The position numbers and the translations under genes were made by a program. DNA of 64,000 nt, from the NCBI GenBank assembly GCA_040754455.1, contig JBFMCP010000014.1, positions 1 through 64,000 of the forward strand, read 5' to 3'. Of the stretch, positions 1 through 64,000 are shown in pieces. The notes beneath the pieces are model-generated. The model saw only the letters and a list, made by a program, of their open reading frames with translations. It was not told the origin of the DNA and did not search any database. This stretch comes from Nitrospirota bacterium. Lineage in GTDB: Bacteria; Nitrospirota; Thermodesulfovibrionia; Thermodesulfovibrionales; Dissulfurispiraceae. Each line of letters begins with the position of its first letter. The first letter of the stretch is position 1.

Positions 1-1
1 T

Positions 2-112
2 GATGAGACCGTTCGGCGCGAACTCCAGCGCTTAGGCTATATATGGAAACGCCCTCGGTACGTACTTGCACCCGATCCCGATCGGGAGAAAAAAAAGAAA
101 AATCATCTGTAA
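2..112 (+). CDS. IS630 transposase OrfA, C-terminal part (winged-helix region), partial at window edge
   Basis: Frame 2 reads DETVRRELQRLGYIWKRPRYVLAPDPDREKKKKNHL*, typical of the IS630 HTH-to-catalytic linker. Not in the ORF track. Confidence 0.8.
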   Translation, partial: DETVRRELQRLGYIWKRPRYVLAPDPDREKKKKNHL

Positions 113-665
113 GATCAGAGGATTGCCACCTCGCAGTGTGCTGTTGTTTGAGGATGAGACCGATCTGCTGCTGTTTCCTCCCCTGCGCTCGATGTGGTCT
201 CTGAGAGGACGGTCGGCAGAAGTTCTCCTGCAGGGACATAATGCGCGACGGGTGGTCTTTGGAGCCATGAATTTCAAAACGGGCAGACGCTGGTTTCTGA
301 TCAGAGAGCGACAGCGAAGTGAAGACTTCCGGGCTTTTTTGCATCTGCTTAAATGGCATTATCGAGGATGGCATTTGGCTTTGCTGCTGGATGGAGACCC
401 GAGCCATACTGCTAAGGCTTCTCAAACTCTTGCTTTTGAGATGGGTATTACGTTGCTGTGGCTTCCTACGCGATCTCCTCAATTGAATCCCTTGGACACG
501 CTGTGGGGTCAAGCCAAGGACATCATCAGTGCCAATAAACAACGAGCTTCCATTGACGATCTGGTGCATCGGTTTATTGACCATCTGGGCAGTCTGTCTG
601 ATTATGAAGCCCTGCATACGTCCGGCATCCTCTCTGATAACTTCTGGTTAAAACGTTTTTTGTGA
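90..665 (+). CDS. IS630 transposase OrfB (DDE catalytic domain), probably joined to OrfA by a frameshift at the A8 run
   Basis: Track ORF 66..665 has DDE motifs but no credible RBS or start. It overlaps OrfA at GAG-AAAAAAAA-GAAAAA (86-102). Confidence 0.85.
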   Translation, partial: KKRKIICKIRGLPPRSVLLFEDETDLLLFPPLRSMWSLRGRSAEVLLQGHNARRVVFGAMNFKTGRRWFLIRERQRSEDFRAFLHLLKWHYRGWHLALLLDGDPSHTAKASQTLAFEMGITLLWLPTRSPQLNPLDTLWGQAKDIISANKQRASIDDLVHRFIDHLGSLSDYEALHTSGILSDNFWLKRFL

Positions 666-2737
666 CAAAACTTTTGCGGACTTGCTTAGCATTTATCATT
701 ATCCCCTTTACCTCCTCTTTCGCCGGAACGACCCGGTACTATTACGATGAATTGAATCGTTTGAAAAGGGTTGAATCCGGAAGTGCCAGCACTTATACCA
801 TCACTGCAGTAGCAGGCAGTAACGGCACGATATCTCCTTCCGGCTCGGTCTCGGTATCCAGCGGAAGCAGTAAGACATTCACTATTACGCCGAATAGCGG
901 GTACAAAGTAGCAGATGTTAAGGCTGATGGAGTATCCAAAGGACCTATAACCACGTATACGTTCAGTAATGTAACTGATAATCACACCATCGAGGCACAG
1001 TTTGCTGCGGTCAGCGCTACCTATCAACTGAGTGTCACCGTGAATAGTCCATCAGGGGGGACGGTAGCAAGCTCTCCTGCTGGTATCAATTGCGGCACTG
1101 ATTGCTCGGAAGTGTACAGCAGCGGCACTATAGTAACGCTTACTGCAACTCCGAATACTGGCTATGTTTTCAGCGGCTGGTCAGACGGAGGCTGCACTGG
1201 AACGGGCACTTGTACCGTAACCATAAATGTCACTACAGCAGTAACAGCTACATTCACTACCAGTACCTCGACAGAAGCCGTAGGTCTCATAAGGCAAAAC
1301 TGTACCGGCTACCCCAACTGTTACACCTCCCTGTCGGCCTGGGAGGCGGCTTACGGAGGCATCGACTTCGGCACGTGTACGCAAGGGGACCTGGTATGTG
1401 CTAATAAAGTTGCCGTAGCGAGGATCGAGGGGCCCTGGACTGCTCCGGATACCACCCCTGTTGTTATTGACGGCTGGACGACCGATGCCAGCCGCTATAT
1501 CCGCATCTACACCGCACCTGATGCACGCCATCAGGGGAAATGGAGCACGGATAAGTACCGGCTCGAAGCCAGCGGCGACAACATATACGGCCTTTTGACA
1601 TACGAAGGGTATGTAACAGTCGACGGTCTTCAAGTCAAAGTATCAACAGTGAGCCCTACCGGGTGGGTTGGAGGAATATGGAAAGGCAATGGAGTGGTAC
1701 CTCCTGTATATGTGTCGAATTGTATTGTACAGGGAGTATTGTTGGGCAACACCTACTCTGATGGAATCGGCACTTCAGGGCAGAGTAGCAGTGGGGTGAT
1801 GTATATGTGGAACAACATTGCGTATGGATTCAATTATGCTCCGGGCAATGTCCATCAAGGAGGGTTTTATTGCGGCAGCGGCACCTGTTATGCCTACAAC
1901 AACACCTCTTACGGCAACAATAAAGGGTTCTCCCGCTACTCCGGGACATTCATAGCAGTAAACAATATCAGTTACAATAATACCGACAATTACTACGGCA
2001 CGTTCACTTCATCAACCAATAATCTCTCCGGACCATCCCAAACCGATGCGCCAGGCACAAACGCCAGGAATGGTGTAACCGTAACTTTTGTAGATGCAGC
2101 CACTAACGATTTTCACCTCGCTACGACTGATACAGGGGCAAAGGATTATGGAGCCATAGACCCTGCTTCGGGGCTCTATTCTACCGACATCGACGGGCAA
2201 CCCCGCTCCGAGCCCTGGGACATCGGCGCCGATGAGGCAGCCACAGGGACACCGGTGAGCTATACCATCTGGCCGGAAACGGCAGTACCAGCGCAGCCCG
2301 CGATTAATGATGGACAGCCGATCGAGGTAGGGGTAAAATTCCGTTCGGACGTCAGCGGATACATTACCGGTTTGCGGTTTTATAAAGGTGCTGCAAACAC
2401 CGGCACGCATACTGCCACTCTGTGGACAAGCACGGGCACGCCGCTGGCAACGGCTACCTTCACGAATGAGACCCCTTCGGGGTGGCAGCAGGTGAACTTC
2501 GCTTCTCCGGTGGCGATCACGGCGAATACGACCTATGTGGCATCCTACTATTCACCTTCAGGGTATTTTGCTGTCAGCCTGGCATATTTTACCGTGGGTG
2601 TTGACGCGCCGCCGCTCCATGCGCTTGCAAATGGGGTTGACGGCGGGAACGGTGTCTATAAGTACGGCGACAGTGGATTCCCTACGCAGACGTTGAACTC
2701 GAATAACTACTGGGTGGATGTGGTGTTTCAACAATGA
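662..2737 (+). CDS. Secreted multidomain protein: partial YD-like motif, two InlB-B/Ig-like repeats, beta-helix-like region, C-terminal DUF4082-like domain; 5' end interrupted by IS630
   Basis: Hydrophobic leader ending SSFA. Motifs RYYYDELNRLKRVE, TFTITPNSGYKVADV...HTIEAQF, VTLTATPNTGYVFSGWS, DIDGQPR...WDIGADE and EVGVKFRSDVSGYITGLRFYK...NYWVDVVF. Confidence 0.75.
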   Translation: MTKLLRTCLAFIIIPFTSSFAGTTRYYYDELNRLKRVESGSASTYTITAVAGSNGTISPSGSVSVSSGSSKTFTITPNSGYKVADVKADGVSKGPITTYTFSNVTDNHTIEAQFAAVSATYQLSVTVNSPSGGTVASSPAGINCGTDCSEVYSSGTIVTLTATPNTGYVFSGWSDGGCTGTGTCTVTINVTTAVTATFTTSTSTEAVGLIRQNCTGYPNCYTSLSAWEAAYGGIDFGTCTQGDLVCANKVAVARIEGPWTAPDTTPVVIDGWTTDASRYIRIYTAPDARHQGKWSTDKYRLEASGDNIYGLLTYEGYVTVDGLQVKVSTVSPTGWVGGIWKGNGVVPPVYVSNCIVQGVLLGNTYSDGIGTSGQSSSGVMYMWNNIAYGFNYAPGNVHQGGFYCGSGTCYAYNNTSYGNNKGFSRYSGTFIAVNNISYNNTDNYYGTFTSSTNNLSGPSQTDAPGTNARNGVTVTFVDAATNDFHLATTDTGAKDYGAIDPASGLYSTDIDGQPRSEPWDIGADEAATGTPVSYTIWPETAVPAQPAINDGQPIEVGVKFRSDVSGYITGLRFYKGAANTGTHTATLWTSTGTPLATATFTNETPSGWQQVNFASPVAITANTTYVASYYSPSGYFAVSLAYFTVGVDAPPLHALANGVDGGNGVYKYGDSGFPTQTLNSNNYWVDVVFQQ

Positions 2738-2744
2738 TAACAAA

Positions 2745-2782
2745 GAGCGAGGGACTGGAAGAGTTACTTCAGGCCCTCGCTC
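2745..2782. terminator. Inverted repeat between convergent genes, probable bidirectional terminator
   Basis: GAGCGAGGG..CTGGAAG (2745-2761) pairs with CTTCAGGCCCTCGCTC (2767-2782). Confidence 0.65.
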
Positions 2783-3990
2783 TAAAACATCACCCTCAAG
2801 ACCTCATCGATGTTCTTCAATGCAGCTATTATCCCCGCCGCTTCAGACTGCTTGAGGGCAGCGCTGTCGATTGACATCACCATATCATATATTCCATCGA
2901 ACGCCGCTTTGACGTTCAGATCGTTATCCATCTTCCCTCTAAACACTTTTTCGATCCTGTTGCCGGGTTCACCTGTCTTGGACGTTCTCTTCTTTGTCTT
3001 TCTTTCAATGCTCCGTATCTGCTTCTTGAGTGCCCTCAGCTTTTCAGCAGTCGAGCGCATGGCCTCAGCCGAAAAGTTGAGCAGGGAACGGTAGTGGCCG
3101 TAAATGAGAAAGAAGCGTATTTCGCTCAAAGAGTACCCCTGTTTTTTAAGCGTGTCGGTGTAGATGATATTGCCTATGCTCTTCGACATTTTCTTGCCGT
3201 TGACATGGAGGTGGTGGCAGTGGAGCCAGAACCGCGCCATGGGGTAGGGCCGCACGGATTCGAGGATGGCAATAGAGTAGTCGTGGTGGCGGAAGAGGTT
3301 ATCGATGCCGCCGCAGTAGATCGAGAGGGTCTCATCAAAATAGTCGCTCACCATGCTGGGGTCCTGGATGTTCCATGAGGGTCTCCCCCTCCCGATTGCC
3401 GTGTCCCATGCACCGTTCGATGCCCCGTGCCAGAGAATGAAATCTCCCAGGTTCCACCGCATGCCCGGATAGGTATCTTTATGAAAGCGCACCTTTCTTT
3501 TCGGCCACCTGGACATATCGAGGCCGTAGAGTTTTCCGAACCCTGAAAATTTCAGAGGATCGAAATAGACATTCCCCCGGTACCAGTACGCGATGCCTTT
3601 CTTGAGCAGCTGTTGTATGATATCGACTGCCCTGTCGACATGCTCTGAGGCGCGGGGAAGATAGTCGGGCGTTTGCATGCGCAGAAGTGTCATCTCACGA
3701 CAGAATGCTCTGATGTTCCGCTCGGTCAGCTGCCGCATGGCGGTTTTCTCTTCCCTTGCTGCCTTGTAGGCCTTGTCTTCCACATCGGTGAAGTTCATTC
3801 CCCTCAGGACCTTGTAGCCCCGGTACTCCAGGTACCGCACGAGGATGTCTTCGAACAGGAAGGTCCTGAAGTTGCCGATGTGCGACCGCTGGTACACCGA
3901 AGGACCGCAGGTAAACATGTTGACCACCTTCCTGTTGACCGGCCGGAAGACTTCGAGCTTTCTTCCCATCGTATTAAACAGTTTCAGCAT
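2782..3990 (-). CDS. Cysteinyl-tRNA synthetase-like class I ligase paralog (divergent, lacks the C-terminal anticodon domain)
   Basis: Motifs MLKLFNT, TCGPSVY, HIGN, NFTDVEDK, DFILW, GRPSW, KMSKS, GHYRS and DALR-like MDNDLN. Start set at ATG 3990 by similarity to CysRS N-termini. Confidence 0.85.
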   Translation of the reverse strand: MLKLFNTMGRKLEVFRPVNRKVVNMFTCGPSVYQRSHIGNFRTFLFEDILVRYLEYRGYKVLRGMNFTDVEDKAYKAAREEKTAMRQLTERNIRAFCREMTLLRMQTPDYLPRASEHVDRAVDIIQQLLKKGIAYWYRGNVYFDPLKFSGFGKLYGLDMSRWPKRKVRFHKDTYPGMRWNLGDFILWHGASNGAWDTAIGRGRPSWNIQDPSMVSDYFDETLSIYCGGIDNLFRHHDYSIAILESVRPYPMARFWLHCHHLHVNGKKMSKSIGNIIYTDTLKKQGYSLSEIRFFLIYGHYRSLLNFSAEAMRSTAEKLRALKKQIRSIERKTKKRTSKTGEPGNRIEKVFRGKMDNDLNVKAAFDGIYDMVMSIDSAALKQSEAAGIIAALKNIDEVLRVMF

Positions 3991-3998
3991 ATTTAATT

Positions 3999-5363
3999 TT
4001 AATCCACTTTCAGATTTTTCCATACTCCTTTATGGAACCTCAGTGTCATCAATATACCCTGGATACTCATGGACGTCACCATCGCAGACCATACTCCCAG
4101 GGCGCCGTAGTCGAGGACAAGGGCAAGTATATAGGCGAGGGGGAGCCTGATGAGCCACATGGCAATGACAATGATCCACATGGTCCCTCTGGTGTCGCCC
4201 GCTCCCTGGAGACCTCCTCCAAGAATTGTGCTCAACGCCATGAAGGGTTCCGAGAGCATATTGACCCTCAGGTAACGGGCGGTCTCTTTGAGCACTGCCG
4301 GATCCCTTGTTACCATTGCAGCAAAACGTTCGGCCCAAATAAAAATTATCAGTGCCATGACACTGATAAACGTGATACCCGCAATGGCCATCTTCCATCC
4401 CACCTTTTCGGCCCGTCCGGGGTTGCGTGCCCCGAGGTTCTGTCCGACGAGCACTGACGACGCCATATTGAGCGCGAAAGCGGGAAGATAGATCACTGCC
4501 TCGATCCTGAGTCCATTGGTGAGCGAGGCGAGGGCCGTGATACTTTCGTTCCCCAAGCGCCCGAGAATGTTATAGAGCACAAGGCTCCCGGCGTTCCAGG
4601 CAATCTGGAGCATTGCCGCGGGCCAGCTGAGCATGACAATTCGCTTTATGAGAGCAGTCGAGATGCTCCACGGACCGGTAAAGATCGACTTCCACCGGCT
4701 GGAGTTGAGAAGGACGAAGTTGGTGATCATGCCGATGGTCACCGATGATGCTGTGGCGAGTCCGATGCCGGTATGCTCCAGTCTCGGGAAAGAGAAGAGG
4801 CCGAGCGCTAGCGTGAAACATCCGAAAATGTTGATGACACTTACCGTCGACATGGTGAAGAGCGTCTTCTTCACCTCGCCGCTGGAGCGGAAGATCGCAT
4901 TGGTGATAATTAGTATGTAGTTAGGTCCGATAGCAAGAGAAAAAATCTTCAGGAAGTCCTCGGCAATCGGGCGTATCCTTACGGGGAACCCCGCTGCTGC
5001 GATGATCTCGCGGTGAAGGGCTACGCCGGCTGTGGTAAGTCCTGTGGCGGCAAGGATACCGAAAAGGATCGATTGCTTCGCAATAGCGAGCGCGTCGTGC
5101 ATATTGCCTGCACCGAGCTCCCGTGCGAGCAGGGCCACCGTGCCGATACTGATCGCGTTCGCAATGAGAACAATGAGAAAGTAAATCTGGCTCACAAATC
5201 CGACTGAGGCCTGGACATCGGGGCTGATAAATCCCGCAACGTAAATATCGGTAAGTCCGACAAGGAAATTAAAGACCATAATGAGCAGCATGGGCCAGGA
5301 AAGTTTCCAGATGGCGGTCCACAGGCTCCCTTCGGTCAGACTAACGGTTCTTTCTCTCGTCAT
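3999..5363 (-). CDS. MATE family efflux transporter
   Basis: About 12 hydrophobic segments with MATE motifs (LSWPMLL, VGLTDIYVAG, VLVGQNLGA, LQGAGDT). GGAG precedes ATG 5363. Confidence 0.9.
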   Translation of the reverse strand: MTRERTVSLTEGSLWTAIWKLSWPMLLIMVFNFLVGLTDIYVAGFISPDVQASVGFVSQIYFLIVLIANAISIGTVALLARELGAGNMHDALAIAKQSILFGILAATGLTTAGVALHREIIAAAGFPVRIRPIAEDFLKIFSLAIGPNYILIITNAIFRSSGEVKKTLFTMSTVSVINIFGCFTLALGLFSFPRLEHTGIGLATASSVTIGMITNFVLLNSSRWKSIFTGPWSISTALIKRIVMLSWPAAMLQIAWNAGSLVLYNILGRLGNESITALASLTNGLRIEAVIYLPAFALNMASSVLVGQNLGARNPGRAEKVGWKMAIAGITFISVMALIIFIWAERFAAMVTRDPAVLKETARYLRVNMLSEPFMALSTILGGGLQGAGDTRGTMWIIVIAMWLIRLPLAYILALVLDYGALGVWSAMVTSMSIQGILMTLRFHKGVWKNLKVD

Positions 5364-5583
5364 GAGATGCTCTCCGATTTTGACGGCTATCGGTACTCCA
5401 TTGGCCGTAGCAAGTGCGTGCTGCGTCAGACAAAATGTAAGGGGCACCCGGCATCATTCCGCAGACAGGATAATTATATCAGGACTTGCGCATTCGGGCA
5501 TTGCTTTGATGCGTTTGCCCCGGATACATGCACGTCTTGTAAATCGGGATAGATGTGCTAGGATTGAAGAAGGAGGCATCTCT

Positions 5584-5967
5584 ATGAGAAAATCATTCTG
5601 GCTGGTCTTTAGTATGGTCGTATCAGTGTTGGTGCTTGCGAGCGGTGTCCGGGCGGGCTCGCTGGGCTATTTGACGCCTGCTGCTGCGGTGACAGCTCCC
5701 TATGCAGGGGGAGGAAGCATCCCGGTCTATGAGAGCATAGATACCCTCGAAGACGCGCTCTCGCGGGGGAACATCAATGGGGCGGTGATCTGCAATGCCA
5801 TTGCCGGTACGGCTGTCGAGATCTTCGATGAGACGAGGACCCGCCTTGACCCTTCCCGATACCCTGCCATGGGCGATTTTATGAGGGCAAGAATTCTGGA
5901 CGGCGACTGCAGCGGCAGAGAGGGCTGGGTCTCTATCACTAATCTCACCAGAAGGCCGCTCTCCTGA
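5584..5967 (+). CDS. Secreted hypothetical protein (127 aa), possibly SH3-like C-terminus
   Basis: AAGGAGG RBS before ATG 5584. Signal peptide MRKSFWLVFSMVVSVLVLASGVRA. Contains RILDG...GREGWV. Confidence 0.7.
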   Translation: MRKSFWLVFSMVVSVLVLASGVRAGSLGYLTPAAAVTAPYAGGGSIPVYESIDTLEDALSRGNINGAVICNAIAGTAVEIFDETRTRLDPSRYPAMGDFMRARILDGDCSGREGWVSITNLTRRPLS

Positions 5968-6355
5968 GGAGCAGGCTCACTCGCCGGCAGCAATCGCCCT
6001 TCGGTTATGTCATAAAAGATACCACACGCAGCGCGCTGTCAAGGCACGTTGTCGTTCTGCTGTTATGCTCCGGCGTAGCGCTTACCCGAGGCTGCACGCT
6101 TTTGCCTTGCACTCCCTTCAATAATCCTGCAGCATAATGTGCTTCATTTCTTAAGCCACCATCTGCCGTCTGCATCAAAACGCTACTCTGATAACCTTCT
6201 GAAAACGCAGCAAACAGCTGCAGCAACTTGCAAAAAGCCGCTGTGATAGGCTATTTTCAAGTGTTCGTCAGGTCCTGAACGAGCAGTGCCCGGGCGCGAA
6301 CCTGGCTGAAGGTACAGAGAGCGCGGCTTAGCGCAGTGAAAGGAGTGTGCAGTAC

Positions 6356-6496
6356 ATGTCGTGGGATGTGGCGCTTCATTTGCTGAATCAGCTCATCGAT
6401 ACAGCGAATGAAACCATGAATAAGTTTCTTTATCTCTTGATGCTCTTGTTGATGACCTGTTCCCTGTTTATCGGCAATTTCTTTTTTGACGAATAA
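6356..6496 (+). CDS. Small (46 aa) predicted single-pass membrane protein
   Basis: AAAGGAG about 11 nt before ATG 6356. Sequence MSWDVALHLLNQLIDTANETMNKFLYLLMLLLMTCSLFIGNFFFDE*. Below the track length cutoff. Confidence 0.5.
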   Translation: MSWDVALHLLNQLIDTANETMNKFLYLLMLLLMTCSLFIGNFFFDE

Positions 6497-6598
6497 TCAC
6501 CCCACCTCAGCCAACCTTTCTCGGGATCAATGCTTCGGATTGTCCGGCGTACTATGGATTCTCCTGGGAAGAGATGCGGCACAGCGAGACGTGCTTTT

Positions 6599-6865
6599 CT
6601 AAAAGAGATAGAGGCCGGCGCGGAATTTACCGTCAACGGGAAGACACCACTGGACTACTGCGTTCAGGGTCGGGGTGCCGGTGCTCTTGTTTTCGAATTC
6701 GATAAACTGTCCGAACTCCAGGGGGGTCTCACTCATAATGCCGAGGCCGCTGTTGCTCACATCGACGGTATTACAGCGGTGGTGCTCTTTCGCCGGATCT
6801 CCGTAGATCGAGAAATGCAGGGAGATGTCATGGGGTATTCTCATTTCTCTCCGTGCCTCTTTCAT
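6599..6865 (-). CDS. Stand-alone PilZ domain protein (c-di-GMP receptor)
   Basis: RxxxR (RREMR) and DxSxxG (DVSNSG) motifs, followed by beta-strand pattern AVVQWC...RAGLYL. Confidence 0.8.
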   Translation of the reverse strand: MKEARREMRIPHDISLHFSIYGDPAKEHHRCNTVDVSNSGLGIMSETPLEFGQFIEFENKSTGTPTLNAVVQWCLPVDGKFRAGLYLF

Positions 6866-6944
6866 GGGTACAAAATAGCATATACGGCGGTTAAAGTCAA
6901 TTGCCGCAGGCATGAGGAGAGGAATGTAAGTTCTTGATGAGACT

Positions 6945-8186
6945 TCAAAATCTCCAGCTTATGCCGAACTCGAAGGAATTCTCGGCGAGCTTTGAGGTGA
7001 GGGAAACATCGGGACCGCCCGGTCCGCCGAAATCCTTTCCTGTTTCGGAGGCGGTCTTCCTGAAGGCGTGCGTATACCCGATATTCATTTCGAATCTCTG
7101 CGTGAACCGGTAGCCCGCGCCAAAGGTGACGTGTGTTTCTGCGATGGCGGGAAATCCGATGATCCTCAGGAGTTCGTAATTGAAAGTAGATACGTTTTTG
7201 CCCTGCACTGGGGTGAACGATGCAGTATCAGCATTGAACCCCTGGTGGGTCCTGACCGGGTTCCGTCCGTAATTGATGCCGGCCCTCAGCGCAAGCGAAG
7301 ATGCCGGATTGTATTGAATGCCGAAGGCATACACCCACTGATCTCGCCAGTCGAAGTCACGATATCCTTTTGCATCACCCCAGTTGATCCACTTGACGTT
7401 GGCCTCAATAAGCAGGCGGGGCGAAGGTGCATAGGCAATGCCGGCCCCTGCGCTCTGCGGCTGTTCGAGCGTAAGATTATCTTTAATCCCATCGGTGTCG
7501 AAATGTGCAACGTCCCGATGAGTAATGCTCTGCGGAGAAACATAGGATATGCCCACGGCAAAAGGACATTTCTTGTAAATTGCCCCGACTTGGAACCCGA
7601 ATCCCTCACCGGATGAGGTACCGAGTCCCATATCCAGGGATGCATAGTCCACGTGAAAGCTTGCGCCAAGCGAGAGATGTTCGTTCACAAGGTAAGCGAT
7701 ATTGGGAGCGAGCTTTAAAACCCGATACTCGGTGAAGAGATCGCCTTGATGACCGGGGGTAGCTGGCTCAAGATCAAGCCTCTCCCGGTAGTCTACCCCC
7801 AATCCCGACGTCCCGTATGCTGCAAACCCGAACCGCCACTTATCGACGAGGGGAGTGGAGACACCGATTGCCGGAATCAGAAAGAGATCAGCTTTGCTTT
7901 TAGCGCTGGTATTGATCCCCGCGCCGGGAGACTTGACCTTTGCACGCGTCCTCGGTGCAAAGAGTGTTGTGGTAACGTTGGCTTCGGAGCGCGGACAGTA
8001 AGGGCCGAAGCACATGGCTGCAGGGTTTGCAAAGACCGCGCCGATGGGGTCCTGGGGCGCAGCGATCCCAACGCCGCCCATTGTCCGGGAGATCGGGCCG
8101 ATGCCCATGAGGTTGTCGCCGTTCGTCGCCTGGGCATCGCCGCCGAAAGCGAGAAATAGAACAAACAATAAAGACACGAAAAACAT
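6945..8186 (-). CDS. FadL/OmpP1/TodX-family outer-membrane hydrophobic-compound transporter
   Basis: Signal peptide, TNGDNLMGIGPISRTMGG hatch region, NPA motif (ANPAA), C-terminal Phe (ISWRF). Confidence 0.85.
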   Translation of the reverse strand: MFFVSLLFVLFLAFGGDAQATNGDNLMGIGPISRTMGGVGIAAPQDPIGAVFANPAAMCFGPYCPRSEANVTTTLFAPRTRAKVKSPGAGINTSAKSKADLFLIPAIGVSTPLVDKWRFGFAAYGTSGLGVDYRERLDLEPATPGHQGDLFTEYRVLKLAPNIAYLVNEHLSLGASFHVDYASLDMGLGTSSGEGFGFQVGAIYKKCPFAVGISYVSPQSITHRDVAHFDTDGIKDNLTLEQPQSAGAGIAYAPSPRLLIEANVKWINWGDAKGYRDFDWRDQWVYAFGIQYNPASSLALRAGINYGRNPVRTHQGFNADTASFTPVQGKNVSTFNYELLRIIGFPAIAETHVTFGAGYRFTQRFEMNIGYTHAFRKTASETGKDFGGPGGPDVSLTSKLAENSFEFGISWRF

Positions 8187-8330
8187 TTTTATACCCTTCC
8201 CTTCTGATGAAGCGCCTTGGTCCCCAGGGACAACAGTATTCGTTTTCGTGGTTTAGTTCAGGACGAATTCAGGGTTCTTATTATAACAAATTGCGATGAG
8301 TGAAAGGGGAGCAAAAAGGGGAGAAAAAAA

Positions 8331-8404
8331 CGCGCCCAGGAGGATTCGAACCCCCGGCCTGCAGATTCGTAGTCTGTCGCTCTATCCAGCTGAGCTATGG
8401 GCGC
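8331..8404 (-). tRNA. tRNA-Arg (anticodon ACG), CCA not encoded
   Basis: Reverse complement GCGCCCATAGCTCAGCTGGATAGAGCGACAGACTACGAATCTGCAGGCCGGGGGTTCGAATCCTCCTGGGCGCG shows acceptor stem, D-loop, CT-ACG-AA loop and GGTTCGAATCC T-loop. Confidence 0.97.
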
Positions 8405-8456
8405 ATTAAATATTAATTTTATCAGTATTTACCATGTTTTATCAACTTCGGTAAAC

Positions 8457-8966
8457 TTAAACCGCATAAAACCGCCATTTGCAGAAACACTCTGCCGGGT
8501 GCGAATCGGGGGGAGCAAAAAGGCACTCGACTTTGACATTCGGATCGATGACGGAGGCGAAGTTCTGAAACTCGGCGCCATGCATATGTTTACAGATGTA
8601 TTCGCCCTTGCCATGCTTCAATCTTCCTTCCTGCGGCGGACAGTGCGGCATCGAGACAATGAGCTCATTTCCCTTTTCTTCGACTTCGTAGTCGGCAATG
8701 ATCGTCCAGGGGAAGAGTGAATATGCCTGCCAGACGCCCTTCGGACCCTTCTCGAAAGGGCCGAAGCGTTTAAGGATGTCCCGTGCACCAAGCTGGCCCA
8801 CTTTGGCCCAGACCCCGGCATTCAGCTCCTCTGCTGCAGCGATGCCGAACCGGTCTTCGACCTTGATGAACCAGAAGGCATCGGTAAGCCTGAAGCTCCA
8901 CAAGAGAGAGCGGATATATTCCTTAAGCTCATCGGCATTCATCTTCTCGATGATCTCAAAACCCAT
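8457..8966 (-). CDS. DUF6125-like hypothetical protein with conserved Cys (possible metal binding)
   Basis: Pattern DAFWFIKVE...CPPQEGR...YICK...FASVIDP...ECLFAPPDSHP..CFCKWRF. CAGGAG RBS. Confidence 0.65.
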   Translation of the reverse strand: MGFEIIEKMNADELKEYIRSLLWSFRLTDAFWFIKVEDRFGIAAAEELNAGVWAKVGQLGARDILKRFGPFEKGPKGVWQAYSLFPWTIIADYEVEEKGNELIVSMPHCPPQEGRLKHGKGEYICKHMHGAEFQNFASVIDPNVKVECLFAPPDSHPAECFCKWRFYAV

Positions 8967-9015
8967 AGCGTTCTCCTGAAATTATTTGCTATCCATTGTT
9001 ATTGATAGCTATTCG

Positions 9016-9960
9016 TTATCTCCTTTCCGCGTATGCCAGCTCAGTCAGCTTTTTTATACACTCCTCCATGTCACCGGGTAGCGGACTCGAAAATTCGAGG
9101 TATTCTTTCGTCATCGGGTGAGTAAACCCCAGTACCGCGGCATGGAGCATCTGCCGGGGAAAGGATATTTTTGTCCGCCTTAGTTCGACAGCAGTTTTAT
9201 TTCCATATGTGGTGTCGCCGAGCACGGGATGGCCGATGGCGGCGAAGTGTACCCGTATTTGATGTGTCCGTCCGGTGCCGAGCTGGGCCTCGATGAGCGT
9301 GGCGGCGCTGAACCGATCGAGCACCTTCCACTGGGTGACTGCCTTCTTGCCGCGCTGCGTGCGGGTCGACATCTTCTTCCGGTCTGAAACGGAGCGGCCG
9401 ATCTCCAAGGCGATCTCTCCCGAGTTTTTTTTGATGTCTCCGTAGACAAGGGTTACGTACTTCCTGTTGATCGTCCGTTCCTTGAATTGCTCGACAAGAC
9501 CATAGTAGGCCCGGTCATCCAGTGCAACGACCATGACGCCCGACGTATCTTTGTCGAGGCGATGGACGACGCCGGGGCGCAGCGGGCCTCCGATGGCCGC
9601 CATCTTTTTGCAGTGATAGGCGAGCGCGTTGAGCAGGGTCCCCTGCGCATGTCCTGCCGATGGGTAGACCACCATGCCTGCGGGCTTGTCGACGACGACG
9701 AGATATTCATCTCTGAAAAGTATCGGCACCGGGATCGGCTCAGGGATGAGCGCCTCAGGTTCGGGCTCAGACTGCAGCACCTCAATGACATCACCGGGTT
9801 GCACACGGTAGTTCGGCTGTGCGCTGCGGTTATTGACGAGGAGGTTACCTTCCTTGATCAATAGCTGAATCTGCGAGCGGCTGATCCCGGTTTTTTCAGC
9901 GGCGAAAATATCAAGACGCTTTGCGATATCTGTTTGAGAAACAGGTATAATCTCTTTCAT
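9016..9960 (-). CDS. rluD: RluA-family 23S rRNA pseudouridine synthase with S4 domain
   Basis: Motifs RLDIF, VDKPAGMVV, RPGVVHRLDKDTSG, GTGRTHQIRVH, QMLHA. Confidence 0.9.
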   Translation of the reverse strand: MKEIIPVSQTDIAKRLDIFAAEKTGISRSQIQLLIKEGNLLVNNRSAQPNYRVQPGDVIEVLQSEPEPEALIPEPIPVPILFRDEYLVVVDKPAGMVVYPSAGHAQGTLLNALAYHCKKMAAIGGPLRPGVVHRLDKDTSGVMVVALDDRAYYGLVEQFKERTINRKYVTLVYGDIKKNSGEIALEIGRSVSDRKKMSTRTQRGKKAVTQWKVLDRFSAATLIEAQLGTGRTHQIRVHFAAIGHPVLGDTTYGNKTAVELRRTKISFPRQMLHAAVLGFTHPMTKEYLEFSSPLPGDMEECIKKLTELAYAERR

Positions 9961-10115
9961 ATTCTTGCTAAATATTATAACAGAGTGATAAAATTACCAA
10001 TTAACGTTATAGTTTTTATTGCGTTCAGGGTTATAGCGCTCTATTAAGGAGGTGTTTTTGCTCACTGCTATAACACACCACGCTTTACGCTCGACGCAAT
10101 TCTGGAGGCACACTC

Positions 10116-11570
10116 TTGAAGCTTAATGAACTGACCATTTCCGAGTTGCGAAGGCTGCTCGACAACAGGGAGATCAGACCCCGGGATATCCTCGACGATG
10201 TCTATCAGCGGATCGATGCCGTTGAAGATAAGGTAAAATCGTATATTACGCTCACCAAAGAGCACGCCTACAAAACGGCTGAAGCCGCCGAGCAGTTGAT
10301 TGTTGCGAACAAGGCCTCGCTGCTTACCGGTATCCCCCTTGCGGTAAAGGACAACATGTGCACGAAGGGAATACTCACGACCTGCGCATCGAAGATGCTC
10401 CACAATTTTATTCCGCCCTATGAGAGCACGGTAACGAAAAGGATGGGCGAACAGCACTACCTCCTGGTCGGAAAGACCAACATGGACGAGTTCGCCATGG
10501 GGTCCTCAACAGAGAATTCCGCCTATCATACGACAAAAAACCCCTGGAACCTCGGGTGTGTTCCCGGAGGGAGCAGCGGCGGCTCTGCTGCTGCGGTTGC
10601 CGCCGACGAATGCATCGCTGCCCTCGGTTCTGATACGGGCGGCTCGATCAGACAGCCGGCATCGTTCTGCGGCGTGGTCGGCCTCAAGCCGACCTACGGC
10701 AGGGTGTCCCGTTACGGGCTCGTTGCGTTTGCTTCATCCCTCGATCAGATCGGGCCGATTACGAAGAATGTCACCGACGCCGCCATGGTGATGAATGTGA
10801 TCGCCGGCCATGACCGCCTCGATTCCACCTCGGCGCCGGTGGATGTTCCCGACTACGCGGCGGTGCTGGGTAAAGAGATAAAAGGGCTGAGGATCGGCAT
10901 TCCGAAAGAATACTTCGTCGAGGGCATGGACAACGAGGTAGCGACAGCGGTCCGGGCGGCGATACAGAAGCTTGAATCATTGGGCGCGACGGCTGTTGAA
11001 GTCACCCTTCCCCATACCGCGTATGCAATTGCCACCTATTACATTCTCGCCACATCAGAGGCATCCTCGAACCTGGCACGCTACGACGGTGTGAAGTACG
11101 GCTTCAGGGCAGAAGGGAAAGACCTGCTCGAGATGTACATGAAGACGAGGGCGCAGGGATTCGGCGCCGAGGTCAAGCGGAGAATCATGCTCGGCACGTA
11201 CGCGCTTTCTTCCGGGTACTACGAGGCCTACTACAAGAAGGGACAGCAGGTGAGGACGCTCATCAAGCAGGATTTCGAAAACGCTTTGAAGCAGGTCGAC
11301 GTCCTGGTGACCCCGACCTCTCCCAGTGCGGCCTTCAGCATCGGAGAAAAGACCACCGATCCGCTCCAGATGTACCTCTCCGATATCTTCACCATATCCA
11401 TCAACCTCGCAGGTGTGCCCGGTCTCTCGCTGCCCTGCGGCATCACGTCGGCAGGGCTGCCGGTAGGGCTTCAGGTGATCGGCAAGCATTTTGATGAAGC
11501 AACTATTTTCAGAGTCGCCTATGCGTACGAGCAGAGCACCGACTGGCATATGAGGAGACCGCAGCTATGA
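10116..11570 (+). CDS. gatA: Asp-tRNA(Asn)/Glu-tRNA(Gln) amidotransferase subunit A
   Basis: Amidase signature [47 protein letters not shown] start after GGAGG. Confidence 0.97.
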
Positions 11571-13030
11571 ACAGCGAGAACATGGAGAACACTTACGGCA
11601 ACGGGAAATACGAAGCGGTCATCGGCCTTGAAGTTCATGCCCAGATGCTGACCGAGACAAAGATATTCTGCGGCTGCTCCACCACGTTCGGTGCAGAGCC
11701 GAATACCCAGACCTGCCCGGTCGATATCGGGCTCCCCGGGGTGTTGCCGGTGCTCAACAAAAAGGCGGTCGAGTTCGCCATAAAGACCGGTCTTGCCATG
11801 AACTGCAGGATCAACGCCTACAGCAGGTTTGCCCGGAAGAATTATTTCTACCCCGACCTGCCGAAGGGGTATCAGATAAGCCAGTATGAACTTCCCATCT
11901 GTGAGCACGGCGCCATCGAGATCGTTGTCGACGGCAAGGTGAAGAGCATCGGCATTACCAGAATTCACATGGAAGAGGATGCCGGGAAGAATATCCATGA
12001 AGGCGGGGGAGCGTACAGCTTTGTTGACCTGAACCGCGCCGGCGTTCCCCTGATGGAAATCGTTTCCGAGCCGGATATCAGGACCCCCCGGGAAGCTGCG
12101 GAGTACATGAGAAAGATGCGGAGCATCCTTCGCTATCTTGGCGTGTGTGACGGCAATATGGAGCAGGGCTCGCTCAGGTGCGACGCCAATATCTCGGTAC
12201 GTCCAGTGGGACAGAAGGAGTTCGGCACCAAGACGGAATTGAAGAACATGAATTCCTTCAGGTTTGTCGAGAAGGCGCTCGAGTATGAAATAAAACGCCA
12301 GGTGAGGGTTCTTGAAGAGGGCGGGAAAATCATCCAGGAAACGCGGCTCTGGGACTCCGCCGCCGGCGTGACCCAGTCCATGCGGACAAAGGAGGAGGCG
12401 CACGATTACCGCTACTTTCCCGAGCCTGACCTTGTCCCGATTGTGGCCGAAAAGGAATGGATCGACAATATCAAAGCATCGCTTCCCGAGCTTCCGGATG
12501 CAAAGCGCGAACGCTTTGTTTCACAATACGGCTTGCCTGAATACGACGCCGATCTGCTCACCTCCGAAAAGCCGATCGCTTCATGGTACGAGGACGCGGT
12601 CAAAGCGGGCGGACAGCCCAAGGCGGTTTCGAACTGGATGATGGGTGATTTGATGCGCCTGCTCAATGAAGAAAACAGGCCGATCGAGGAATGCCCGATG
12701 CAGCCGGCGCAGCTTGCCGGCATGCTCAGACTCATCGATAACGGCACGATCAGCGGTAAGATTGCCAAGACGGTATTCGAAGAGATGTACCGGAGCGGCA
12801 AAGATGCCGAGACGGTCGTGAAGGAGAAAGGCCTTGTCCAGATCAGCGATGAGGCGGCGATCGAGAAAGCCATCGACGAGGTCCTCGCGAGGAGCCAAAA
12901 AGAGGTCGAGCGATACAAGGCCGGTGATGAGAAACTGATCGGCTTTTTCGTCGGACAGGTCATGAAAGCGACCAAGGGCAGGGCCAACCCGCAGTTGCTC
13001 AATGAACTCCTGAAAAAGAAGTTATTGTAA
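11567..13030 (+). CDS. gatB: Asp-tRNA(Asn)/Glu-tRNA(Gln) amidotransferase subunit B
   Basis: Motifs [41 protein letters not shown] and a YqeY-like tail. Confidence 0.97.
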
Positions 13031-13044
13031 TCTCTAATTTTTTA

Positions 13045-13073
13045 TTGACACGTTCTATCGATTGTTTTATAGT
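13045..13073 (+). promoter_or_regulatory. sigma70-type promoter upstream of the first cytochrome c7
   Basis: TTGACA (13045-50), 17-nt spacer, TATAGT (13068-73). Confidence 0.75.
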
Positions 13074-13269
13074 AAAAAGCGCTTATATATATTACTGAAA
13101 AACGCCTTTTCCATAGTAAGGATATAAGCTGTTCCCTATAATGAGAATCACCTCCCCAAAAGGTAAGAGTGTTTTGGCCCTGGGGGAGAATTTGAGAGTA
13201 AAATCAATAATGCAGTACATGGTATGATCTTTGCTTTATTAATATCTCAGAGAGAAAGGGGGTGAAGGT

Positions 13270-13587
13270 ATGAAGATTTTCTCAGCAATTTTAATCGTGC
13301 TCGTTGCAGTGGCTTTCGTCGGCAGCGCTTTTGCAGTTCCTGCAGGAAAGACGCTTGAGTATCCCGACGGCGCTATGGGCAAGGTCACCTTTGACGGCAA
13401 AACCCACGCTGACAAGGGACTGAAGTGCAATGATTGCCACACCAAGATCTTCCCGATGAAGAAGGGCTCGATGAAGATGACCCAGGCTGACCACGGGACT
13501 GATAAATGGTGCGGCGCCTGCCATAACGGTACCAAGGCATTCGGACAGAAGGACGCAGCAAGCTGTGCGAAGTGCCACAAGAAATAA
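13270..13587 (+). CDS. Periplasmic triheme c7-type cytochrome, copy 1
   Basis: Signal peptide plus three CXXCH motifs (CNDCH, CGACH, CAKCH) in a Lys-rich mature domain of about 83 aa. Confidence 0.92.
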   Translation: MKIFSAILIVLVAVAFVGSAFAVPAGKTLEYPDGAMGKVTFDGKTHADKGLKCNDCHTKIFPMKKGSMKMTQADHGTDKWCGACHNGTKAFGQKDAASCAKCHKK

Positions 13588-13615
13588 TTCAAGAATACTT
13601 TGAGATACTCCAGGG

Positions 13616-13644
13616 AGGGCGGCCCGATGCGGCCGCCTTTTTTT
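13616..13644 (+). terminator. Intrinsic terminator
   Basis: AGGGCGGCC-CGATGC-GGCCGCCTT followed by a T-run. Confidence 0.8.
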
Positions 13645-13747
13645 ATGGTGTGCCTCTCCCCCCAGTCGGCGTGCCCGGAACACCTCTGCTCAACTTCATG
13701 GCGGAACACGTTGCGCACAAAACCCCGGCTTTCGGATGAGTCATTAG

Positions 13748-13776
13748 TTGACATGCATCCTGGAGTTTACTATAGT
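13748..13776 (+). promoter_or_regulatory. sigma70-type promoter upstream of the second cytochrome c7
   Basis: TTGACA (13748-53), 17-nt spacer, TATAGT (13771-76). Confidence 0.75.
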
Positions 13777-13822
13777 TGTTGTTATATAGGTACGAAGGTC
13801 ACAAAAAGAAGGGGGTGAACAT

Positions 13823-14140
13823 ATGAAACTTTTATCTGCACTCTTAGCTCTCATCATTGCCGTTGCTTTTGTCAGCAGCGCCATGGCAGTTGCTCCCGGA
13901 AAGACGCTCGAGTATCCGGACGGCCCTCAGGGCAAGGTCACCTTCAACGGTAAGACCCACGCCGATGCAGGACTGAAGTGCAACGACTGCCACACCAAGA
14001 TCTTCCCGATGAAGAAGGGCTCGATGAAGATGACCAGGGAGGATCACGGTAAGGACAAGTGGTGCGGCGCCTGTCATAACGGCACCAAGGCGTTCAGCCA
14101 GGGCGACGAGAAAAACTGCGGGAAGTGCCACAAAAAGTAA
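13823..14140 (+). CDS. Periplasmic triheme c7-type cytochrome, copy 2
   Basis: Paralog of 13270..13587 with the same length. CNDCH, CGACH, CGKCH. Confidence 0.92.
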   Translation: MKLLSALLALIIAVAFVSSAMAVAPGKTLEYPDGPQGKVTFNGKTHADAGLKCNDCHTKIFPMKKGSMKMTREDHGKDKWCGACHNGTKAFSQGDEKNCGKCHKK

Positions 14141-14153
14141 TCAAAAGGGACAA

Positions 14154-14189
14154 ACAAAAAAGGCGACTCGTTTGAGTCGCCTTTTTTGT
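14154..14189. terminator. Bidirectional intrinsic terminator
   Basis: ACAAAAAAGGCGACTC-GTTT-GAGTCGCCTTTTTTGT, a perfect 16-bp stem between convergent genes. Confidence 0.9.
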
Positions 14190-14205
14190 CTATAGTACCA
14201 CAATG

Positions 14206-15123
14206 CTATTTGACGTAGGTGAGCCAATGTTCGTATTTCTTCCCCTTGCCTTTTACGGTATCGAAAAAGAGTGCCTGCAGTTTTTTGGTGATTGTCCCTG
14301 CCTTCCCATCGCCGATCATTCTGCCGTCGAGCTCCCTGATGGGCGTCACTTCTGCAGCGGTGCCGGTAAAGAATGCCTCATCGCAGATGTATACTTCATC
14401 CCTGGTGAAGCGCGCCTCGACAACTTCGATGCCTGCATCACCGGCAAGGGTAATGATACTGTCCCGCGTAATACCTTCGAGGATGGAGGTCAGTGGTGTA
14501 GTTTTTAAGATGTCGTTTCTCACGATGAAGATATTTTCGCCGCTTCCTTCGGAAATATACCCCTCCGTATCGAGAAGGAGCGCCTCATCGTAGCCGCAGG
14601 AGATCGCCTCTTTTTTTGCAATCTGCGAATTGACGTAGTAGCCGCAGATCTTTCCGCGAGACATGTTGGAATTTACATGGTTCCGAATGAAAGAGGAAAC
14701 CTTTACCCGTATGCCCTTCTCGAGACCGTCTTCGCCCAGATAGGCGCCCCAGGGCCATGCGGCAACAGCAACCCTGACCGGATTGCCTTTGGGATAGAGT
14801 CCCATGGCCCCGTAGCCGATGTAGACGAGAGGCCTGATATAGCACTCCTGCAGCTTATTCACCTTTACCGTATCGATGATCGCCTGTTTGATCTCTTCCT
14901 CGGTAAAGGGTATATCGATAAGGAAGATATGGGCCGACCGGAAGAGTCGCTTCACATGCTCGTCGAGCTTGAAAACAGCGGGGCCTTTCGGGGTCTTGTA
15001 GCAGCGGATACCTTCAAAGGCGCCGAGGCCGTAGTGCAGGGTGTGGGTCATGATATGGACCTGCGCGTCGTCCCAATTGACGAACGTGCCGTCCATCCAG
15101 ATTTTTTCCGTCTTCGGAATCAT
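14206..15123 (-). CDS. ilvE: Branched-chain amino acid aminotransferase
   Basis: Motifs [53 protein letters not shown]. Confidence 0.95.
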
Positions 15124-15224
15124 AGTCTATATTTATAACAATAGAGGGTAAAGCCTGTCAATCGAAAAAGTAAGCGCACATCCTGAAATAAAAGCAGCAA
15201 ACTCTGCGATAGGGGAGAGCGCTC

Positions 15225-15659
15225 CTATCGGACGTTTTTTCTGCGATGTATCCTCACGAGGAGCAGCAGAAGGAGGAGCGCGATGAGGAGCAGTGCAAGG
15301 GAGTGGGGAAACATCACGCTGCAATGAAGGGGAAACGGTTCTTCTATTGTCGCTTGTGCAGCTGGTGTCTGAACATTATTGGCGGGGAATACCGTCGCAT
15401 GTGGTGGCGCTTCCTCGGGAGTTTGGACACTCGGCGTCTCTGTTTTCGTTGTAGGGAGCGTGTGCTGAAGCGATCTCTTTTGGGCTACCCGTATCGGATT
15501 TCCCTGCTCATCATGGAAATGATACTCTCCCCCCTTCAACTCCCATTCGCTGCAGTTTCTCCAACATGCATGACCGCCCTGTTTGTCGGTACCGCCGGGA
15601 TGGGACCAGAGGAGCGCCGGATACAAGATGACGACGATGAGTACGAGCGCGTTTTTCAT
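15225..15659 (-). CDS. YHYH-like domain exported protein with Pro/Thr linker and C-terminal membrane anchor
   Basis: Signal peptide, then HPGGTDKQGGH...EYHFH. C-terminal hydrophobic run followed by a basic tail (HRRKNVR). Confidence 0.7.
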   Translation of the reverse strand: MKNALVLIVVILYPALLWSHPGGTDKQGGHACWRNCSEWELKGGEYHFHDEQGNPIRVAQKRSLQHTLPTTKTETPSVQTPEEAPPHATVFPANNVQTPAAQATIEEPFPLHCSVMFPHSLALLLIALLLLLLLVRIHRRKNVR

Positions 15660-15902
15660 TATCGTTCCCCCGGCATTGATTATAGATAAAAGGGAAGGGC
15701 AAAGAAAAGGGTATCATTCCGTTATCGACAGGATATGCGCGAAGCAGGCAGGATAAGAGATGTGAGAGGGAGCTTCCTACGTACCGCTGCCGTTCAGTAG
15801 GCTGGCAATCTTTTCTGTGCCGATGAAGAGCATGAAGAGGGTGAACGGCAGCACTCTCTCGGGAGCACACCGCCTTTTGCAATCAATGGTGCCGCGACGG
15901 TG

Positions 15903-17732
15903 TTACTCAACGGTGACGCTCTTCGCGAGGTTTCTTGGCTGATCGACATCACACCCCTTGAGCACGGCAATGTGGTAGGCGAGGAGCTGGAGCGGGAGTA
16001 CCGTGACAAAGGGAGTGAGCGCAGGATGCACCGAGGGGATCTCGATGACGTCATCCGCCTTGTGTGCAAGAGCGTCGGGTGCATCGGTTATGGCGATAAC
16101 CCTGCCACCGCGCGCCTTCACCTCTTCGATATTGGAGAGTATCTTCTCAAAGAGCTCATCTGCAGGGGCTACCACGACAACCGGCGACCGCTCTTCGATC
16201 AGCGCGATCGGCCCGTGCTTCATCTCACCGGCGGGATAGCCCTCGGCAGGGATATAGGAAATCTCTTTGAGCTTTAACGCACCTTCGAGCGCAATGGGGT
16301 AGTTTATGCCCCTCCCGAGAAAGAGGAACCCCCTTGCGCTGGTAAGTGTTCCTGCAAGGTCGGCGATAAGGGAAGAGGTCTTCAGCGCTCTGGCGAGAGG
16401 TTCTGCAAGTGAGAGGAGCTGTGCAGTGCACCCGCGTGCATTATCGAGAGACATGACATCCCTGTCGGCGCCGAGTTTGAGCGCAAGGAGATAGAGCACC
16501 GTCATCTGAGAGGTGAAGGCCTTTGTGGATGCCACGCCGATTTCCGGACCTGCCTTTGTGTAGAGGACATGGTCCGCCTCTCTCGATGACGTGCTGCCCA
16601 GCACATTGCAGATCGTCAGTACGGTGGCGCCCCTGCGCTTTGCCTCCCGCTGCGCAGCAAGCGTGTCGGCGGTCTCCCCTGATTGCGTAATGGAGATGAG
16701 CAGTGTTCCTTCCTCAAGGATGGGATTGCGATAACGGTACTCAGAGGCGATGGCGACATCAACGGGTAGGCGGGCGAAGCGCTCGATGATATAGCTGCCC
16801 ACGAGCCCAGCGTGGTAGGAGGTGCCGCATGCGACGATCTGGATACGTCGCACCTTCTGCAGCACTTCAGCCGGAATGCCTAGATTGTTGGGCAGACGGT
16901 GTGAATGATCGATGTATCCCCGCAGCGTATCAGTGACCGCCCGCTGCTGCTCGTGAATCTCTTTTAACATGAAGTGCTCATAGCCCTCCTTTTCTGCCAT
17001 GGAAGGGGTCCAGTCGACTTTGATAATGCTGTCACGTACCGGTACGGCGGCGCGGCCGTCGAGATAATCGAGCGTCATCTCCCCGAGGGTTATGCTGCAG
17101 ATCTGGCCGTCCTCCATGAGGATGAAGGTGCGCGTATAGGGGAGGATGGCGGGCATATCAGAGGCAAAGAAGAATTCATCTTCACCCAGACCGATGACCA
17201 GAGGGCTCCCCTTTCTGACCGCAAAGAGCGTATCCGGCTGAGTGTCGCTCATGACACCGATCGCATACGTCCCTTTCAAGCGGGCCACCGCCGCCCTGAT
17301 CGCATCGGGGAGAGGATGCTCCTTTTTCATATAGAAGGCGATCAATTGCGGGACGACTTCCGTGTCAGTGTCCGAGATGAAGTCGTGCCCTGAGGAGGTC
17401 AGCTCCTCTTTCAGCTCGTGATAATTTTCGATGATGCCGTTGTGCACGACCGCAACGCCCCGCGAGAGATGCGGATGAGCGTTCCGTGATGACGGAATTC
17501 CATGTGTGGCCCAGCGCGTATGCCCGAGGCCTATTCGTGCCATGGGGAAAGGATCGGGCAGGAGCGCCTCGAGCTCCCTTATCTTCCCTTTTGTTTTACA
17601 TATTTCGATTCCTTTGCCGTTTTGATACGCGATGCCCGCCGAATCATATCCCCTGTATTCAAGCCTTTTGAGTCCGTCAATAAGGATCGGCAGGGAGCCC
17701 CTTGTCCCGACATACCCGACGATACCGCACAT
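15903..17732 (-). CDS. glmS: Glutamine--fructose-6-phosphate aminotransferase
   Basis: Starts MCGIVG (GGAGG RBS). Motifs LEYRGYDSAG, GHTRWATHG, QSGETADT, PRNLAKSVTVE. Confidence 0.97.
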   Translation of the reverse strand: MCGIVGYVGTRGSLPILIDGLKRLEYRGYDSAGIAYQNGKGIEICKTKGKIRELEALLPDPFPMARIGLGHTRWATHGIPSSRNAHPHLSRGVAVVHNGIIENYHELKEELTSSGHDFISDTDTEVVPQLIAFYMKKEHPLPDAIRAAVARLKGTYAIGVMSDTQPDTLFAVRKGSPLVIGLGEDEFFFASDMPAILPYTRTFILMEDGQICSITLGEMTLDYLDGRAAVPVRDSIIKVDWTPSMAEKEGYEHFMLKEIHEQQRAVTDTLRGYIDHSHRLPNNLGIPAEVLQKVRRIQIVACGTSYHAGLVGSYIIERFARLPVDVAIASEYRYRNPILEEGTLLISITQSGETADTLAAQREAKRRGATVLTICNVLGSTSSREADHVLYTKAGPEIGVASTKAFTSQMTVLYLLALKLGADRDVMSLDNARGCTAQLLSLAEPLARALKTSSLIADLAGTLTSARGFLFLGRGINYPIALEGALKLKEISYIPAEGYPAGEMKHGPIALIEERSPVVVVAPADELFEKILSNIEEVKARGGRVIAITDAPDALAHKADDVIEIPSVHPALTPFVTVLPLQLLAYHIAVLKGCDVDQPRNLAKSVTVE

Positions 17733-17883
17733 AGGACCTCCTCCAATTGATACTTCCCCGCAGTCTTTCCACAGGCAGTTCAATCATTATTTGTCCACAT
17801 GACAGGCTCCTCCTCATTCCCTCAGAAAGGATTAACGAAGGGAAGAGCGGTGGTGAGAGCGACCTGATAATCAACTTAGCATT

Positions 17884-17899
17884 AGCAAGAAACATTCCA
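17884..17899 (-). promoter_or_regulatory. Candidate sigma54 (-24/-12) promoter for glmS
   Basis: Minus strand TGGAATGTTTCTTGCT has GG-N10-GC spacing and TTGC. Confidence 0.6.
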
Positions 17900-18261
17900 T
17901 GCAGCGCGAAAGCTCTAGGGGCTCGGCGCTACTGTAAACAAAAGCGGCATCTGTCATTAAATGAGCGGCGGATTCGCTATTTTGTGTCAAATACCTTGAC
18001 ATTTTCTTTAATTCCATTAAAGTTGATTATAGGTGCAATGTGACTCAAAGAATAACAACGCAGGGCGCAAAACCATAGATACTTTTAGGATAGAGCTTAC
18101 CGTACCAGCACCATCTCCCCGCAGGGAAGAGGGTTTCCTCAATGTACTCCCTGTGTGTACGTATGTAATGATCGCACCCGACGGTCTTATTTTTTGATTG
18201 CTTCCGGCGCTTACGTTGCGCCCTGATTTACTGGATGCCGTTTGCACCGTAAGGGGGATAT

Positions 18262-19275
18262 GTGAAGCAGTATTACAATTTTTACACCGATGCCCGTCTG
18301 CGTATCAACGTGTGGGAGGACCCTATCGCCAAGCTGACAGGAAAGCCTTCGTATACGGTGTTGGGCAAGAAATACTACGAGGTGCTCCCAAGGATATTCG
18401 CCCGCAACAGGGATGCCCTTTCCGCGGCTCTGGAACAGCAGCGGCGTATTGCACTCAGGCGGTATGGATTCCATTGTCTGCACGGGCGAATTGAGGCCGA
18501 TATCACCATACGACCTCTGAAAGACCGGGAGGGAAAGATACGAAAGATCAAAGTCGCCGTAGCCCCTTATACAACCTGCCACATGGCTGAAAAGTTCCAG
18601 AATTTGCAGCAGCTTATCGATATCGGCAAGAGTGCGTCCACGCTCGCTCACGGCGTACGGAACCCCCTGAATGCAATAAAGGGAGCAGTGGTCTATCTGC
18701 GGCAAAAGTACGGGCATGAACAGACATTGAACGAATTTACCAAAATCATGGAGGATGAGATTCTGAAACTGGACACGTTCATATCGAAATTTCTCAGTGC
18801 TTCGGGTGCGGACGCGGTGGTATCCGAGGTCGATATCAATGACATGATCAGGAAACTGGAGGTGTTCACCTCCCTGCAGGCCCGGGCCCACCGTATCACA
18901 ACGACGTATGCCTTTGGCGATGTGCCTCCCCTGACGATCAGTCCCTTTCAGTTCGAACAGGCAATGCTGAATATTATCAACAATGCAATGGAAGCCATGC
19001 CGTGCGGGGGCACGCTTGCGATAGCGACCCGCACCGAACGGAGGTTCGGCATCGATTTCGCCGTCATCGAGATTTCGGATACAGGACCGGGGATAGCCGA
19101 AAGCAGAATAGGCGCAGACCTTTCTCCTTCGGGGGAACAGGGCAGGGGGTTCGGGATGTTCATCGCCCGTGAAATTCTCCGTTACTACAACGGCCATCTC
19201 GAGATTCTGAGCAAAAAAGATACGGGGACCACTGTACGGCTCTATCTTCCTATAATGCGTGAGGGGGCACTATGA
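18262..19275 (+). CDS. Soluble sensor histidine kinase (PAS-like, HisKA, HATPase_c)
   Basis: H-box LAHGVRNPL, N-box NIINNAMEA, G1 ISDTGPGI, G2 GRGFGM. No TM segment. GTG start after GGGGGA. Confidence 0.85.
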   Translation: MKQYYNFYTDARLRINVWEDPIAKLTGKPSYTVLGKKYYEVLPRIFARNRDALSAALEQQRRIALRRYGFHCLHGRIEADITIRPLKDREGKIRKIKVAVAPYTTCHMAEKFQNLQQLIDIGKSASTLAHGVRNPLNAIKGAVVYLRQKYGHEQTLNEFTKIMEDEILKLDTFISKFLSASGADAVVSEVDINDMIRKLEVFTSLQARAHRITTTYAFGDVPPLTISPFQFEQAMLNIINNAMEAMPCGGTLAIATRTERRFGIDFAVIEISDTGPGIAESRIGADLSPSGEQGRGFGMFIAREILRYYNGHLEILSKKDTGTTVRLYLPIMREGAL

Positions 19276-20630
19276 ATGGAAGCGCTAAGAAACAGAGAAG
19301 AGTACTTATTGTTGATGATGATCCTAATGCCCTCAGGGTGTTAGGGGCAATACTCGCCGAAGAGGGATATACCGTGCTAGAGGCACGGGAGGTCGACAGC
19401 GCGATTGCGGTGATCGACCAGGAGCATATCGACAGCATCATTACCGACCTTAAAATGCCGGGCAGGGACGGCGTTCACCTGTTCGAATATGTAACTGAGC
19501 ATCATGCCGACCTGCCGGTGATTTTCCTCACTGCCTACGGGACTATCGAATCGGCGGTGAGCGCCATCACGGAGGGAGCATTCTACTACTTTATCAAGCC
19601 GCCTGATTATCTCAAGTTGAAAAGCATTCTCGCCAAAGCCGTGGAGCAGCGCCGCCTGAAACGTGAGCTCGAGGCGCTCCGCAACAAGCTCTCTGCCGAG
19701 AATAATCCTTACCGCATCATCAGCAAGACTCCGGTCATGCTGAAAATCCTCGAAACCGTCGAGGCGATCAAGGATTCGGCGAGCAGCGTGCTCGTCTGCG
19801 GCGAGACCGGTACCGGCAAAGAGCTGATATCGAGGATGCTGCACTACAGCAGTGCGCGGAGGGATCATCCCTTCATCGCAGTGAACTGCGCGGCGATCCC
19901 GAAGGAGCTCATCGAATCGGAACTCTTCGGGTGCGAGCGGGGGGCGTTCACTGGGGCGGTCGCGAGAAGGATCGGCAAGTTCGAGGAGGCATCGGGAGGG
20001 TCGCTCTTCCTCGATGAGATCGGGGAGCTCGAGCTCTCGCTCCAGGCAAAACTCCTCAGAGTGCTTCAGGAGAGAGAGATCGAACGTCTTGGCAGCAACA
20101 AGAAGATCAAAGTCGACTTCAGACTTATCTGTTCCACCAACCGTGACCTCAGGAAGGAGGTCCAGGCCGGCAGGTTCAGGGAGGACCTTTTCTACCGGAT
20201 CAACGTGGTGCAGCTCAATGTGCCGCCGCTCAGGGAGCGAAAGGACGATATCCCGCTGCTTGTTGCCGAGTTCACGGACGAGTTCTGTCTCAGGGAGGGC
20301 AAGGTGCTCAGCGTTTCCGACGAGGTGATGCGCATCTTCGAAAGCTATTCCTGGCCGGGAAACATCAGGCAGATCAAAAATGTCATCGAGCGTGCGGTGG
20401 TGCTGGCGAAGAACGAACGAATAACGCCCCGCGAACTTCCTGAGGAGTTCCTTTCGTACCGGCGCGGCGTGGAGGTGATCAGCTCGCTGAAGACACTCAA
20501 ACAGCTGGAGGTGCATGCAGTGAAGGACGCGCTCCACCGCTGCAACGGGAACAAATCAAGGGCGGCCCGCGTCCTCGGCATATCGAGAAAGGCGTTTTAC
20601 AAGCGGCTCAAGGAGTGCCAGCTCTCATGA
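19272..20630 (+). CDS. sigma54-dependent response regulator (NtrC family: REC, AAA+, HTH)
   Basis: Motifs LIVDDD, ITDLKMP, GETGTGKE, ESELFG..GAFTGA, FLDEIGE, FREDLFYR, WPGNIR and a Fis-type HTH. Confidence 0.95.
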   Translation: MNGSAKKQRRVLIVDDDPNALRVLGAILAEEGYTVLEAREVDSAIAVIDQEHIDSIITDLKMPGRDGVHLFEYVTEHHADLPVIFLTAYGTIESAVSAITEGAFYYFIKPPDYLKLKSILAKAVEQRRLKRELEALRNKLSAENNPYRIISKTPVMLKILETVEAIKDSASSVLVCGETGTGKELISRMLHYSSARRDHPFIAVNCAAIPKELIESELFGCERGAFTGAVARRIGKFEEASGGSLFLDEIGELELSLQAKLLRVLQEREIERLGSNKKIKVDFRLICSTNRDLRKEVQAGRFREDLFYRINVVQLNVPPLRERKDDIPLLVAEFTDEFCLREGKVLSVSDEVMRIFESYSWPGNIRQIKNVIERAVVLAKNERITPRELPEEFLSYRRGVEVISSLKTLKQLEVHAVKDALHRCNGNKSRAARVLGISRKAFYKRLKECQLS

Positions 20631-20631
20631 G

Positions 20632-20763
20632 TGTATCCAAAGGAAACAGCAGTATGCCTGAAGGGCACAGATTTCCAGGGCTTATAACGATTGTTTCCAA
20701 AGGAAACAGTTCTTTATAGTTGGATTTCAACATGCTTTAATCCTGTTGTTTCCGTTGGATACA
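20632..20763. promoter_or_regulatory. Three to four 17-bp palindromes TGT(A/T)TCC-N3-GGA(A/T)ACA, candidate enhancer (UAS) sites
   Basis: TGTATCCAAAGGAAACA (20632-48), TATGCCTGAAGGGCACA (20653-69, degenerate), TGTTTCCAAAGGAAACA (20692-708), TGTTTCCGTTGGATACA (20747-63). Confidence 0.7.
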
Positions 20764-20859
20764 ATGCAGCGCCAGGACAGGTACCGTATCCATACATCAG
20801 CTCTGCATTACCCCTTTCAAATGAAGCATCTGTTGGAAAAATTAAAGATCGATTGAAGC

Positions 20860-20875
20860 GGGCATCGTTCTTGCT
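20860..20875 (+). promoter_or_regulatory. Candidate sigma54 promoter for the PEP-CTERM/EPS operon
   Basis: GGGCATCGTTCTTGCT has GG-N10-GC spacing and lies about 100-230 bp downstream of the palindromes. Confidence 0.65.
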
Positions 20876-20890
20876 TTTTGGATTATACCT

Positions 20891-21271
20891 ATGCAGGAAA
20901 AGAAAATATTGATCATCGATGAAGCGGGCTTCTCCCGGATCTGCTCTGCTATTCTCGAATTCGAGGGGTATACCATACAGACGGCCTCCGATCTCGACAG
21001 TGCAGCGATGCCGTTCAGCAGCCATGAGTTCGGGCTCATCATTACGAGCTATCCCTACGGCGTGTGCTGTTTCGATGCAATAAAGCAGAAGAACATTTCG
21101 ACCATTATCCTTTCCGACCATATCAACGGAGAGCTCATCAATATCCTTGAGGGATTCAACCATTCGTACTGCATGATAAAGCCACTCGACTACCAGAAGT
21201 TCCGCGTCCTGGTAAAGCAGGTGATGAGCGGCGATCTGAGCACCATTCACGGGGGATACAATATTGTGTAA
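20891..21271 (+). CDS. Stand-alone atypical receiver-domain protein
   Basis: Receiver fold pattern (KKILIIDE, LEFEGY, IILS, MIKPLD), but LIITS where the phospho-Asp is expected. Confidence 0.7.
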   Translation: MQEKKILIIDEAGFSRICSAILEFEGYTIQTASDLDSAAMPFSSHEFGLIITSYPYGVCCFDAIKQKNISTIILSDHINGELINILEGFNHSYCMIKPLDYQKFRVLVKQVMSGDLSTIHGGYNIV

Positions 21272-24050
21272 TGCCCGCCCGATCATCATTGCGGTGCTTA
21301 TCATGCTCGCCGCGTTTTCTGCAGGGTGCACCGACAGAGGGAGCACAAAAGAGGATCTGCTCGCCGAAGGAATGCGCTTGATGCAGGAGGGCAACTCCGG
21401 AGGCGCCGTCGTCCTCTTCAAAAACGCTCTCGAAATGGACCAGAACTTTTTCGAGGCGCGGTTCCAGCTCGCAAAGGCGTACTACCAGTCCGGGAATTTC
21501 GATGCGGCGGAAAAGGAACTGCAGAAGGTGGTCCGGCAGAATCCCTCTCTCAAAGAGGCGCACATCGAGCTTGCACGGGTATACCTCCAGAAGTCCAGGC
21601 CCGACGACGCCTTGAGCGAGGTCGCCGCACTGACCGGCACTCCTCCCTGTCATCTCGATGCCCTTGAGCTCAGCGGATGGGCGCATGCCCTTAAGGGAAA
21701 CCACGATACTGCCGTGAGTATGCTTAATCAGGTGATCGCTGCCGACCCGGGGAGAGTTACGGCGGTGATTACGCTCGCGCGTATCTATCTCAGGAAAGGG
21801 CAGAAGCATGAAGCGAAGGCCTACATTGACGAGGTCCTGAAGAACGACCCGTCTCACATGAATGCACTGTTCCTGCGCGCCGAGCTGCAGTCGAAGGAGC
21901 ACGACATCGACGGTGCGCTGAAAACCTATGATCAGATCATCGTCAAGCATCCTGCTGCGGTGGAGGCCCATTTCAAGAAGGGCCTGCTCCTTATTGAAAA
22001 GAGGCGCTATGATGAGGCCCTCGCCATCGGTACTGCGCTGCTTGCCCAGTTCCCCAGGAGCGCTCTGGGCTATGAGCTCAAAGGAATGGCGCTCTTCTAT
22101 AAAAAGGATTTCAACGAATCGATTATCGCGCTCCAAAAATCGCTCGCCATTATGCCCAGCACCGGCGGCTACTATTTTCTGGGGCTTAGTCACTACTACA
22201 AAGATGAATTCGAGCAGGCGACCAACCAGCTGCAACGGGCCCTCGATTTGAACCCCTCCTTTATACAGGCAAGGATTCTCCTTTCTCTCATCTTTCTGCA
22301 GCAGAAGAGGACGGATGACGCCATCAACGAGGTCAAGAAAGTCATCGAGATCAGCCGGGAGAATGCTTTTGCCTACAATGTGCTCGGCAGTGCGTATATG
22401 GCGCAGGGAAAGTACGAAGAGGGTATGGAGGCGTTCGACAGGGCGATTGCCATTAACCCCAAACTCGCCGAGGCCCATATCAAAAAGGGTCTCTATAATT
22501 TCAGTAAGGGACGGTATGGAGATGCGGAGTCGGAATTGAGGGCAGCGGTGCAGGTCAAACCCGAGGTGCTCAATCCCCGGCTTGTCCTCGCTTCTTATTA
22601 TATGAAAAGGAAGGAGCACGGACGAGCGATAAAGACTCTGAAAGAGGGGCTGAACGGCGGCGCTCTCGACGCGGTGCTTTACAACTACATTGCCGCAGCC
22701 ATGCTCGCCGAAAAGAAGCAAACCGAAGCCCTTGCCTATTTCCGCAAATCGAAAGAGACCGACCCCTGGTATTTTGCACCTTACCTCAACAGTGCCGCCG
22801 TCCACCTGTCCAGAGGCGACTACGAGAAAGCCGCTGATGAGTACAAGGCGGTCATCAGCAGGGACCCCGGCAATCTCAAGGCACTGACCGGGCTCGGTGC
22901 GCTCTATGAGGCACAGGGCAACGACCAGCAGGCCCTCGCCTATTATAAAAAGGCCAAGGAGACAAAAGCCGCTGCCGGGTTCATAGCGCTTGCACAGTAC
23001 TATAGAAAGAGAAATGTCGAGAGGGCGCTGGCAACCCTCGATGAAGCACTGCGGGCGCATCCCCGCTGCGATGAGGCGCTCGTGCTCAAAGGGAAGTGCT
23101 ATCTGGATGGACGGCGGTACAGGGAAGCGATCGAGACGTTTGAGCGGCTCGAAATGCTTGATCCCGACAGGGCGCTTCCGCTGCTCGTCGATACATTCAT
23201 TCTGACGCGTGATTATGAAGCAGCCCTGAAGAGGATCGAATCACGGCGTGCCGCCGCTCCTGCACGGATCGACCTGATGGCCGAGACTGCACGTGTATAT
23301 ATGCTGAAGGGCAGCACGCAGAAGGCGGTCGAGACGGCCGGCATGATCATCAAAGAGAGGCCCCGCTCTGCTTTCGGCTACCTGACGCTCGCCTCAATTT
23401 ACGAGCATCAGAAGGCGTGGGAACGGGCCATAGATGAGGTCAGGAAAGGATTAGCAGCGGAAAAAAACAGCTTGCCGGCACTGATGAAGCTTGCCGACCT
23501 CTATGCGAAAAAGGGCGACTATGGCCGGGCCTTGGATGCATATGACACGGTGATCAAGGCATATCCCGGGAACACCGCTGCTCTGTTCGCCCAAGGTACG
23601 GTCTTCATGCTCGCCGGCAAAAAGAAGGAGGCGGTGAAGCGTTACCGGCAGGTTCTCGACCATGCGGAAGACCACGTCCCCGCCTTGAACAATCTCGCCT
23701 GTCTGTATCTCGAGGGATACGGGAGTCGGGATGAGGCGTTGAGGCTCGCCGAAAGGGCCTACCGGCTCGCCCCCGGAAACGCGGAGGTGATGGATACCTT
23801 CGGCTACCTCCTGCTCAAGAAAGAGCGGACCGATGAGGCGCGAAGGATACTCGAGAGAGCGGCCGCTGCCCGTCCTGACAGTCCGGTCATTCATTACCAC
23901 CTCGCACTTGCCTGTAACCTCGAGGGGGACCGGTCAAAGACAGTGGAACATCTGCAGAAGGCGATCGGCCTTGGTAATTTCTCGGAGGTGCAGGAGGCAC
24001 GGGTGCTCCTGGCTTCCATCAAGGGGGCCAGCGGAATCGGAATACGATGA
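21264..24050 (+). CDS. prsT: XrtA/PEP-CTERM system TPR-repeat lipoprotein (PrsT-like)
   Basis: Lipobox FSAGC. Continuous TPR repeats. C-terminal ALNNLA...DTFGY..L motif. Locus context fits. Confidence 0.85.
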   Translation: MCNARPIIIAVLIMLAAFSAGCTDRGSTKEDLLAEGMRLMQEGNSGGAVVLFKNALEMDQNFFEARFQLAKAYYQSGNFDAAEKELQKVVRQNPSLKEAHIELARVYLQKSRPDDALSEVAALTGTPPCHLDALELSGWAHALKGNHDTAVSMLNQVIAADPGRVTAVITLARIYLRKGQKHEAKAYIDEVLKNDPSHMNALFLRAELQSKEHDIDGALKTYDQIIVKHPAAVEAHFKKGLLLIEKRRYDEALAIGTALLAQFPRSALGYELKGMALFYKKDFNESIIALQKSLAIMPSTGGYYFLGLSHYYKDEFEQATNQLQRALDLNPSFIQARILLSLIFLQQKRTDDAINEVKKVIEISRENAFAYNVLGSAYMAQGKYEEGMEAFDRAIAINPKLAEAHIKKGLYNFSKGRYGDAESELRAAVQVKPEVLNPRLVLASYYMKRKEHGRAIKTLKEGLNGGALDAVLYNYIAAAMLAEKKQTEALAYFRKSKETDPWYFAPYLNSAAVHLSRGDYEKAADEYKAVISRDPGNLKALTGLGALYEAQGNDQQALAYYKKAKETKAAAGFIALAQYYRKRNVERALATLDEALRAHPRCDEALVLKGKCYLDGRRYREAIETFERLEMLDPDRALPLLVDTFILTRDYEAALKRIESRRAAAPARIDLMAETARVYMLKGSTQKAVETAGMIIKERPRSAFGYLTLASIYEHQKAWERAIDEVRKGLAAEKNSLPALMKLADLYAKKGDYGRALDAYDTVIKAYPGNTAALFAQGTVFMLAGKKKEAVKRYRQVLDHAEDHVPALNNLACLYLEGYGSRDEALRLAERAYRLAPGNAEVMDTFGYLLLKKERTDEARRILERAAAARPDSPVIHYHLALACNLEGDRSKTVEHLQKAIGLGNFSEVQEARVLLASIKGASGIGIR

Positions 24051-25414
24051 ATGCAAAACTCCCCATAGCAGTGCTTCTTGGCGGTGATATCCTGTTTTCC
24101 GTAACAGCGGTCTGCGCGGGCATGGTGGTGCGGTACGGGCAGATATCGGTGCTGAAGACCTTGGTGCTGTCCGACGGCGTGCGCCTGTTGCTCTTCGCCC
24201 TCGTTACGGTATTTTCTTCGTATTTCGTAGAACTGTACAATCACGAGAAAAACATAGGGAAGCGTGAGATATTCATCCGTACCGGCATTGCACTGGCAAT
24301 TTCCTTTTTCCTGCTCTCCTCGCTCTACTATCTCATCCCTTCGGTAATGTTCGGCAGGGCGGTGCTCGTGCTTTCGCTCATCCTTTTCGGCGTGCTCCAA
24401 TTCGCATGGCGCTCCCACTACCGGACATTCATTAATCTGCCGGGCCTTGCACGGCGGGTGCTCATTCTCGGCACCGGCCCCCTCGCACAGCAGATCGGGG
24501 GGATTCTCTCCTCCTCCGGCCATAATTATGTATTGACCGGTTATGTCAATTGCGCCAGCGAGCCGGTCTACGTCCCTCCCAACGCGATCGTGGGCAACGG
24601 CGAGGGACTCGCGGAGACGGCAAAAAAAGAGCGGGCGCATAAAATCATCATTTCACTCTCCGAGCGCAGGGAAGTCTTTCCTTTCAGAGACGTGCTCAAT
24701 TGCAAATTTAACGGTATCGAGGTGGTCGACGCCCCCTCATTTTATGAACAGATGACCGGGAAGCTGCTCATAGAGAATATCGTGCCGAGCTGGTTTATCT
24801 TTTCGAGCGGCTTCAGAATCACTTCGTACATACGCGTTTCCAAACGACTCTTCGATATCGCGTTTTCCATTATCGGATTGCTTGTTGCGGTGCCGCTCTT
24901 TCCGATGATCGCCCTGATGATAAAGCTCGACTCGAAGGGGCCCGTTCTCTTTAGGCAACTGCGGGTCGGGCAGGGGGAGCGTGATTTCGTGCTCTATAAG
25001 TTCAGGACGATGCGGCGGGATGCGGAGCGGGCCACCGGCGCGGTCTGGGCACAGGAGAATGATCCGAGAGTTACCGGAATAGGGAGATTTCTGAGAAAAT
25101 CGAGGCTGGACGAGCTCCCGCAACTCTACAATGTCCTGCGGGGAGACATGGCGTTCGTCGGTCCGCGTCCCGAGCGTCCGGAGTTCGTCGCTCAGCTGAA
25201 GCGGATCATTCCCTACTATTCCGAGCGGCACTCGGTCAAACCGGGAGTCACCGGATGGGCGCAGGTCAAATACCCCTATGGCGCCTCGGTGGAGGATGCG
25301 ATCGAAAAACTGCGCTATGACCTGTTCTATATAAAAAACATTTCTCTTTTCCTCGACATTGCGATCATTTTTGAAACCGTGAAGGTGGTCCTTTTCGGTC
25401 GGGGAGGAAGATAG
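24047..25414 (+). CDS. Priming polyprenyl-phosphate sugar transferase, PEP-CTERM system associated
   Basis: N-terminal TM segments, then KRLFDI, KFRTM, DPRVT.IGRFLRK.RLDELPQ, VGPRPERP, KPGVTGWAQV. Confidence 0.92.
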   Translation: MNAKLPIAVLLGGDILFSVTAVCAGMVVRYGQISVLKTLVLSDGVRLLLFALVTVFSSYFVELYNHEKNIGKREIFIRTGIALAISFFLLSSLYYLIPSVMFGRAVLVLSLILFGVLQFAWRSHYRTFINLPGLARRVLILGTGPLAQQIGGILSSSGHNYVLTGYVNCASEPVYVPPNAIVGNGEGLAETAKKERAHKIIISLSERREVFPFRDVLNCKFNGIEVVDAPSFYEQMTGKLLIENIVPSWFIFSSGFRITSYIRVSKRLFDIAFSIIGLLVAVPLFPMIALMIKLDSKGPVLFRQLRVGQGERDFVLYKFRTMRRDAERATGAVWAQENDPRVTGIGRFLRKSRLDELPQLYNVLRGDMAFVGPRPERPEFVAQLKRIIPYYSERHSVKPGVTGWAQVKYPYGASVEDAIEKLRYDLFYIKNISLFLDIAIIFETVKVVLFGRGGR

Positions 25415-25425
25415 GAGGAGGACAG

Positions 25426-26235
25426 ATGAAGATGAAACCCATGCTTGTTGCATTGCTTGCGCTGATAATGGTTCCCCTTGCTGCATACGGAGGAGATTAT
25501 GTGATCGGCGACGGCGATACGCTGATGATCTCGGTCTGGGGAGTGAAGGAGCTGACCCTCTCGGTAAAGGTGCGTCCCGACGGGAAGGTGACACTCCCGG
25601 CGCTCGGCGATGTCGTTGCCACGGGGTTTACCCCGACCGAGCTGCAGGCGGCACTCACCGAAAAGCTGAAGAGTCTCGTGAGGAATCCGATCGTCACCGT
25701 GATTGTTGAAGGAATAACCAACAGCAAGGTGTATGTCTTCGGGGGGGGAGTAAAGCCGGGCGTCTACGAACTCACGAGAAGGACATCGCTCCTGCAGCTC
25801 CTCTGCACTATTGGCGACATCAAGGTTGCCGACCTCAGAAGAGCCTATGTGCTCAGGAACGGAGCGAAGGTGAAAGAGGATTTCACCAAGCTCTTCGTGG
25901 ACGGCGATGTTACCGAAGATATCACTATCGAGACGAATGACGTCATCTTCATTCCGGCCTACCTTGAGCGGAATATCTATGTTGCCGGCGCCGTCAACAG
26001 TCCGCGGTTTATCGAGCACCGGGACGGTCTGACGATCATGGACGCCATACTCGAAGCTGGCTGGTTCACGAAGTTCGCAAAGGAGAACGATGTGATCATT
26101 TTCAGGAAGGAGGGCAAGGGCGGCACCACTTCCATTCCCGTGAAGGTAAGGGACCTTGTACGGGACGGTGATCTGAGCCAGAACATAAAACTCAAGCCCG
26201 GCGATTACATAATCGTCAAAGAGGGTATTTTCTAG
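25426..26235 (+). CDS. Polysaccharide export protein (short OPX: Poly_export + SLBB domains)
   Basis: Motifs YVIGDGD.L.I, VRPDGKVTLP, GFTPTEL and two SLBB-like repeats. No lipobox Cys. Ends KEGIF. Confidence 0.88.
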   Translation: MKMKPMLVALLALIMVPLAAYGGDYVIGDGDTLMISVWGVKELTLSVKVRPDGKVTLPALGDVVATGFTPTELQAALTEKLKSLVRNPIVTVIVEGITNSKVYVFGGGVKPGVYELTRRTSLLQLLCTIGDIKVADLRRAYVLRNGAKVKEDFTKLFVDGDVTEDITIETNDVIFIPAYLERNIYVAGAVNSPRFIEHRDGLTIMDAILEAGWFTKFAKENDVIIFRKEGKGGTTSIPVKVRDLVRDGDLSQNIKLKPGDYIIVKEGIF

Positions 26236-26249
26236 CAGGAGGTACATAC

Positions 26250-27869
26250 GTGGAACCGTCGGAATTCGACATAAAGAAATACCTGAAGCTCATCGACAAG
26301 AAGAAGCGTCTGTTTATCGGTGCTGCCTTGGCGATTATGACGGCGGTCACCTTGGTCAGCTACCTGCTGCCCAAACAGTACGAGGCGACATCGACGGTCT
26401 TCATCGAGCGGAACGTCATCGATAGTCTCGTCAAGGGGCTTGCGATAACGCCGTCCATGGAGGACCGGATCAAGGTGCTGGCCTACACCATGGGGAGCAG
26501 GAACCTCCTCCTCAAGGTCATCGATGACCTCGGCCTCGGCGTCAACAAGGGCGACCAGGCTGCGGTGGACAAGCTCATCAGGGATTTCCAGAAGAACACC
26601 GAGATAACGATGAAGGACAAAAGCGACCTCTTCATCGTCGCCTACAAGAGCGGAGACCCGAAGCTGGCACGGGACTACGTCAATGCCCTGGTGCGGCGGT
26701 ACATTGAGGAGAACATAGCGGAGAAGAGGGAAGAGGCCTACGGGGCCAACCGCTTCCTCGCCGAGCAGATCAAGTTTTTCAAGGAAAAGCTAGACAAATC
26801 GGACGAGGAGATCATCAAATTCAGGAAAGAGAAAGGCATCTTTGTCGCCCTCGACGACCGGAAGATCGTGGAAGAGATCAAAGACGCGCAGCTCGAGCTC
26901 GACGAGATCAGGATCAAGAAAAGGGAGCTCGAAGGAAAGCGCACGATGATCCTGAAACAGATGAAAGAAGAGAAGCCCAATGCTGCAGGGCTGCTGGGCA
27001 AGGGCGGCAGCATCGATGACCGGCTGCTTGCGCTCCAGAAGAGGCTGGCCGACTTGCTGATGGTCTATACCCCCGGTTATCCCGAAGTGGTGAGGATCAA
27101 GTCGGAGATCGAAATGCTCAAGGGGCAGATAGCGGGAGGGAGCGCGAGCAGGGAGCTCCTGTCCGGTCTGGAGAGCGGAGAGACCGATGCTGATCTGTCC
27201 CTGCTGAACCCGCTCTACCAGCAGCTCAGGGAGGAACTTTCCAAGACGGGGCTTGAGCTTGCCGCACTCAACGCAAAGGAAGACCAGATCAGAAGGCTTG
27301 TGGAATCGAAGAAGACCTACCTGAAAAGTATGCCGGCGGAGAAGAAGACCCTCACCGATCTCGAGATGCAACGGGCGACCAACAAGAATATTTATGAAGA
27401 GCTCATCGGGAGGCTCGGCCAGTCGGAGGTCTCGCGCCAGATGGAGATACAGGACAAGAGCTCGACCTTCAGGATCGTCGATCCCGCTGTGCTGCCGCTC
27501 AAACCGGTGAGCCCGAACAGGATAAAGATCATCCTCATGGGCATTCTTGGCGGCCTGGCAGGCGGCTTCGGGCTCGTGGTACTGCTCGACTATATGGACC
27601 GGTCGGTCAGAACGGTCGACGTGCTCAAAAATATGGGACTCCCTGTCCTTGCGGTCATCCCGAGCATACAGAATCCCGATGAGCTGGAGGAGAAGAAACG
27701 CAGGGACATGCTGCTGTATAAATTCACCGGGGCGTACATGATGTGTATTCTGACGGTGTTCGTCATGGAACTCATGGGGCTTACCTATATTGATGATGCC
27801 ATCAGCACTATTGTCCATTTGCCGTCGTATCTTATGGACCTCAACGACGCTGTCAAACGTATCTTTTAA
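26250..27869 (+). CDS. Polysaccharide chain-length determinant (Wzc/GumC membrane and coiled-coil part)
   Basis: N-terminal TM, LPKQYEATSTVF, long coiled coil, FRIVDPAVLPLKPVSPN, TM, GLPVLAVIP. Confidence 0.88.
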   Translation: MEPSEFDIKKYLKLIDKKKRLFIGAALAIMTAVTLVSYLLPKQYEATSTVFIERNVIDSLVKGLAITPSMEDRIKVLAYTMGSRNLLLKVIDDLGLGVNKGDQAAVDKLIRDFQKNTEITMKDKSDLFIVAYKSGDPKLARDYVNALVRRYIEENIAEKREEAYGANRFLAEQIKFFKEKLDKSDEEIIKFRKEKGIFVALDDRKIVEEIKDAQLELDEIRIKKRELEGKRTMILKQMKEEKPNAAGLLGKGGSIDDRLLALQKRLADLLMVYTPGYPEVVRIKSEIEMLKGQIAGGSASRELLSGLESGETDADLSLLNPLYQQLREELSKTGLELAALNAKEDQIRRLVESKKTYLKSMPAEKKTLTDLEMQRATNKNIYEELIGRLGQSEVSRQMEIQDKSSTFRIVDPAVLPLKPVSPNRIKIILMGILGGLAGGFGLVVLLDYMDRSVRTVDVLKNMGLPVLAVIPSIQNPDELEEKKRRDMLLYKFTGAYMMCILTVFVMELMGLTYIDDAISTIVHLPSYLMDLNDAVKRIF

Positions 27870-27884
27870 GCGAGGAGAATCCCA

Positions 27885-28730
27885 ATGAGCAGGATAGAGA
27901 AGGCGTTAGAGAAAGCGGTACAGCTGAGGGGCACTGAGAGTGAGGGAGGTGCGGACGAGCAGGCACCGGTAAGCAAGCCGGCATTCAAGAGAGAGCGTGT
28001 GGTCCCCCTGCGGGAACTGACCGTCGATAGTCCCTATATTATTACCATCACCGAACCTGCCTCGCCCATTGCCGAAGAGTACCGGAAACTGAAATCGCTC
28101 ATCGTGAAACAGACCAAGCTGGGCGGCTTCCAGAACACGATCATGGTGACGAGTTCGCTCGGATGGGAAGGGAAGAGCATTACCGCCCTGAACCTCGCCG
28201 TCACCCTCTCACAGGAATACGACCACACGGTGCTACTCGTCGATGCCGATCTGAGGAAGCCCTCCCTGCACGGCTATTTTAAGCTGATGCCGGAGATCGG
28301 TCTTGCTGATTGCCTCCTCGACGAGGCTACCCTCGGCGACGCCCTGATCCAGACCGGCATAGGAAAGCTTGCGCTCCTCCCTGCCGGCAAGAGGGTCAAG
28401 GACCCTGTCGAGCTGCTCTCGTCCCAGAAAATGAACGATCTGATCACGGAAATGAAGCATCGCTATTCCGACCGTTACATTATTATCGATACCCCTCCCA
28501 TCCTCCCCTTTGCCGAAACGCATGCGATCAGCTGCATGGCTGATGGCGTGGTCTTTGTCGTCAAGGAGGGATTGGCAACACTGCAAAATATCAACGATGC
28601 ACTGGAGATTCTTAAAGAGAGCAGAATGCTGGGCATCGTCTACAACGATGCAGGGGCGCTCGACCTCGTCAATCATTATTACGCCGGCCACTACTACGGT
28701 AGCAGAGCAACGGCAAAGGATGGTAAGTAG
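27885..28730 (+). CDS. Polysaccharide-associated tyrosine autokinase (CpsD/CapB type)
   Basis: Motifs AEEYRKL, Walker A SSLGWEGKS, VLLVDADLRKP, IIIDTPP and C-terminal Tyr cluster HYYAGHYYG. Confidence 0.9.
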   Translation: MSRIEKALEKAVQLRGTESEGGADEQAPVSKPAFKRERVVPLRELTVDSPYIITITEPASPIAEEYRKLKSLIVKQTKLGGFQNTIMVTSSLGWEGKSITALNLAVTLSQEYDHTVLLVDADLRKPSLHGYFKLMPEIGLADCLLDEATLGDALIQTGIGKLALLPAGKRVKDPVELLSSQKMNDLITEMKHRYSDRYIIIDTPPILPFAETHAISCMADGVVFVVKEGLATLQNINDALEILKESRMLGIVYNDAGALDLVNHYYAGHYYGSRATAKDGK

Positions 28731-28735
28731 GCGCC

Positions 28736-29932
28736 ATGTACGAAGCGTTCTTCAATTTCAGGACAAAGCCTTTTGAGCTGGTGCCGAACCCCGACTTTCT
28801 CTTCGTCAGCAAGGCGCACAAACGGGCGATGACCTATCTCGATTACGGGATAAAGGAAAAGGCGGGATTCATCCTCCTCACCGGTGAGGTAGGGTCGGGA
28901 AAGACGACGCTGCTCAGGGACCTGCTCAAAAAGCTGCACGGACGGGTGACCGTCTCGAAGGTGTTCAATACGAAGGTGAACTCGGAGCAGCTGATCGCCA
29001 TGATCAATGACGATTTCGGCCTCCCCATCAGGGGCAAGGACAAGGTGCAGCTCCTGAAGGACCTCTATGACTTTCTTATCGGGCAGTATGCGAAGGGGTA
29101 CCACTCGGTACTCATTATCGACGAGGCGCAGAACCTCAATGCCGAACTGCTCGAAGAGGTCAGGATGCTCTCGAACCTCGAGACCGACAATGCCAAGCTA
29201 CTCCAGATCATCCTCGCCGGCCAGCCGGAACTGAGGAAGACGCTCTCCTTGCCCGAGCTGCAGCAGTTCAGGCAGCGGATTAATATCAGCTGTCATGTCT
29301 ATCCTCTGACGAGGCCTGAAATGGAGGAGTACATCCTCCACCGGCTCGAAGTGGCAGGCAACAAGGATGCCGTACATTTCCCCGAGGCTACACTGGACAG
29401 CATCTACCAGTTCAGCAGGGGCGTGCCGCGGCTGATCAACATTATCTGTGATTTTCTCTTGATCTCTGCTTTTGTAGAGGAGACGAAGGAGCTGAGTGCC
29501 GAGATGGTCGCCGAGGTGATCGGCGATCTCGAGATGGAGAACCGCTACTGGGCGTTCGAGACGTCCATCAAAGAGGTAATGGACGGGAACGGTCAGAGGG
29601 CCTTTGGAGAAGAAGAGCGGAAATATTACGACGAGATAAAAGGCCTTTTGAGCAGTATGAACCTCCGCCTCGACGCGCTCGAAAAGGGGGCTTCGAGGCT
29701 CGGCCCCGGCGTTCCGATCGACACGGGGAAGCGGCTGGACCTTTTCGAGAAGTTCATGAAGGAGCATATAAGGAAAACAGAGTCCTCGCTCGCCGCCTTA
29801 AGGAGTACCATTGAAGAGTATGAGAAGCGATTGCCGTATGGCGGGCCGGATGCCAAGGAATCCAAAAGAACGAAAAAGAGCCTTTTGAGACGTATTTTCA
29901 TGCTTCCCGAGAGAAGAGTGCGAAGCGTCTGA
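28736..29932 (+). CDS. XrtA/PEP-CTERM-associated ExeA-like AAA ATPase
   Basis: Motifs MYEAFF..KPFEL.PNPDF, TGEVGSGKTT, IIDEAQNL, LAGQPEL, GVPRLINIICD. Confidence 0.9.
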   Translation: MYEAFFNFRTKPFELVPNPDFLFVSKAHKRAMTYLDYGIKEKAGFILLTGEVGSGKTTLLRDLLKKLHGRVTVSKVFNTKVNSEQLIAMINDDFGLPIRGKDKVQLLKDLYDFLIGQYAKGYHSVLIIDEAQNLNAELLEEVRMLSNLETDNAKLLQIILAGQPELRKTLSLPELQQFRQRINISCHVYPLTRPEMEEYILHRLEVAGNKDAVHFPEATLDSIYQFSRGVPRLINIICDFLLISAFVEETKELSAEMVAEVIGDLEMENRYWAFETSIKEVMDGNGQRAFGEEERKYYDEIKGLLSSMNLRLDALEKGASRLGPGVPIDTGKRLDLFEKFMKEHIRKTESSLAALRSTIEEYEKRLPYGGPDAKESKRTKKSLLRRIFMLPERRVRSV

Positions 29933-29961
29933 ATTTCTGCACCGCAATGCCATAGAGGAGT

Positions 29962-30477
29962 ATGGTGATGAGCAATGAGCAACTTGCCTGGTATGCACTG
30001 TATGTAAAATCACGGCATGAGTTTGTGACGCAGGGTGAATTGGGCAAAAAAGGGATCGATGCCTACCTGCCTGCCGTGAAGAAGGTACGACAGTGGAAGG
30101 ACCGGAAAAAGCTTGTTGAGTTGCCACTCTTCCCCGGCTACTGTTTCGCACGCATTGCTCCCGATCCGGAGGCATTGCTGACCGTGCTCAAGACGAGGGG
30201 CGTGGTGTCGCTTGTTTCGACGGCCCCCGGTGCCCCTGCACCGGTGCCCGACGAAGAGATCGCTTCGCTCAAGCTGCTTGTTGAGAGCGGCAGTGAATTC
30301 GACATCTATCCTCACCTGAAGGAGGGTGTCCGCGTCAGGATCAAGCGTGGACCGCTAAGGGGCGCGGAAGGGATCCTCAGAAAAAAAGAGGGTGCCTATA
30401 CCTTTCTGGTGGGGATCGAGCTGCTCGGCAGGAGTGTCGGTGTCGCCGTCGACGGCGACGATGTGGAGACGGTCTAA
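29962..30477 (+). CDS. UpxY/RfaH/LoaP-type NusG-paralog transcription antiterminator
   Basis: NGN domain (WYALYVKSRHE, RQWKDRKK..ELPLFPGYCF) and KOW domain (GVRVRIKRGPLRGAEG). GAGGAG RBS. Confidence 0.9.
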   Translation: MVMSNEQLAWYALYVKSRHEFVTQGELGKKGIDAYLPAVKKVRQWKDRKKLVELPLFPGYCFARIAPDPEALLTVLKTRGVVSLVSTAPGAPAPVPDEEIASLKLLVESGSEFDIYPHLKEGVRVRIKRGPLRGAEGILRKKEGAYTFLVGIELLGRSVGVAVDGDDVETV

Positions 30478-30707
30478 GTGTTTCACCTCAGGAAGACGGT
30501 TGCGTTCGGGCACCGCACCGGTCACCATCCCGTTCGGTTGATGGTGATGCAATAACAGCAGTACGCTGCATATCCAGAGGCTGCTGGCATCGGACGCCAC
30601 GGCCGACTGCATTGATCCGGTTGCCGGAATACCCTTCTCAGGTAGCTTCATGTAACTGAGGAGGCGGAGCATTGGGAAATAAAGGACTAAAAACCGGAGG
30701 TTTTACC

Positions 30708-31478
30708 ATGAAAGCGGTTATTCTTGCCGGTGGTTTTGGTACACGGCTCTCCGAAGAGACGACGCTGCGCCCGAAGCCGATGGTAGAGATCGGCGGCAAG
30801 CCGATGCTCTGGCATATCATGAATATTTACAGCGCGCACGGCGTAAAGGAATTCATCATCGCCGTCGGGTACAAAGCCGAGGTGATCAAGGAATACTTCC
30901 TTAACTTTTATGCCATCAATAACGACATCTCCATCGACCTCTCGAGCGGTGAAACCATCATACATGGAAACAACGGGCCGAAGTGGAAGATCCATGTGAT
31001 CGATACGGGGCTTCACACCCAGACAGGGGGCCGGCTCAAACGGCTGAAACGGTTTCTTCAAAACGACGAGTGCTTCATGTTTACCTATGGTGACGGGGTG
31101 GCCGATATCAATATCAGCGAGCTCCTGGAGTTCCATCGGTCGCACGGAAAACTCGCAACGGTGACAACGGTCCGCTCGCCGGCACGATTCGGCAGGATCG
31201 GCTTCAATAATGACATGATCACCGAATTTTACGAGAAGCCCCAGGCGGCCGAAGGGTGGATCAACGGCGGCTACTTCGTGCTCTGTCCCAGCGTCATCGA
31301 CTACATCGATGGCGACGCGACCATTTGGGAGCGGGACCCCATCGAACGCCTTGCCCGTGACGGACAACTCATGGGGTACCGGCACTACGGTTTCTGGTCA
31401 TGCATGGATACTCTCAAGGAGAAGAATACGCTGGAGGAGCTCTGGAACTCGGGGAATCCGCCCTGGAAGGTTTGGTGA
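30708..31478 (+). CDS. rfbF: Glucose-1-phosphate cytidylyltransferase
   Basis: Motifs MKAVILAGGFGTRLSEET..PKPMVEIGG, FTYGDG, WINGGYF, FWSCMDTLKE. GGAGG before ATG 30708. Confidence 0.95.
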   Translation: MKAVILAGGFGTRLSEETTLRPKPMVEIGGKPMLWHIMNIYSAHGVKEFIIAVGYKAEVIKEYFLNFYAINNDISIDLSSGETIIHGNNGPKWKIHVIDTGLHTQTGGRLKRLKRFLQNDECFMFTYGDGVADINISELLEFHRSHGKLATVTTVRSPARFGRIGFNNDMITEFYEKPQAAEGWINGGYFVLCPSVIDYIDGDATIWERDPIERLARDGQLMGYRHYGFWSCMDTLKEKNTLEELWNSGNPPWKVW

Positions 31479-31482
31479 ATAT

Positions 31483-32574
31483 ATGGATGCCGACATTACC
31501 ATAATAGGAGCAGGCGTCATCGGCCTCGCTATTGCCGCAGAATGCGCCGACGAGCGGTTAAATATCTATCTCCTCGAAAAAAACGGTTCGCACGGCAGGG
31601 GGATCAGTTCGCGGAACAGCGAGGTGATCCATGCAGGACTCTACTACCCTTCCGGATCGCTCAAGGGAAGGTTATGCATCGAGGGGAGAACGATGCTCTA
31701 CGAGCTCTGTACGCGGTATGCGCTTCCCCACAAAAAGACCGGGAAATTGCTCATCGCCGCGACGGAACATGAAATGCCGAAGGTCGAGCAGCTCTGGAGC
31801 AATGCGCGGCAGAACGGCGTCACGTCCGTGTCTCTGCTTGACCAAAGGCAGATTATGCGGCTGGAGCCGAACATCAGGGCCTTCGGAGCGCTCTACTCTC
31901 CTGAAACGGGAATCCTCAATGTCCACGCCCTGATGGATTACTATCTCCACGCAGCAAAGGGAAAAGGGGTGGAGATCGCCTGTCGGACGGAGGTGAAGGG
32001 GATCGAGCCCATTTCAGGCGGCTACAGGGTAATGACCATGAACGGAGCGGGCGAGTACTTCGAATTCAGTACCGAGCGAGTCATCAACGCCGCCGGCCTC
32101 CATTCGGATACCATCGCACGGATGGTGGGGAAAGACTACACGCTCCATTACTGCAAGGGCAATTACTTCAGCATCACTACCGGACTGAAAGGGATGGTGC
32201 AGCGGCTGGTATATCCCGTGCCGGAAGAGCACCATGTCGGGTTGGGCGTCCACCTTACACTGGACCTGACCGGCCGCATGAAGCTGGGGCCCGATGCAAC
32301 CTATATCGGCCGGTACGAAGACTACCGCGTCGATAAGGAACGGGCCGACCTCTTCTATGCGTCGGCAGTGAAATTCCTTCCCTTTATAAAGCGCGAGGAG
32401 ATTGTTCCTGACATGGCCGGCATACGTCCGAAACTTCAGGGCGAAGGCGAGCCGTTCCGTGACTTCATCATCAGCGAGGATCTGCCGGGGTTCATCAACC
32501 TCGTCGGTATAGAGTCTCCGGGGCTGACCGCTGCTCCTGCCATCGCCCGTTACGTCAAGAATCTCCTTACGTAA
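31483..32574 (+). CDS. FAD-dependent oxidoreductase, L-2-hydroxyglutarate oxidase (LhgO)-like family
   Basis: Motifs IIGAGVIG, SSRNSEVIHAGLYY, INAAGLHSD, LGVHLT, GIRPKL, GIESPGLT. Confidence 0.85.
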   Translation: MDADITIIGAGVIGLAIAAECADERLNIYLLEKNGSHGRGISSRNSEVIHAGLYYPSGSLKGRLCIEGRTMLYELCTRYALPHKKTGKLLIAATEHEMPKVEQLWSNARQNGVTSVSLLDQRQIMRLEPNIRAFGALYSPETGILNVHALMDYYLHAAKGKGVEIACRTEVKGIEPISGGYRVMTMNGAGEYFEFSTERVINAAGLHSDTIARMVGKDYTLHYCKGNYFSITTGLKGMVQRLVYPVPEEHHVGLGVHLTLDLTGRMKLGPDATYIGRYEDYRVDKERADLFYASAVKFLPFIKREEIVPDMAGIRPKLQGEGEPFRDFIISEDLPGFINLVGIESPGLTAAPAIARYVKNLLT

Positions 32575-32577
32575 AAG

Positions 32578-32701
32578 CAGAATTCAGGAGCCAGGAGTCA
32601 GAATCCAGAATATCCAGCAGAAGGAACAAGACAGAATAAAATAAAAGTTTCAGAGACTACCTCATTTTATTCTGACTTCTGGCTCCTGTCTCCTGGATTC
32701 T
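32578..32701. repeat. Inverted arrays of tandem heptamers CAG(G/A)A(G/A)N forming a long hairpin
   Basis: Left arm CAGAATT CAGGAGC CAGGAGT CAGAATC CAGAATA (32578-612). Right arm is a reverse-complement array (32668-701). 32585-604 and 32669-688 are complementary at 19/20 positions. Confidence 0.8.
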
Positions 32702-32749
32702 AAGTATACATTTGCTAATCAACGAGCATACCGCAAAGGAGAACAGGTG

Positions 32750-33826
32750 ATGAACATTTTGATTACGGGTAATATGGGATACATTGGACCTTCTGTCGTC
32801 GAGCGACTTCGCTCCTCATATCCTGAGGCGGTGTTGACAGGCTTCGATACGGGGTACTTCGCCCATTGTCTGACCAATGCAAGGACGTTTCCGGAGTGCC
32901 GGGTGAACCTTCAGCATTTCGGCGATGTAAGGACGCTGCGTGCCGACGTTCTGAAGGACATTGATGCGGTGGTGCATCTTGCCGCCATATCCAACGATCC
33001 CATGGGGAACACCTTTGAGGATGTTACGTTCGATATCAACTACCGGTCGAGCGTTGTGCTAGCAAAGATGGCGCGTGAGGCAGGGGTAAAGACCTTTGTC
33101 TATGCATCGAGCTGCAGCATGTACGGCGCAGCCGACGATGGCCCCAGGGACGAGAGATCGCCGCTCAACCCGCTTACTGCCTACGCGAAATCAAAGGTCA
33201 TGACGGAGAGAGAGCTGGCGCAGCTTGCCAATGATGATTTTATCGTGACCAGCCTGCGCTTCTCGACTGCCTGCGGGATGAGCGAACGGCTGCGGCTGGA
33301 TCTGGTGCTCAATGATTTTGTTGCCGGTGCAGTGACTTCAAAAAAAATTACGATCTTAAGCGACGGCACTCCCTGGCGGCCGCTCATCAATGTAAAAGAC
33401 ATGGCGAGAGCGATTGACTGGGCAACAGGCCGGACAGCGGACAACGGAGGCCAATTTCTGGCGGTCAATATCGGCAGCAATGAGTGGAACTATCAGGTCA
33501 GGGATCTGGCACAGGCCGTCGCCGAGGTTATTCCGGGTACGGAAATGTCGATCAACAAGGATGCACAGCCCGACAAGCGGTCGTATCGGGTAAGCTTTGA
33601 CCTCTTCAAGGCGCTGGCCCCGGATCATCAACCGCAGGTTGACCTCATCACCACGATTAGGGAGCTTAAGGAGGGCCTTGAGGCGATGCACTTCAGCAAC
33701 AATAATTTCCGCAACTCTGCGTTTATGCGATTGAAGGTCCTGCAGTCGCTGCGTGAGAGCGGTCTGTTAACCAACAGCCTCGAGTGGTCAAGGAACGGGA
33801 AGAACGGACAAGGAGCGGCACAATGA
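32750..33826 (+). CDS. NAD-dependent epimerase/dehydratase (extended SDR)
   Basis: Motifs ITGNMGYIG, HLAAISNDP, ASSCSMYG, YAKSK, LRLDLVLN, DKRSYRV. Confidence 0.9.
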   Translation: MNILITGNMGYIGPSVVERLRSSYPEAVLTGFDTGYFAHCLTNARTFPECRVNLQHFGDVRTLRADVLKDIDAVVHLAAISNDPMGNTFEDVTFDINYRSSVVLAKMAREAGVKTFVYASSCSMYGAADDGPRDERSPLNPLTAYAKSKVMTERELAQLANDDFIVTSLRFSTACGMSERLRLDLVLNDFVAGAVTSKKITILSDGTPWRPLINVKDMARAIDWATGRTADNGGQFLAVNIGSNEWNYQVRDLAQAVAEVIPGTEMSINKDAQPDKRSYRVSFDLFKALAPDHQPQVDLITTIRELKEGLEAMHFSNNNFRNSAFMRLKVLQSLRESGLLTNSLEWSRNGKNGQGAAQ

Positions 33827-35064
33827 GAAACAGTGAAAGAAAATGCCGCTTCTGCGGAACTCCTTTAAAGGATACGTTTGCCGATCTCGGCATGTCGCCG
33901 CTTGCGAATTCTTATCTTACCCATGACCGCCTCCATCACATGGAGCCGTTCTATCCGCTCCATGTCTATGTGTGCCACCACTGCCTTCTCGTCCAGCTGC
34001 CCGTGTCTGAGACTCCGGAGCGCATCTTCAGCGACTATGCCTATTTCTCCTCCTATTCGAGCAGCTGGCTTGCCCATGCGAAGAACTATGTGGAAATGAT
34101 GGTCGAACGGTTCGGCATCGGTCCACGGAGCCGTGTGGTCGAAATCGCCAGCAATGACGGTTATCTTCTCCGGTACTTTAAGGAGAAAGGCATACCGGTC
34201 CTGGGCATTGAGCCTGCAAAGAATGTGGCAAAGGCCGCGATGGATGCAGGGATCCCGACGATTACCGAATTCTTCGGCGTGAAGACCGCCGTAAAACTCT
34301 CTGCGGGATGGGAACAGGCCGACCTTTTGATCGGCAACAATGTGCTTGCCCATGTGCCCGACCTGATCGATTTCGTGAAAGGGATGAAGGTCTTCCTGAG
34401 TACGCACGGCATTATCACCATGGAGTTCCCCCATCTGATGCGACTGATGCACGAGCGGCAGTTCGATACGATCTACCATGAGCACTTCTCCTACTTCTCC
34501 TTTCTCACGGTGCGGAAGATCTTTGCGGCACACGGTCTGACCATCTTCGATGTCGACGAGCTCCCTACGCATGGAGGATCGCTCCGGATCTACGCGCGTC
34601 ACGATTATGATCTCTCGAGGCCGGTGAGCCTGAAAGTCACTGAGCTGCTCGAGCGGGAAAGAGAGGCGGGCTTCGAAGAGCTCGATCTGTACCGCTCTTT
34701 CGATGAGGAGGTGAAGAGGGTAAAGCGGGCCATCCTGGACTTCATGCTCCGAGTGAAGAGGGAGGGGAAATCCATTGTGGGCTATGGCGCTCCGGCCAAG
34801 GGCAACACGATCCTGAATTACTGCGGCATAAGGACCGACTTCATTGACTACACTGTCGACCTGAGCCCGCACAAACAAAACCGTTATCTGCCGGGATCGC
34901 ATATACCGATTTACCATCCCGACAGAATCAAGGAGACCAGGCCTGATTATGTGCTGATCCTCCCCTGGAATCTCAAACAGGAGATCATGGAGCAGATCTC
35001 CTACATCAAAGGGTGGGGAGGCCGGTTTGCCGTACTCATACCTGACGTGAGCGTGTTCTCGTGA
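33823..35064 (+). CDS. SAM-dependent NDP-sugar C-methyltransferase family
   Basis: Zn-binding CRFC...CHHC, DLGMSPLAN, EIASNDGYLL, NNVLAHV, FDTIYHEH, GYGAPAKG, LPWN. Confidence 0.9.
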   Translation: MRNSERKCRFCGTPLKDTFADLGMSPLANSYLTHDRLHHMEPFYPLHVYVCHHCLLVQLPVSETPERIFSDYAYFSSYSSSWLAHAKNYVEMMVERFGIGPRSRVVEIASNDGYLLRYFKEKGIPVLGIEPAKNVAKAAMDAGIPTITEFFGVKTAVKLSAGWEQADLLIGNNVLAHVPDLIDFVKGMKVFLSTHGIITMEFPHLMRLMHERQFDTIYHEHFSYFSFLTVRKIFAAHGLTIFDVDELPTHGGSLRIYARHDYDLSRPVSLKVTELLEREREAGFEELDLYRSFDEEVKRVKRAILDFMLRVKREGKSIVGYGAPAKGNTILNYCGIRTDFIDYTVDLSPHKQNRYLPGSHIPIYHPDRIKETRPDYVLILPWNLKQEIMEQISYIKGWGGRFAVLIPDVSVFS

Positions 35065-35597
35065 TCTTTACGCCAACGGTCCTGCAGGGCGTCTTTATCA
35101 TTGAACAGGAGCGGTCGGAAGACGAACGGGGATACTTTGCCCGGACCTGGTGCCTCCGGGAGTTCAAGGCGCGCGGCTTGAATCACCGACTTGCCCAGTG
35201 CAGTACATCCCTGAGCAGAAAGCAGGGGACTCTCCGCGGTATGCACTACCAAACAGCACCTCACATGGAAGACAAGCTGGTCCGCTGTATACGCGGGTCG
35301 GTCTACGATGTCGTCGTTGACCTCCGGCCCGACTCGCCGACCTACTGCCGATGGACCGCAGCCGAGCTCACGGAAGAGAGCGGGAAGATGGTGTATGTGC
35401 CGGCAGGTTGCGCACACGGCTTTATTACCTTGCGGGACAACACGGAGGTCTTCTACCAGATATCGGAGTTTTATACACCCGCTGCCGTGCGGGGAGTCAG
35501 ATGGAACGACCCCGCCTTCGGCATCCACTGGCCTGTCGAGATCACGGTGATATCCGAGCGGGACAGAAGTTATCCGGATTTCAACGTGGAGCAGTGA
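35061..35597 (+). CDS. rfbC: NDP-4-keto-6-deoxysugar 3,5-epimerase (RmlC family)
   Basis: Motifs DERGYFAR, GTLRGMHYQ, DVVVDLRPDSPT, VPAGCAHGF, RWNDPAFGI.WP. Confidence 0.88.
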   Translation: MIFTPTVLQGVFIIEQERSEDERGYFARTWCLREFKARGLNHRLAQCSTSLSRKQGTLRGMHYQTAPHMEDKLVRCIRGSVYDVVVDLRPDSPTYCRWTAAELTEESGKMVYVPAGCAHGFITLRDNTEVFYQISEFYTPAAVRGVRWNDPAFGIHWPVEITVISERDRSYPDFNVEQ

Positions 35598-35686
35598 TTA
35601 AAAGGATGTACGTGGTCCGGTAGTGGTTTGCGCCGCGTAAGTACCGGTTGAACGGGAAGTGATACAGCGACAGGAGCATCTTTGCA

Positions 35687-37045
35687 ATGTACGATACAAG
35701 AAGTAATACCCCGAATACTCCGGACAGCACCGCCGGCCTGGCGCATCTGATGCACGGCGTGGCAGACGTTGTCGGTCAACAGCTCTACCATTTGGTTGAG
35801 CAGCTGTATCCCCTCTGCAGAAGCATTACGGGCAACGGTGTGCGACAGACACTCGATATCCTGCAGTCGTATATTCCACTCACCGTCCATGAGGTCCCTA
35901 CCGGAACAAAAGTCTTCGACTGGACCGTGCCCAGGGAATGGAATATACGGGATGCGTATATCAAAAACGACCGTGGTGAGAGAATTGTCGATTTCAGACA
36001 ATCAAACCTGCATGTACTGAATTACAGCGTGCCTATCCATAAGAAGGTTTCGCTCAATGAATTGAAGGAGCACCTCTTCACCATACCGGAGCACCCGGAC
36101 CGGATTCCTTACCGCACCTCATATTACAAGGAGAATTGGGGGTTCTGCATACGCCACGACCAGCTGCGGTCGCTTGCCGACGAAGACTATGAAGTGTGCA
36201 TCGACTCCTCGCTCGAAGAGGGAGCGCTGACCTATGGCGAATACTTCATCAAGGGTGAGCGTGCCGAAGAGGTGCTCCTTTCTTGCCATACCTGTCATCC
36301 TTCGTTGTGCAATGACAACCTTTCGGCCATTGCCGTGCTGACGCTCCTGGCGCAGACCCTCGGCAGGCTACCGCTGCGCTATTCATATCGCTTTCTGTTT
36401 ATCCCCGGGACCATCGGCTCGCTCACCTGGCTCGCCCGTAATGAGGAGAAGGTCCCGAACATACGTTTCGGGCTTGTTGCCGCAGGCATCGGTGATGCGG
36501 GACCTTTTACCTATAAAAAGAGCCGCCGCGGCGATGCGGCAATCGATCGTATCGCTGCGAATGTCCTGAAGAGCTCCGGGAAACCGTATGCGATTGTCGA
36601 TTTCAGCCCTGTCGGATATGATGAGCGGCAGTACTGCTCGCCCGGCTTCAATATGCCTGTCGGCTGCCTGATGAGAACACCCCACGGCTGTTATCCCGAG
36701 TACCATACCTCTGCGGATAACCCCGATTTCGTGAGGCCTGAGCATCTTGCGGAATCGCTTTCAATCTGTGCGGCGATCATCAACGGCATAGAGCGGAACA
36801 GGAAGTATATAAACCGTAACCCCAAAGGAGAGCCCCAGCTCGGCAGGCGGGGGCTGTACGATATGGTCGGCGGCCGGAGCGACCGCAGATTGCGGGAGCT
36901 GGCGATGCTGTGGGTCTTGAATCTGTCGGACGGCACCGCCTCATTATTGGATATCTCGGAACGATCAGGGCTTGATTTCAAAGTTATTGCCGAAGCTGCT
37001 GATCTGTTATTGACGCATGGTCTGCTCAGGGAATCTCCTGAGTAA
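35687..37045 (+). CDS. DUF4910-type protein (aminopeptidase-like fold with C-terminal winged helix)
   Basis: Motifs LYPLCRSITGNGVR, VFDWTVP.EW, IPYRTSYY, CHPSLCNDNLS, GYDERQYCSPG, YPEYHTSAD. Confidence 0.85.
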   Translation: MYDTRSNTPNTPDSTAGLAHLMHGVADVVGQQLYHLVEQLYPLCRSITGNGVRQTLDILQSYIPLTVHEVPTGTKVFDWTVPREWNIRDAYIKNDRGERIVDFRQSNLHVLNYSVPIHKKVSLNELKEHLFTIPEHPDRIPYRTSYYKENWGFCIRHDQLRSLADEDYEVCIDSSLEEGALTYGEYFIKGERAEEVLLSCHTCHPSLCNDNLSAIAVLTLLAQTLGRLPLRYSYRFLFIPGTIGSLTWLARNEEKVPNIRFGLVAAGIGDAGPFTYKKSRRGDAAIDRIAANVLKSSGKPYAIVDFSPVGYDERQYCSPGFNMPVGCLMRTPHGCYPEYHTSADNPDFVRPEHLAESLSICAAIINGIERNRKYINRNPKGEPQLGRRGLYDMVGGRSDRRLRELAMLWVLNLSDGTASLLDISERSGLDFKVIAEAADLLLTHGLLRESPE

Positions 37046-37059
37046 TCTCTTTTACCGTT

Positions 37060-37788
37060 ATGTCAGGACTCGAAGAACATGTGGCGGTGATAACCGGAGC
37101 AAGCAGCGGCATCGGGAAAGCGATCGCGCTGCGGCTTGCCTCCCACGGCGCTGCCCTCTGTCTTGTCGGGAGGAACAGAGGGGCGCTTGAGGAGGTTGCA
37201 GGGACCGCGGCTGCTGCCGCATCTCAGGTGAAGTGCGTGACAGTCGATCTTGTGGCAGAGCATGATATTCGGACATTAGGGACAGTTCTGCAGCGGGAGT
37301 ACGGGGAGATTGATATTCTCATCCATAGCGCAGGATATATTTCTATGGGACTGCTTGAGCGGACTCCCGTGGAAGAGCTCGATCGGCACTACAGGATCAA
37401 TGTCCGCGCACCCTATCTCCTTACCCAGTTGGTAGTGCCTCTCATGAGACCGCAGCGGGGCCAGATCGTATTCGTCAATTCCAGCATTGTTCAGCATGCC
37501 AGGGCGGGCACGAGCCAGTATGCCGCTTCAAAGTGTGCGCTCCAGGCGATTGCTGACAGTCTGCGTGCGGAAGTCAATGACCGCGGCATCCGTGTTCTCA
37601 GCGTCTACCCGGGGAGGACGGCGACCCCTATGCAGGCGGCAGTGCATGCGATGGAAGGCAGACCCTATGAGCCCGAACGGTTTATCCAGCCCGAAGATGT
37701 TGCCGCAGTCGTAGCACACGCACTCCTCCTCGAAAGGACCGTCGAAGCTACCGATATCGCAATACGGCCTCTGCGCAAACCTTCGTAA
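37060..37788 (+). CDS. Short-chain dehydrogenase/reductase
   Basis: Motifs VITGASSGIG, IHSAG, YAASK, VYPGRTATPMQ. Confidence 0.9.
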   Translation: MSGLEEHVAVITGASSGIGKAIALRLASHGAALCLVGRNRGALEEVAGTAAAAASQVKCVTVDLVAEHDIRTLGTVLQREYGEIDILIHSAGYISMGLLERTPVEELDRHYRINVRAPYLLTQLVVPLMRPQRGQIVFVNSSIVQHARAGTSQYAASKCALQAIADSLRAEVNDRGIRVLSVYPGRTATPMQAAVHAMEGRPYEPERFIQPEDVAAVVAHALLLERTVEATDIAIRPLRKPS

Positions 37789-37809
37789 CCACAAGCAGGA
37801 AAGGAAAAA

Positions 37810-38688
37810 GTGACAATGTCGAATACAGGAGGCAATACGGGGGTAGTCTCGATACCTACTGCAGGCGAGGCGCCCGTTGTCCGCATCAAACCATCAAGGG
37901 GCTGGGTCGCGCTGCGGCTCGGTGAGCTCTGGGAGTACAGGGAACTGATTTACTTTCTCTCCTGGCGCGAAATAAAGGTCCGCTACAAGCAGACCGTGCT
38001 CGGAGGGGCATGGGCGGTCGTGCAGCCGTTTCTGACGATGGTGGTCTTCAGCGTTGTTTTCGGCAACCTGGTCAAAGTCCCCTCTGACGGCGTCCCCTAT
38101 CCCATTTTCAGCTATGCAGCGCTGGTGCCGTGGACCTTCTTTGCGAGCGGACTAACCCGCGCGTCAAACAGTCTCGTCGGCAACAGCCATCTGATCCGGA
38201 AGGTGTATTTCCCCCGGCTGGCTATTCCCATTTCGGCGGTGCTCTCGGGTGTCGTGGATTTCACGCTGGCCTTTATCATGCTCATCGGCATGATGTTCTA
38301 TTACGGCATGACGCCGACCATCAATATCCTCTGGTTTCCCTTTCTGCTGCTGCTTGCTTTCTCCTCGGCATTGGGCGTTGCGCTCTGGCTCTCTGCGATG
38401 AATGTGCAATTCCGCGATGTGGGATATGCGACGACCTTTCTGGTGCAGCTGTGGTTTTATGCGACTCCCATCGCGTATCCCTCAAGCATGCTCGCAGCGA
38501 AATGGCAGACCCTCTACAGCATCAATCCAATGGTCGGTGTTATCGAAGGGTTCCGCTGGGCGCTGCTCGGAACGCAGGTACCTCTTGGACCGGTGCTCGT
38601 AACCTCTTCATCGGCATCAGTGCTCATATTGGTCACCGGTGTTTATTACTTCCGCCGGTTCGAGAGGACATTTGCTGATGTGGTGTAG
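37810..38688 (+). CDS. Polysaccharide ABC transporter permease (Wzm), copy 1
   Basis: Motifs ELWEYRELIYFL..REIKVRYKQT.LG, KVYFPR, FRDV, YATPIAYP, NPM.GVIEGFR. Confidence 0.92.
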   Translation: MTMSNTGGNTGVVSIPTAGEAPVVRIKPSRGWVALRLGELWEYRELIYFLSWREIKVRYKQTVLGGAWAVVQPFLTMVVFSVVFGNLVKVPSDGVPYPIFSYAALVPWTFFASGLTRASNSLVGNSHLIRKVYFPRLAIPISAVLSGVVDFTLAFIMLIGMMFYYGMTPTINILWFPFLLLLAFSSALGVALWLSAMNVQFRDVGYATTFLVQLWFYATPIAYPSSMLAAKWQTLYSINPMVGVIEGFRWALLGTQVPLGPVLVTSSSASVLILVTGVYYFRRFERTFADVV

Positions 38689-38692
38689 CGTT

Positions 38693-40012
38693 ATGAATAC
38701 AACAGTAATAAGCGTTGAAGGAATCGGCAAGCAGTTCCATATTGGCAAAAAGCAGGAGAGTTACCAGACGCTTTCCGAAACACTTGCTGGCATCTTTGTC
38801 GCACCCCTTCGACGGGCGGGACAGTTGCTGCGGGGCCGGATGAGCGGGGGTGACGGGCTCAATGATACGTTCTGGGCGCTCAGGGACATCACCTTCAATG
38901 TTCAGCGGGGAGAAATCGTCGGCATCATTGGCCGCAACGGTGCAGGCAAGAGCACGCTGCTCAAGATACTTTCACGTATCGTGGAACCAACCGAGGGGTA
39001 TGCCGAGATTCGCGGCAGGGTAGGCTCCCTCCTCGAGGTCGGCACCGGATTCCATCCGCAGCTGACGGGACGGGAGAATATTTTCCTGAACGGGGCGATC
39101 CTGGGCATGCGGCGGTCTGAAATCGAGCGCAAGTTCGATGAGATCGTCGCCTTTGCAGAGGTGGAGAAGTTCATCGACACACCGGTAAAGCACTATTCGA
39201 GCGGCATGTACCTCCGCCTCGCCTTTGCGGTTGCCGCACACCTGGAGCCAGAAATCCTCATTGTCGACGAGGTGCTCGCCGTAGGCGACGAGCGCTTCCA
39301 GAAAAAATGCATCAAGAAGATGCAGGATGTGCGACAGCACGGCCGTACCGTCCTCTTCGTTTCGCATAACATGCGGGCGGTCACCAGCCTCTGCGAGCGG
39401 GTGATCATGCTTGAAGAGGGACGGATCGTTAAGGACGGACTGCCGCACGAGGTCATCGGCGCGTATCTGAATCCAGAAAGCGGGACTCTTGCCGAGCGCG
39501 TCTGGCCTGACCCGAGGAATGCACCGGGAGGGGACATTGCACGCCTGCGCGCGGTACGGGTGAAGAATGAGAGAGGGGAGGTCACTCCGCTCTTCGACAT
39601 ACGCAAGCCGGTTGCCATCGAGATGGAGTATGAAGTGCTTGCGTCGGGCGCTCTTCTGCTGCCCCATTTGAATATCGATAACGAGGAGGGAATAACGGTA
39701 TTTACCACAATAGAAAATGATCCTGACTGGAGAGGCAAGCCCCGTCCTAAAGGAATCTACAGGAGCACTGCCTGGATCCCGGGTAATTTTCTGTCGGAGG
39801 GAAAGCTTTTTGTTGAGGCGTGTGTCCTTACCACCAACCCGCAGACTTCCCAATTCACCGCGCATAATGCGGTTGCATTCCAGGTCGCCGACAGCGGTGG
39901 CGATGATTCGGCCCGCGGCAACTGGATGGGGAGAATGACCGGCGTCGTACGGCCGCTTCTGAAGTGGCAGACCGTCTTCAGCAATAACGGAAGGAAAGCG
40001 GAAGCGCGGTGA
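38693..40012 (+). CDS. Polysaccharide ABC transporter ATP-binding protein (Wzt) with C-terminal carbohydrate-binding-like domain, copy 1
   Basis: Motifs GRNGAGKST, YSSGM, VDEVLAVGD, VSH, then about 170 aa Wzt_C-like extension. Confidence 0.93.
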   Translation: MNTTVISVEGIGKQFHIGKKQESYQTLSETLAGIFVAPLRRAGQLLRGRMSGGDGLNDTFWALRDITFNVQRGEIVGIIGRNGAGKSTLLKILSRIVEPTEGYAEIRGRVGSLLEVGTGFHPQLTGRENIFLNGAILGMRRSEIERKFDEIVAFAEVEKFIDTPVKHYSSGMYLRLAFAVAAHLEPEILIVDEVLAVGDERFQKKCIKKMQDVRQHGRTVLFVSHNMRAVTSLCERVIMLEEGRIVKDGLPHEVIGAYLNPESGTLAERVWPDPRNAPGGDIARLRAVRVKNERGEVTPLFDIRKPVAIEMEYEVLASGALLLPHLNIDNEEGITVFTTIENDPDWRGKPRPKGIYRSTAWIPGNFLSEGKLFVEACVLTTNPQTSQFTAHNAVAFQVADSGGDDSARGNWMGRMTGVVRPLLKWQTVFSNNGRKAEAR

Positions 40013-40025
40013 GGCTCTTGATCAG

Positions 40026-40844
40026 ATGCATACGATAGTAGAGAAATCCGTGATCATCGCCGCACATCCGGATGACGAGGTCCTCTGGTTCAGCTCCATT
40101 GTCGACCGGGTCGACAGGGTTGTGGTGTGTTTTCTGGATTACGAGCCTGAACCTCACTGGGGGCCGGGGAGGCGCCGGAGCCTCCTATCCCATCCGGTGA
40201 GGAACATATCCTCTCTGGGGCTGAAAGAGGCCGGCGTATTTGATACGGCAGATTGGCGGGAGCCGACACTGACCGAGTTCGGCATCGAGATACCGGACAG
40301 GAGCATCTCGAAACGGTACAGCGATAACTATCGCTCCTTGAAACAGCTCCTGAGCGAAAGCGTACGCGCCTGCTGCAATGTGGTTACCCATAATCCATGG
40401 GGAGAGTACGGGCATGAGGAGCATGTCCAGGTCTATCGGGTAGTAAAGGAATTGCAAAGCGAAATGGGGTTCAATCTCTGGTTCTCCAATTACTGCAGCA
40501 ACAGGTCGTTCCGGCTTATGCTCCGGTATGTTTCCGGGTTTGACGCGCCGTATATTACCCTCCGGACGAATAAAGACATTGCGATGCAGGCAAAAGAGCT
40601 TTACAAAGAGAACGGATGCTGGACATGGTTTGATGATTGGGAGTGGTTTAATGAGGAGTCGTTCATGCTGCAGCGGGACCAGGTTGGTGTACTAAGGCCC
40701 CACGGCCGCATCTTCCCGATCAACATGATAAAGTTCAGATATTCGGAAGCGGAGCATCGGAGAGAGCGTCCCGTACTCAGTATCCGCGGCCTGCGCATGC
40801 TGAAAGGAAGGATCAGGAGAAGGATGGCGATGAGGTCAACGTGA
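40026..40844 (+). CDS. PIG-L/LmbE-like metal-dependent deacetylase
   Basis: Motifs AAHPDDEVLW and THNPWGEYGHEEH. Confidence 0.7.
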   Translation: MHTIVEKSVIIAAHPDDEVLWFSSIVDRVDRVVVCFLDYEPEPHWGPGRRRSLLSHPVRNISSLGLKEAGVFDTADWREPTLTEFGIEIPDRSISKRYSDNYRSLKQLLSESVRACCNVVTHNPWGEYGHEEHVQVYRVVKELQSEMGFNLWFSNYCSNRSFRLMLRYVSGFDAPYITLRTNKDIAMQAKELYKENGCWTWFDDWEWFNEESFMLQRDQVGVLRPHGRIFPINMIKFRYSEAEHRRERPVLSIRGLRMLKGRIRRRMAMRST

Positions 40845-42115
40845 AAGGGATCATCAAAGACCTCGCCCGGCGGTTCGGTATCGAGATCAGGCGGTATGCA
40901 CCGGCGCAGTCTCATGACCGGGTCGTGTCCCTTGTGCCGGAGGGAGCGTGCCGGGGCAGCATGCTCCTTTCGTACATCATTGCGCCCTTCTTGCTGAAAG
41001 AGGGCGAGTCCCTTCCCTCATCGCACACCAATTATGGAGAGTCTCTCGAGATCGCCGCAACGTTTCTCGGGATGGGGTATGCGGTCGATGTCATCGACTA
41101 CCGAAACAGGACATTTATCCCCGCAAAGAAATATTCATGTTTCGTTGCAGCACGCACCAACTTTGCACGGATCGCACAACTGCTTAACGGAGACTGTATA
41201 AAGATCGCCCACCTCGATACCGCGCACTGGCTCTTCAACAATTACGCCACCTACCAGCGGGGGCTTGCGCTCCGGGAGCGAAGGGGGGTTGCCGTGGGAG
41301 GCATGAGAACCGTTGAGTTCAATCTCGCGATCGAGCACGCCGACTGCGCTACCGTGCTCGGCAATGGATTTACCCTGGGCACCTATGCCTACGCAGGGAA
41401 GCCTCTTTACCGGATGTATGTGCCGGCAGCTGCGCTGTATCCATGGTCTGAAACAAAACGGCATGATGAGTGCCGGAACAGCTTCCTCTGGCTCGGGAGC
41501 GGCGGGCTCGTCCACAAGGGACTCGACCTGGTGCTCGAGGCGTTTTCAGAGATGCCCGATCACCACCTCTATGTATGCGGTCCCGTCAAGGATGAGCGGT
41601 ATTTCGAACAGGCCTTTTTCAAGGAGCTCTATTGTACGCCGAACATCCACACTCTGGGGTGGGTCGATATTGCGAGTGCGGAGTTCGCGGCGGTCCTGGA
41701 GCGGTGTATCGGGATCGTCTATCCCTCCTGCTCCGAGGGGCAGGCGGGAAGCGTCGTGAATTGCATGCAAGCGGGCCTTATTCCGATCGTCAGCTATGAA
41801 TCGGGAATTGATGTCGGTGACTTCGGTGTCATGCTACGGGAGTGTTCTGTCGCTGCCGTCAAGGAGGCGGTACAAGAGATCTCTCATCACCCTGCTGCAT
41901 CGCTCGGAGAGCGGTCGCGCAGGACATGGGAGTATGCCCGGCGGCATCATACGAGAGAACAGTTTTCCGAACATTATCGCGCCACCATACGCCGTATTAT
42001 GGAGCAGCACGGGTCCAGCAGGACACCGCGGAAGGAGACTTCAACTGCGTCGGCGATGCCGAAACGACGATCGGTGGTGACGGTGCCGACAAGCGGGCGG
42101 ATGTCATATGAATAA
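40841..42115 (+). CDS. Glycosyltransferase, GT-B (GT4-like)
   Basis: Motifs [11 protein letters not shown] and [23 protein letters not shown]. Confidence 0.8.
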
Positions 42116-43043
42116 GCGCATACTGGTGACGGGCGGGGCAGGGTTCCTCGGCTCCCACCTCTGTGAACGACTGCTCAACGAAGGGCACGAGGTGTTGTGC
42201 GTCGACAATTTCTACACCGGCCGGAGATCGAATATTGCGCATCTGATGGGGCATCCCTGTTTCGAAGTGATGCGGCATGACATCTGCTTCCCTCTTTATG
42301 TGGAAGTCGATGAAATCTACAATCTCGCCTGCCCGGCCTCGCCCCTCCATTATCAATTTGACCCTGTGCAGACCACCAAGACATCGGTGCACGGGAGCAT
42401 CAACATGCTCGGACTTGCGAAACGGGTGAAGGCCAAAATACTGCAGGCTTCAACCAGCGAGGTGTACGGTGACCCGAAGATCCATCCCCAGTGCGAGACC
42501 TATTGGGGGAATGTGAACCCCAATGGACTCAGGTCATGCTATGACGAAGGGAAACGGTGTGCTGAAACGCTTTTCTTCGATTACCACCGCCAGCACAAAC
42601 TCACGATAAAGGTGGCACGGATCTTCAACACCTACGGTCCGCGGATGCATCCCCATGACGGACGTGTGGTGAGCAACTTTATCGTACAGGCGCTGCGGGG
42701 AGAGGACATCACCGTGTACGGCGACGGCAGCCAGACACGGAGCTTCTGTTATGTGGATGATCTCGTCGATGGATTAATCAGGCTTATGAACAGTCCCGAC
42801 GATTTCACCGGACCGGTAAACCTCGGCAATCCTTCCGAATTTTCGATCCTCGAACTCGCCGATAAGGTCATAGAGCTTACCGGCTCTTCCTCAAAAATAA
42901 CGTTCAAAGCGCTTCCCCAGGACGACCCTCTGCAGCGCAGGCCCGATATTTCTCTTGCTTCGAGCGTGCTGCAGTGGAAGCCGGTGGTCTCCCTGGAAGA
43001 AGGGCTGAAGAGAACGGTAGAGTATTTCAGAAAAATAACTTGA
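42108..43043 (+). CDS. UDP-glucuronic acid decarboxylase (UDP-xylose synthase)
   Basis: Motifs [54 protein letters not shown]. Confidence 0.93.
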
Positions 43044-43057
43044 AGGAGACAAAGAAC

Positions 43058-45772
43058 GTGAGTAAACGCCGATGCTTCACTTACACGATCGCACTTGCCT
43101 TATTGGGTGCATTTTTTGCAACAGGCTCTGTGCTCTCCCTTGCAAAGGAAGTTGTCGTCGATAACAGCAGTGCCGGGACTTCATCAACCGGGGCATGGCT
43201 GGTGTCGGGAGGGCCTAATCCTTACGGTGCCAATTCGCTCTACGGCAACAACGGGGCGACGTACACGTGGCATGCAGCGCTGCCCGAGAGCGGAACCTAC
43301 GATGTGTATATGTGGTGGACCTATTACAACAACCGTTCCGCGAATGCTCCGGTAACGATCGGCTACAGCGGGGGATCACAGGTAATCCGTGTCAATCAGC
43401 TGATCAACGGAGGGCAATGGAACAAGCTGGGGTCTTTTCGTTTTGACGCGGCAGAAGGCGGCACTATCACTCTTACTGCCGAAGGGGCCGCTCCGACGAC
43501 CTACAGCGCCGATGCGGTGAGGTTTGTGTCCGTGCCTGCTCCAAATGCGGGCGACGCGGTTGTTGATAACGGTGGTGCCGGGACTTCTTCAACCGGGACG
43601 TGGCTGGTATCGGGAGGACTCACCCCTTACGGGACGAATTCTCTGTATGCCAACGGCAGCAGCACGAGCGCCCCCACCTACACATGGAAGGCCGCCCTGC
43701 CACAGTCGGGGACCTATGATGTCTACATGTGGTGGACCTACTACAGCAATCGTTCTGCGAACGCTCCAGTGGATATTATCCACGGCAACGGCAGTACGAG
43801 GGTATGGGTGAACCAGCTTGATCAGACGAAAGCAGGCATGTGGAACAAACTGGGGACCTTTGTGTTCGATGCGACCCTTGGGGGTACGGTCAAACTGACG
43901 GCGAACACTGCGGGCTTTACCTATAGCGCCGATGCAGTGAGGTTCGTCTACGTGGCTACCCCGTCGAACGCGGTACCTGCGGCATCGATCGACTCGATTA
44001 CGCCGAGCCCGGCCGCTGTGGGGCAAACAGTGAACTTTACTGGCCATGGCACGGACGGCGATGGAACCATTACCGGATACAGCTGGCGGTCGAGCATCGA
44101 CGGGCAGCTGAGCACTGCCGCCTCGTTCAGCACGGCACGTCTTTCGGAGGGAAGCCATACGATCTACCTCAAGGTGCAGGATAATGCAGGGGCATGGTCC
44201 CCCGAAACGAGCCGGAGCCTGACTGTCAAGCAGGCGGGCGGGGAGGCGCCGACCTTCGGTTTTGTCGATGATTTCATCAGCAACAGCACCGGCGAATACA
44301 CGGTCGCGGTCACCAAAGCAGAGAGCAGTCAAGCGATCGTGCCGCGAGGAGGGTTCACGTATGAGCTGCCGAACCGGAGAGTGAAGGTTTCGGCTGCTGA
44401 AAATACCAGGGTTCTGTTTTCCCATCCTCTTTCATCACAGGTGAACGGCGTTTTTCTTCTCGATTTCCTTCCGACCTATAAGCACCCTACACCCCTCGTG
44501 CCCGGGGGGAGGCTCCTGATAAGACTCAAACAGGATCAGGACAACTATTATGAGCTCTATAGTTCAAATGGAGCGGGAGCTGGGTACCTGAGGAAGATAG
44601 TAAACGGACAACAGGCAGCGTATACCGCTTTCAGGACGGGATATCTGCTCAATACGAAAATATATACGATAAAGATAACCTACGCCGCCGACACGGCAAA
44701 GGTTGAAGCCTTCGATCAGGTGCTTACCATAAGCGCCGGCGGCGTTATCCTGGTGAACAGTTTCGAGGTGGAAGCAGTACAGCAGGATGCCTATATTGAC
44801 AACATTGTCAGCCCCCATACTGCCGATCCGTATGTTTTCATCACCACCCCCCGGAACTATTATCTGAAGAGGGATGCTCCCCTCGTGGTGAAGGGGCTTT
44901 CAGGAAACGTGCAGGCCGGATGGGGAACCCGGTTTGTCCTCGATAGGGGCACTGCCAGCGAGATTATGCTCACCGATATGACCGCGCCGTATGAGGTCTC
45001 GTTCGGTTCCGTTGCCCCCGGCGAACATACGATGGACGCCTTTGTAGTCGATGCTTCAGGGAATGTCGTGCCGGGTAATTTCACGCACGATTCCCAGTCG
45101 GCCATCGGCATCGGCGAGTACATGGTTGCAATAGGAGACAGCATCACGTATGGAGAAGGCGACGATTATGGCCCTGATAACACTTCTAATGACGAACGCA
45201 ACACCGGCGGCGGATACGAGCCGATATTAAACAATCTGTTCACCGGGTACCGTGGATATCCCCATACCGTGGTGAATGAGGGGGCGAGCGGCACCCGCAC
45301 GGTAAACGGTGCGGTCTCCGTGCCGGGCATCATTGCGCAGCATCCGAATGCTGGTTACTATCTCGTCATGTACGGCACGAACGACTCCAGAGTGAAGACG
45401 CCGAGCGGTCTCGGTCTTCGCCCGGGTGATACCGGCTATTACGGCTCGTACAAAGATTTTATGCAGCGCATTATCACCAGCATTAAAAACGCAGGGAAGA
45501 TACCGGTGCTGGCAAAGATACCCCCTGTGCTGGGCGATACTGCGACGGGCGCCCGTTATCCTGATCTCAACAGTGCGGCACGGAATGTTCTGATCAGGGA
45601 CTATAATAAGGTTATTGATGAGTTGGTGGTCGAGAATAGCCTCCCCCTCCGAGGCCCTGACTTCTATCAGTATTTCTCCGGTCATACGGAAGAATACTTC
45701 GACAACTACCACCCCAACGGTAGAGGCTATCAGTCCATGGCGCACCTCTGGTTCAATGCACTGATCACTTAG
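43058..45772 (+). CDS. Secreted multidomain SGNH/GDSL esterase with two golvesin/CBM-like repeats and a PKD-like domain
   Basis: GTG start after GAAGGAG and a signal peptide. Repeats VVDN...YSADAVRFV. PKD-like TVNFTGHGTD.DG.I..YSW. SGNH blocks GDSIT, GTND, DNYHPN. Confidence 0.8.
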   Translation: MSKRRCFTYTIALALLGAFFATGSVLSLAKEVVVDNSSAGTSSTGAWLVSGGPNPYGANSLYGNNGATYTWHAALPESGTYDVYMWWTYYNNRSANAPVTIGYSGGSQVIRVNQLINGGQWNKLGSFRFDAAEGGTITLTAEGAAPTTYSADAVRFVSVPAPNAGDAVVDNGGAGTSSTGTWLVSGGLTPYGTNSLYANGSSTSAPTYTWKAALPQSGTYDVYMWWTYYSNRSANAPVDIIHGNGSTRVWVNQLDQTKAGMWNKLGTFVFDATLGGTVKLTANTAGFTYSADAVRFVYVATPSNAVPAASIDSITPSPAAVGQTVNFTGHGTDGDGTITGYSWRSSIDGQLSTAASFSTARLSEGSHTIYLKVQDNAGAWSPETSRSLTVKQAGGEAPTFGFVDDFISNSTGEYTVAVTKAESSQAIVPRGGFTYELPNRRVKVSAAENTRVLFSHPLSSQVNGVFLLDFLPTYKHPTPLVPGGRLLIRLKQDQDNYYELYSSNGAGAGYLRKIVNGQQAAYTAFRTGYLLNTKIYTIKITYAADTAKVEAFDQVLTISAGGVILVNSFEVEAVQQDAYIDNIVSPHTADPYVFITTPRNYYLKRDAPLVVKGLSGNVQAGWGTRFVLDRGTASEIMLTDMTAPYEVSFGSVAPGEHTMDAFVVDASGNVVPGNFTHDSQSAIGIGEYMVAIGDSITYGEGDDYGPDNTSNDERNTGGGYEPILNNLFTGYRGYPHTVVNEGASGTRTVNGAVSVPGIIAQHPNAGYYLVMYGTNDSRVKTPSGLGLRPGDTGYYGSYKDFMQRIITSIKNAGKIPVLAKIPPVLGDTATGARYPDLNSAARNVLIRDYNKVIDELVVENSLPLRGPDFYQYFSGHTEEYFDNYHPNGRGYQSMAHLWFNALIT
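43151..43948 (+). repeat. Intragenic tandem domain duplication (about 43151-43528 and 43556-43948)
   Basis: Both copies share AGTSSTG.WLVSGG, ALP.SGTYDVYMWWTYY.NRSANAPV, WNKLG and YSADAVRFV. Confidence 0.85.
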
Positions 45773-45807
45773 TACGAACAAACACACACGGTAATCGCGG
45801 TCCTCCT

Positions 45808-46548
45808 ATGATACGCACGAAGCTACAATCCCGATGGATACGGTTCTGGATGCGGTACGCGGGACTATCGTTCGGAGGAAGGGTGGCGACCCGGCTCGCT
45901 GCTTGGTGGGCGCCGCCCCACACCGCACGCTACTACCTCGCACGTCTTAATCCGAAGGGGTACATAGACCCGGACGCGATTATCTATCACCGCAATTGTT
46001 CCATGGGAGCGAACGTTTTTATAGCGGATCGTGTGGTGATCAACCAGGGGAAGGGCGAGGGGAGAGTGGAGCTCGGCGACCGCGTTCACCTTCTCCGCGA
46101 TTCGGTGATCGCCACCGGCATGGGAGGAAGCGTAACAATAGGAGCCGACACGTATGTGCAGCCGCGCTGCCAGATTATGGGGTTCAAGGGGCCGATCACG
46201 ATCGGCTGTGGTGTGCAGATTGCGCCGAATTGCGCCTTCTATTCCTACAATCACGGTTTTGCACCGGATGAGCTCATCAGTAAACAGGAGCTGTACACGA
46301 AGGGCGGCATTGTTATCGGTGATGACGCGTGGCTCGGTGTCGGCGTCATTGTGCTGGACGGGGTCCGCATCGGCAATGGAGCGGTCATCGGTGCCGGCTC
46401 CGTCGTGACGCGAGATGTGCCCGATGGGGCCATTGCCTTCGGCGTGCCCGCACGTGTCGTGAAAATGAGAAGTGAGTTGAAATACAGAGAGGAGAGTCGG
46501 AATGATCAAGAGGACACATGTCTGGATCGAAGGACCGGTGCAGCGTGA
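45808..46548 (+). CDS. Hexapeptide-repeat (left-handed beta-helix) acyltransferase
   Basis: Motif IVIGDDAWLGVGVIVLDGVRIGNGAVIGAGSVVTRDVP...GVPARV. Confidence 0.9.
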   Translation: MIRTKLQSRWIRFWMRYAGLSFGGRVATRLAAWWAPPHTARYYLARLNPKGYIDPDAIIYHRNCSMGANVFIADRVVINQGKGEGRVELGDRVHLLRDSVIATGMGGSVTIGADTYVQPRCQIMGFKGPITIGCGVQIAPNCAFYSYNHGFAPDELISKQELYTKGGIVIGDDAWLGVGVIVLDGVRIGNGAVIGAGSVVTRDVPDGAIAFGVPARVVKMRSELKYREESRNDQEDTCLDRRTGAA

Positions 46549-47728
46549 CGATACTGTCACGGTCCCGATGATCGTCGAGGGGCCGGAGCATAATCGCACC
46601 CGGATATGGTATCAGCTGCCCGCCCGCTATGAGCCCGCACTCACGAAGAGCGGCGATCCTTTTGTACTGGCAATGATCTTTACCGTAATGCGCATACCCT
46701 CGGATCTGCATATCCACGGAGAGGTCTCGCCGTCGCTGCTCAGGAACCTTGAGGAGTTCCAGTCTGCATGGAGGTGCTGGAGACCAGAACGATATACTGC
46801 TGTTGAAATCACGGCCGACGTCGAACGGGAGCGGAGCTCGGCAAGCAGTCCGCAAAAGGCCCTCTCGCTCTTTTCAGGAGGCGTCGATTCGTGTTTTACC
46901 GTCTTCAGCCATCGTACACGCCAGGGTAACGGACGGGGTTATGAGCTGCAGGCAGGCCTTATGGTCCACGGCTTCGACATTTTTCTCGACCAAGGTGATG
47001 CCTTTGCACGCGCTGCTGCACGGGCCAAAAAGATGCTGGACAGCCTCGACGTCGACTTCATTCCGATGGTCACCAATATACGGGATTTGAATGAGCCCTG
47101 GTGGGACTTCCACGGAGCCGCTCCCGCGTCCTGCCTGATGCTGCTCCAGGAGGGCTTTTCGGGCGGCATTATCCCCAGCACCGAACCGTACAACGGGCTG
47201 GTATTGCCGTGGGGATCGAACCCGGTCACCGACTGGATGATGTCGAACGATTCTTTCCAGATTATCCATCACGGAGCATCGCTGACAAGAACCGAGAAGG
47301 TACGGGAGATTGCACAGTGGCCTGAAGCGAAGCAGTATCTGCGCGTCTGCATGATCGGCAAGAAGGACGAGGTAGACCGGAACTGCGGCGTCTGCCAGAA
47401 ATGCGTCAGAACGATATTGAATTTCAGGGTGGTCGGAGCAGGGCTGCCCGGATGCTTTGAGAAGGATGCGACGGATGAGCAGATTGCACGCTTGAGAGTA
47501 ATGGATCCGCTGCAGCTGGCGGAACTGCAGCGCATACTCACGTTTGCGAAATCCGCTTCAGTTTCCGCCCCGTGGGTGGATGCGCTGGAAGTATGCATAC
47601 TGCAGAGCCGTCTCCGTATCGCATCGAAACGGTCGATCAAGCAGCTCCGGAAAATGCTGACCCATGCCGGGGCATTTATAAAATATGCGAGCGGCAGGTA
47701 TAAAGCCACGCAGGCAGCTGCTTATTGA
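46502..47728 (+). CDS. Hypothetical PP-loop (adenine nucleotide alpha-hydrolase-like) protein with QueC-like Cys cluster
   Basis: Motifs LFSGGVDS, TRTEKV, LRVC...NCGVCQKCVRT. Confidence 0.65.
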   Translation: MIKRTHVWIEGPVQRDDTVTVPMIVEGPEHNRTRIWYQLPARYEPALTKSGDPFVLAMIFTVMRIPSDLHIHGEVSPSLLRNLEEFQSAWRCWRPERYTAVEITADVERERSSASSPQKALSLFSGGVDSCFTVFSHRTRQGNGRGYELQAGLMVHGFDIFLDQGDAFARAAARAKKMLDSLDVDFIPMVTNIRDLNEPWWDFHGAAPASCLMLLQEGFSGGIIPSTEPYNGLVLPWGSNPVTDWMMSNDSFQIIHHGASLTRTEKVREIAQWPEAKQYLRVCMIGKKDEVDRNCGVCQKCVRTILNFRVVGAGLPGCFEKDATDEQIARLRVMDPLQLAELQRILTFAKSASVSAPWVDALEVCILQSRLRIASKRSIKQLRKMLTHAGAFIKYASGRYKATQAAAY

Positions 47729-47807
47729 AGAGCAAAATGAGAAAACAGGAATCCTTAATTTTTATTTTTGCTTTTTTATCTTTGCATTTACAGAAGGGTA
47801 CTCGATT

Positions 47808-49076
47808 ATGGAACAGATAACCTTAGACTGTCTTCGTCCGCAGCTGGTATGCCAGATCATGGATGAGGAGTTCGGCGCGCTGGGATACCTGGTCATTGAC
47901 CGGACCGTAGGGGCCAATCCCTGCGGCGGCGGCATCCGGTTTGCACCGGGATTGACCGTCGAGGAGATTGCCCAATTGGCCCGGGTCATGACGCTGAAGT
48001 TCAGCTTCCTCAACTTTCCACACGGAGGCGCCAAGGCAGGCATTACTGTCCCCGCCCCTCTCTTTGCACAGCACAGGGAGCGGGTCATGGCCGCCTTCGG
48101 GAAGAGCATGGGGATACTCCTCAAAAGGAATGTCTACTTTACGGGAGAAGACATGGGGACGACCATCGATGATATCAACATCATCCAGCAGGTCCTCGGC
48201 AATCCTCCGTATCTCTCGAGCAGCGACAGCATCGCGTATACGGCACTGACGGTCTTCGAAGTCATCAGGCAGAGTGTCTTCCACCGTGGCCTGAAATTCT
48301 CCTCGTTGACCGCCGCCATTGAGGGGTTCGGCAAAGTAGGGAGCGAGCTGGCGGTGCTCCTCGCCAACGAGGGGGTATCAATCCGAGCTGTTTCGACCGC
48401 CGCAGGGGCACTGTACCGCTCTTCGGGGCTTGATGTCGGCGCAATGGTATCGCTCAGGCAGACCTATGGCGACAGTTTTGTTCAGCATATGAAAGGCGCC
48501 GACCTGATCGATCACGCCGATGTGCTGACGCAGGATGTCGATCTCCTCATTCCCTGTGCACGGACATGGTCTATACACATCGGGAATGCGGCACGGATGA
48601 AGGCATCCCTCATTGTCCCTGCCGCCAATGCGCCGGTTACCCCGGGGGCAGAACAGGTGCTGGCACGGAAGGGAGTTCTTTATGTGCCCGATTTTGTCGC
48701 GAATTGCGGCGCAGTCCTCAGTTCGAGAATGTCGGCCCTCGGTTTCAGCGGTGCCGTTATACGGCATACGATCCAGGAGGTGTTTGCCGGCAAGGTGGCA
48801 CGTCTGCTCGAAGTCGCCGGCCACAAAGGGATCAGCCCTCTCCAGTTCGCCAGGGCGATTGCCTGGCGCAATTTTCACAAAATGAACGAAAAGGCGGCCC
48901 CCTCTCTGCCGGGGAACACTGACAGGGGATGCCCTTCGGGGAAAATACGGGAGGCCTTGAGCGCGATGAAGAAGAAGGCCCGTCTGCTTGCCAGGACCGA
49001 AGATGATCAGCAGGCTGCATTCTCGCGGTTTGCACAGCGCCTCGTCGGTGCAATAACCGTCTACCCGTCGGAGTAG
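47808..49076 (+). CDS. Glu/Leu/Phe/Val dehydrogenase family protein (divergent)
   Basis: Motifs GGGIRF, LARVMTLKF, GGAKAGI, GEDMGT, EGFGKVG, DLLIPCA, PAANAPVT, VPDFVANCG. Confidence 0.85.
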   Translation: MEQITLDCLRPQLVCQIMDEEFGALGYLVIDRTVGANPCGGGIRFAPGLTVEEIAQLARVMTLKFSFLNFPHGGAKAGITVPAPLFAQHRERVMAAFGKSMGILLKRNVYFTGEDMGTTIDDINIIQQVLGNPPYLSSSDSIAYTALTVFEVIRQSVFHRGLKFSSLTAAIEGFGKVGSELAVLLANEGVSIRAVSTAAGALYRSSGLDVGAMVSLRQTYGDSFVQHMKGADLIDHADVLTQDVDLLIPCARTWSIHIGNAARMKASLIVPAANAPVTPGAEQVLARKGVLYVPDFVANCGAVLSSRMSALGFSGAVIRHTIQEVFAGKVARLLEVAGHKGISPLQFARAIAWRNFHKMNEKAAPSLPGNTDRGCPSGKIREALSAMKKKARLLARTEDDQQAAFSRFAQRLVGAITVYPSE

Positions 49077-49081
49077 GGATC

Positions 49082-50944
49082 ATGCCGGGTATTTCTGTCA
49101 TCTATGATCCCTCGGGGGAAGGAGCCGGGCACGAATCACTGATGGTACGCATGTGCGCTCTTCTCCAGCGTTCGGGCAGGGAGGGTCCTGTCGAGTGCTA
49201 CAGCGGTCCGGGATTCAGCATCGGCCGGTGCCGGCCTGCACTCATCAACCGTTCGCCGCAGCCGTCCTGGAATGAAAAAAAGACGATCTGCGCCTTTTTC
49301 CATGGTGAACTCCTCGACGGTCACCGCCACAGGAGCATGCTGGAGCGCAGGGGACATCATCTTTCGGATGCCGATCATGCAGCGCTGGTGGTCCATCTTT
49401 ATGAAGAAGCTGGTGAGGATTTTATTCACGGACTGAACGGCAGGTTTTCCCTTGTCCTCTGGGATAGTCTCCGCGAGAGGCTTATTATCGCCAACGACCG
49501 CTACGGTCTGCATCCATTGTATACGGCATCCCACAATGGGATCTATCGTTGGGCTTCGTCAACAAAGGCGATTCTGGCCGATGAGCAATTCCCCCGGAAG
49601 GTCAATCTGGCGGCCCTGGCTGATTTCCTCTGCCTTAATGTTCCACAGTCGGACGATACCCTTTTTTACGGCATTCACGAGGTACCGCCGGCGAGCATCA
49701 TCAGCTGTGAGCAGGGGACGGTGAGCTGCCGGCAGTACTGGGACATGAAGTTCCAGGAGGAGGAGACCCGCATCCCTGCAGAGGAGTACCTGCACGAGCT
49801 GATTGCCCTGTGTAGGCGATCGGCGGAACGGAGACAATCTGGTCAGGGGAGATTCGGCTTTCTTTTGAGCGGAGGAATGGATTCACGCCTGATCCTGAGC
49901 GTACTCAACCGGGAGGCGGTGAAGACCTTTACCTTCGGCACCCCCCTCTCAGCCGATGTCCGTTATGCCCGTAAGGTGGCGCGGGTGGCACGCGTGCCCC
50001 ATAGGGCGCTCGAGATTAAGCCGGATTACCTTAAAACCTTCGCCCTGACCGGCATTGAGCGCACTGAGGACCTCATCAACTGCAATCAATTCCACGGCAT
50101 CAGTGTCTATGATGAGATCGCACTTCACGTGGATACCCTTGCGACCGGATCGGTGGGCGAGGACATATTCGGTCATTTCAATAAAGATCCGGAAAGCGCC
50201 TTCTGGGGGAGAGGGTTTACCGTCGATCGATACTATGATATGAAGTGCATCACGACCGACGAAGAGTTGGGCCAGCTGCTCGCTCCTCCCTATTCCAAAG
50301 TATTACAGCAGGTTGCTAGAGCACGATTTCATAAGGACTTCGGAAAGTACCAGTCGGCGCACGTCACGCATCGGGTGGATTACTGGGGCATGCGGCAGCA
50401 GCAGCGCCGTGTGTTCACACGACTCTCATCTCTTTTCCCTGATAACCTTGTCTATTGCCCCTTCTTTTTCGATAATGATCTGATCGATTTTGTGCAGAAG
50501 ATCCCCCCCTCGCTGCGGTGGGGTGAGCGCTCACTCTACCGGCGTATGCTTACCCGTACGGCGCCCGACCTTGCTGCACTGCCGGCGACGACTACCAACG
50601 GCCTGCCGCTGACGGCGACGCACCGGCAGATGAGCCGACATGAGAAAATGATGCACTTGCGGCGCGGGATCGCTCATATGACCAGAGGGCTGCTCCCCTG
50701 CGCCTATCAAAGTTTTTATGTGGATTACGATGCATGGCTGCGAAAGGACCTGAGGGAATGGGCAGAGACCGTGGTGTTTGATCCCTTGACCATGAGCAGA
50801 GGATACTGGAACCCGGCAGCAGTACGAAAGCTTTGGGACGATCACCAGCGGGGGTATGGCCCCCTGCGCCTCATGGCAGCGAAGCTGACGTCGATCGTCA
50901 GCTTTGAGCTCTGGTGCAGGCTCTACCTTGACGGACGGAGTTAA
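49082..50944 (+). CDS. Asparagine synthetase B-like amidoligase lacking the N-terminal catalytic Cys
   Basis: Starts MPGIS. Motifs FFHGEL, LNGRFS, NDRYGLHPLY, LLSGGMDSR, CPFFFDNDL, FELWCR. Confidence 0.85.
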   Translation: MPGISVIYDPSGEGAGHESLMVRMCALLQRSGREGPVECYSGPGFSIGRCRPALINRSPQPSWNEKKTICAFFHGELLDGHRHRSMLERRGHHLSDADHAALVVHLYEEAGEDFIHGLNGRFSLVLWDSLRERLIIANDRYGLHPLYTASHNGIYRWASSTKAILADEQFPRKVNLAALADFLCLNVPQSDDTLFYGIHEVPPASIISCEQGTVSCRQYWDMKFQEEETRIPAEEYLHELIALCRRSAERRQSGQGRFGFLLSGGMDSRLILSVLNREAVKTFTFGTPLSADVRYARKVARVARVPHRALEIKPDYLKTFALTGIERTEDLINCNQFHGISVYDEIALHVDTLATGSVGEDIFGHFNKDPESAFWGRGFTVDRYYDMKCITTDEELGQLLAPPYSKVLQQVARARFHKDFGKYQSAHVTHRVDYWGMRQQQRRVFTRLSSLFPDNLVYCPFFFDNDLIDFVQKIPPSLRWGERSLYRRMLTRTAPDLAALPATTTNGLPLTATHRQMSRHEKMMHLRRGIAHMTRGLLPCAYQSFYVDYDAWLRKDLREWAETVVFDPLTMSRGYWNPAAVRKLWDDHQRGYGPLRLMAAKLTSIVSFELWCRLYLDGRS

Positions 50945-50948
50945 GAGA

Positions 50949-51941
50949 ATGGGACGAGATAACGTGAATGTCATATCCGGTGAGCCGCTGGTCAGTGTGA
51001 TTACTCCCGTGCATAACGGAGAAAAGCACCTGGAGGAATGCATCGAGAGTGTGCTGCGCCAGACCTACGATCGCTGGGAATACATCCTCGTCAACAACTG
51101 CAGCACGGATCGCACCCCCGAGATCATCCGCCGCTATGCACGGCAGGAGCCGAGGATACGGGTAGTGAATACCCCCTGTCTGCTGGAGATCATGAAGAAC
51201 TGGAACCATGCGCTGCGCCAGATCTCGCCCGAAAGCGCCTACGTGAAGGTCGTACATGCTGATGACTGGCTCTTTCCCGAGTGCCTTTCAAAAATGGTTG
51301 CCGTTGCCGAGGCACACCCGTCGGTCGGCATCGTGGGGTCGTATCGGATTGATGACACCAAGGTGAACTGCGATGGGTTGCCCTATCCGAGCACGGTGGT
51401 TCCGGGCCGGGAGGTCTGCCGTGATACACTCCGTGAGAAGCTCTACGTTTTCGGTTCTCCGACCACCCTCCTGATACGGTCCGCTATCGTCAGACGATGC
51501 GACACCTTTTACAACGAGAGCAATTTTCATGCTGATACTGAAATATGCTTCGATATACTCAGGGAGCATGACTTCGGCTACGTGCATCAGGTGCTTTCCT
51601 ATACCCGCAGGGACAAGGAGGCAATGACCTCTTTCGCGCGGCGGCATAACACCTTCCTGCCCAGCAGCCTCTATCTCCTGAAAAAGTACGGGGCTGTCTA
51701 CCTCTCTCCTGAGGAGTACCGGATTCGTCTGAACGCCAAGGTGAATGCATACTACCGCTTTCTCGCGAAAGGCATTTTGGAGCGGAGGGACCGCCAGTTC
51801 TGGAATTACCATAAAAAGGCGCTGGCGATGATGGGATACCGGCTGAATTCCTACAGAATGGCACGGGGCATGATCCTCGAGCTTATGCATGCAGCACAGA
51901 ATCCGGTGATGGCGCTCTCGAGACTGATGAAAAGGGCATAA
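50949..51941 (+). CDS. Glycosyltransferase family 2
   Basis: Motifs PLVSVITPVHNG, VNNCSTDRT, HADDWL. Confidence 0.9.
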   Translation: MGRDNVNVISGEPLVSVITPVHNGEKHLEECIESVLRQTYDRWEYILVNNCSTDRTPEIIRRYARQEPRIRVVNTPCLLEIMKNWNHALRQISPESAYVKVVHADDWLFPECLSKMVAVAEAHPSVGIVGSYRIDDTKVNCDGLPYPSTVVPGREVCRDTLREKLYVFGSPTTLLIRSAIVRRCDTFYNESNFHADTEICFDILREHDFGYVHQVLSYTRRDKEAMTSFARRHNTFLPSSLYLLKKYGAVYLSPEEYRIRLNAKVNAYYRFLAKGILERRDRQFWNYHKKALAMMGYRLNSYRMARGMILELMHAAQNPVMALSRLMKRA

Positions 51942-52077
51942 CCCGCGCTCGGGCCGGAAACAGGACAGTGCAGGGACTGTAGAGTAAAAACCCTTGTAAT
52001 GCTTGTATCTTTTCCCCTACCCCGTTAGGAAAAAATCTGATACAATTGAAAGGAAATCTACTCTGAAGGGGGATCCC

Positions 52078-53376
52078 GTGTATACGTCCAAGAGGGTCGT
52101 GCAAGCGAGGTCGCATCAGGAGCTGTACCGGCATGGTCGTTGTATGACATTCTTAGTGCTTCTGTTGATAGGTGTATGTTGTACCGCTGCTGAAACATTG
52201 GGAGCCGAGTTCGAATTCCACCCGGGCATTGCGGTGCGGGAGGAGTACAACGACAATCTTTTTCTGAGCGAGGAGAGCAAAGAGCATGAGTTCATTACCC
52301 GGGTGTTGCCTTCTGTCGAAGCGCGCTATGCCGCCTCGTTATGGACATGGGATCTCAAGTACACGCTGGATTATATTCACTATGCCCGAAACTTGAGGGG
52401 TTCCGAGACACTCCACCACCTCAATCTCAGCGGCCTCATCGAGCCGGTCAAAGGCAAGCTCTTCGTGAAGGTGATAGAAGAATACGGCAGGGTGTCGCTC
52501 GATATCACCAGAGATTTTACACGGGAGAGCACGTTCGCCCGTCAGTCGGACAGGAATTTCCTGAGCGTCAATCCGTACTACGTATTCCGCCTCAGCCCTG
52601 TACTGACCGTCACCGCAGGATATATTTTCGCTGATACGAGGTACGACTCCAAGGCCGGGGTCGATAAGACCGACCACACGCTGTATGTCGAATCGGCGTA
52701 TGACGTGTCCCGCTACACGTCGCTTACCGCAGGCTACAAGTTTGTCCAGGAAGACAGCGAGAGAGACGATTTTCTCAGACATGATGTGTATGTGGGCGCG
52801 CGCCACGAGTATGCGGATAAATCGTTCATTACCCTGAGGATCGGCAACAGCCTGTGGGACTATGATACCAAGGACAGCAACAGCCAGATATTCTGGAGTG
52901 CAGGACTCACTCATAATTTCAGGACCTTTACAGGCTTTCTTGAAACCGGGGTCGATTACTATGAGGACCCCCAGGGTACGGTGCGGCGGGTCACCAGATA
53001 CCTGGCGGGAATCAAGGCCCTGAAGGATAGGGCAGAGCTTAACCTCTCGGCAGGTGCAACAAAATACAAGGACGAGGACACGGAGCTGTCCGGCACGTCG
53101 GACCGGGAAACGAAGTATGGGGCCACAGGTACATTGAAGTACGAGCTGACTCCGAAGATGACGGGGTTCCTCGACCTCACGGTGGAGAGAATCGAGCATG
53201 ATGACGCCGACACCCATACGAAACGGTTCCTCGGCGGGCTCAAGCTCGACTACCTCCTGTGGGAAAACACGGTACTATCGCTCTCCTACTATTACACCGA
53301 TAGCTCCTCGCCGGACATCCCGGGCGACAATTACGAAAACAACAGAGTGTTTGCAGAGGTGAAAAAGAGGTTCTAA
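52078..53376 (+). CDS. Outer-membrane beta-barrel protein, PEP-CTERM/EPS associated (start may be ATG 52144)
   Basis: Hydrophobic leader, P.IAVREEYNDNLF, alternating aromatic beta strands, ends YENNRVFAEVKKRF. Confidence 0.8.
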   Translation: MYTSKRVVQARSHQELYRHGRCMTFLVLLLIGVCCTAAETLGAEFEFHPGIAVREEYNDNLFLSEESKEHEFITRVLPSVEARYAASLWTWDLKYTLDYIHYARNLRGSETLHHLNLSGLIEPVKGKLFVKVIEEYGRVSLDITRDFTRESTFARQSDRNFLSVNPYYVFRLSPVLTVTAGYIFADTRYDSKAGVDKTDHTLYVESAYDVSRYTSLTAGYKFVQEDSERDDFLRHDVYVGARHEYADKSFITLRIGNSLWDYDTKDSNSQIFWSAGLTHNFRTFTGFLETGVDYYEDPQGTVRRVTRYLAGIKALKDRAELNLSAGATKYKDEDTELSGTSDRETKYGATGTLKYELTPKMTGFLDLTVERIEHDDADTHTKRFLGGLKLDYLLWENTVLSLSYYYTDSSSPDIPGDNYENNRVFAEVKKRF

Positions 53377-54351
53377 ATGGAAACAGTGCTCGTAACCGGC
53401 GGAGCCGGGTTTATCGGCAGCAACCTCGCCGAAGCGCTCCTCGCGCGGGGATACCGGGTGGTGATTGTTGATGACCTCAGTACAGGGAAGATGGAGAACA
53501 TTCGACATCTGCTCGGGGACAACAGGGTTTTCTTCGTACGGGGCAGTATTCTTGATGAGGGGCTGCTCCGGAAGCTGCTTGCAGAGCACCGGGTCTCACT
53601 CATCTCCCACCAGGCAGCGAGACCGAGTGTGGTAAAGAGCGTTATCGACCCGGTGAAGACAACGGACAACAATGTAAAGGGCACGGTCAATCTCTTCCAC
53701 TGCGCAGTCCAGTGCGGCTGCAGACGGATCGTCTTTGCAAGCTCCTCTTCGGTGTACGGGGATACTCCCGAGCTTCCCAAGAGGGAGTCCATGCCCCTCC
53801 GTCCGAAATCTCCCTACGCCGTATCAAAAGCGGCAAAGGAGCTCTATGCACAGGTCTTTACCCAATTGTACGACATTGAGATCGTGGGGCTCAGATACTT
53901 CAATGTCTACGGCAGGAGGCAGGACCCTGACTCGGAATACGCAGCGGTGATCCCCAAATTCGTGACCAGTGCATTGGAGGGCAAGCCGCTGCAGATAGAA
54001 GGCGACGGCCTCCAGACGAGGGACTTCTCTTATATCGATGACGTTGTCGCGGCGAACCTGGGCGCCCTTACTGCGGAGCATGTCTCGGGCATGGTCTTCA
54101 ATATCGCCTGCGGTACGCGCATCGGCATTCTGGAGCTTGCGCAACGGATCAAAGAGCTTACTGGCTCACGCTCGGAAATAACGCACGGACCATCCCGTCC
54201 CGGCGATGTGCGTGATTCCCTCGCCGACATAGAAAGCGCCCGCACCGCTCTCGGCTTTAATCCGGAATACGATATTACAAGAGGATTGATAGAGACTATC
54301 ACATGGTTCAGGGCTCATCACCCTCGCCCTGCCGAAGCCGCCAGCGCATAA
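53377..54351 (+). CDS. NAD-dependent UDP-sugar 4-epimerase (WbpP-like SDR)
   Basis: Motifs TGGAGFIGSN, HQAA.PSV, ASSSSVYG, SPYAVSK, LRYFNVYG.RQDP, YAAVIPKF, RPGDVRDS. Confidence 0.9.
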   Translation: METVLVTGGAGFIGSNLAEALLARGYRVVIVDDLSTGKMENIRHLLGDNRVFFVRGSILDEGLLRKLLAEHRVSLISHQAARPSVVKSVIDPVKTTDNNVKGTVNLFHCAVQCGCRRIVFASSSSVYGDTPELPKRESMPLRPKSPYAVSKAAKELYAQVFTQLYDIEIVGLRYFNVYGRRQDPDSEYAAVIPKFVTSALEGKPLQIEGDGLQTRDFSYIDDVVAANLGALTAEHVSGMVFNIACGTRIGILELAQRIKELTGSRSEITHGPSRPGDVRDSLADIESARTALGFNPEYDITRGLIETITWFRAHHPRPAEAASA

Positions 54352-54392
54352 TAGCATCTTTTCTTCTCTTATAACCATTCTGATTACTCCCT

Positions 54393-55238
54393 ATGGTCAA
54401 CGCATTGACGATTGACGTCGAAGATTACTTTCATGTCACGGCCTTTGAACAGTACGTCAAGCCGGAGGAATGGGAGTGTTATCCGTCCAGGGTGGTCGAC
54501 AATACCCTGAGAGTCCTCGACATTCTCGACGAGACCTCGAAGAAAGCGACCTTTTTTGTCCTCGGCTGGGTGGCTGAACGGAACCCCTCGCTGGTGAGGA
54601 CGATTCAGGAGCGTGGACATGACATCGCCAGCCACGGGTATGCCCATGAGCTGGTGTACCGCATCGGTCCCGTGCGATTCAGAGATGATATAAGGAGAGC
54701 GAAACGGCTGATCGAAGATGTTACCGGGAAAGAGGTCACCGGATACCGGGCGCCGAGCTATTCGATCACGAAAAAATCGCTCTGGGCGTATGACATCCTT
54801 CTCGAAGAGGGCTTTTCGTATGATTCGAGCGTCTTCCCGATCCTGCACGATATCTACGGAATCCCAGATGCGCAGCGTTTCCCCTATGACGTGAAGAGGC
54901 CGTCGGGAACGCTGAAGGAGTTCCCCCTTTCGACCATACAGCTTCGCCTTTCAGGGCTCGAATACCGCGTCCCTATCGCAGGAGGAGGATATCTCCGGCT
55001 CTTTCCGACGGGACTGATAAAGAGAGCGATACAGCATATCAACCATACTGAACAGCAGCCGGCAGTGCTCTATTTCCACCCCTGGGAGATCGATCCGAAG
55101 CAGCCGCGCATAGCGGCCTCGTTCAAGTCCCGGTTCCGCCATTACCTGAACCTCGACAAGACCGCCGATAAGGTGCGCTGCCTGCTGCGGCAATTCGATT
55201 TCGGCCCGATGAAGGATATCCTCTATGCGCAACGATGA
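54393..55238 (+). CDS. XrtA-system polysaccharide deacetylase (DUF3473 type)
   Basis: Motifs NALTIDVEDYFH, ATFFVLGWVAE, IASHGYAH, GYRAPSYS, GGGYLRL, YFHPWEIDP.QPR. Confidence 0.92.
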   Translation: MVNALTIDVEDYFHVTAFEQYVKPEEWECYPSRVVDNTLRVLDILDETSKKATFFVLGWVAERNPSLVRTIQERGHDIASHGYAHELVYRIGPVRFRDDIRRAKRLIEDVTGKEVTGYRAPSYSITKKSLWAYDILLEEGFSYDSSVFPILHDIYGIPDAQRFPYDVKRPSGTLKEFPLSTIQLRLSGLEYRVPIAGGGYLRLFPTGLIKRAIQHINHTEQQPAVLYFHPWEIDPKQPRIAASFKSRFRHYLNLDKTADKVRCLLRQFDFGPMKDILYAQR

Positions 55239-56607
55239 GAGGAACAGGGGGGACTTCTACGCAAGAATAGCACGGCGTATTGTCGCGCCGCTTTGGGCAT
55301 TCAAAGAGCGAAGCCCCTATTTGAAGCACCTTGCCTACCTGAAGACATCGCCGTATCGTCCGATCGGGGAAGTGCGCGCCGACCAGTGGCGGCGTCTGAA
55401 GGACCTCCTCGGGCATGCCTACCGGAATACGGCATACTATGCGGCAGCATTCAGGGCCGGCGGCATTGTACCCGACGACATAGCCTCATGGGAGGACTTC
55501 ACCCGTTTGCCGCTCCTTACCAAAGAAGATATACGGGCGCATAAGGACGATATGGTGGCACGGAACATGCCCCGGGAACGACTCATGCCGAAGAAGACGT
55601 CGGGGTCAACCGGCGTCTCTCTTGAGTTCTATGTGGATGAGGAGAGCCTCCAATGGAAGCGGGCCTGCGCCCTACGCCACGACATGTGGACAGGATGGAA
55701 GCTCGGAGAGCGGGTAGGGGCGCTCTGGGGCAATCCGGAGTACAGAAAAAACTGGCGCGGGCATGTCAGAAATGCCCTGCTCGAACGGGCTATCTATCTC
55801 GACACCCTGAAAATGGATGAGCAGGAGATGCTCGCATTCTATTATCGTATAAAGCGGAAAAAACCGACGCTCCTCTTCGGGCATGCCCACTCGCTCTTTC
55901 TTTTCGCCCGGTTTCTTGATCGACGGGGCCTCGCCGATATCAGGCCCATGGGAATCATCAGCAGCGCCATGGTGTTGCACGATTTCGAACGTCGTGAAAT
56001 CGAGAAGGTCTTCGACTGCAGTGTCACCAACCGGTACGGCTGCGAGGAGGTGAGCCTCATCGCCTGTGAATGCAGCGAGCATAAGGGATTCCATATCAAT
56101 ATGGATACGCTCGTGGTCGAATTCATCCGGGAGGGCAGGCCGGTGCAGGCGGGAGAGCCCGGCGCCGTTGTGGTGACCGATCTTACCAACAGGGGCATGC
56201 CGTTCATCCGCTACAAGGTCGGCGACGCGGGAGTCCCTTCGGACCGTGCCTGCAGGTGCGGCTGCACCTATCCGCTCATCGAGTCGCTCGAGGGAAGGAG
56301 TGCCGACTATGTGGTGACCCCCGAGGGGAAATACATTTCTGGCATATCGCTGACCGAGAACTTCGCCATGCTCCTCGGGGGGATAAAGCAGCTGCAGATC
56401 GTTCAGGAGCATCTCGACTATCTCATCTTCAGGATCGTGAAGGGAGAGTCTTTTACGAGCAGTCTGCTCAAAGACTTGGACAGGCTTGTCGTGCAGAGGT
56501 TCGGCAAAGGGATCAGGTATTCGGTGCAGTTCGTGGATTCCATACAGCAGGAACGGTCGGGGAAATACCGCTTCTGCATCTCGAATATCAAGAATCCCTT
56601 TACATAG
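55225..56607 (+). CDS. Phenylacetate-CoA ligase-like (PaaK/CapK) adenylate-forming enzyme
   Basis: Motifs LPLLTKEDI, TSGSTG, NRYGCEEV, TDLTNRGMPFIRYKVGD, EGRSAD, SGKYR. Confidence 0.85.
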   Translation: MRNDERNRGDFYARIARRIVAPLWAFKERSPYLKHLAYLKTSPYRPIGEVRADQWRRLKDLLGHAYRNTAYYAAAFRAGGIVPDDIASWEDFTRLPLLTKEDIRAHKDDMVARNMPRERLMPKKTSGSTGVSLEFYVDEESLQWKRACALRHDMWTGWKLGERVGALWGNPEYRKNWRGHVRNALLERAIYLDTLKMDEQEMLAFYYRIKRKKPTLLFGHAHSLFLFARFLDRRGLADIRPMGIISSAMVLHDFERREIEKVFDCSVTNRYGCEEVSLIACECSEHKGFHINMDTLVVEFIREGRPVQAGEPGAVVVTDLTNRGMPFIRYKVGDAGVPSDRACRCGCTYPLIESLEGRSADYVVTPEGKYISGISLTENFAMLLGGIKQLQIVQEHLDYLIFRIVKGESFTSSLLKDLDRLVVQRFGKGIRYSVQFVDSIQQERSGKYRFCISNIKNPFT

Positions 56608-56891
56608 CTATTTATTGTTAATGCTTATTTATCGAAAAAATGTTTTTTTACTGTAAATAACCTCATTACAATTAATAACCATGAATGACTTTTAAGAGCC
56701 TCTAACGAAATGAAAGAGCCCGGAGTCGGGCAGGGTAGAGTATGAGGGCGGTTTAGACAGCCTACGCGTAACCAGGGATGGTGAAGCAGGCTGTCTCCCT
56801 CGGAGGAATGCGTGGATGTATTCCGAGAATGAGCGATCATACTCTGCCTTCTCTGACTCCCTCTTCCTCATTCCGCTATACGCTCTAAATA

Positions 56892-58124
56892 ATGTTTATG
56901 CTAAAAAACCGAGATATTATTGTTTTCTCCGATGACTGGGGCAGGCATCCGTCGAGCTGCCAGCATATTGTGAAGCACCTCCTCCCGGAGAACAGAGTGC
57001 TCTGGGTTAACACGATCGGCATACGCAGTCCGCAGCTGACGGCTTATGATATTAAAAGGAGCTTCGAGAAGCTCCGCTCCTGGCTTTCAGAAACTGCGGG
57101 CAACGGCAAGGGAGGACCTGATAGTCCCGTTATTGTGAGCCCCGTTATCATCCCCTACAACGCCATCGGGCCGGTACGCAGATTCAATAAGCACATGGTT
57201 GTGCGTTCCGTGAGGGGGGCCATGGCACAGTACGATATCAAGAGGCCGATCGTGATAACGACCTTCCCCACGACAGTCGATTATCTCAACGCCTTCGATG
57301 AGATCGCACATGTGTACTACTGCGTCGACGACTTCACCAGCTGGCCGGGAGTGGACAGAGATCTCATCAAGCGGATGGAAGACCGGCTGCTTATCGAATG
57401 CGACCTCACGCTGGCGACTTCTGAGGAGCTCTGCAGAAAAAAAGTAAGAAAGGGCAGGAAGCCCTCTCCCCTGTTCCATGGCGTTGACTTCGAACATTTC
57501 AGCACGTGCCGGATCGGCACGAGAGCATCCGCAGTGCGGCATATCCCCTCACCGGTCATCGGCTTCTTTGGGGCGGTCAGCGCATGGCTCGATTTCACAC
57601 TGCTGACCCGCTGTGCAGCCGCACGCCCTGCATGGTCGTTTGTGTTTGTCGGTCCTGTCGATACCGATGTGCGCCCGCTGAGCGCGTTCAGCAATGTCCA
57701 TTGTGTCGGCAACGTCCCCTATGAGGAGCTGCCCGCCTATGCCGCATCCTTTGATGTGGCTCTGATCCCGTTTGCCGTCAATGAGCTGACGCGGAATGTG
57801 AATCCCCTGAAGCTGCTCGAGTATCTCGCCTGCGGGCTGCCGGTGGTGTCGACCGATATGCCCGAGGTAAGAAAATTCTCCGACGTGATTTCCATAGCAA
57901 AGACGCCGGAAGCATTTCTCGCTGCCATAGAACGGGCTCTTGCAAATGACAGCCCTGAGCTCAGGGCGGCACGGAGGGAGCGGGCCCGACACTACTCCTG
58001 GAAGGCCGTTGCCGAGGAACTGAGCGCGTACATATCAAAAGTGCTGCAGCAGAAGCGGTTGCTGAGGGAAAAGGCGGAGCGGGAGTATGCGGTCAGGCGG
58101 ATATGGAACAGAAGCGAGCGATAG
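56892..58124 (+). CDS. Glycosyltransferase, GT-B (TuaH-like)
   Basis: Motifs FSDDWGRHPSSCQH, YYCVDDF, HGVDFEHF, NPLKLLEYLACGLPVVST. Confidence 0.88.
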   Translation: MFMLKNRDIIVFSDDWGRHPSSCQHIVKHLLPENRVLWVNTIGIRSPQLTAYDIKRSFEKLRSWLSETAGNGKGGPDSPVIVSPVIIPYNAIGPVRRFNKHMVVRSVRGAMAQYDIKRPIVITTFPTTVDYLNAFDEIAHVYYCVDDFTSWPGVDRDLIKRMEDRLLIECDLTLATSEELCRKKVRKGRKPSPLFHGVDFEHFSTCRIGTRASAVRHIPSPVIGFFGAVSAWLDFTLLTRCAAARPAWSFVFVGPVDTDVRPLSAFSNVHCVGNVPYEELPAYAASFDVALIPFAVNELTRNVNPLKLLEYLACGLPVVSTDMPEVRKFSDVISIAKTPEAFLAAIERALANDSPELRAARRERARHYSWKAVAEELSAYISKVLQQKRLLREKAEREYAVRRIWNRSER

Positions 58125-59248
58125 GCCATCTGATCGCCACCAATTTTTTCGGCGGGCCGGAAAAGCAGATCATCGAACATGCCTGCCGTATCAACGAACG
58201 ACGCTTTGCCGTGACTGTCTTCTCCTTCAGGGAGCATCCCGGACCCAACGAGCTGCTCCAAAAGGCGCGTGAGAAGAATATTCCTGCTGTGGAGCTGCCT
58301 GTTCGCGGCCCCTTTGATCCCTCGGCAATCGGTGATCTGGTGCGCAGCATAAAAAAAATGAGAATTGACATCCTCTGCACGCATGGCTACAAATCGAACG
58401 TGATCGGACATATCGCCGCCCGGACCGCGGGGATCCCCCATATCGCCGTTTCGAGAGGGTGGACGGGAGAGAGCCGGAAGATACGGCTCTATGAGTATCT
58501 CGATAAGAGATTTCTGAAATTCGCAGACCACGTTGTCGCAGTGTCGGAAGGCCAGCGGAAGAAGGTGGTTGCCGCAGGAGCGGCTCCGGAGCGGGTATCG
58601 GTGATCTACAACGGCGTTACTGTCGGTGCTGTGGAGGAAGACAGGGAGATGTCCCTGCGCTCGGTGCTCGGCCTCGACGGAGCAGCGACGCTCGTCGTCT
58701 CAGCGGGGCGCCTGAGCGCGGAAAAGAACTTCAGCGGACTGATCGATGCCGCGCGGCTGGTTACGGCAAAGGAATGCACGGCCCGGTTTGTGGTGTTCGG
58801 CGAGGGAGTGCTCAGAAAGGAACTGGAGCAGAAGGTGCGCCGTGCGGGACTGGAGCATCTTTTCTTTCTCCCGGGGTTCAGAAGAGACTTCAGGTCGCTG
58901 CTCGATGATGCCGATATCTTTGTGCTCCCGTCCTTTACCGAAGGGCTTCCCAATGTCGTGCTCGAGGCCTGCGCCAAACGGAAACCAGTCGTTGCAACTG
59001 CGGTCGGCGGCACCCCGGAGGTGATCCAGCACGGCAGTACCGGTTTTATGGTCGCGCCCCACGAGACGGAAAAGATGGCCGATTATATTCTCATGCTCCT
59101 CCGCGACCCTTCGCTCAGAAGGACAATGGGCGCCTGCGGGTATGAGTATGTGAGGGAGTATTTTAATTTCGATATCCAGACAAAGAGGTTCGAGGCACTC
59201 TATGATGACGTCTACGGTTCCTTTTATCACCATCGTTATGCCTGTTAG
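58103..59248 (+). CDS. Glycosyltransferase family 4
   Basis: Motifs GGPEKQ, GRLSAEK, LPSFTEGLPNVVLEA, TAVGGTPE. Confidence 0.9.
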   Translation: MEQKRAIGHLIATNFFGGPEKQIIEHACRINERRFAVTVFSFREHPGPNELLQKAREKNIPAVELPVRGPFDPSAIGDLVRSIKKMRIDILCTHGYKSNVIGHIAARTAGIPHIAVSRGWTGESRKIRLYEYLDKRFLKFADHVVAVSEGQRKKVVAAGAAPERVSVIYNGVTVGAVEEDREMSLRSVLGLDGAATLVVSAGRLSAEKNFSGLIDAARLVTAKECTARFVVFGEGVLRKELEQKVRRAGLEHLFFLPGFRRDFRSLLDDADIFVLPSFTEGLPNVVLEACAKRKPVVATAVGGTPEVIQHGSTGFMVAPHETEKMADYILMLLRDPSLRRTMGACGYEYVREYFNFDIQTKRFEALYDDVYGSFYHHRYAC

Positions 59249-60260
59249 AAATGAGGTGCGGTTTATAAAGGATACCCTTATGCAGCTGCTGCATCAGGAG
59301 TATCCGGCAGACCGGTTCGAAATTATTGTTGCCGATGGCATGTCCGATGACGGGACAGCGGAGGTGGCGAAAAAAGTTGCGCAGGACCATCCCAATGTCA
59401 AAGTGATGGTCAACGAGAAACGGCTTTCGAGCGCGGGAAGGAACATCGGGTTCAGAAACGGCAGAGGGGATATCTTTCTCGTTATCGACGGTCATTGCTA
59501 CATTGAGAGCACACAGTTTCTCAAGAATGTCGTCTCCTGCTTCGCAACGAGCGGCGCCGACTGCCTCGGACGGCCGCAGCCACTCGACCCGCCGGGGCTT
59601 ACGGATTTTCAGAAGGCAGTGGCGCTCGCCCGTGCTTCGAGCATAGGGCACAGCGGCGATTCGCTGATCTATAGCACCTATGAAGGCTATGCGAGCCCGG
59701 TAAGCAACGGGGCGTCATACAAGAGAGAGGTGTTTACAAAGGTCGGCTATGTGGATGAGCGCTTTGATGCCTGCGAGGACGTGGAGTTCAACTACCGTGT
59801 GAAACAGGCGGGGTTGCGTGCGTACACCAGTCCGCTGCTCACCGTCAAATATTACCCGCGTTCGTCCTTCGGCAGCCTCTACCGCCAGATGAAGCGGTAC
59901 GGACAGGGGCGGTTTTGCCTCCTCAGCAAGCATCCGGACTCCTTGACGGTGAACACGATGGTGCCGCCGCTCTTTGCCGGAGGGCTCTTCGCGCTCATGA
60001 CCGCAGCGCTCTCTTCGGTCCTGCTCCCCTCCGCGACAGCGGTTCTGATAGTGTTGGGCGTGCTTTACGGGGTGTATGCGGGCCTGATCGCAGCGGTATC
60101 ATTGCGCATCGCGCTGAGAGAGGGGCTCCATTACTTCAGATACCTGCCGCTTATCTTTTTTGCCATCCATTTCGGGCTCGGCGTCGGCTTCCTCAGCGAA
60201 ATGGTGCGGTGGAACAAAGGTGCCCCCTGCTTCATGAAAAGGACAACCTGCACGGATTGA
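59202..60260 (+). CDS. Glycosyltransferase family 2 (ExoA-like) with C-terminal TM segments
   Basis: Motifs VMPVRNE, ADGMSDDGT, IDGH, CEDVEFNYR, Q..RYGQGR, hydrophobic C-terminus. Confidence 0.88.
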   Translation: MMTSTVPFITIVMPVRNEVRFIKDTLMQLLHQEYPADRFEIIVADGMSDDGTAEVAKKVAQDHPNVKVMVNEKRLSSAGRNIGFRNGRGDIFLVIDGHCYIESTQFLKNVVSCFATSGADCLGRPQPLDPPGLTDFQKAVALARASSIGHSGDSLIYSTYEGYASPVSNGASYKREVFTKVGYVDERFDACEDVEFNYRVKQAGLRAYTSPLLTVKYYPRSSFGSLYRQMKRYGQGRFCLLSKHPDSLTVNTMVPPLFAGGLFALMTAALSSVLLPSATAVLIVLGVLYGVYAGLIAAVSLRIALREGLHYFRYLPLIFFAIHFGLGVGFLSEMVRWNKGAPCFMKRTTCTD

Positions 60261-60274
60261 GGGCGCTGCGGCAC

Positions 60275-61411
60275 ATGATCAAAATCGCCTTTGTCATCGA
60301 TACGATCGCATCGCCGACGGCAGGAACGGAGCAACAACTCCTGCTGTTGCTCAAACATCTCGACCGTGCTCTCTACGCGCCCTGGCTCTGCGTGCTCTAC
60401 CCCTCGGATTGGCTGGACAGGGAGTTCGACCTCTGCCCGCTCCATGTGGCAGACATACGGTCGTTCAAGAGTCCCCGCGCCTATCGCCGCCTCTGGGAGC
60501 TTTCGCGTTTTTTCAGAGATATGGGAATTGACATCGTGCAGACGTATTTCAGGGATTCGCACATCGCCGGTATCCTTGCGGCAAAGCTTGCGGGCATAAA
60601 GACGGTTATCGCGTCGAGAAGAAATCAGGGGTACTGGTATACGCCAAGAGAGCTTCTCCTGCAGAAACTGCTCAACCGGTGGGTTACGCTCTCCATTGCA
60701 AACTCACGGAGTACAAAAGAGTGGATGGTGGACGTCGAAGGGGTTGCTGCGGAGCGCATTGCGGTCATCCACAACGGTGTCAGCCTTGAACGTTTCAGCG
60801 CGAGCAGGGAGGTGAGGACGCGCTACCGTTCTCTGTTGGGGATCCCGGAGGGAGCGCCCTGCATCGGCATGGTGGCGAACCTCAGGAGCGTGAAGGGAGT
60901 AGATGTTTTTATAAAGGCTGCCCCCCTCATAAAAGAGAACGTACCGGAGGCACAGTTTCTGATTGCCGGTGAGGGGGCGGAGAGAGGCCGCCTCGAACAG
61001 CTCGCTGCAGCGCTGCGCCTCGACGGATCGCTCCGGTTCCTCGGTAGGAGAACCGATATCCCGCACCTCATGAGCGCCTTTGACATCGGCGTGCTCTCGT
61101 CCACTTCGGAGAGTCTCTCGAACTCCCTCATCGAATATATGGCCGCGGGGCTCCCGGTCGTCACCACTGAGGTCGGCGGGAGCCGCGAGGCGGTCGAAGA
61201 CGGTGTGACCGGCTTTATCGTGCCGGTCGGTGATTACCAGGCCCTTGCCGGAGCTGTTTTGAGGATCCTGAGAGATGGGGGACTGGCGGCTGCGATGGGA
61301 GCAGAAGGGAAACAGCGTGCTGAACGTCTCTTTTCCCTGCACCGGTTTATTGAGGCGTCGGAGCGTTGCTATCGACAGCACGCTCCTCTTCAAACAGGCG
61401 AGAGATTATAG
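60275..61411 (+). CDS. Glycosyltransferase family 4
   Basis: Start MIKIAFVID. Motifs AGTEQQ, IHNGV, KGVDVF, SESLSNSLIEYMAAGLPVV. Confidence 0.9.
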   Translation: MIKIAFVIDTIASPTAGTEQQLLLLLKHLDRALYAPWLCVLYPSDWLDREFDLCPLHVADIRSFKSPRAYRRLWELSRFFRDMGIDIVQTYFRDSHIAGILAAKLAGIKTVIASRRNQGYWYTPRELLLQKLLNRWVTLSIANSRSTKEWMVDVEGVAAERIAVIHNGVSLERFSASREVRTRYRSLLGIPEGAPCIGMVANLRSVKGVDVFIKAAPLIKENVPEAQFLIAGEGAERGRLEQLAAALRLDGSLRFLGRRTDIPHLMSAFDIGVLSSTSESLSNSLIEYMAAGLPVVTTEVGGSREAVEDGVTGFIVPVGDYQALAGAVLRILRDGGLAAAMGAEGKQRAERLFSLHRFIEASERCYRQHAPLQTGERL

Positions 61412-61416
61412 ACTCC

Positions 61417-62283
61417 ATGGACGCATACGACGAACGAGAGTTGCCTTCAGCCGTCTACACCCCGGAGTCGCAGATGCGGACGCCGGGGCGCCTCATCCGC
61501 TCGATGTGGAAGGATCTCAAGGGGTCACGGGAGCTGGCATGGCGGCTCTTTGTGCGCGACCTGTCGGCGCGGTACCGGCAGAGCCTCCTCGGCGTCTTCT
61601 GGTCGTTCGTCCCTCCGGTGATCACGGGCCTGGTGTTCATTATTCTGCACTCGAAGAGGATCGTCAATTTCGGCAGCACGGACATCCCGTATCCGGTTTT
61701 TGCGATGGTGGGGACGCTGCTCTGGCAGCTTTTCACCGAGAGCCTCAATGCCCCGCTCAGTACGGTAAAGGCCGCTGCCCCGATACTGGCCAAAATCAAT
61801 TTCCCCCGCGAGGCCCTGATTGTCTCGGCATTCTACCAGATGCTCTTCAGCCTCTCGATAAAAGTGGTGGTCATCATAGGGGTGCTGCTGGTCTTCGGCA
61901 TGAAAGTAACCCCCTGGCTTATCCCATCGCTGCTGATCATGATTGCGCTGATCCTCCTGGGAATGGGCATCGGTCTGCTGCTGACGCCGGTAGGGATGCT
62001 CTATTCGGATATTGCATCAATCCTGGCGGTCGGTATACAGTTCTGGTTCTTTATCACGCCGGTCGTCTATCCGGCCCCCACGACCTTTCCTTATTCACTG
62101 ATCGCCTTTTTAAACCCTGTGAGCCCGCTGCTTACCGGCGCACGGGATGTGATGACAAAGGGCGCGATCACCCATACCGCATCGTTTCTTGCGGTGACGT
62201 GGCTGACGGTCGTACTCGTTGTCGGCGCCTGGGTGGTCTATCGCGTAACACTCCCCATCATCGTCGAGAGAATGAGCTCCTGA
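61417..62283 (+). CDS. Polysaccharide ABC transporter permease (Wzm), copy 2
   Basis: Motifs RELAWRLFVRDLSARYRQS.LG, KINFPRE, FITPVVYP, LNPVSPL. Confidence 0.9.
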   Translation: MDAYDERELPSAVYTPESQMRTPGRLIRSMWKDLKGSRELAWRLFVRDLSARYRQSLLGVFWSFVPPVITGLVFIILHSKRIVNFGSTDIPYPVFAMVGTLLWQLFTESLNAPLSTVKAAAPILAKINFPREALIVSAFYQMLFSLSIKVVVIIGVLLVFGMKVTPWLIPSLLIMIALILLGMGIGLLLTPVGMLYSDIASILAVGIQFWFFITPVVYPAPTTFPYSLIAFLNPVSPLLTGARDVMTKGAITHTASFLAVTWLTVVLVVGAWVVYRVTLPIIVERMSS

Positions 62284-63470
62284 TGTCCGATGTGCTCGTC
62301 GCCGCCGAAGGGGTACACAAGAAATTCTGCCGCAGCCTCAAACGGTCGCTCTGGTACGGGATGCGGGATATGGGCGCCGAGCTGCTCGGCCTCTGCGGAC
62401 CGCCGGAGCTCCGCAAAGACGAATTCTGGGCGGTGCAGGGTGTCTCGTTCGAGCTGCGGCGTGGCTCGACACTCGGTCTCATCGGGCACAACGGCGCAGG
62501 AAAGACGACGCTGCTGCGCATGCTCAACGGCCTCATCAAACCGGACAGGGGGCGCATCAACGTGAGGGGAAGAATGCAGGCATTGATCGCATTGGGTGCG
62601 GGCTTCAACCCCCTGCTCACCGGCCGGGAAAACATTTATGTCAACGCTGCAGTGCTCGGTATCCCCAAAGCGGAGGTTGACCGTCGGTTCGATGATATCG
62701 TGGAGTTCTCGGGGATCAACGATTTCATCGATGCGCCGGTGCAGAGCTACAGCTCGGGGATGACGGTCCGGCTCGGTTTTGCCGTAGCCGCACACATGAA
62801 TCCCGATATCCTGCTGGTCGACGAGGTGCTGGCAGTAGGGGACTATGGCTTCCAGAGCAAATGCTACAACAAAATAGGAGAGCTGAAGCACAACGGTACC
62901 GGTATTATCCTGGTCTCGCATAACATGCATACGATCTCGACCTTTGCCGACAGGGTCATGCTGCTCAGCAAGGGCCGGAGCACTCTTTTCGATTACGTTC
63001 CCGATGGGGTGAGAGCATACACCAATCTGTTTGCGGCGACCGGCATGAGCGATGATATCGAAAAGATCCTGAGCGGCAACGGCAGCATCACCTTCTACGA
63101 CGTGCAGGTTGCAAAGAGGGTGCTCAACCCCGCCGATTCTTTTTCTCTTTCGATGTGGTACGAGGCCACAACGGACTACCGGGATGTCGACATCGACACC
63201 CTGATCTACAGCAGCACCGACCCCTGGCTCTACTTTCAGAGTACGAACAAGGCGTACCGCCGGACGGTCGATTTGCCGGAAGGCAGACATAGAATGCAGG
63301 TCACCATCAAGGACATACCGCTCAACAATGCGACGGCAAAAATCGTGGTGACGATCTGGACAAAAAACAGAACAGAGAAGCTCTTCTGGTGGAGGATCCC
63401 GGTCGTGTTCAGGGCCGCCGACTATTCGACCGGCAATAATTTTCTGCAGGTCGCCTATGAAGTCAACTGA
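62283..63470 (+). CDS. Polysaccharide ABC transporter ATP-binding protein (Wzt), copy 2, with C-terminal extension
   Basis: ATG overlaps the wzm stop (TGATG). Motifs GHNGAGKTT, YSSGM, VDEVLAVGD, VSHN. Confidence 0.92.
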   Translation: MSDVLVAAEGVHKKFCRSLKRSLWYGMRDMGAELLGLCGPPELRKDEFWAVQGVSFELRRGSTLGLIGHNGAGKTTLLRMLNGLIKPDRGRINVRGRMQALIALGAGFNPLLTGRENIYVNAAVLGIPKAEVDRRFDDIVEFSGINDFIDAPVQSYSSGMTVRLGFAVAAHMNPDILLVDEVLAVGDYGFQSKCYNKIGELKHNGTGIILVSHNMHTISTFADRVMLLSKGRSTLFDYVPDGVRAYTNLFAATGMSDDIEKILSGNGSITFYDVQVAKRVLNPADSFSLSMWYEATTDYRDVDIDTLIYSSTDPWLYFQSTNKAYRRTVDLPEGRHRMQVTIKDIPLNNATAKIVVTIWTKNRTEKLFWWRIPVVFRAADYSTGNNFLQVAYEVN

Positions 63471-63550
63471 GGTAAGATGTAGTCGAGCTGGAATTATTGC
63501 CCAGATAATGTGCACAGGGAGCACCTCTCCCTGCGAAGCGTACGATCAGA

Positions 63551-64000
63551 ATGAATCCTAAGATCAGCGTGGTCATGAGCGTCTATAACGGAGCGAGACA
63601 TCTCCGCGAGGCGATCGACAGTGTTCTCAACCAAACCTTCAGTGACTTTGAATTTATTATCGTGAACGATGCATCGACTGATCGCTCACGCGACATTGTG
63701 CTCTCCTATTCAGACCCGCGTATTGTCCTCATCGAAAATGAGCGGAACGAGGGGATTACCAGATCTCTTAATAAAGGCCTCAGGGCGGCACAGGGTCTGT
63801 TTATTGCACGTCAGGATGCCGATGATATCTCGGAGCCTCAGCGTCTGGAGGTCGAGGTCGATTTTCTGGAGCGCTTTCCCGATGTCGGGCTGGTAGGCAC
63901 GCATGCTGCATTCATTGACCGGAAAGGGAGAGTGTTCGGTACCTGGGAAACGCCTGCAACGCATGAGGAGATTGTAAAGGGAATGCAGTACGGCAACTGT
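63551..64000 (+). CDS. Glycosyltransferase family 2, partial (runs off the window end)
   Basis: MNPKISVVMSVYNG...IVNDASTD...ARQDADD, open to position 64000. Not in the ORF track. Confidence 0.9.
   Translation, partial: MNPKISVVMSVYNGARHLREAIDSVLNQTFSDFEFIIVNDASTDRSRDIVLSYSDPRIVLIENERNEGITRSLNKGLRAAQGLFIARQDADDISEPQRLEVEVDFLERFPDVGLVGTHAAFIDRKGRVFGTWETPATHEEIVKGMQYGNC

Follow-up and report, generated by a model that had tools for sequence, protein, structure and literature searches.

The CysRS-like paralogue described here belongs to an intact, widely conserved and uncharacterized family of cysteinyl-tRNA synthetase (CysRS) relatives, whose amino-acid pocket is partly like that of the ligase MshC and whose gene usually lies just behind one for a MATE transporter. 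Both genes lie on the reverse strand of the window (the whole 64-kb stretch of DNA that was analysed). The open frame of the paralogue from its first ATG covers 2782-4023, and since the second Met of this frame is the starting point of all 22 aligned homologues, the start was placed at 3990, giving a coding sequence of 402 aa at 2782..3990 (stop codon 2782-2784). Upstream is the gene for a MATE-family efflux transporter of 454 aa (3999..5363; stop codon 3999-4001; coordinates checked), whose start at 5363 was set by alignment with 44 orthologues, an in-frame GTG at 5447 being another possible but less likely start. Between them lies a spacer of 8 nt ('aattaaat', 3991..3998), followed directly by the ATG of the paralogue, just as the original prediction had placed it.

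The ORF is a real gene, as shown by its match to Pfam tRNA-synt_1e (E=5e-76) and by its best matches among solved structures, all of which are CysRS (E up to 3e-70). Canonical CysRS (TIGR00435; 1li5/1u0b, 8qhp) gives its best match in both sequence and fold. The paralogue scores 328.7 bits on the cysteine-tRNA ligase equivalog TIGR00435, under the cut-off of 340, over model positions 1-400 of 466, whereas the MshC model TIGR03447 gives 182.8 bits (cut-off 485.1, not reached) over positions 16-407 of 411; a second comparison gives 208-239 bits for CysRS and 131 bits for MshC. An AlphaFold2 model built from 132 sequences (pLDDT 95.1; an earlier model from 23 sequences had a poor pocket, pLDDT 68) consists of a Rossmann catalytic domain, the CP insertion, a stem-contact fold and a helical bundle, without a C-terminal anticodon-binding domain. 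In Foldseek comparisons it gave TMq values of 0.84-0.89 with the four best-ranked CysRS chains (8qhp, 3tqo, 1li5, 1u0b) and of 0.82-0.85 with the MshC structures 3c8z, 8hfn and 8hfm. Full-length CysRS rows continue for ~50-110 residues (a few for more) past the last residue of the paralogue, which itself has none, and PF23493, found on nearly all of the canonical CysRS clusters listed, and PF09190, found on most, occur on none of the 120 paralogue clusters. Together with the TIGR00435 coverage, this agrees with the predicted loss of the anticodon domain, the paralogue stopping at the place where that domain would start; as for the predicted DALR-like helices, the DALR_2 match is weak and under its cut-off (17.4 bits against 22). 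A search of proteins of 705-2010 aa for fused forms gave two matches at 38% identity, none from the paralogue clade, and a CP-domain fragment compared with the PDB gave weak CysRS matches and chance-level matches to eukaryotic L17/L22, with no MshC among them.

A gap-free alignment to E. coli CysRS 1li5 served as the residue map (C28=C28, W206=W205, N207=H206, Q209=E208 and D210=C209 in the first half of the pocket; H235=H234, H236=H235, D237=E236, Y238=N237 and S239=E238 in the second; paralogue residue given first). The class I HIGH motif, here HIGN (residues 37-40; 3871..3882, reverse strand), the KMSKS loop (267-271; 3178..3192, reverse strand), C28 within TCGPS (the retained first metal ligand; 3907..3909, reverse strand), G29, T68, W206, H235 and H236 show no variation over all 23 rows of the family alignment, except at I38, which is nearly invariant. 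The translation thus bears out the retention of HIGN, KMSKS, the TCG cysteine and the histidine pair claimed beforehand, to which T68 and the tryptophan can be added. It also shows WNIQD (206-210; 3361..3375, reverse strand) where CysRS and MshC have WH[IV]EC, here replacing WHIEC, and RHHDYS (234-239; 3274..3291, reverse strand) where CysRS has PHHENE and MshC PHHEYS, again as predicted. The zinc ligands of CysRS were reportedly identified by Newberry and colleagues in 2002 as C28, C209, H234 and E238, and the 1li5 alignment agrees that two of these four positions are changed, C209 to D and E238 to S.

The substitutions are a fixed property of the family. In E. coli numbering they comprise H206N, E208Q, C209D, H224Y, P233R, E236D, N237Y and E238S/T/N, of which H206N, E208Q, P233R and H224Y are unique to the clade; H206 and E208, both replaced, are conserved in 99% and 100% of 83 canonical rows. 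C209D, by comparison, is also present in five full-length CysRS sequences among 144 alignment rows. Altogether 26 positions are conserved in both the paralogue and the canonical group yet differ between them, about 11 of them in the two pocket motifs, where the differences take away the acidic E208 and E238 and bring in R234. Two further motifs, FHKDTYPG (169-176) and WNLGDFILWH (179-188; WNxGDFxLWH across the family), are clade-specific, invariant within the clade and located in the CP region (3427..3486, reverse strand), which in CysRS contacts or faces the acceptor end, according to the available part of the CysRS* study (PMC5389517).

The paralogue is a member of a distinct and ancient clade, a family rather than a one-off. 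The two CP motifs alone retrieved it from at least 563 species, mainly sulfide-exposed anaerobic Nitrospirota and Thermodesulfobacteriota. A branch of 0.9 changes per column (99% SH-aLRT) divides the clade from the other CysRS sequences of the tree, and a further branch (98% SH-aLRT) places it on one side together with the CysRS-like proteins P0137, P0139, P0158 and P0164. Within the family the distribution is patchy, phyla are mixed and internal branches are short, with 12 phylum changes needed against a minimum of four. Median dN/dS is 0.17 (148 pairs, 0.05<dS<2), a sign of purifying selection. Our search of the literature on CysRS-like proteins, CysRS paralogues, cysS2 and MshC-like proteins found no paper on this family.

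The gene upstream matches Pfam MatE (PF01554; 1.1e-45, two stretches) and TIGR00797 (196.8 bits, above the cut-off of 147.4), and falls below the cut-off of every named subfamily (NorM, YeeO, MepA, SolL, WgkD). Its linkage to the paralogue is conserved: in 49 of 80 loci the gene immediately upstream, read from the same strand, is an orthologue of this transporter (52-67% identity over whole-gene matches), while 31 have no MATE within 10 kb, the upstream flank being too short to tell in two of these. The median gap over 50 gene pairs is ~26 nt (<=100 nt in 41), and pairwise divergences of the two genes correlate at r=0.84, a value reached in none of 2000 Mantel permutations, although such a correlation would also be expected from shared species history alone. 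Prediction of a MATE-paralogue complex scored 0.00, without a verdict, and was counted neither for nor against binding. Invariant substitutions, purifying selection and MATE linkage together make a repurposed, exporter-coupled paralogue, as originally proposed, a fair reading.

The non-cysteine substrate that was proposed along with it does not follow from the two ligand changes, as a comparison with MshC (L-cysteine:GlcN-Ins ligase of mycothiol synthesis; TIGR03447; 3c8z, 8hfm) makes plain. MshC, at ~410 aa, is likewise a CysRS paralogue; it stops at the equivalent position behind the helical bundle, and it keeps HIGH and KMSKS. Both proteins have HH-[D/E]-Y-S instead of HHENE (PHHEYS in MshC, RHHDYS in the paralogue) and in both the canonical H224 is replaced (by Q in MshC, by Y in the paralogue); the aligned stretch reads DIQGGG...FPHHEYS in MshC and SIYCGG...FRHHDYS in the paralogue, and in none of these features (Y237, S238, loss of H224) does the consensus of the 83 canonical rows match them. 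In the accessible part of its structural description, MshC binds cysteine through a zinc on three protein ligands, C43, C231 and H256, with the alpha-amino group held by T46, T83 and G44 (PMC9736012). On that description the paralogue, too, may use three protein metal ligands instead of four; in it the equivalents of C43 and H256 are kept and that of C231 is an Asp. An enzyme reading PHHEYS thus binds cysteine with three protein ligands, and the change of C209 to D occurs in full-length CysRS as well, so neither change implies a different amino acid. The two families differ in that MshC has W-H-V-E-C where the paralogue has W-N-I-Q-D, in their hosts (Actinomycetota for MshC), in the absence of mshA/B/D-like neighbours beside the paralogue and in the strongly basic character of the latter.

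That basic character is pronounced, with a median pI of 9.31 and a net charge of +13 in the paralogue family against 6.0 and -7 in canonical CysRS, and +8 against 0 in the CP segment. It is shared with four of the five domain-less forms with a canonical pocket that were checked: P0137, P0139, P0158 and P0198 are CysRS-like, lack the anticodon domain, have a fully canonical pocket and carry net charges of +31, +43, +28 and +26, respectively, while P0210 is not basic. Such charge looks as if it makes up electrostatically for tRNA contacts that were lost, which speaks for an RNA acceptor, and since the paralogue family and these domain-less CysRS are both basic, a tRNA acceptor is possible. The step from a lost anticodon domain to tRNA independence, taken in the original prediction, therefore does not follow either, and the domain-less CysRS* is itself proposed to charge a special tRNA, as the available portion of that report has it (PMC5389517).

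We tentatively favour a reading, possible although short of probable, in which the paralogue works like MshC, as a metal-assisted adenylating ligase whose acceptor is not a tRNA and whose product leaves through the MATE. Judging from the motifs, the clade appears to have retained what adenylation needs, while the active site was otherwise rebuilt. ATP would be held by HIGN and KMSKS, the alpha-amino acid by the G29 backbone, S31 and T68, and its side chain by a metal, probably still bound, on C28, D210 and H235. The amino acid may be cysteine itself or an analogue of greater size or negative charge. The aminoacyl-AMP formed would then be passed, as in MshC, to a non-tRNA acceptor, probably anionic or membrane-proximal, and the MATE, presumably translated from the same message just upstream, would export the product or its conjugate. 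Consistent with such a ligase are the intact catalytic core under purifying selection, the MshC-like architecture (the span of the TIGR03447 match and the Foldseek results), the Y237, S238 and H224 loss common to both, the equivalents C28/D210/H235 and S31/T68/G29 of the MshC zinc and alpha-amino ligands, the concentration of pocket differences in the two motifs, and the invariant clade-specific motifs at the acceptor-end region. The exporter linkage, with its short gap and co-divergence, points the same way, as does the tRNA scan, which covered the window and 60 of the 80 loci and showed no dedicated tRNA gene beside the paralogue, only ordinary tRNAs (among them, in a few loci, a syntenic tRNA-Arg(ACG)). 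Set against the ligase are the basic charge, the tree branch common with P0137, P0139, P0158 and P0164, the 31 loci without a MATE, the overall sequence, nearer to CysRS than to MshC, and the neighbourhoods of the loci, where no glycosyltransferase (GT4), deacetylase (PIG-L) or acetyltransferase (GNAT) as in the mycothiol pathway, nor any other pathway gene, is conserved. The MshC-like Y-S may moreover be convergent, perhaps reflecting only the loss of the fourth zinc ligand, and the divergence correlation is explicable by species history.

The charge speaks in favour of a specialized tRNA- or RNA-directed synthetase, a reading we regard as rather unlikely, which would charge a particular tRNA, such as the selC*-type tRNA-Cys of these anaerobes, or, as GluQRS does, aminoacylate a modified nucleoside, using cysteine or a different amino acid, with electrostatic binding and the rebuilt CP motif at the acceptor end possibly replacing anticodon reading. 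The CP domain is the most basic part of the family, three of the four basic domain-less forms with a canonical pocket share its well-supported side of the tree, and the stem-contact and helical domains are retained, although MshC retains them too. There is also a precedent in CysRS* (cysS*; Desulfococcus/Desulfonema-type Desulfobacterales), which in the accessible text is likewise a domain-less second CysRS copy of anaerobic delta-proteobacterial hosts, has CP1 changes facing the acceptor end and is proposed for selC* tRNA-Cys(UCA) (Mukai et al., 2017; PMC5389517); selC* is reported from Thermodesulfovibrio, Smithella, Nitrospirae and delta-proteobacteria, taxa that hold the paralogue family. 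The same text places cysS* downstream of selC* and selB* and describes it as rare, with one metagenomic contig besides isolates (PMC5389517), whereas the gene before the paralogue is a MATE, and not selB*, in 49 of 80 loci, and the paralogue has no adjacent tRNA, is widespread and has an amino-acid pocket changed from that of canonical CysRS; the 'PTVS' position of CysRS* reads W-P-x-x-K here, and PTVS occurs there in none of the proteins compared. Translational coupling to an efflux pump has no obvious reason in tRNA charging, and Y237/S238 are the signature of the tRNA-independent MshC. Least likely of all the readings considered is a synthetase-like enzyme of new specificity that, lacking the anticodon domain, binds its RNA electrostatically. 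It would load an amino acid other than cysteine, either anionic or metal-chelating (a selenium- or sulfur-oxidized cysteine analogue, for instance), onto a special tRNA such as the selC*-type tRNAs of the same anaerobes, with the MATE handling the free amino acid or toxic by-products; nature would in this way have extended or rerouted the genetic code.

Two further readings see a cysteine-tRNA ligase. Second copies of aminoacyl-tRNA synthetases are known as resistance determinants for other antibiotics, and an inhibitor-resistant or auxiliary cysteine-tRNA ligase, its pocket evading a CysRS inhibitor or other stress while the MATE expels the compound, would form a mobile resist-and-export module. 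It would account for the MATE coupling and the tRNA-friendly charge alike, the Cys/Asp/His set suits cysteine (three ligands in MshC, D209 in five full-length rows), and the mixed phyla and short internal branches fit a transferred accessory module. We nevertheless consider it improbable: to our knowledge no natural CysRS inhibitor is known, H206 and E208, conserved in canonical CysRS and in the cysteine-binding MshC, are replaced here, and the pump is missing in 31 of 80 loci. Very unlikely, finally, is a housekeeping (and only) CysRS, or a zinc-sparing back-up for sulfidic, zinc-poor habitats. The TIGR00435 score just below its cut-off would suit it, as would the sulfide-exposed hosts, the short CysRS-like clusters of ~394-409 aa in several archaeal and bacterial phyla, and the absence of a second cysS among the 48 ORFs scanned from the window; a Zur-regulated CysS2 is described for Cupriavidus in the accessible part of PMC10882993. 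The 80 loci show no second cysS within 10 kb either (one CysRS-like tblastn match per locus). When P0131, the nearest canonical CysRS, was used as query, the matches came from Aminicenantes/Acidobacteriota and gave no information on the host taxa of the paralogue, and two supplementary files of the genome paper on 'Candidatus Sulfobium' list no synthetase. Against a housekeeping or back-up enzyme stand the long, well-supported branch, the replacement of pocket residues that are 99-100% conserved canonically, the patchy distribution over mixed phyla, the lack of Zur or COG0523-type neighbours at the loci and the NCBI name, which goes no further than 'class I tRNA ligase family protein'.

Recruitment of synthetase catalytic cores without anticodon reading to other tasks has parallels from other parent synthetases. 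GluQRS/YadB is a truncated class I synthetase paralogue that modifies a tRNA base. Paralogues of MetRS, in the sections available, are predicted peptide ligases, making small peptides or metabolites, from gene clusters in which transporters also occur (Aravind et al., 2010; PMC2922099), and the accessible parts of the literature on GluQRS and MetRS paralogues make no mention of a CysRS paralogue of this kind. Among CysRS paralogues, MshC has for a long time stood alone as a characterized ligase. If the ligase reading is true, the present family would add another case, independent of MshC and far more widespread, among sulfate-reducing, sulfur-disproportionating and syntrophic anaerobes that matter in the environment and have a largely unexplored small-molecule biology. 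The different metal-ligand set and the dedicated exporter would then point to a novel aminoacyl-conjugate metabolite, which might serve as a redox cofactor or modify the envelope. Should the enzyme act on tRNA instead, it would be relevant to how the amino-acid specificity of synthetases shifts and to variation of the genetic code in nature.

A search for regulatory RNA with Rfam gave a single tRNA in positions 1-14000 of the window and no match at gathering score in seven diverse loci. No 8-mer upstream of the MATE is common to more than 8 of 44 loci (shuffles gave up to 6), and a promoter and terminator scan stayed at chance level. Genes for thioredoxin, SOD, rubrerythrin/peroxiredoxin or NifU/NifS occur near the paralogue in ~19 of 80 loci, to which we give little weight since these are confined to about four syntenic groups. 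JGI, in contrast to NCBI, names the paralogue 'cysteinyl-tRNA synthetase', and under names like these it can be wrongly taken for cysS when metabolism is reconstructed or the completeness of MAGs is checked.

The two genes lie on the minus strand, with a MATE transporter gene (3999-5363, 454 aa) as the upstream member and the CysRS-like gene (2782-3990, 402 aa) as the downstream member, separated by a spacer of 8 nt (aattaaat). An alternative 413-aa reading of the latter, from an ATG at 4023, is used by none of the aligned homologues, all of which start with MLKLFNT. The upstream protein scored 196.8 against TIGR00797 (cut-off 147.4) and reached the cut-off of no named-subfamily model; judged by its sequence, it is a bona fide MATE. 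The downstream protein (hereafter the paralogue) matched Pfam tRNA-synt_1e (E=5e-76), fell slightly under the cut-off of the cysS equivalog TIGR00435 (328.7 bits; cut-off 340; model positions 1-400 of 466 covered) and far under that of the model for MshC, the cysteine ligase of mycothiol synthesis (182.8 bits; cut-off 485.1). An AlphaFold2 model built from a 132-row alignment (pLDDT 95.1, pTM 0.94) was matched by Foldseek to chains of CysRS (8qhp, 3tqo, 1li5, 1u0b; TMq 0.84-0.89) and MshC (3c8z, 8hfn, 8hfm; TMq 0.82-0.85), with MetRS far behind, and the predicted fold is the CysRS/MshC core minus the C-terminal domain. No second cysS was present among the 48 scanned ORFs of the window.

The paralogue belongs to a genuine family, which is widespread and conserved. 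In a word-indexed search, more than 120 clusters of 399-426 aa came up at 63-71% identity, named 'cysteinyl-tRNA synthetase' by JGI and 'class I tRNA ligase family protein' or 'hypothetical protein' by NCBI, and when representatives at 50% identity were searched exhaustively with HMMER, remoter members of the same pattern and length were added (P0121, P0122, P0125, P0126 and P0132; 42-48% identity). In keeping with the original prediction, the substitutions are conserved in homologues: W206, N207, Q209, D210, R234, H235, H236, D237 and Y238 were invariant in a 23-row family alignment, as were two clade-specific CP-domain motifs, FH[KR]DTYPG and WNxGDF[IV]LW. Complete or near-complete chromosomes with the gene include OY970295.1, CP070704.1, CP070657.1, OY764159.1 and CAVSHF010000003.1. 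A scan of one genome per species with the two motifs gave at least 563 confirmed loci; the best 80 of these all come from metagenome-assembled genomes, 46 from Nitrospirota/Thermodesulfovibrionia, 21 from Thermodesulfobacteriota (e.g., Syntrophales, Smithella, Desulfatiglandales) and a few from others by the submitters' labels. In a maximum-likelihood tree of 63 rows (quick mode), the 15 paralogue rows and one degenerate sequence fell on one side of a branch of length 0.9 (SH-aLRT 99%). Both genes are under purifying selection: by the Nei-Gojobori method, applied to codon alignments of the loci, the median dN/dS was 0.17 in the paralogue (148 pairs, 0.05<dS<2; 0.13-0.31 in 25 of the 27 pairs with dS<1) and 0.15 in the MATE gene.

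The proposed linkage with the exporter also proved to be conserved, with a MATE orthologue (52-67% identity over whole-gene matches) as the immediate upstream neighbour, in the same orientation, at 49 of the 80 loci; the 31 loci without it include two (L028, L075) where the upstream sequence is too short to judge. The linkage is commoner in Nitrospirota (36/46) than in Thermodesulfobacteriota (8/21), and the intergenic gap has a median of ~26 nt and is at most 100 nt in 41 of 50 pairs, the window included. Across pairs of loci, the non-synonymous divergence of one gene correlates with that of the other (r=0.84, reached in none of 2000 Mantel permutations), which shared species history would also be expected to produce. 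The other neighbours are variable (thioredoxin, histidine kinase, phosphoglucomutase, NifU/NifS, SOD, rubrerythrin/peroxiredoxin, MOSC, radical SAM, AsnA, MscS); no Rfam element was found upstream in the window or in seven diverse loci, and neither the window nor the 60 of the 80 loci that were scanned has a conserved tRNA gene nearby. Genes for thiol, redox and sulfur functions recur (loci L002-L005, L015, L017, L019, L037; L013, L024, L048; L008, L030; L010, L021, L032, L033, L049, L068), with a Trx2-type thioredoxin, Fe/Mn SOD, rubrerythrin with peroxiredoxin, or NifU with NifS adjoining the pair or the paralogue, a pattern that is suggestive of a redox link but comes from only about four syntenic groups. 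In one delta-proteobacterial group (L026, L050, L057; e.g., L050:7368-9803) the place of MATE before the paralogue is taken by AsnA, an aspartate-ammonia ligase that is related to class II synthetases in its turn, and by a 355-aa protein without a Pfam family.

Aligned with E. coli CysRS (1li5), the paralogue shows no gaps in the relevant stretches, so that residues can be mapped directly, and the map bears out the motif description of the original prediction: C28, G29, T68, W205(206), H234(235), H235(236), HIGN and KMSKS are kept (paralogue numbering in brackets), and H206N, E208Q, C209D, E236D, N237Y and E238S are replaced. The zinc-ligand set of the E. coli enzyme reportedly goes back to Newberry and co-workers in 2002. 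The claim of a rebuilt pocket stands for H206N, E208Q, P233R and H224Y, which together with CP-domain changes are found in this clade only, and is weaker for the zinc ligands, the loss of E238 being MshC-like and C209->D occurring in five full-length sequences of the 144 tabulated rows. These five (P0154, P0212, P0217, P0254, P0265; 455-467 aa, WHIEDTAI with HHE[AC]E, C-terminal tails of 55-65 residues) are apparently ordinary synthetases with Asp in place of the zinc ligand Cys209. Altogether 26 positions are conserved in both the clade and canonical CysRS yet differ between them, and by charge two acidic side chains are gone from the two pocket motifs and one arginine is new, a shift that, read from sequence, may hint at a larger or more anionic substrate.

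Fragment-search alignment shows that MshC reads GWHVECSAI ... DIQGGG ... FPHHEYS, so that at positions 237/238 the HH-D-Y-S of the paralogue agrees with MshC; H224, 100% conserved in canonical CysRS, is lost from both. In solved MshC complexes the zinc is described as held by C43, C231, H256 and the thiol of the ligand, and the alpha-amino group by T46, T83 and the backbone of G44 (PMC9736012); the corresponding residues of the paralogue are C28/D210/H235 and S31/T68/G29. Because MshC shares the Y-S state and uses three protein zinc ligands, the loss of E238 would be compatible with retention of the metal and even with cysteine binding.

The absence of an anticodon domain could be taken to mean that tRNA is not a substrate. 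The C-terminal tail is indeed missing from all 14 of the 144 rows that carry WN[IV]QD and RHHDY, whereas nearly all full-length rows have WH[IL]EC[ST].. and HH.NE-type motifs and tails of ~50-110 residues, a few longer; the step from there to tRNA independence is weakened by basic charge, by basic domain-less relatives with canonical pockets and by CysRS*, the domain-less CysRS of the selC*/selB* system. The family (118 members) has a median pI of 9.31 and a net charge of +13, compared with 6.0 and -7 for the corresponding region of canonical CysRS (n=109), and its CP segment carries +8 against 0. One loop of the CP domain (GKLYGLDMSRWPKRKVRFHKD; 3463-3540, minus strand) gave weak, chance-level matches (E 0.04-0.23) to the rRNA-contacting stretch 'GKEFGVTKARWPAKSVKF' of eukaryotic ribosomal protein L17/L22, probably a coincidence. 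Other domain-less CysRS-like proteins, with fully canonical pockets, are equally basic (P0137 +31, P0139 +43, P0158 +28, P0198 +26; pI 9.7-10.3), which suggests charge compensation for the lost anticodon-binding domain. In the tree, a branch with 98% support sets P0137, P0139, P0158 and P0164 together with the paralogue clade. An old, basic, domain-less lineage probably exists, of which the clade is the pocket-remodelled branch. In a few Desulfobacterales the gene for CysRS* follows selC*/selB*, and the proposed substrate of the enzyme is a tRNA-Cys that reads opal codons (PMC5389517); selC* tRNAs are reported from Thermodesulfovibrio, Smithella, Nitrospirae and delta-proteobacteria, the hosts of the paralogue family. 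The paralogue is nevertheless not CysRS*, from which it differs in gene context, far wider distribution and the absence of the PTVS motif.

The adenylation half-reaction has almost certainly been kept in the paralogue. For the second half-reaction we tentatively favour an MshC-like transfer, in which the aminoacyl group would pass to a non-tRNA acceptor, because the Y-S signature is of the MshC type, the gene is tightly coupled to that of an exporter of small molecules and a partner tRNA is missing; the resulting ligase with export, much as originally predicted, is possible but short of an even chance. The basic charge in common with the canonical-pocket domain-less forms and the CysRS* precedent speak instead for an RNA-directed enzyme, which we regard as rather unlikely given the same Y-S signature and missing tRNA, and given that exporter coupling is hard to explain for tRNA charging unless the pair is a resistance module. 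A resistant or auxiliary CysRS plus pump would account for that coupling, but is in our estimate improbable, and a housekeeping or zinc-sparing CysRS is more improbable again; the remaining probability falls to explanations not considered here.

Literature searches that covered CysRS-like proteins and paralogues as well as relatives of MshC, and that combined CysRS with MATE or with the host genera, turned up no published description of the family, and the passages on CysRS paralogues in reviews and surveys (PMC9437257, PMC11580382, PMC2922099) list MshC and CysRS* only; we therefore rank it as a putative new case among synthetase paralogues recruited to other ligations. Further domain-less CysRS-like lineages of ~405-430 aa (P0164, P0222, P0256, P0198, P0218) each have their own pocket variant (WNVQC+HHENT; WHILD+HHESI; WHVQD+HHESE; WHVECP+HHENG; one degenerate, with RMTAR replacing KMSKS), and the ESM Atlas holds clusters of ~394-409 aa in Nitrososphaerota, Bathyarchaeota, Methanobacteriota, Spirochaetota and Mycoplasmatota. 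Such truncated proteins look like a broad, unstudied radiation.

Elsewhere in the window, a DDE_3 transposase fragment at the edge (66-665, plus strand, and 3-617, minus strand; E=1.1e-21) adjoins a 691-aa DUF4082/InlB-B-repeat surface protein (662-2737), placing a mobile-element remnant ~2 kb from the pair. A small protein whose N-terminus resembles a signal peptide (MRKSFWLVFSMVV...; 5583-5967, plus strand) is encoded divergently from the MATE gene, and further upstream lies a 104-aa ORF with no Pfam match (6599-6913, minus strand). A FadL-like porin, DUF6125, rluD and tRNA-Arg are also present. A polysaccharide biosynthesis and export cluster of ~40 kb occupies the plus strand (21264-63470), encoding a large TPR protein, priming sugar transferase, Wza-like exporter, GNVR chain-length proteins, AAA ATPases, a NusG-like regulator, many glycosyltransferases, a PIG-L deacetylase, an asparagine-synthase homologue and ABC transporters; its PIG-L and glycosyltransferase genes are 36 kb from the paralogue, and we draw no link between them. 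The adjacent, overlapping gatA and gatB genes (10116-13030, plus strand) are present; the organism makes Asn and/or Gln by the indirect, tRNA-dependent route.

Follow-up and report, generated by a model that had tools for sequence, protein, structure and literature searches.

The glycan locus described here contains, in tandem, a gene for an amino-acid dehydrogenase and a gene for an AsnB-like protein that lacks the glutaminase cysteine. The question it raises is what such a protein would use as its amine, and what part the dehydrogenase and a neighbouring PP-loop gene might play. A sequence-only reading of this DNA had proposed that the AsnB-like enzyme is unable to use glutamine, and that the dehydrogenase could feed it with ammonia or make an amino acid to be amide-linked to a uronic acid. 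As described below, the loss of the glutaminase, the atypical dehydrogenase and the recurrence of the pairing were all borne out, whereas the uronic-acid substrate, the feeding of the ligase and a choice between ammonia and an amino acid were not.

The exopolysaccharide locus and its genes

The window (the whole 64-kb stretch of DNA that was analysed) holds a canonical XrtA/PEP-CTERM exopolysaccharide (EPS) locus of a Nitrospirota-like bacterium. PrsT, EpsB_2, an export protein, a chain-length determinant, a Tyr kinase, an ATPase, the TIGR03016 outer-membrane protein and the XrtA deacetylase (TIGR03006) all scored above their own NCBIfam cut-offs. The ORF listing places three consecutive plus-strand genes at 46502-50944 (Table 1). 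As had been read earlier, they lie inside the glycan locus; they are real genes and part of an operon there.

Table 1. Features of the EPS locus in and around the three-gene segment
Feature	Position	Strand	Basis
PIG-L deacetylase	40026-40844		
Hexapeptide-repeat acyltransferase	45808..46548	+	Pfam Hexapep, 61.5 bits
QueC-like PP-loop ATPase, 408 aa	46502..47728	+	SLFSGGVDSCF; model fold
AT-rich 79-nt spacer, PP-loop gene to likely dehydrogenase start	47729..47807		Sequence
ELFV-family amino-acid dehydrogenase, 422 aa	47808..49076 (likely start; ORF opens 47685, 463 aa)	+	Pfam
Cys-less AsnB-like protein, 620 aa, MPGIS start	49082..50944	+	Pfam GATase_7 and Asn_synthase
Family-2 glycosyltransferase	50904..51941 (ORF opens TTG 50904)	+	Pfam Glycos_transf_2, 109.7 bits
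XrtA polysaccharide deacetylase	54393-55238		

Because the homologues of the dehydrogenase begin MExI, its start is most likely the ATG at 47808 and not 47685, and the spacer listed in Table 1 therefore follows the PP-loop gene. A promoter scan near this spacer gave one weak plus-strand site (47657-47684); the six sites in the region were barely more than the 3.3 (sd 1.6) found in shuffled sequences. The dehydrogenase stop codon (49074-49076) is separated by 5 nt from the AsnB-like ATG, and a GGAG precedes this ATG by 8-11 nt. For the glycosyltransferase, an internal ATG at 50949 would put a gap of 4 nt behind the AsnB-like stop. The best NCBIfam matches of the acyltransferase were LacA/WbbJ-type O-acetyltransferases, all below cut-off.

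Neither a UDP-glucose dehydrogenase homologue, and hence no uronic-acid-forming gene of that kind, nor a Cys-bearing TIGR03108 gene was found in the 64-kb window. The proposal of a uronic-acid substrate is thus left with the distant similarity to WbpS/TIGR03108 described in the next section.

Properties of the three proteins

The AsnB-like protein matched GATase_7 (78.5 bits) and Asn_synthase (75.0 bits) above the Pfam cut-offs. Its MPGIS start and SGGMDS ATP loop, noted in the earlier reading, were both recovered from the ORF; the loop reads LLSGGMDS and the PP-loop is intact. An in-frame stop lies 25 codons upstream and no ATG, GTG or TTG precedes 49082 in frame, so that a hidden Met-Cys start, which would have undone the proposed loss, is ruled out. 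N-terminal Cys was absent from all 31 subfamily members with an N-terminus (Ser 19, Ala 5, Pro 5, Thr 2), and among the 150 best representative clusters just two had it (Pro 78, Ser 28, Ala 7); judging from these relatives, its loss is not a local accident. The site equivalent to Asn74 of E. coli AsnB, the oxyanion residue, is occupied by His in this protein and by D, E, A, Y, T or H, never by a conserved Asn, in 115 family members. SGGxDS is invariant in the subfamily, and SGGxDSR is kept in nearly all of the 115. The Arg to which the glutamine alpha-carboxylate binds in AsnB is retained by 88 of these 115, which is compatible with an amino-acid-binding N-domain.

An AF2 model (pLDDT 92.1) shows the full AsnB fold, an Ntn-like domain joined to a PP-loop synthetase domain with SGGxDS, as in the AsnB-like superfamily. 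Foldseek matched it over its full length to TsnB9 and AsnB (TM 0.56-0.81; TsnB9, 7ylz, 0.74-0.81), as well as to beta-lactam synthetase and CarA; the E values for 1mc1, 1jgt and 1q15 were 1e-19 to 1e-15. TsnB9, a hydroxyamidotransferase of trichostatin biosynthesis, is both the best structural and the best sequence match (118.9 bits, profile), but it begins MCG rather than MPGIS and is only 14-15% identical. By these residues the N-terminal domain is predicted to be a degenerate Ntn glutaminase-like domain that cannot act as a glutamine amidotransferase, as had been claimed. An intact synthetase domain behind an N-terminal residue other than Cys is the combination seen in ligase-type (PdmN-like) homologues.

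Two assignments were rejected. For glutamine-hydrolysing asparagine synthase (AsnB, TIGR01536) there is no Cys after the Met and the score of 153.2 bits falls short of the 267.1-bit cut-off. TIGR03108 (eps_aminotran_1), the best NCBIfam match, gave 164.4 bits against a cut-off of 816.9, and the alignment covers the N-terminal half alone (profile positions 1-326 of 628). Like WbpS, WbqG and PGN_1234, TIGR03108 proteins share with the AsnB-like protein the two-domain AsnB architecture and a place in glycan loci, typically PEP-CTERM loci, and the gene studied here likewise lies in an XrtA/PEP-CTERM EPS locus. Members of TIGR03108, however, begin MCGI and score 627-1089 bits, whereas the AsnB-like protein lacks both Cys1 and Asn74 and is unmatched in its C-terminal half. 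A quick tree of 50 rows set the Cys-bearing TIGR03108-like proteins apart by a 100% branch and grouped the window protein with its orthologues from loci L002 and L004 (98%).

The dehydrogenase contains both domains of the ELFV family, ELFV_dehydrog (120.1 bits) and ELFV_dehydrog_N (54.1 bits; PF00208 and PF02812), above cut-off. These are also the domains of GDH (2tmg), PheDH (1c1d/1bxg), TrpDH ScyB (5b37) and LeuDH (1leh/6acf), with which it has in common the catalytic Lys (GGAK), the alpha-carboxylate Lys (MTLK), the Asp (GEDMGT) and GFGKVG. PDB matches were 2tmg (3.7e-39), PheDH (8.5e-27), TrpDH (1.1e-20) and LeuDH (5.5e-16). The motifs given in the earlier reading (GGAK, GFGKVG and GGGIRF, with the 5-nt gap) were all seen, here as HGGAKAG, EGFGKVG and CGGGIRF. 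The Lys of KGG(I/L)R binds the side-chain carboxylate of glutamate; Gly aligns with this Lys of Thermotoga maritima GDH 2tmg, and the Lys occurs in none of the 120 family members listed, of which 115 keep the catalytic Lys motif. K64, GGxK76 and D115 are conserved, and K76 is invariant in 28 sequences. Glutamate dehydrogenase was accordingly rejected as an identity, with 136 and 132 bits to the NCBIfam GDH equivalogs against cut-offs of 620 and 750; the ScyB equivalog was likewise far below cut-off. The protein falls between GDH (match of 138 bits) and PheDH (97 bits), reaches none of the NCBIfam equivalog cut-offs and has a family-specific C-terminal extension of approximately 60 aa. It belongs to a large, Lys-less and probably non-glutamate ELFV subfamily, and it looks active because both functional Lys residues (catalytic and alpha-carboxylate), the Asp and GxGxxG are all retained; an atypical but active-looking enzyme is what had been proposed.

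The PP-loop protein has a beta-rich N-terminal domain of approximately 110 aa, SGGVDS and a C283-x11-C295-x2-C298-x2-C301 cluster. As a single query it matched nothing in Pfam, NCBIfam or the PDB sequences, and its family (more than 1083 matches at approximately 50% identity) has no Pfam domain. All 34 family sequences compared have FSGGxD and the four Cys; 15 of them weakly matched QueC (TIGR00364, best E 0.012) and 10 LarE, and PF06508 gave no match at E 0.1. The best PDB folds for the AF2 model (pLDDT 91.9) were QatC (9y01_B, E 1.3e-6), then TilS, MnmA, LarE and QueC (3bl5, TMt 0.60). QueC is defined by SGGxDS and a zinc-binding C(x)8CxxCxxC (PMC13329287). The PP-loop protein shares with QueC and QatC the SGGxDS and a Cys-x(n)-CxxCxxC cluster, but has a Cys spacer of 11 residues instead of 8, an extra N-terminal domain and only 11-16% identity; its gene lies in a glycan locus, whereas QueC and QatC serve in 7-deazaguanine or defence contexts.

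Recurrence in related loci

Neighbourhoods were surveyed in 78 related loci, comprising four close orthologous loci (L001-L004) and 74 more distant ones. A dehydrogenase gene lies directly upstream of the AsnB-like gene, on the same strand, in the window and in L002, L003 and L004. The pairing, which had been expected to recur in other genomes, thus does so in three of the four close loci (3/78 overall), all Nitrospirota and syntenic, so that a single evolutionary event may account for them. The genes have the same order, strand and close spacing in genomes of Nitrospira, Nitrospirales and Thermodesulfovibrionales, whose proteins here are 57-64% identical. In metagenomes, the dehydrogenase and AsnB-like matches have longest contigs of equal size (197676, 100555, 5915 and 14538), which suggests further shared contigs.

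No dehydrogenase was found in any of the 74 more distant loci. The same holds for the 15-kb contig of L001 (Chloroflexota), where a 59%-identical AsnB-like orthologue is accompanied by a family-2 glycosyltransferase and the acyltransferase. The dehydrogenase is therefore an accessory gene and the ligase needs no dedicated dehydrogenase, which tells against the earlier suggestion that the one feeds the other. The PP-loop gene is less constant still (2/4 close loci, 2/78 overall); in L004 it was lost or never present while the dehydrogenase was kept. The acyltransferase, by comparison, is a constant companion: a homologue (42-74% identity) stands beside the AsnB-like gene in each of L001-L004, and a glycosyltransferase homologue adjoins that gene in L001, L002 and L004 (56-66%). 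Of 12 loci of the wider Cys-less family that were examined, 10 had glycosyltransferase, flippase or Ugd neighbours. L023, also of glycan context, offers a parallel to the pairing: an Asp/Glu racemase gene (PF01177, 1e-23) begins 7 nt behind the Cys-less AsnB-like gene.

Candidate sources of the amine

Tentatively, we favour the reading that this ligase-type AsnB homologue makes an amide on an EPS sugar and that the adjacent dehydrogenase supplies the amine, preferably as an amino acid. The N-terminal domain has lost its glutaminase nucleophile and oxyanion residue. In the scheme that we infer, as regards substrate, direction of the dehydrogenase and coupling of the proteins alike, the PP-loop synthetase domain would still adenylate a carboxylate, and a non-glutamine amine would attack the acyl-adenylate, so that an EPS sugar or its precursor would come to carry an amide. 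The dehydrogenase would form a particular amino acid from a 2-oxo acid by reductive amination, and this amino acid would then be amide-linked. The QueC-like ATPase may be an optional second ATP-dependent enzyme of the same pathway, activating a carboxylate or carbonyl. Counting against this reading are the C-terminal half of the AsnB-like protein, which is too divergent for substrate residues to be read, and the fact that ordinary amino acids require no special supply.

It is the likeness to PdmN-type ligases that leads us to prefer an amino acid over ammonia as the amine. PdmN, beta-lactam synthetase and carbapenam synthetase resemble the AsnB-like protein in having the N-terminal Cys replaced and the PP-loop intact; the comparison with PdmN, where Ser or Ala stands for Cys, is by description and not by sequence. 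According to a preprint (bioRxiv 10.1101/2025.10.30.685158), such enzymes join an adenylated carboxylate to a substrate amine without glutamine-derived ammonia. Polyketide AsnB homologues whose N-terminal residue is Ser or Ala count there as amino-acid ligases (PdmN places D-Ala or D-Ser onto a carboxylate), the Cys-bearing FdmV transfers ammonia, and an amino-acid-tailoring enzyme is encoded in the same polyketide cluster as a ligase-type homologue. These enzymes differ from the present one in acting on polyketides or beta-lactam precursors, outside polysaccharide loci, and in their low sequence similarity (1jgt, 33 bits). A sugar of the kind envisaged is ManNAc3NAmA6Thr of the Methanococcus maripaludis N-glycan, a uronic acid that bears both an amino acid in amide linkage and a group derived from ammonia (PMC11407970). 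The genes are aglXYZ for the acetamidino group and aglU for the threonine; this is again a likeness by description, not by sequence. Relatives of the Cys-less family are present in methanogen loci (L005 and L026).

It is unlikely, in our estimate, that the dehydrogenase instead deaminates an amino acid and passes NH3 to the AsnB-like, and perhaps the QueC-like, enzyme in place of the lost glutaminase, to give a plain uronamide or other amide. The nearest glycan-acting relatives (WbpS, WbqG and PGN_1234) convert a uronic acid to a plain uronamide with ammonia (PMC7468200), and QueC-type enzymes take free ammonia (PMC13329287); both observations favour this alternative. The top NCBIfam rank of TIGR03108, the want of a glutaminase partner for both flanking ATP-dependent enzymes or of a Cys-bearing TIGR03108 gene in the window, and the 5-nt gap between dehydrogenase and ligase point the same way. 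Against it, the wider Cys-less family has no adjacent ammonia source in 74 of 74 distant loci or in L001, and loss of the glutamate-specific Lys speaks against the abundant donor glutamate. To our knowledge, no amidotransferase has been described that draws its ammonia from a dehydrogenase subunit.

Equally doubtful is the view that one or both of the dehydrogenase and PP-loop genes are unrelated or metabolic arrivals, gained by the operon in a single Nitrospirota lineage and functionally unconnected to the AsnB-like protein. The low counts of both genes among the 78 loci, the restriction of the carrier loci to one syntenic phylum-level set, the presence of L004 with a dehydrogenase alone, and the size of both families, which mostly occur elsewhere, are as this view would have it. 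The preservation of order, strand and spacing at the identities given above argues against it, as does the equal-sized contig match (14538) of P0152, P0009 and P0246, which represents a different branch of the subfamily tree.

AsnB adenylates the carboxyl group of aspartate, and a reaction of reversed polarity can accordingly be envisaged. The AsnB-like enzyme would adenylate the carboxyl of an amino acid and join it to the amine of a de-N-acetylated or amino sugar, giving an N-aminoacyl sugar; the neighbouring acyltransferase may N-acetylate the product, and the dehydrogenase would make or interconvert the amino or oxo acid. This is rather improbable, although both deacetylases (PIG-L and XrtA) are in the locus and the acyltransferase is adjacent in 5/5 loci (window and L001-L004). 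O-antigen amino sugars can bear N-acetyl-aminoacyl groups (PMC7685785). Genes of the Wbp/Vim pathway are found together with PEP-CTERM loci, and this pathway makes N-seryl and N-glycyl linking sugars after deacetylation (PMC7468200); there, however, the aminoacyl transfer is assigned to VimA and not to an AsnB-like enzyme. The acyltransferase, moreover, most resembles O-acetyltransferases.

Finally, and with little probability, the dehydrogenase could be a built-in nitrogen donor that replaces the glutaminase: an amino acid would be deaminated beside two amidating enzymes that depend on ATP and lack a glutaminase (AsnB-like and QueC-like), and exosortase-mediated protein attachment could also use the resulting amide or amine handle as its acceptor. 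If this were true, a dehydrogenase-coupled amidotransferase would modify the PEP-CTERM exopolysaccharide without drawing on the glutamine pool. More generally, the locus points to an unstudied route for amide decorations on the bacterial sugar coat.

Gene layout and the Cys-less AsnB-like family

The three ORFs of the module are consecutive and all lie on the + strand according to the ORF listing; their coordinates are collected below with those of the surrounding locus. In the frame of the AsnB-like protein a stop occurs 25 codons upstream, and no ATG, GTG or TTG precedes position 49082. A hidden upstream Met-Cys start is thus ruled out, and the MPGIS start stands, as does the claim of the sequence-only reading that this protein is truly without the N-terminal Cys. 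Its ATG is situated 5 nt after the dehydrogenase stop, with GGAG 8–11 nt upstream. Because homologues of the dehydrogenase begin with MExI, ATG 47808 is more likely to be the start of that gene than 47685, and would leave a 79-nt AT-rich spacer after the PP-loop gene. A promoter and terminator scan of the module region gave signals not above those of shuffled controls.

Features of the module and of the surrounding exopolysaccharide locus
Feature	Coordinates	Strand	Remarks
PrsT	21264-24050		above NCBIfam cut-off
TIGR03013 priming transferase	24047-25414		above NCBIfam cut-off
Export protein	25426-26235		above NCBIfam cut-off
Chain-length determinant	26250-27869		above NCBIfam cut-off
Tyrosine autokinase	27885-28730		above NCBIfam cut-off
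ATPase	28736-29932		above NCBIfam cut-off
CDP-sugar sub-cluster	30672-37045		
Wzt-type ABC transporter ATPase	38639-40012		
Golvesin_C/PKD/GDSL protein	42974-45772		
Hexapeptide acyltransferase	45808-46548		
PP-loop ATPase	46502-47728	+	408 aa; SLFSGGVDSCF
ELFV dehydrogenase	47685-49076	+	463 aa; CGGGIRF, HGGAKAG, EGFGKVG
AsnB-like protein	49082-50944	+	620 aa; N-terminus MPGIS; LLSGGMDS
GT2 glycosyltransferase	50904-51941		
TIGR03016 outer-membrane protein	52003-53376		above NCBIfam cut-off
XrtA polysaccharide deacetylase	54393-55238		above NCBIfam cut-off
Adenylate-forming enzyme	55225-56607		no Pfam match
Wzt-type ABC transporter ATPase	61275-63470		

Two Pfam domains were found above cut-off in the AsnB-like protein, GATase_7 (residues 54–166) and Asn_synthase (residues 243–496). 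Its best NCBIfam match was the XrtA/PEP-CTERM amidotransferase model TIGR03108, at 164 bits (cut-off 817) and over the first half of the profile only, and TIGR01536 scored 153 bits against 267; membership of either family failed on score and on the missing Cys. Homologue searches revealed a subfamily sharply bounded at 49–64% identity, after which identities fell to 32% and 25%. The 33 subfamily sequences aligned all contain SGGxDS, and in the 31 with an N-terminus, position 2 is Ser (19), Ala (5), Pro (5) or Thr (2), and never Cys. Alignment to E. coli AsnB (1ct9) shows His at two positions, those of the NGE Asn and the SDCE Asp, and the HERL Arg retained. The C-terminal half gives no profile alignment to AsnB from which substrate residues of the synthetase site might be read. 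The AlphaFold model (pLDDT 92.1, pTM 0.91) matched TsnB9 (7ylz) over its full length with TM 0.74–0.81, followed by E. coli AsnB, beta-lactam synthetase, human ASNS and carbapenam synthetase. The residue losses, the retention of SGGxDS and the full-length fold match point to a complete AsnB-fold enzyme, predicted to have lost glutaminase chemistry and kept the adenylating site.

A profile search of 1.84 billion representatives returned the subfamily as a single cluster (1004 bits), followed by many full-length matches at 300–590 bits. N-termini were tallied in the best 150 clusters (50% identity), of which 121 had a recognizable start and 29 a truncated or odd one; position 2 in the readable set was Pro in 78, Ser in 28, Ala in 7, and Thr, Val, Gly and Cys in 2 each. 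The Cys is missing from at least 148 of the 150. In an alignment of 115 members of this wider family SGGxDSR is all but invariant, the Arg is kept in 88 and an Asp occupies the Asp98-equivalent position in 71, while the Asn74-equivalent position holds D (38), E (23), A (14), Y (11), T (7) or H (6). The earlier proposal of a glutaminase-dead amidoligase that needs another amine stands, and extends to the whole family.

A scan of genome contigs with the AsnB-like protein yielded 78 loci, in 46 of which the match began at residue 1: 22 of these proteins start MCGI and 24 are without the Cys. The latter mostly start MPG(I/L) and derive from archaea, Chloroflexota, Planctomycetota, Zixibacteria and others. 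Nine MCGI proteins scanned against TIGR03108 scored 627–1089 bits, as against 145–249 bits for nine Cys-less proteins that matched; three further Cys-less proteins fell below the listing threshold. In a quick IQ-TREE analysis of 50 rows a 100% branch sets the Cys-bearing proteins apart, and the subfamily forms a 13-row clade (100%) in which the window's protein groups with those of L002 and L004, two close orthologous loci (98%). A single loss of the Cys followed by relaxation at position 2 fits this tree, which is rooted at the midpoint only. The family in which Pro replaces the Cys as MPG(I/L) is found in L005–L038 and L042 of the scanned loci, in bacteria and archaea and mostly in glycan loci (examples are L008:10001-11896, L012:10001-11884, L017:7253-9097 and L026:5613-7487), and is captured by no curated NCBIfam model.

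Three neighbours on each side were surveyed for 12 loci of the wider Cys-less family (69 proteins). Glycosyltransferase, flippase, Ugd or epimerase genes were found in 10 of the 12 (none in L010 and L022), and in four the gene immediately before the AsnB-like gene encodes a Wzx-like flippase (Polysacc_synt_3). In a Scalindua MAG a PGA_cap gene (CapA-like, poly-gamma-glutamate capsule; L009:8829-9971) holds that position. Elsewhere, an Asp/Glu/hydantoin racemase gene (L023:11870-12664; PF01177, 1e-23) begins 7 nt after the Cys-less AsnB-like gene, with GT2 and epimerase genes in the same locus; together with the dehydrogenase, this makes two cases in which an amino-acid enzyme adjoins this ligase family.

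The dehydrogenase and the PP-loop protein

The solved structures closest to the dehydrogenase were T. maritima GDH (3.7e-39), PheDH (8.5e-27), TrpDH (1.1e-20) and LeuDH (5.5e-16). The sequence-only reading had held that this is not a typical glutamate dehydrogenase, and the data bear this out: every NCBIfam equivalog, those for GDH included, was far below cut-off, and alignment with 2tmg places Gly at the Lys of KGGIR and shows the MTWK Lys, the GGGK Lys and the Asp to be kept. A typical or an inactive GDH was rejected on the scores, the missing Lys and the intact catalytic motifs. Among the 120 relatives listed (32–96% identity), none has Lys at this position, where S (33), G (19), I (15), C (15), Y (9), H (8), A (7), L (4), V (2), T (2), R (2) and F (1) occur and the motif is missing in 3; GG[AG]K[AGC]G is kept in 115. 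All 28 family members aligned share a C-terminal extension of ~60 residues, and in the protein atlas the dehydrogenase matches generic ELFV clusters only. The family-wide loss of the Lys together with retention of the catalytic motifs argues for an enzyme that is apparently active and belongs to a large non-glutamate subfamily of ELFV dehydrogenases.

The PP-loop protein by itself matched no Pfam or NCBIfam model; PDB sequence searches likewise gave no match, E 0.12 being the best value, and the protein atlas offered only unnamed clusters. Its family, which no Pfam domain covers, has >1083 relatives of ~50% identity in a wide range of phyla. All 34 members compared retain FSGGxD and four Cys (C283, C295, C298, C301), and weak matches were seen among them to QueC (15 of 34, best E 0.012), LarE (10, best E 0.0016) and GMP synthase (5). 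Assignment of the protein to the WbuX/PseA-type N-acetyl-sugar amidotransferases was rejected, as these were represented by no model among the 17 NCBIfam families matched by these 34 members at E up to 1. The fold nearest to the model (pLDDT 91.9) is QatC (9y01_B, E 1.3e-6, TM 0.42), with TilS, MnmA, LarE, QueC (3bl5, TMt 0.60) and the nitrile synthetase ArtA further off. In the passages of PMC13329287 that treat it, QueC is defined by SGGxDS and C(x)8CxxCxxC, and uses ammonia in two ATP-dependent steps; the Cys spacer is 11 residues in the PP-loop protein, in contrast to 8 in that motif. From motif and model, the protein is predicted to be an adenylating enzyme resembling QueC and QatC, with an additional domain at its N-terminus.

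Recurrence and setting of the module

Recurrence was determined across all 78 loci by tblastn with the window proteins and by profile HMMs over 5409 stop-to-stop ORFs, and the results agree. The dehydrogenase family is present in three loci only, L002 (Thermodesulfovibrionales), L003 (Nitrospirales) and L004 (Nitrospira sp.), in each of which its gene immediately precedes the AsnB-like gene in the same orientation; L002 and L003 alone contain the PP-loop family, and the HMM search detected no distant homologue of either beyond L002–L004 in the 78 loci. The pairing proposed from the window alone therefore recurs in three of the four close loci, all from Nitrospirota; as these are also syntenic, they are not independent events. 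The gene order in L004 is acyltransferase, 380-nt gap, dehydrogenase, AsnB-like gene. In the fourth, L001 (Chloroflexota, 59% identity), a Wzm/Wzt locus holds the GT2, AsnB-like and acyltransferase genes, and the dehydrogenase and PP-loop genes are both absent from its 15-kb contig. The constant core is therefore acyltransferase, AsnB-like protein and GT2, to which the dehydrogenase (three of four close loci) and the PP-loop gene (two of four) are accessory.

Matches to the dehydrogenase and the AsnB-like protein share longest-contig sizes of 197676, 100555, 5915 and 14538, and those to the dehydrogenase and the PP-loop protein share 31019, 27074, 100555 and 14538; this indirect measure hints at further co-occurrence in metagenomes. 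Two other matches, a distant AsnB-like protein (P0165, 25% identity) and a PP-loop family member (P0265, 52% identity), have an equal longest contig of 15433, a hint that the two families may occur together outside Nitrospirota as well.

The window holds a canonical XrtA/PEP-CTERM exopolysaccharide locus, eight genes of which score above their NCBIfam cut-offs. Glycosyltransferases, sugar epimerases and dehydratases and a PIG-L deacetylase are also encoded. The CDP-sugar sub-cluster contains a glucose-1-phosphate cytidylyltransferase, a DAO-type FAD oxidoreductase, an epimerase/dehydratase, a sugar C-methyltransferase (Methyltransf_13/14) and a DUF4910/DUF2172/HTH_47 aminopeptidase-like protein. 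Two Wzt-type ATPases, one with a Wzt_C domain, share the locus with the Wzx/Wzy-independent XrtA export genes, an arrangement suggestive of two glycans, or of two export routes, encoded in parallel. A large protein is encoded a short way upstream of the module and kept in the Nitrospira locus (L004:4-3363); it combines Golvesin_C repeats and PKD domains with a GDSL lipase/acylhydrolase domain at the C-terminus. The adenylate-forming enzyme, kept in L002 and L004 at 71–74% identity, resembles DVU_1553-family, PaaK and F390-synthetase ligases (NCBIfam 148.6 bits, below cut-off). Searches of the 64-kb window by tblastn (E 1e-3) detected neither a UDP-glucose dehydrogenase homologue nor a further AsnB-like gene, the sole extra match being the Ntn domain of GlmS.

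Possible functions of the pair

In M. maripaludis, aglU is associated with the attachment of threonine. Surface glycans commonly bear amide-linked amino acids, according to the relevant passages of PMC7685785 and PMC11407970. Among AsnB homologues of polyketide pathways, the sections of bioRxiv 10.1101/2025.10.30.685158 dealing with them describe the Cys-bearing FdmV as transferring ammonia and PdmN, with an N-terminal Ser, as joining D-Ala or D-Ser to a carboxylate; a Ser or Ala N-terminus is there read as a ligase mark, and amino-acid-tailoring enzymes of the PdmN cluster supply the partner. By analogy, the reading ranked first is that the AsnB-like protein is an amino-acid ligase: the dehydrogenase would make an amino acid, which the ligase would amide-link to a carboxylate. 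Its rank rests on the PdmN-type precedent, the racemase adjoining the relative in L023, the partial retention of the alpha-carboxylate-binding residue of the N-domain, and the 74 distant relatives and L001, in which no ammonia source is adjacent.

This last observation counts against a first alternative, that the dehydrogenase provides ammonia to the AsnB-like enzyme. That alternative retains some probability, given that QueC-type enzymes use ammonia and that the nearest glycan-acting relatives form plain uronamides. The latter, WbpS, WbqG and PGN_1234, are placed in TIGR03108 in the portions of PMC7468200 concerned with them, where conversion of uronic acids to uronamides is shown or cited and TIGR03108-type genes are noted to adjoin VimA-like and deacetylase genes in PEP-CTERM loci. 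A uronic acid as the substrate of the AsnB-like protein is suggested by analogy. That the dehydrogenase, the PP-loop gene or both are passengers without a functional tie to the AsnB-like enzyme is about as probable as ammonia supply, and both are less probable than the amino-acid-ligase reading; slightly less probable still is a reversed polarity, with an amino-acid carboxylate joined to a de-N-acetylated sugar. A keyword search of one paper library found no publication on a dehydrogenase/AsnB-like pairing in polysaccharide loci.

O-antigen and PEP-CTERM exopolysaccharide loci are known to contain uronamide-making AsnB-like amidotransferases. The present analysis shows a large sister family, spread over many phyla and mostly in glycan loci, that has lost the glutaminase machinery. 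Two large unannotated families also merit characterization: ELFV dehydrogenases that lack the Lys and bear a C-terminal extension, and QueC/QatC-like PP-loop ATPases, for which Pfam has no model. In the Nitrospirota branch a dedicated non-glutamate ELFV dehydrogenase is added, and the resulting pair is experimentally tractable; it poses the questions of which amino acid the dehydrogenase handles and which amine the ligase accepts. To our knowledge, the step that attaches amide-linked amino acids to surface sugars has no assigned gene for most known structures; if its members are amino-acid ligases, the Cys-less family would explain such amino acids on the surface sugars of bacteria and archaea.
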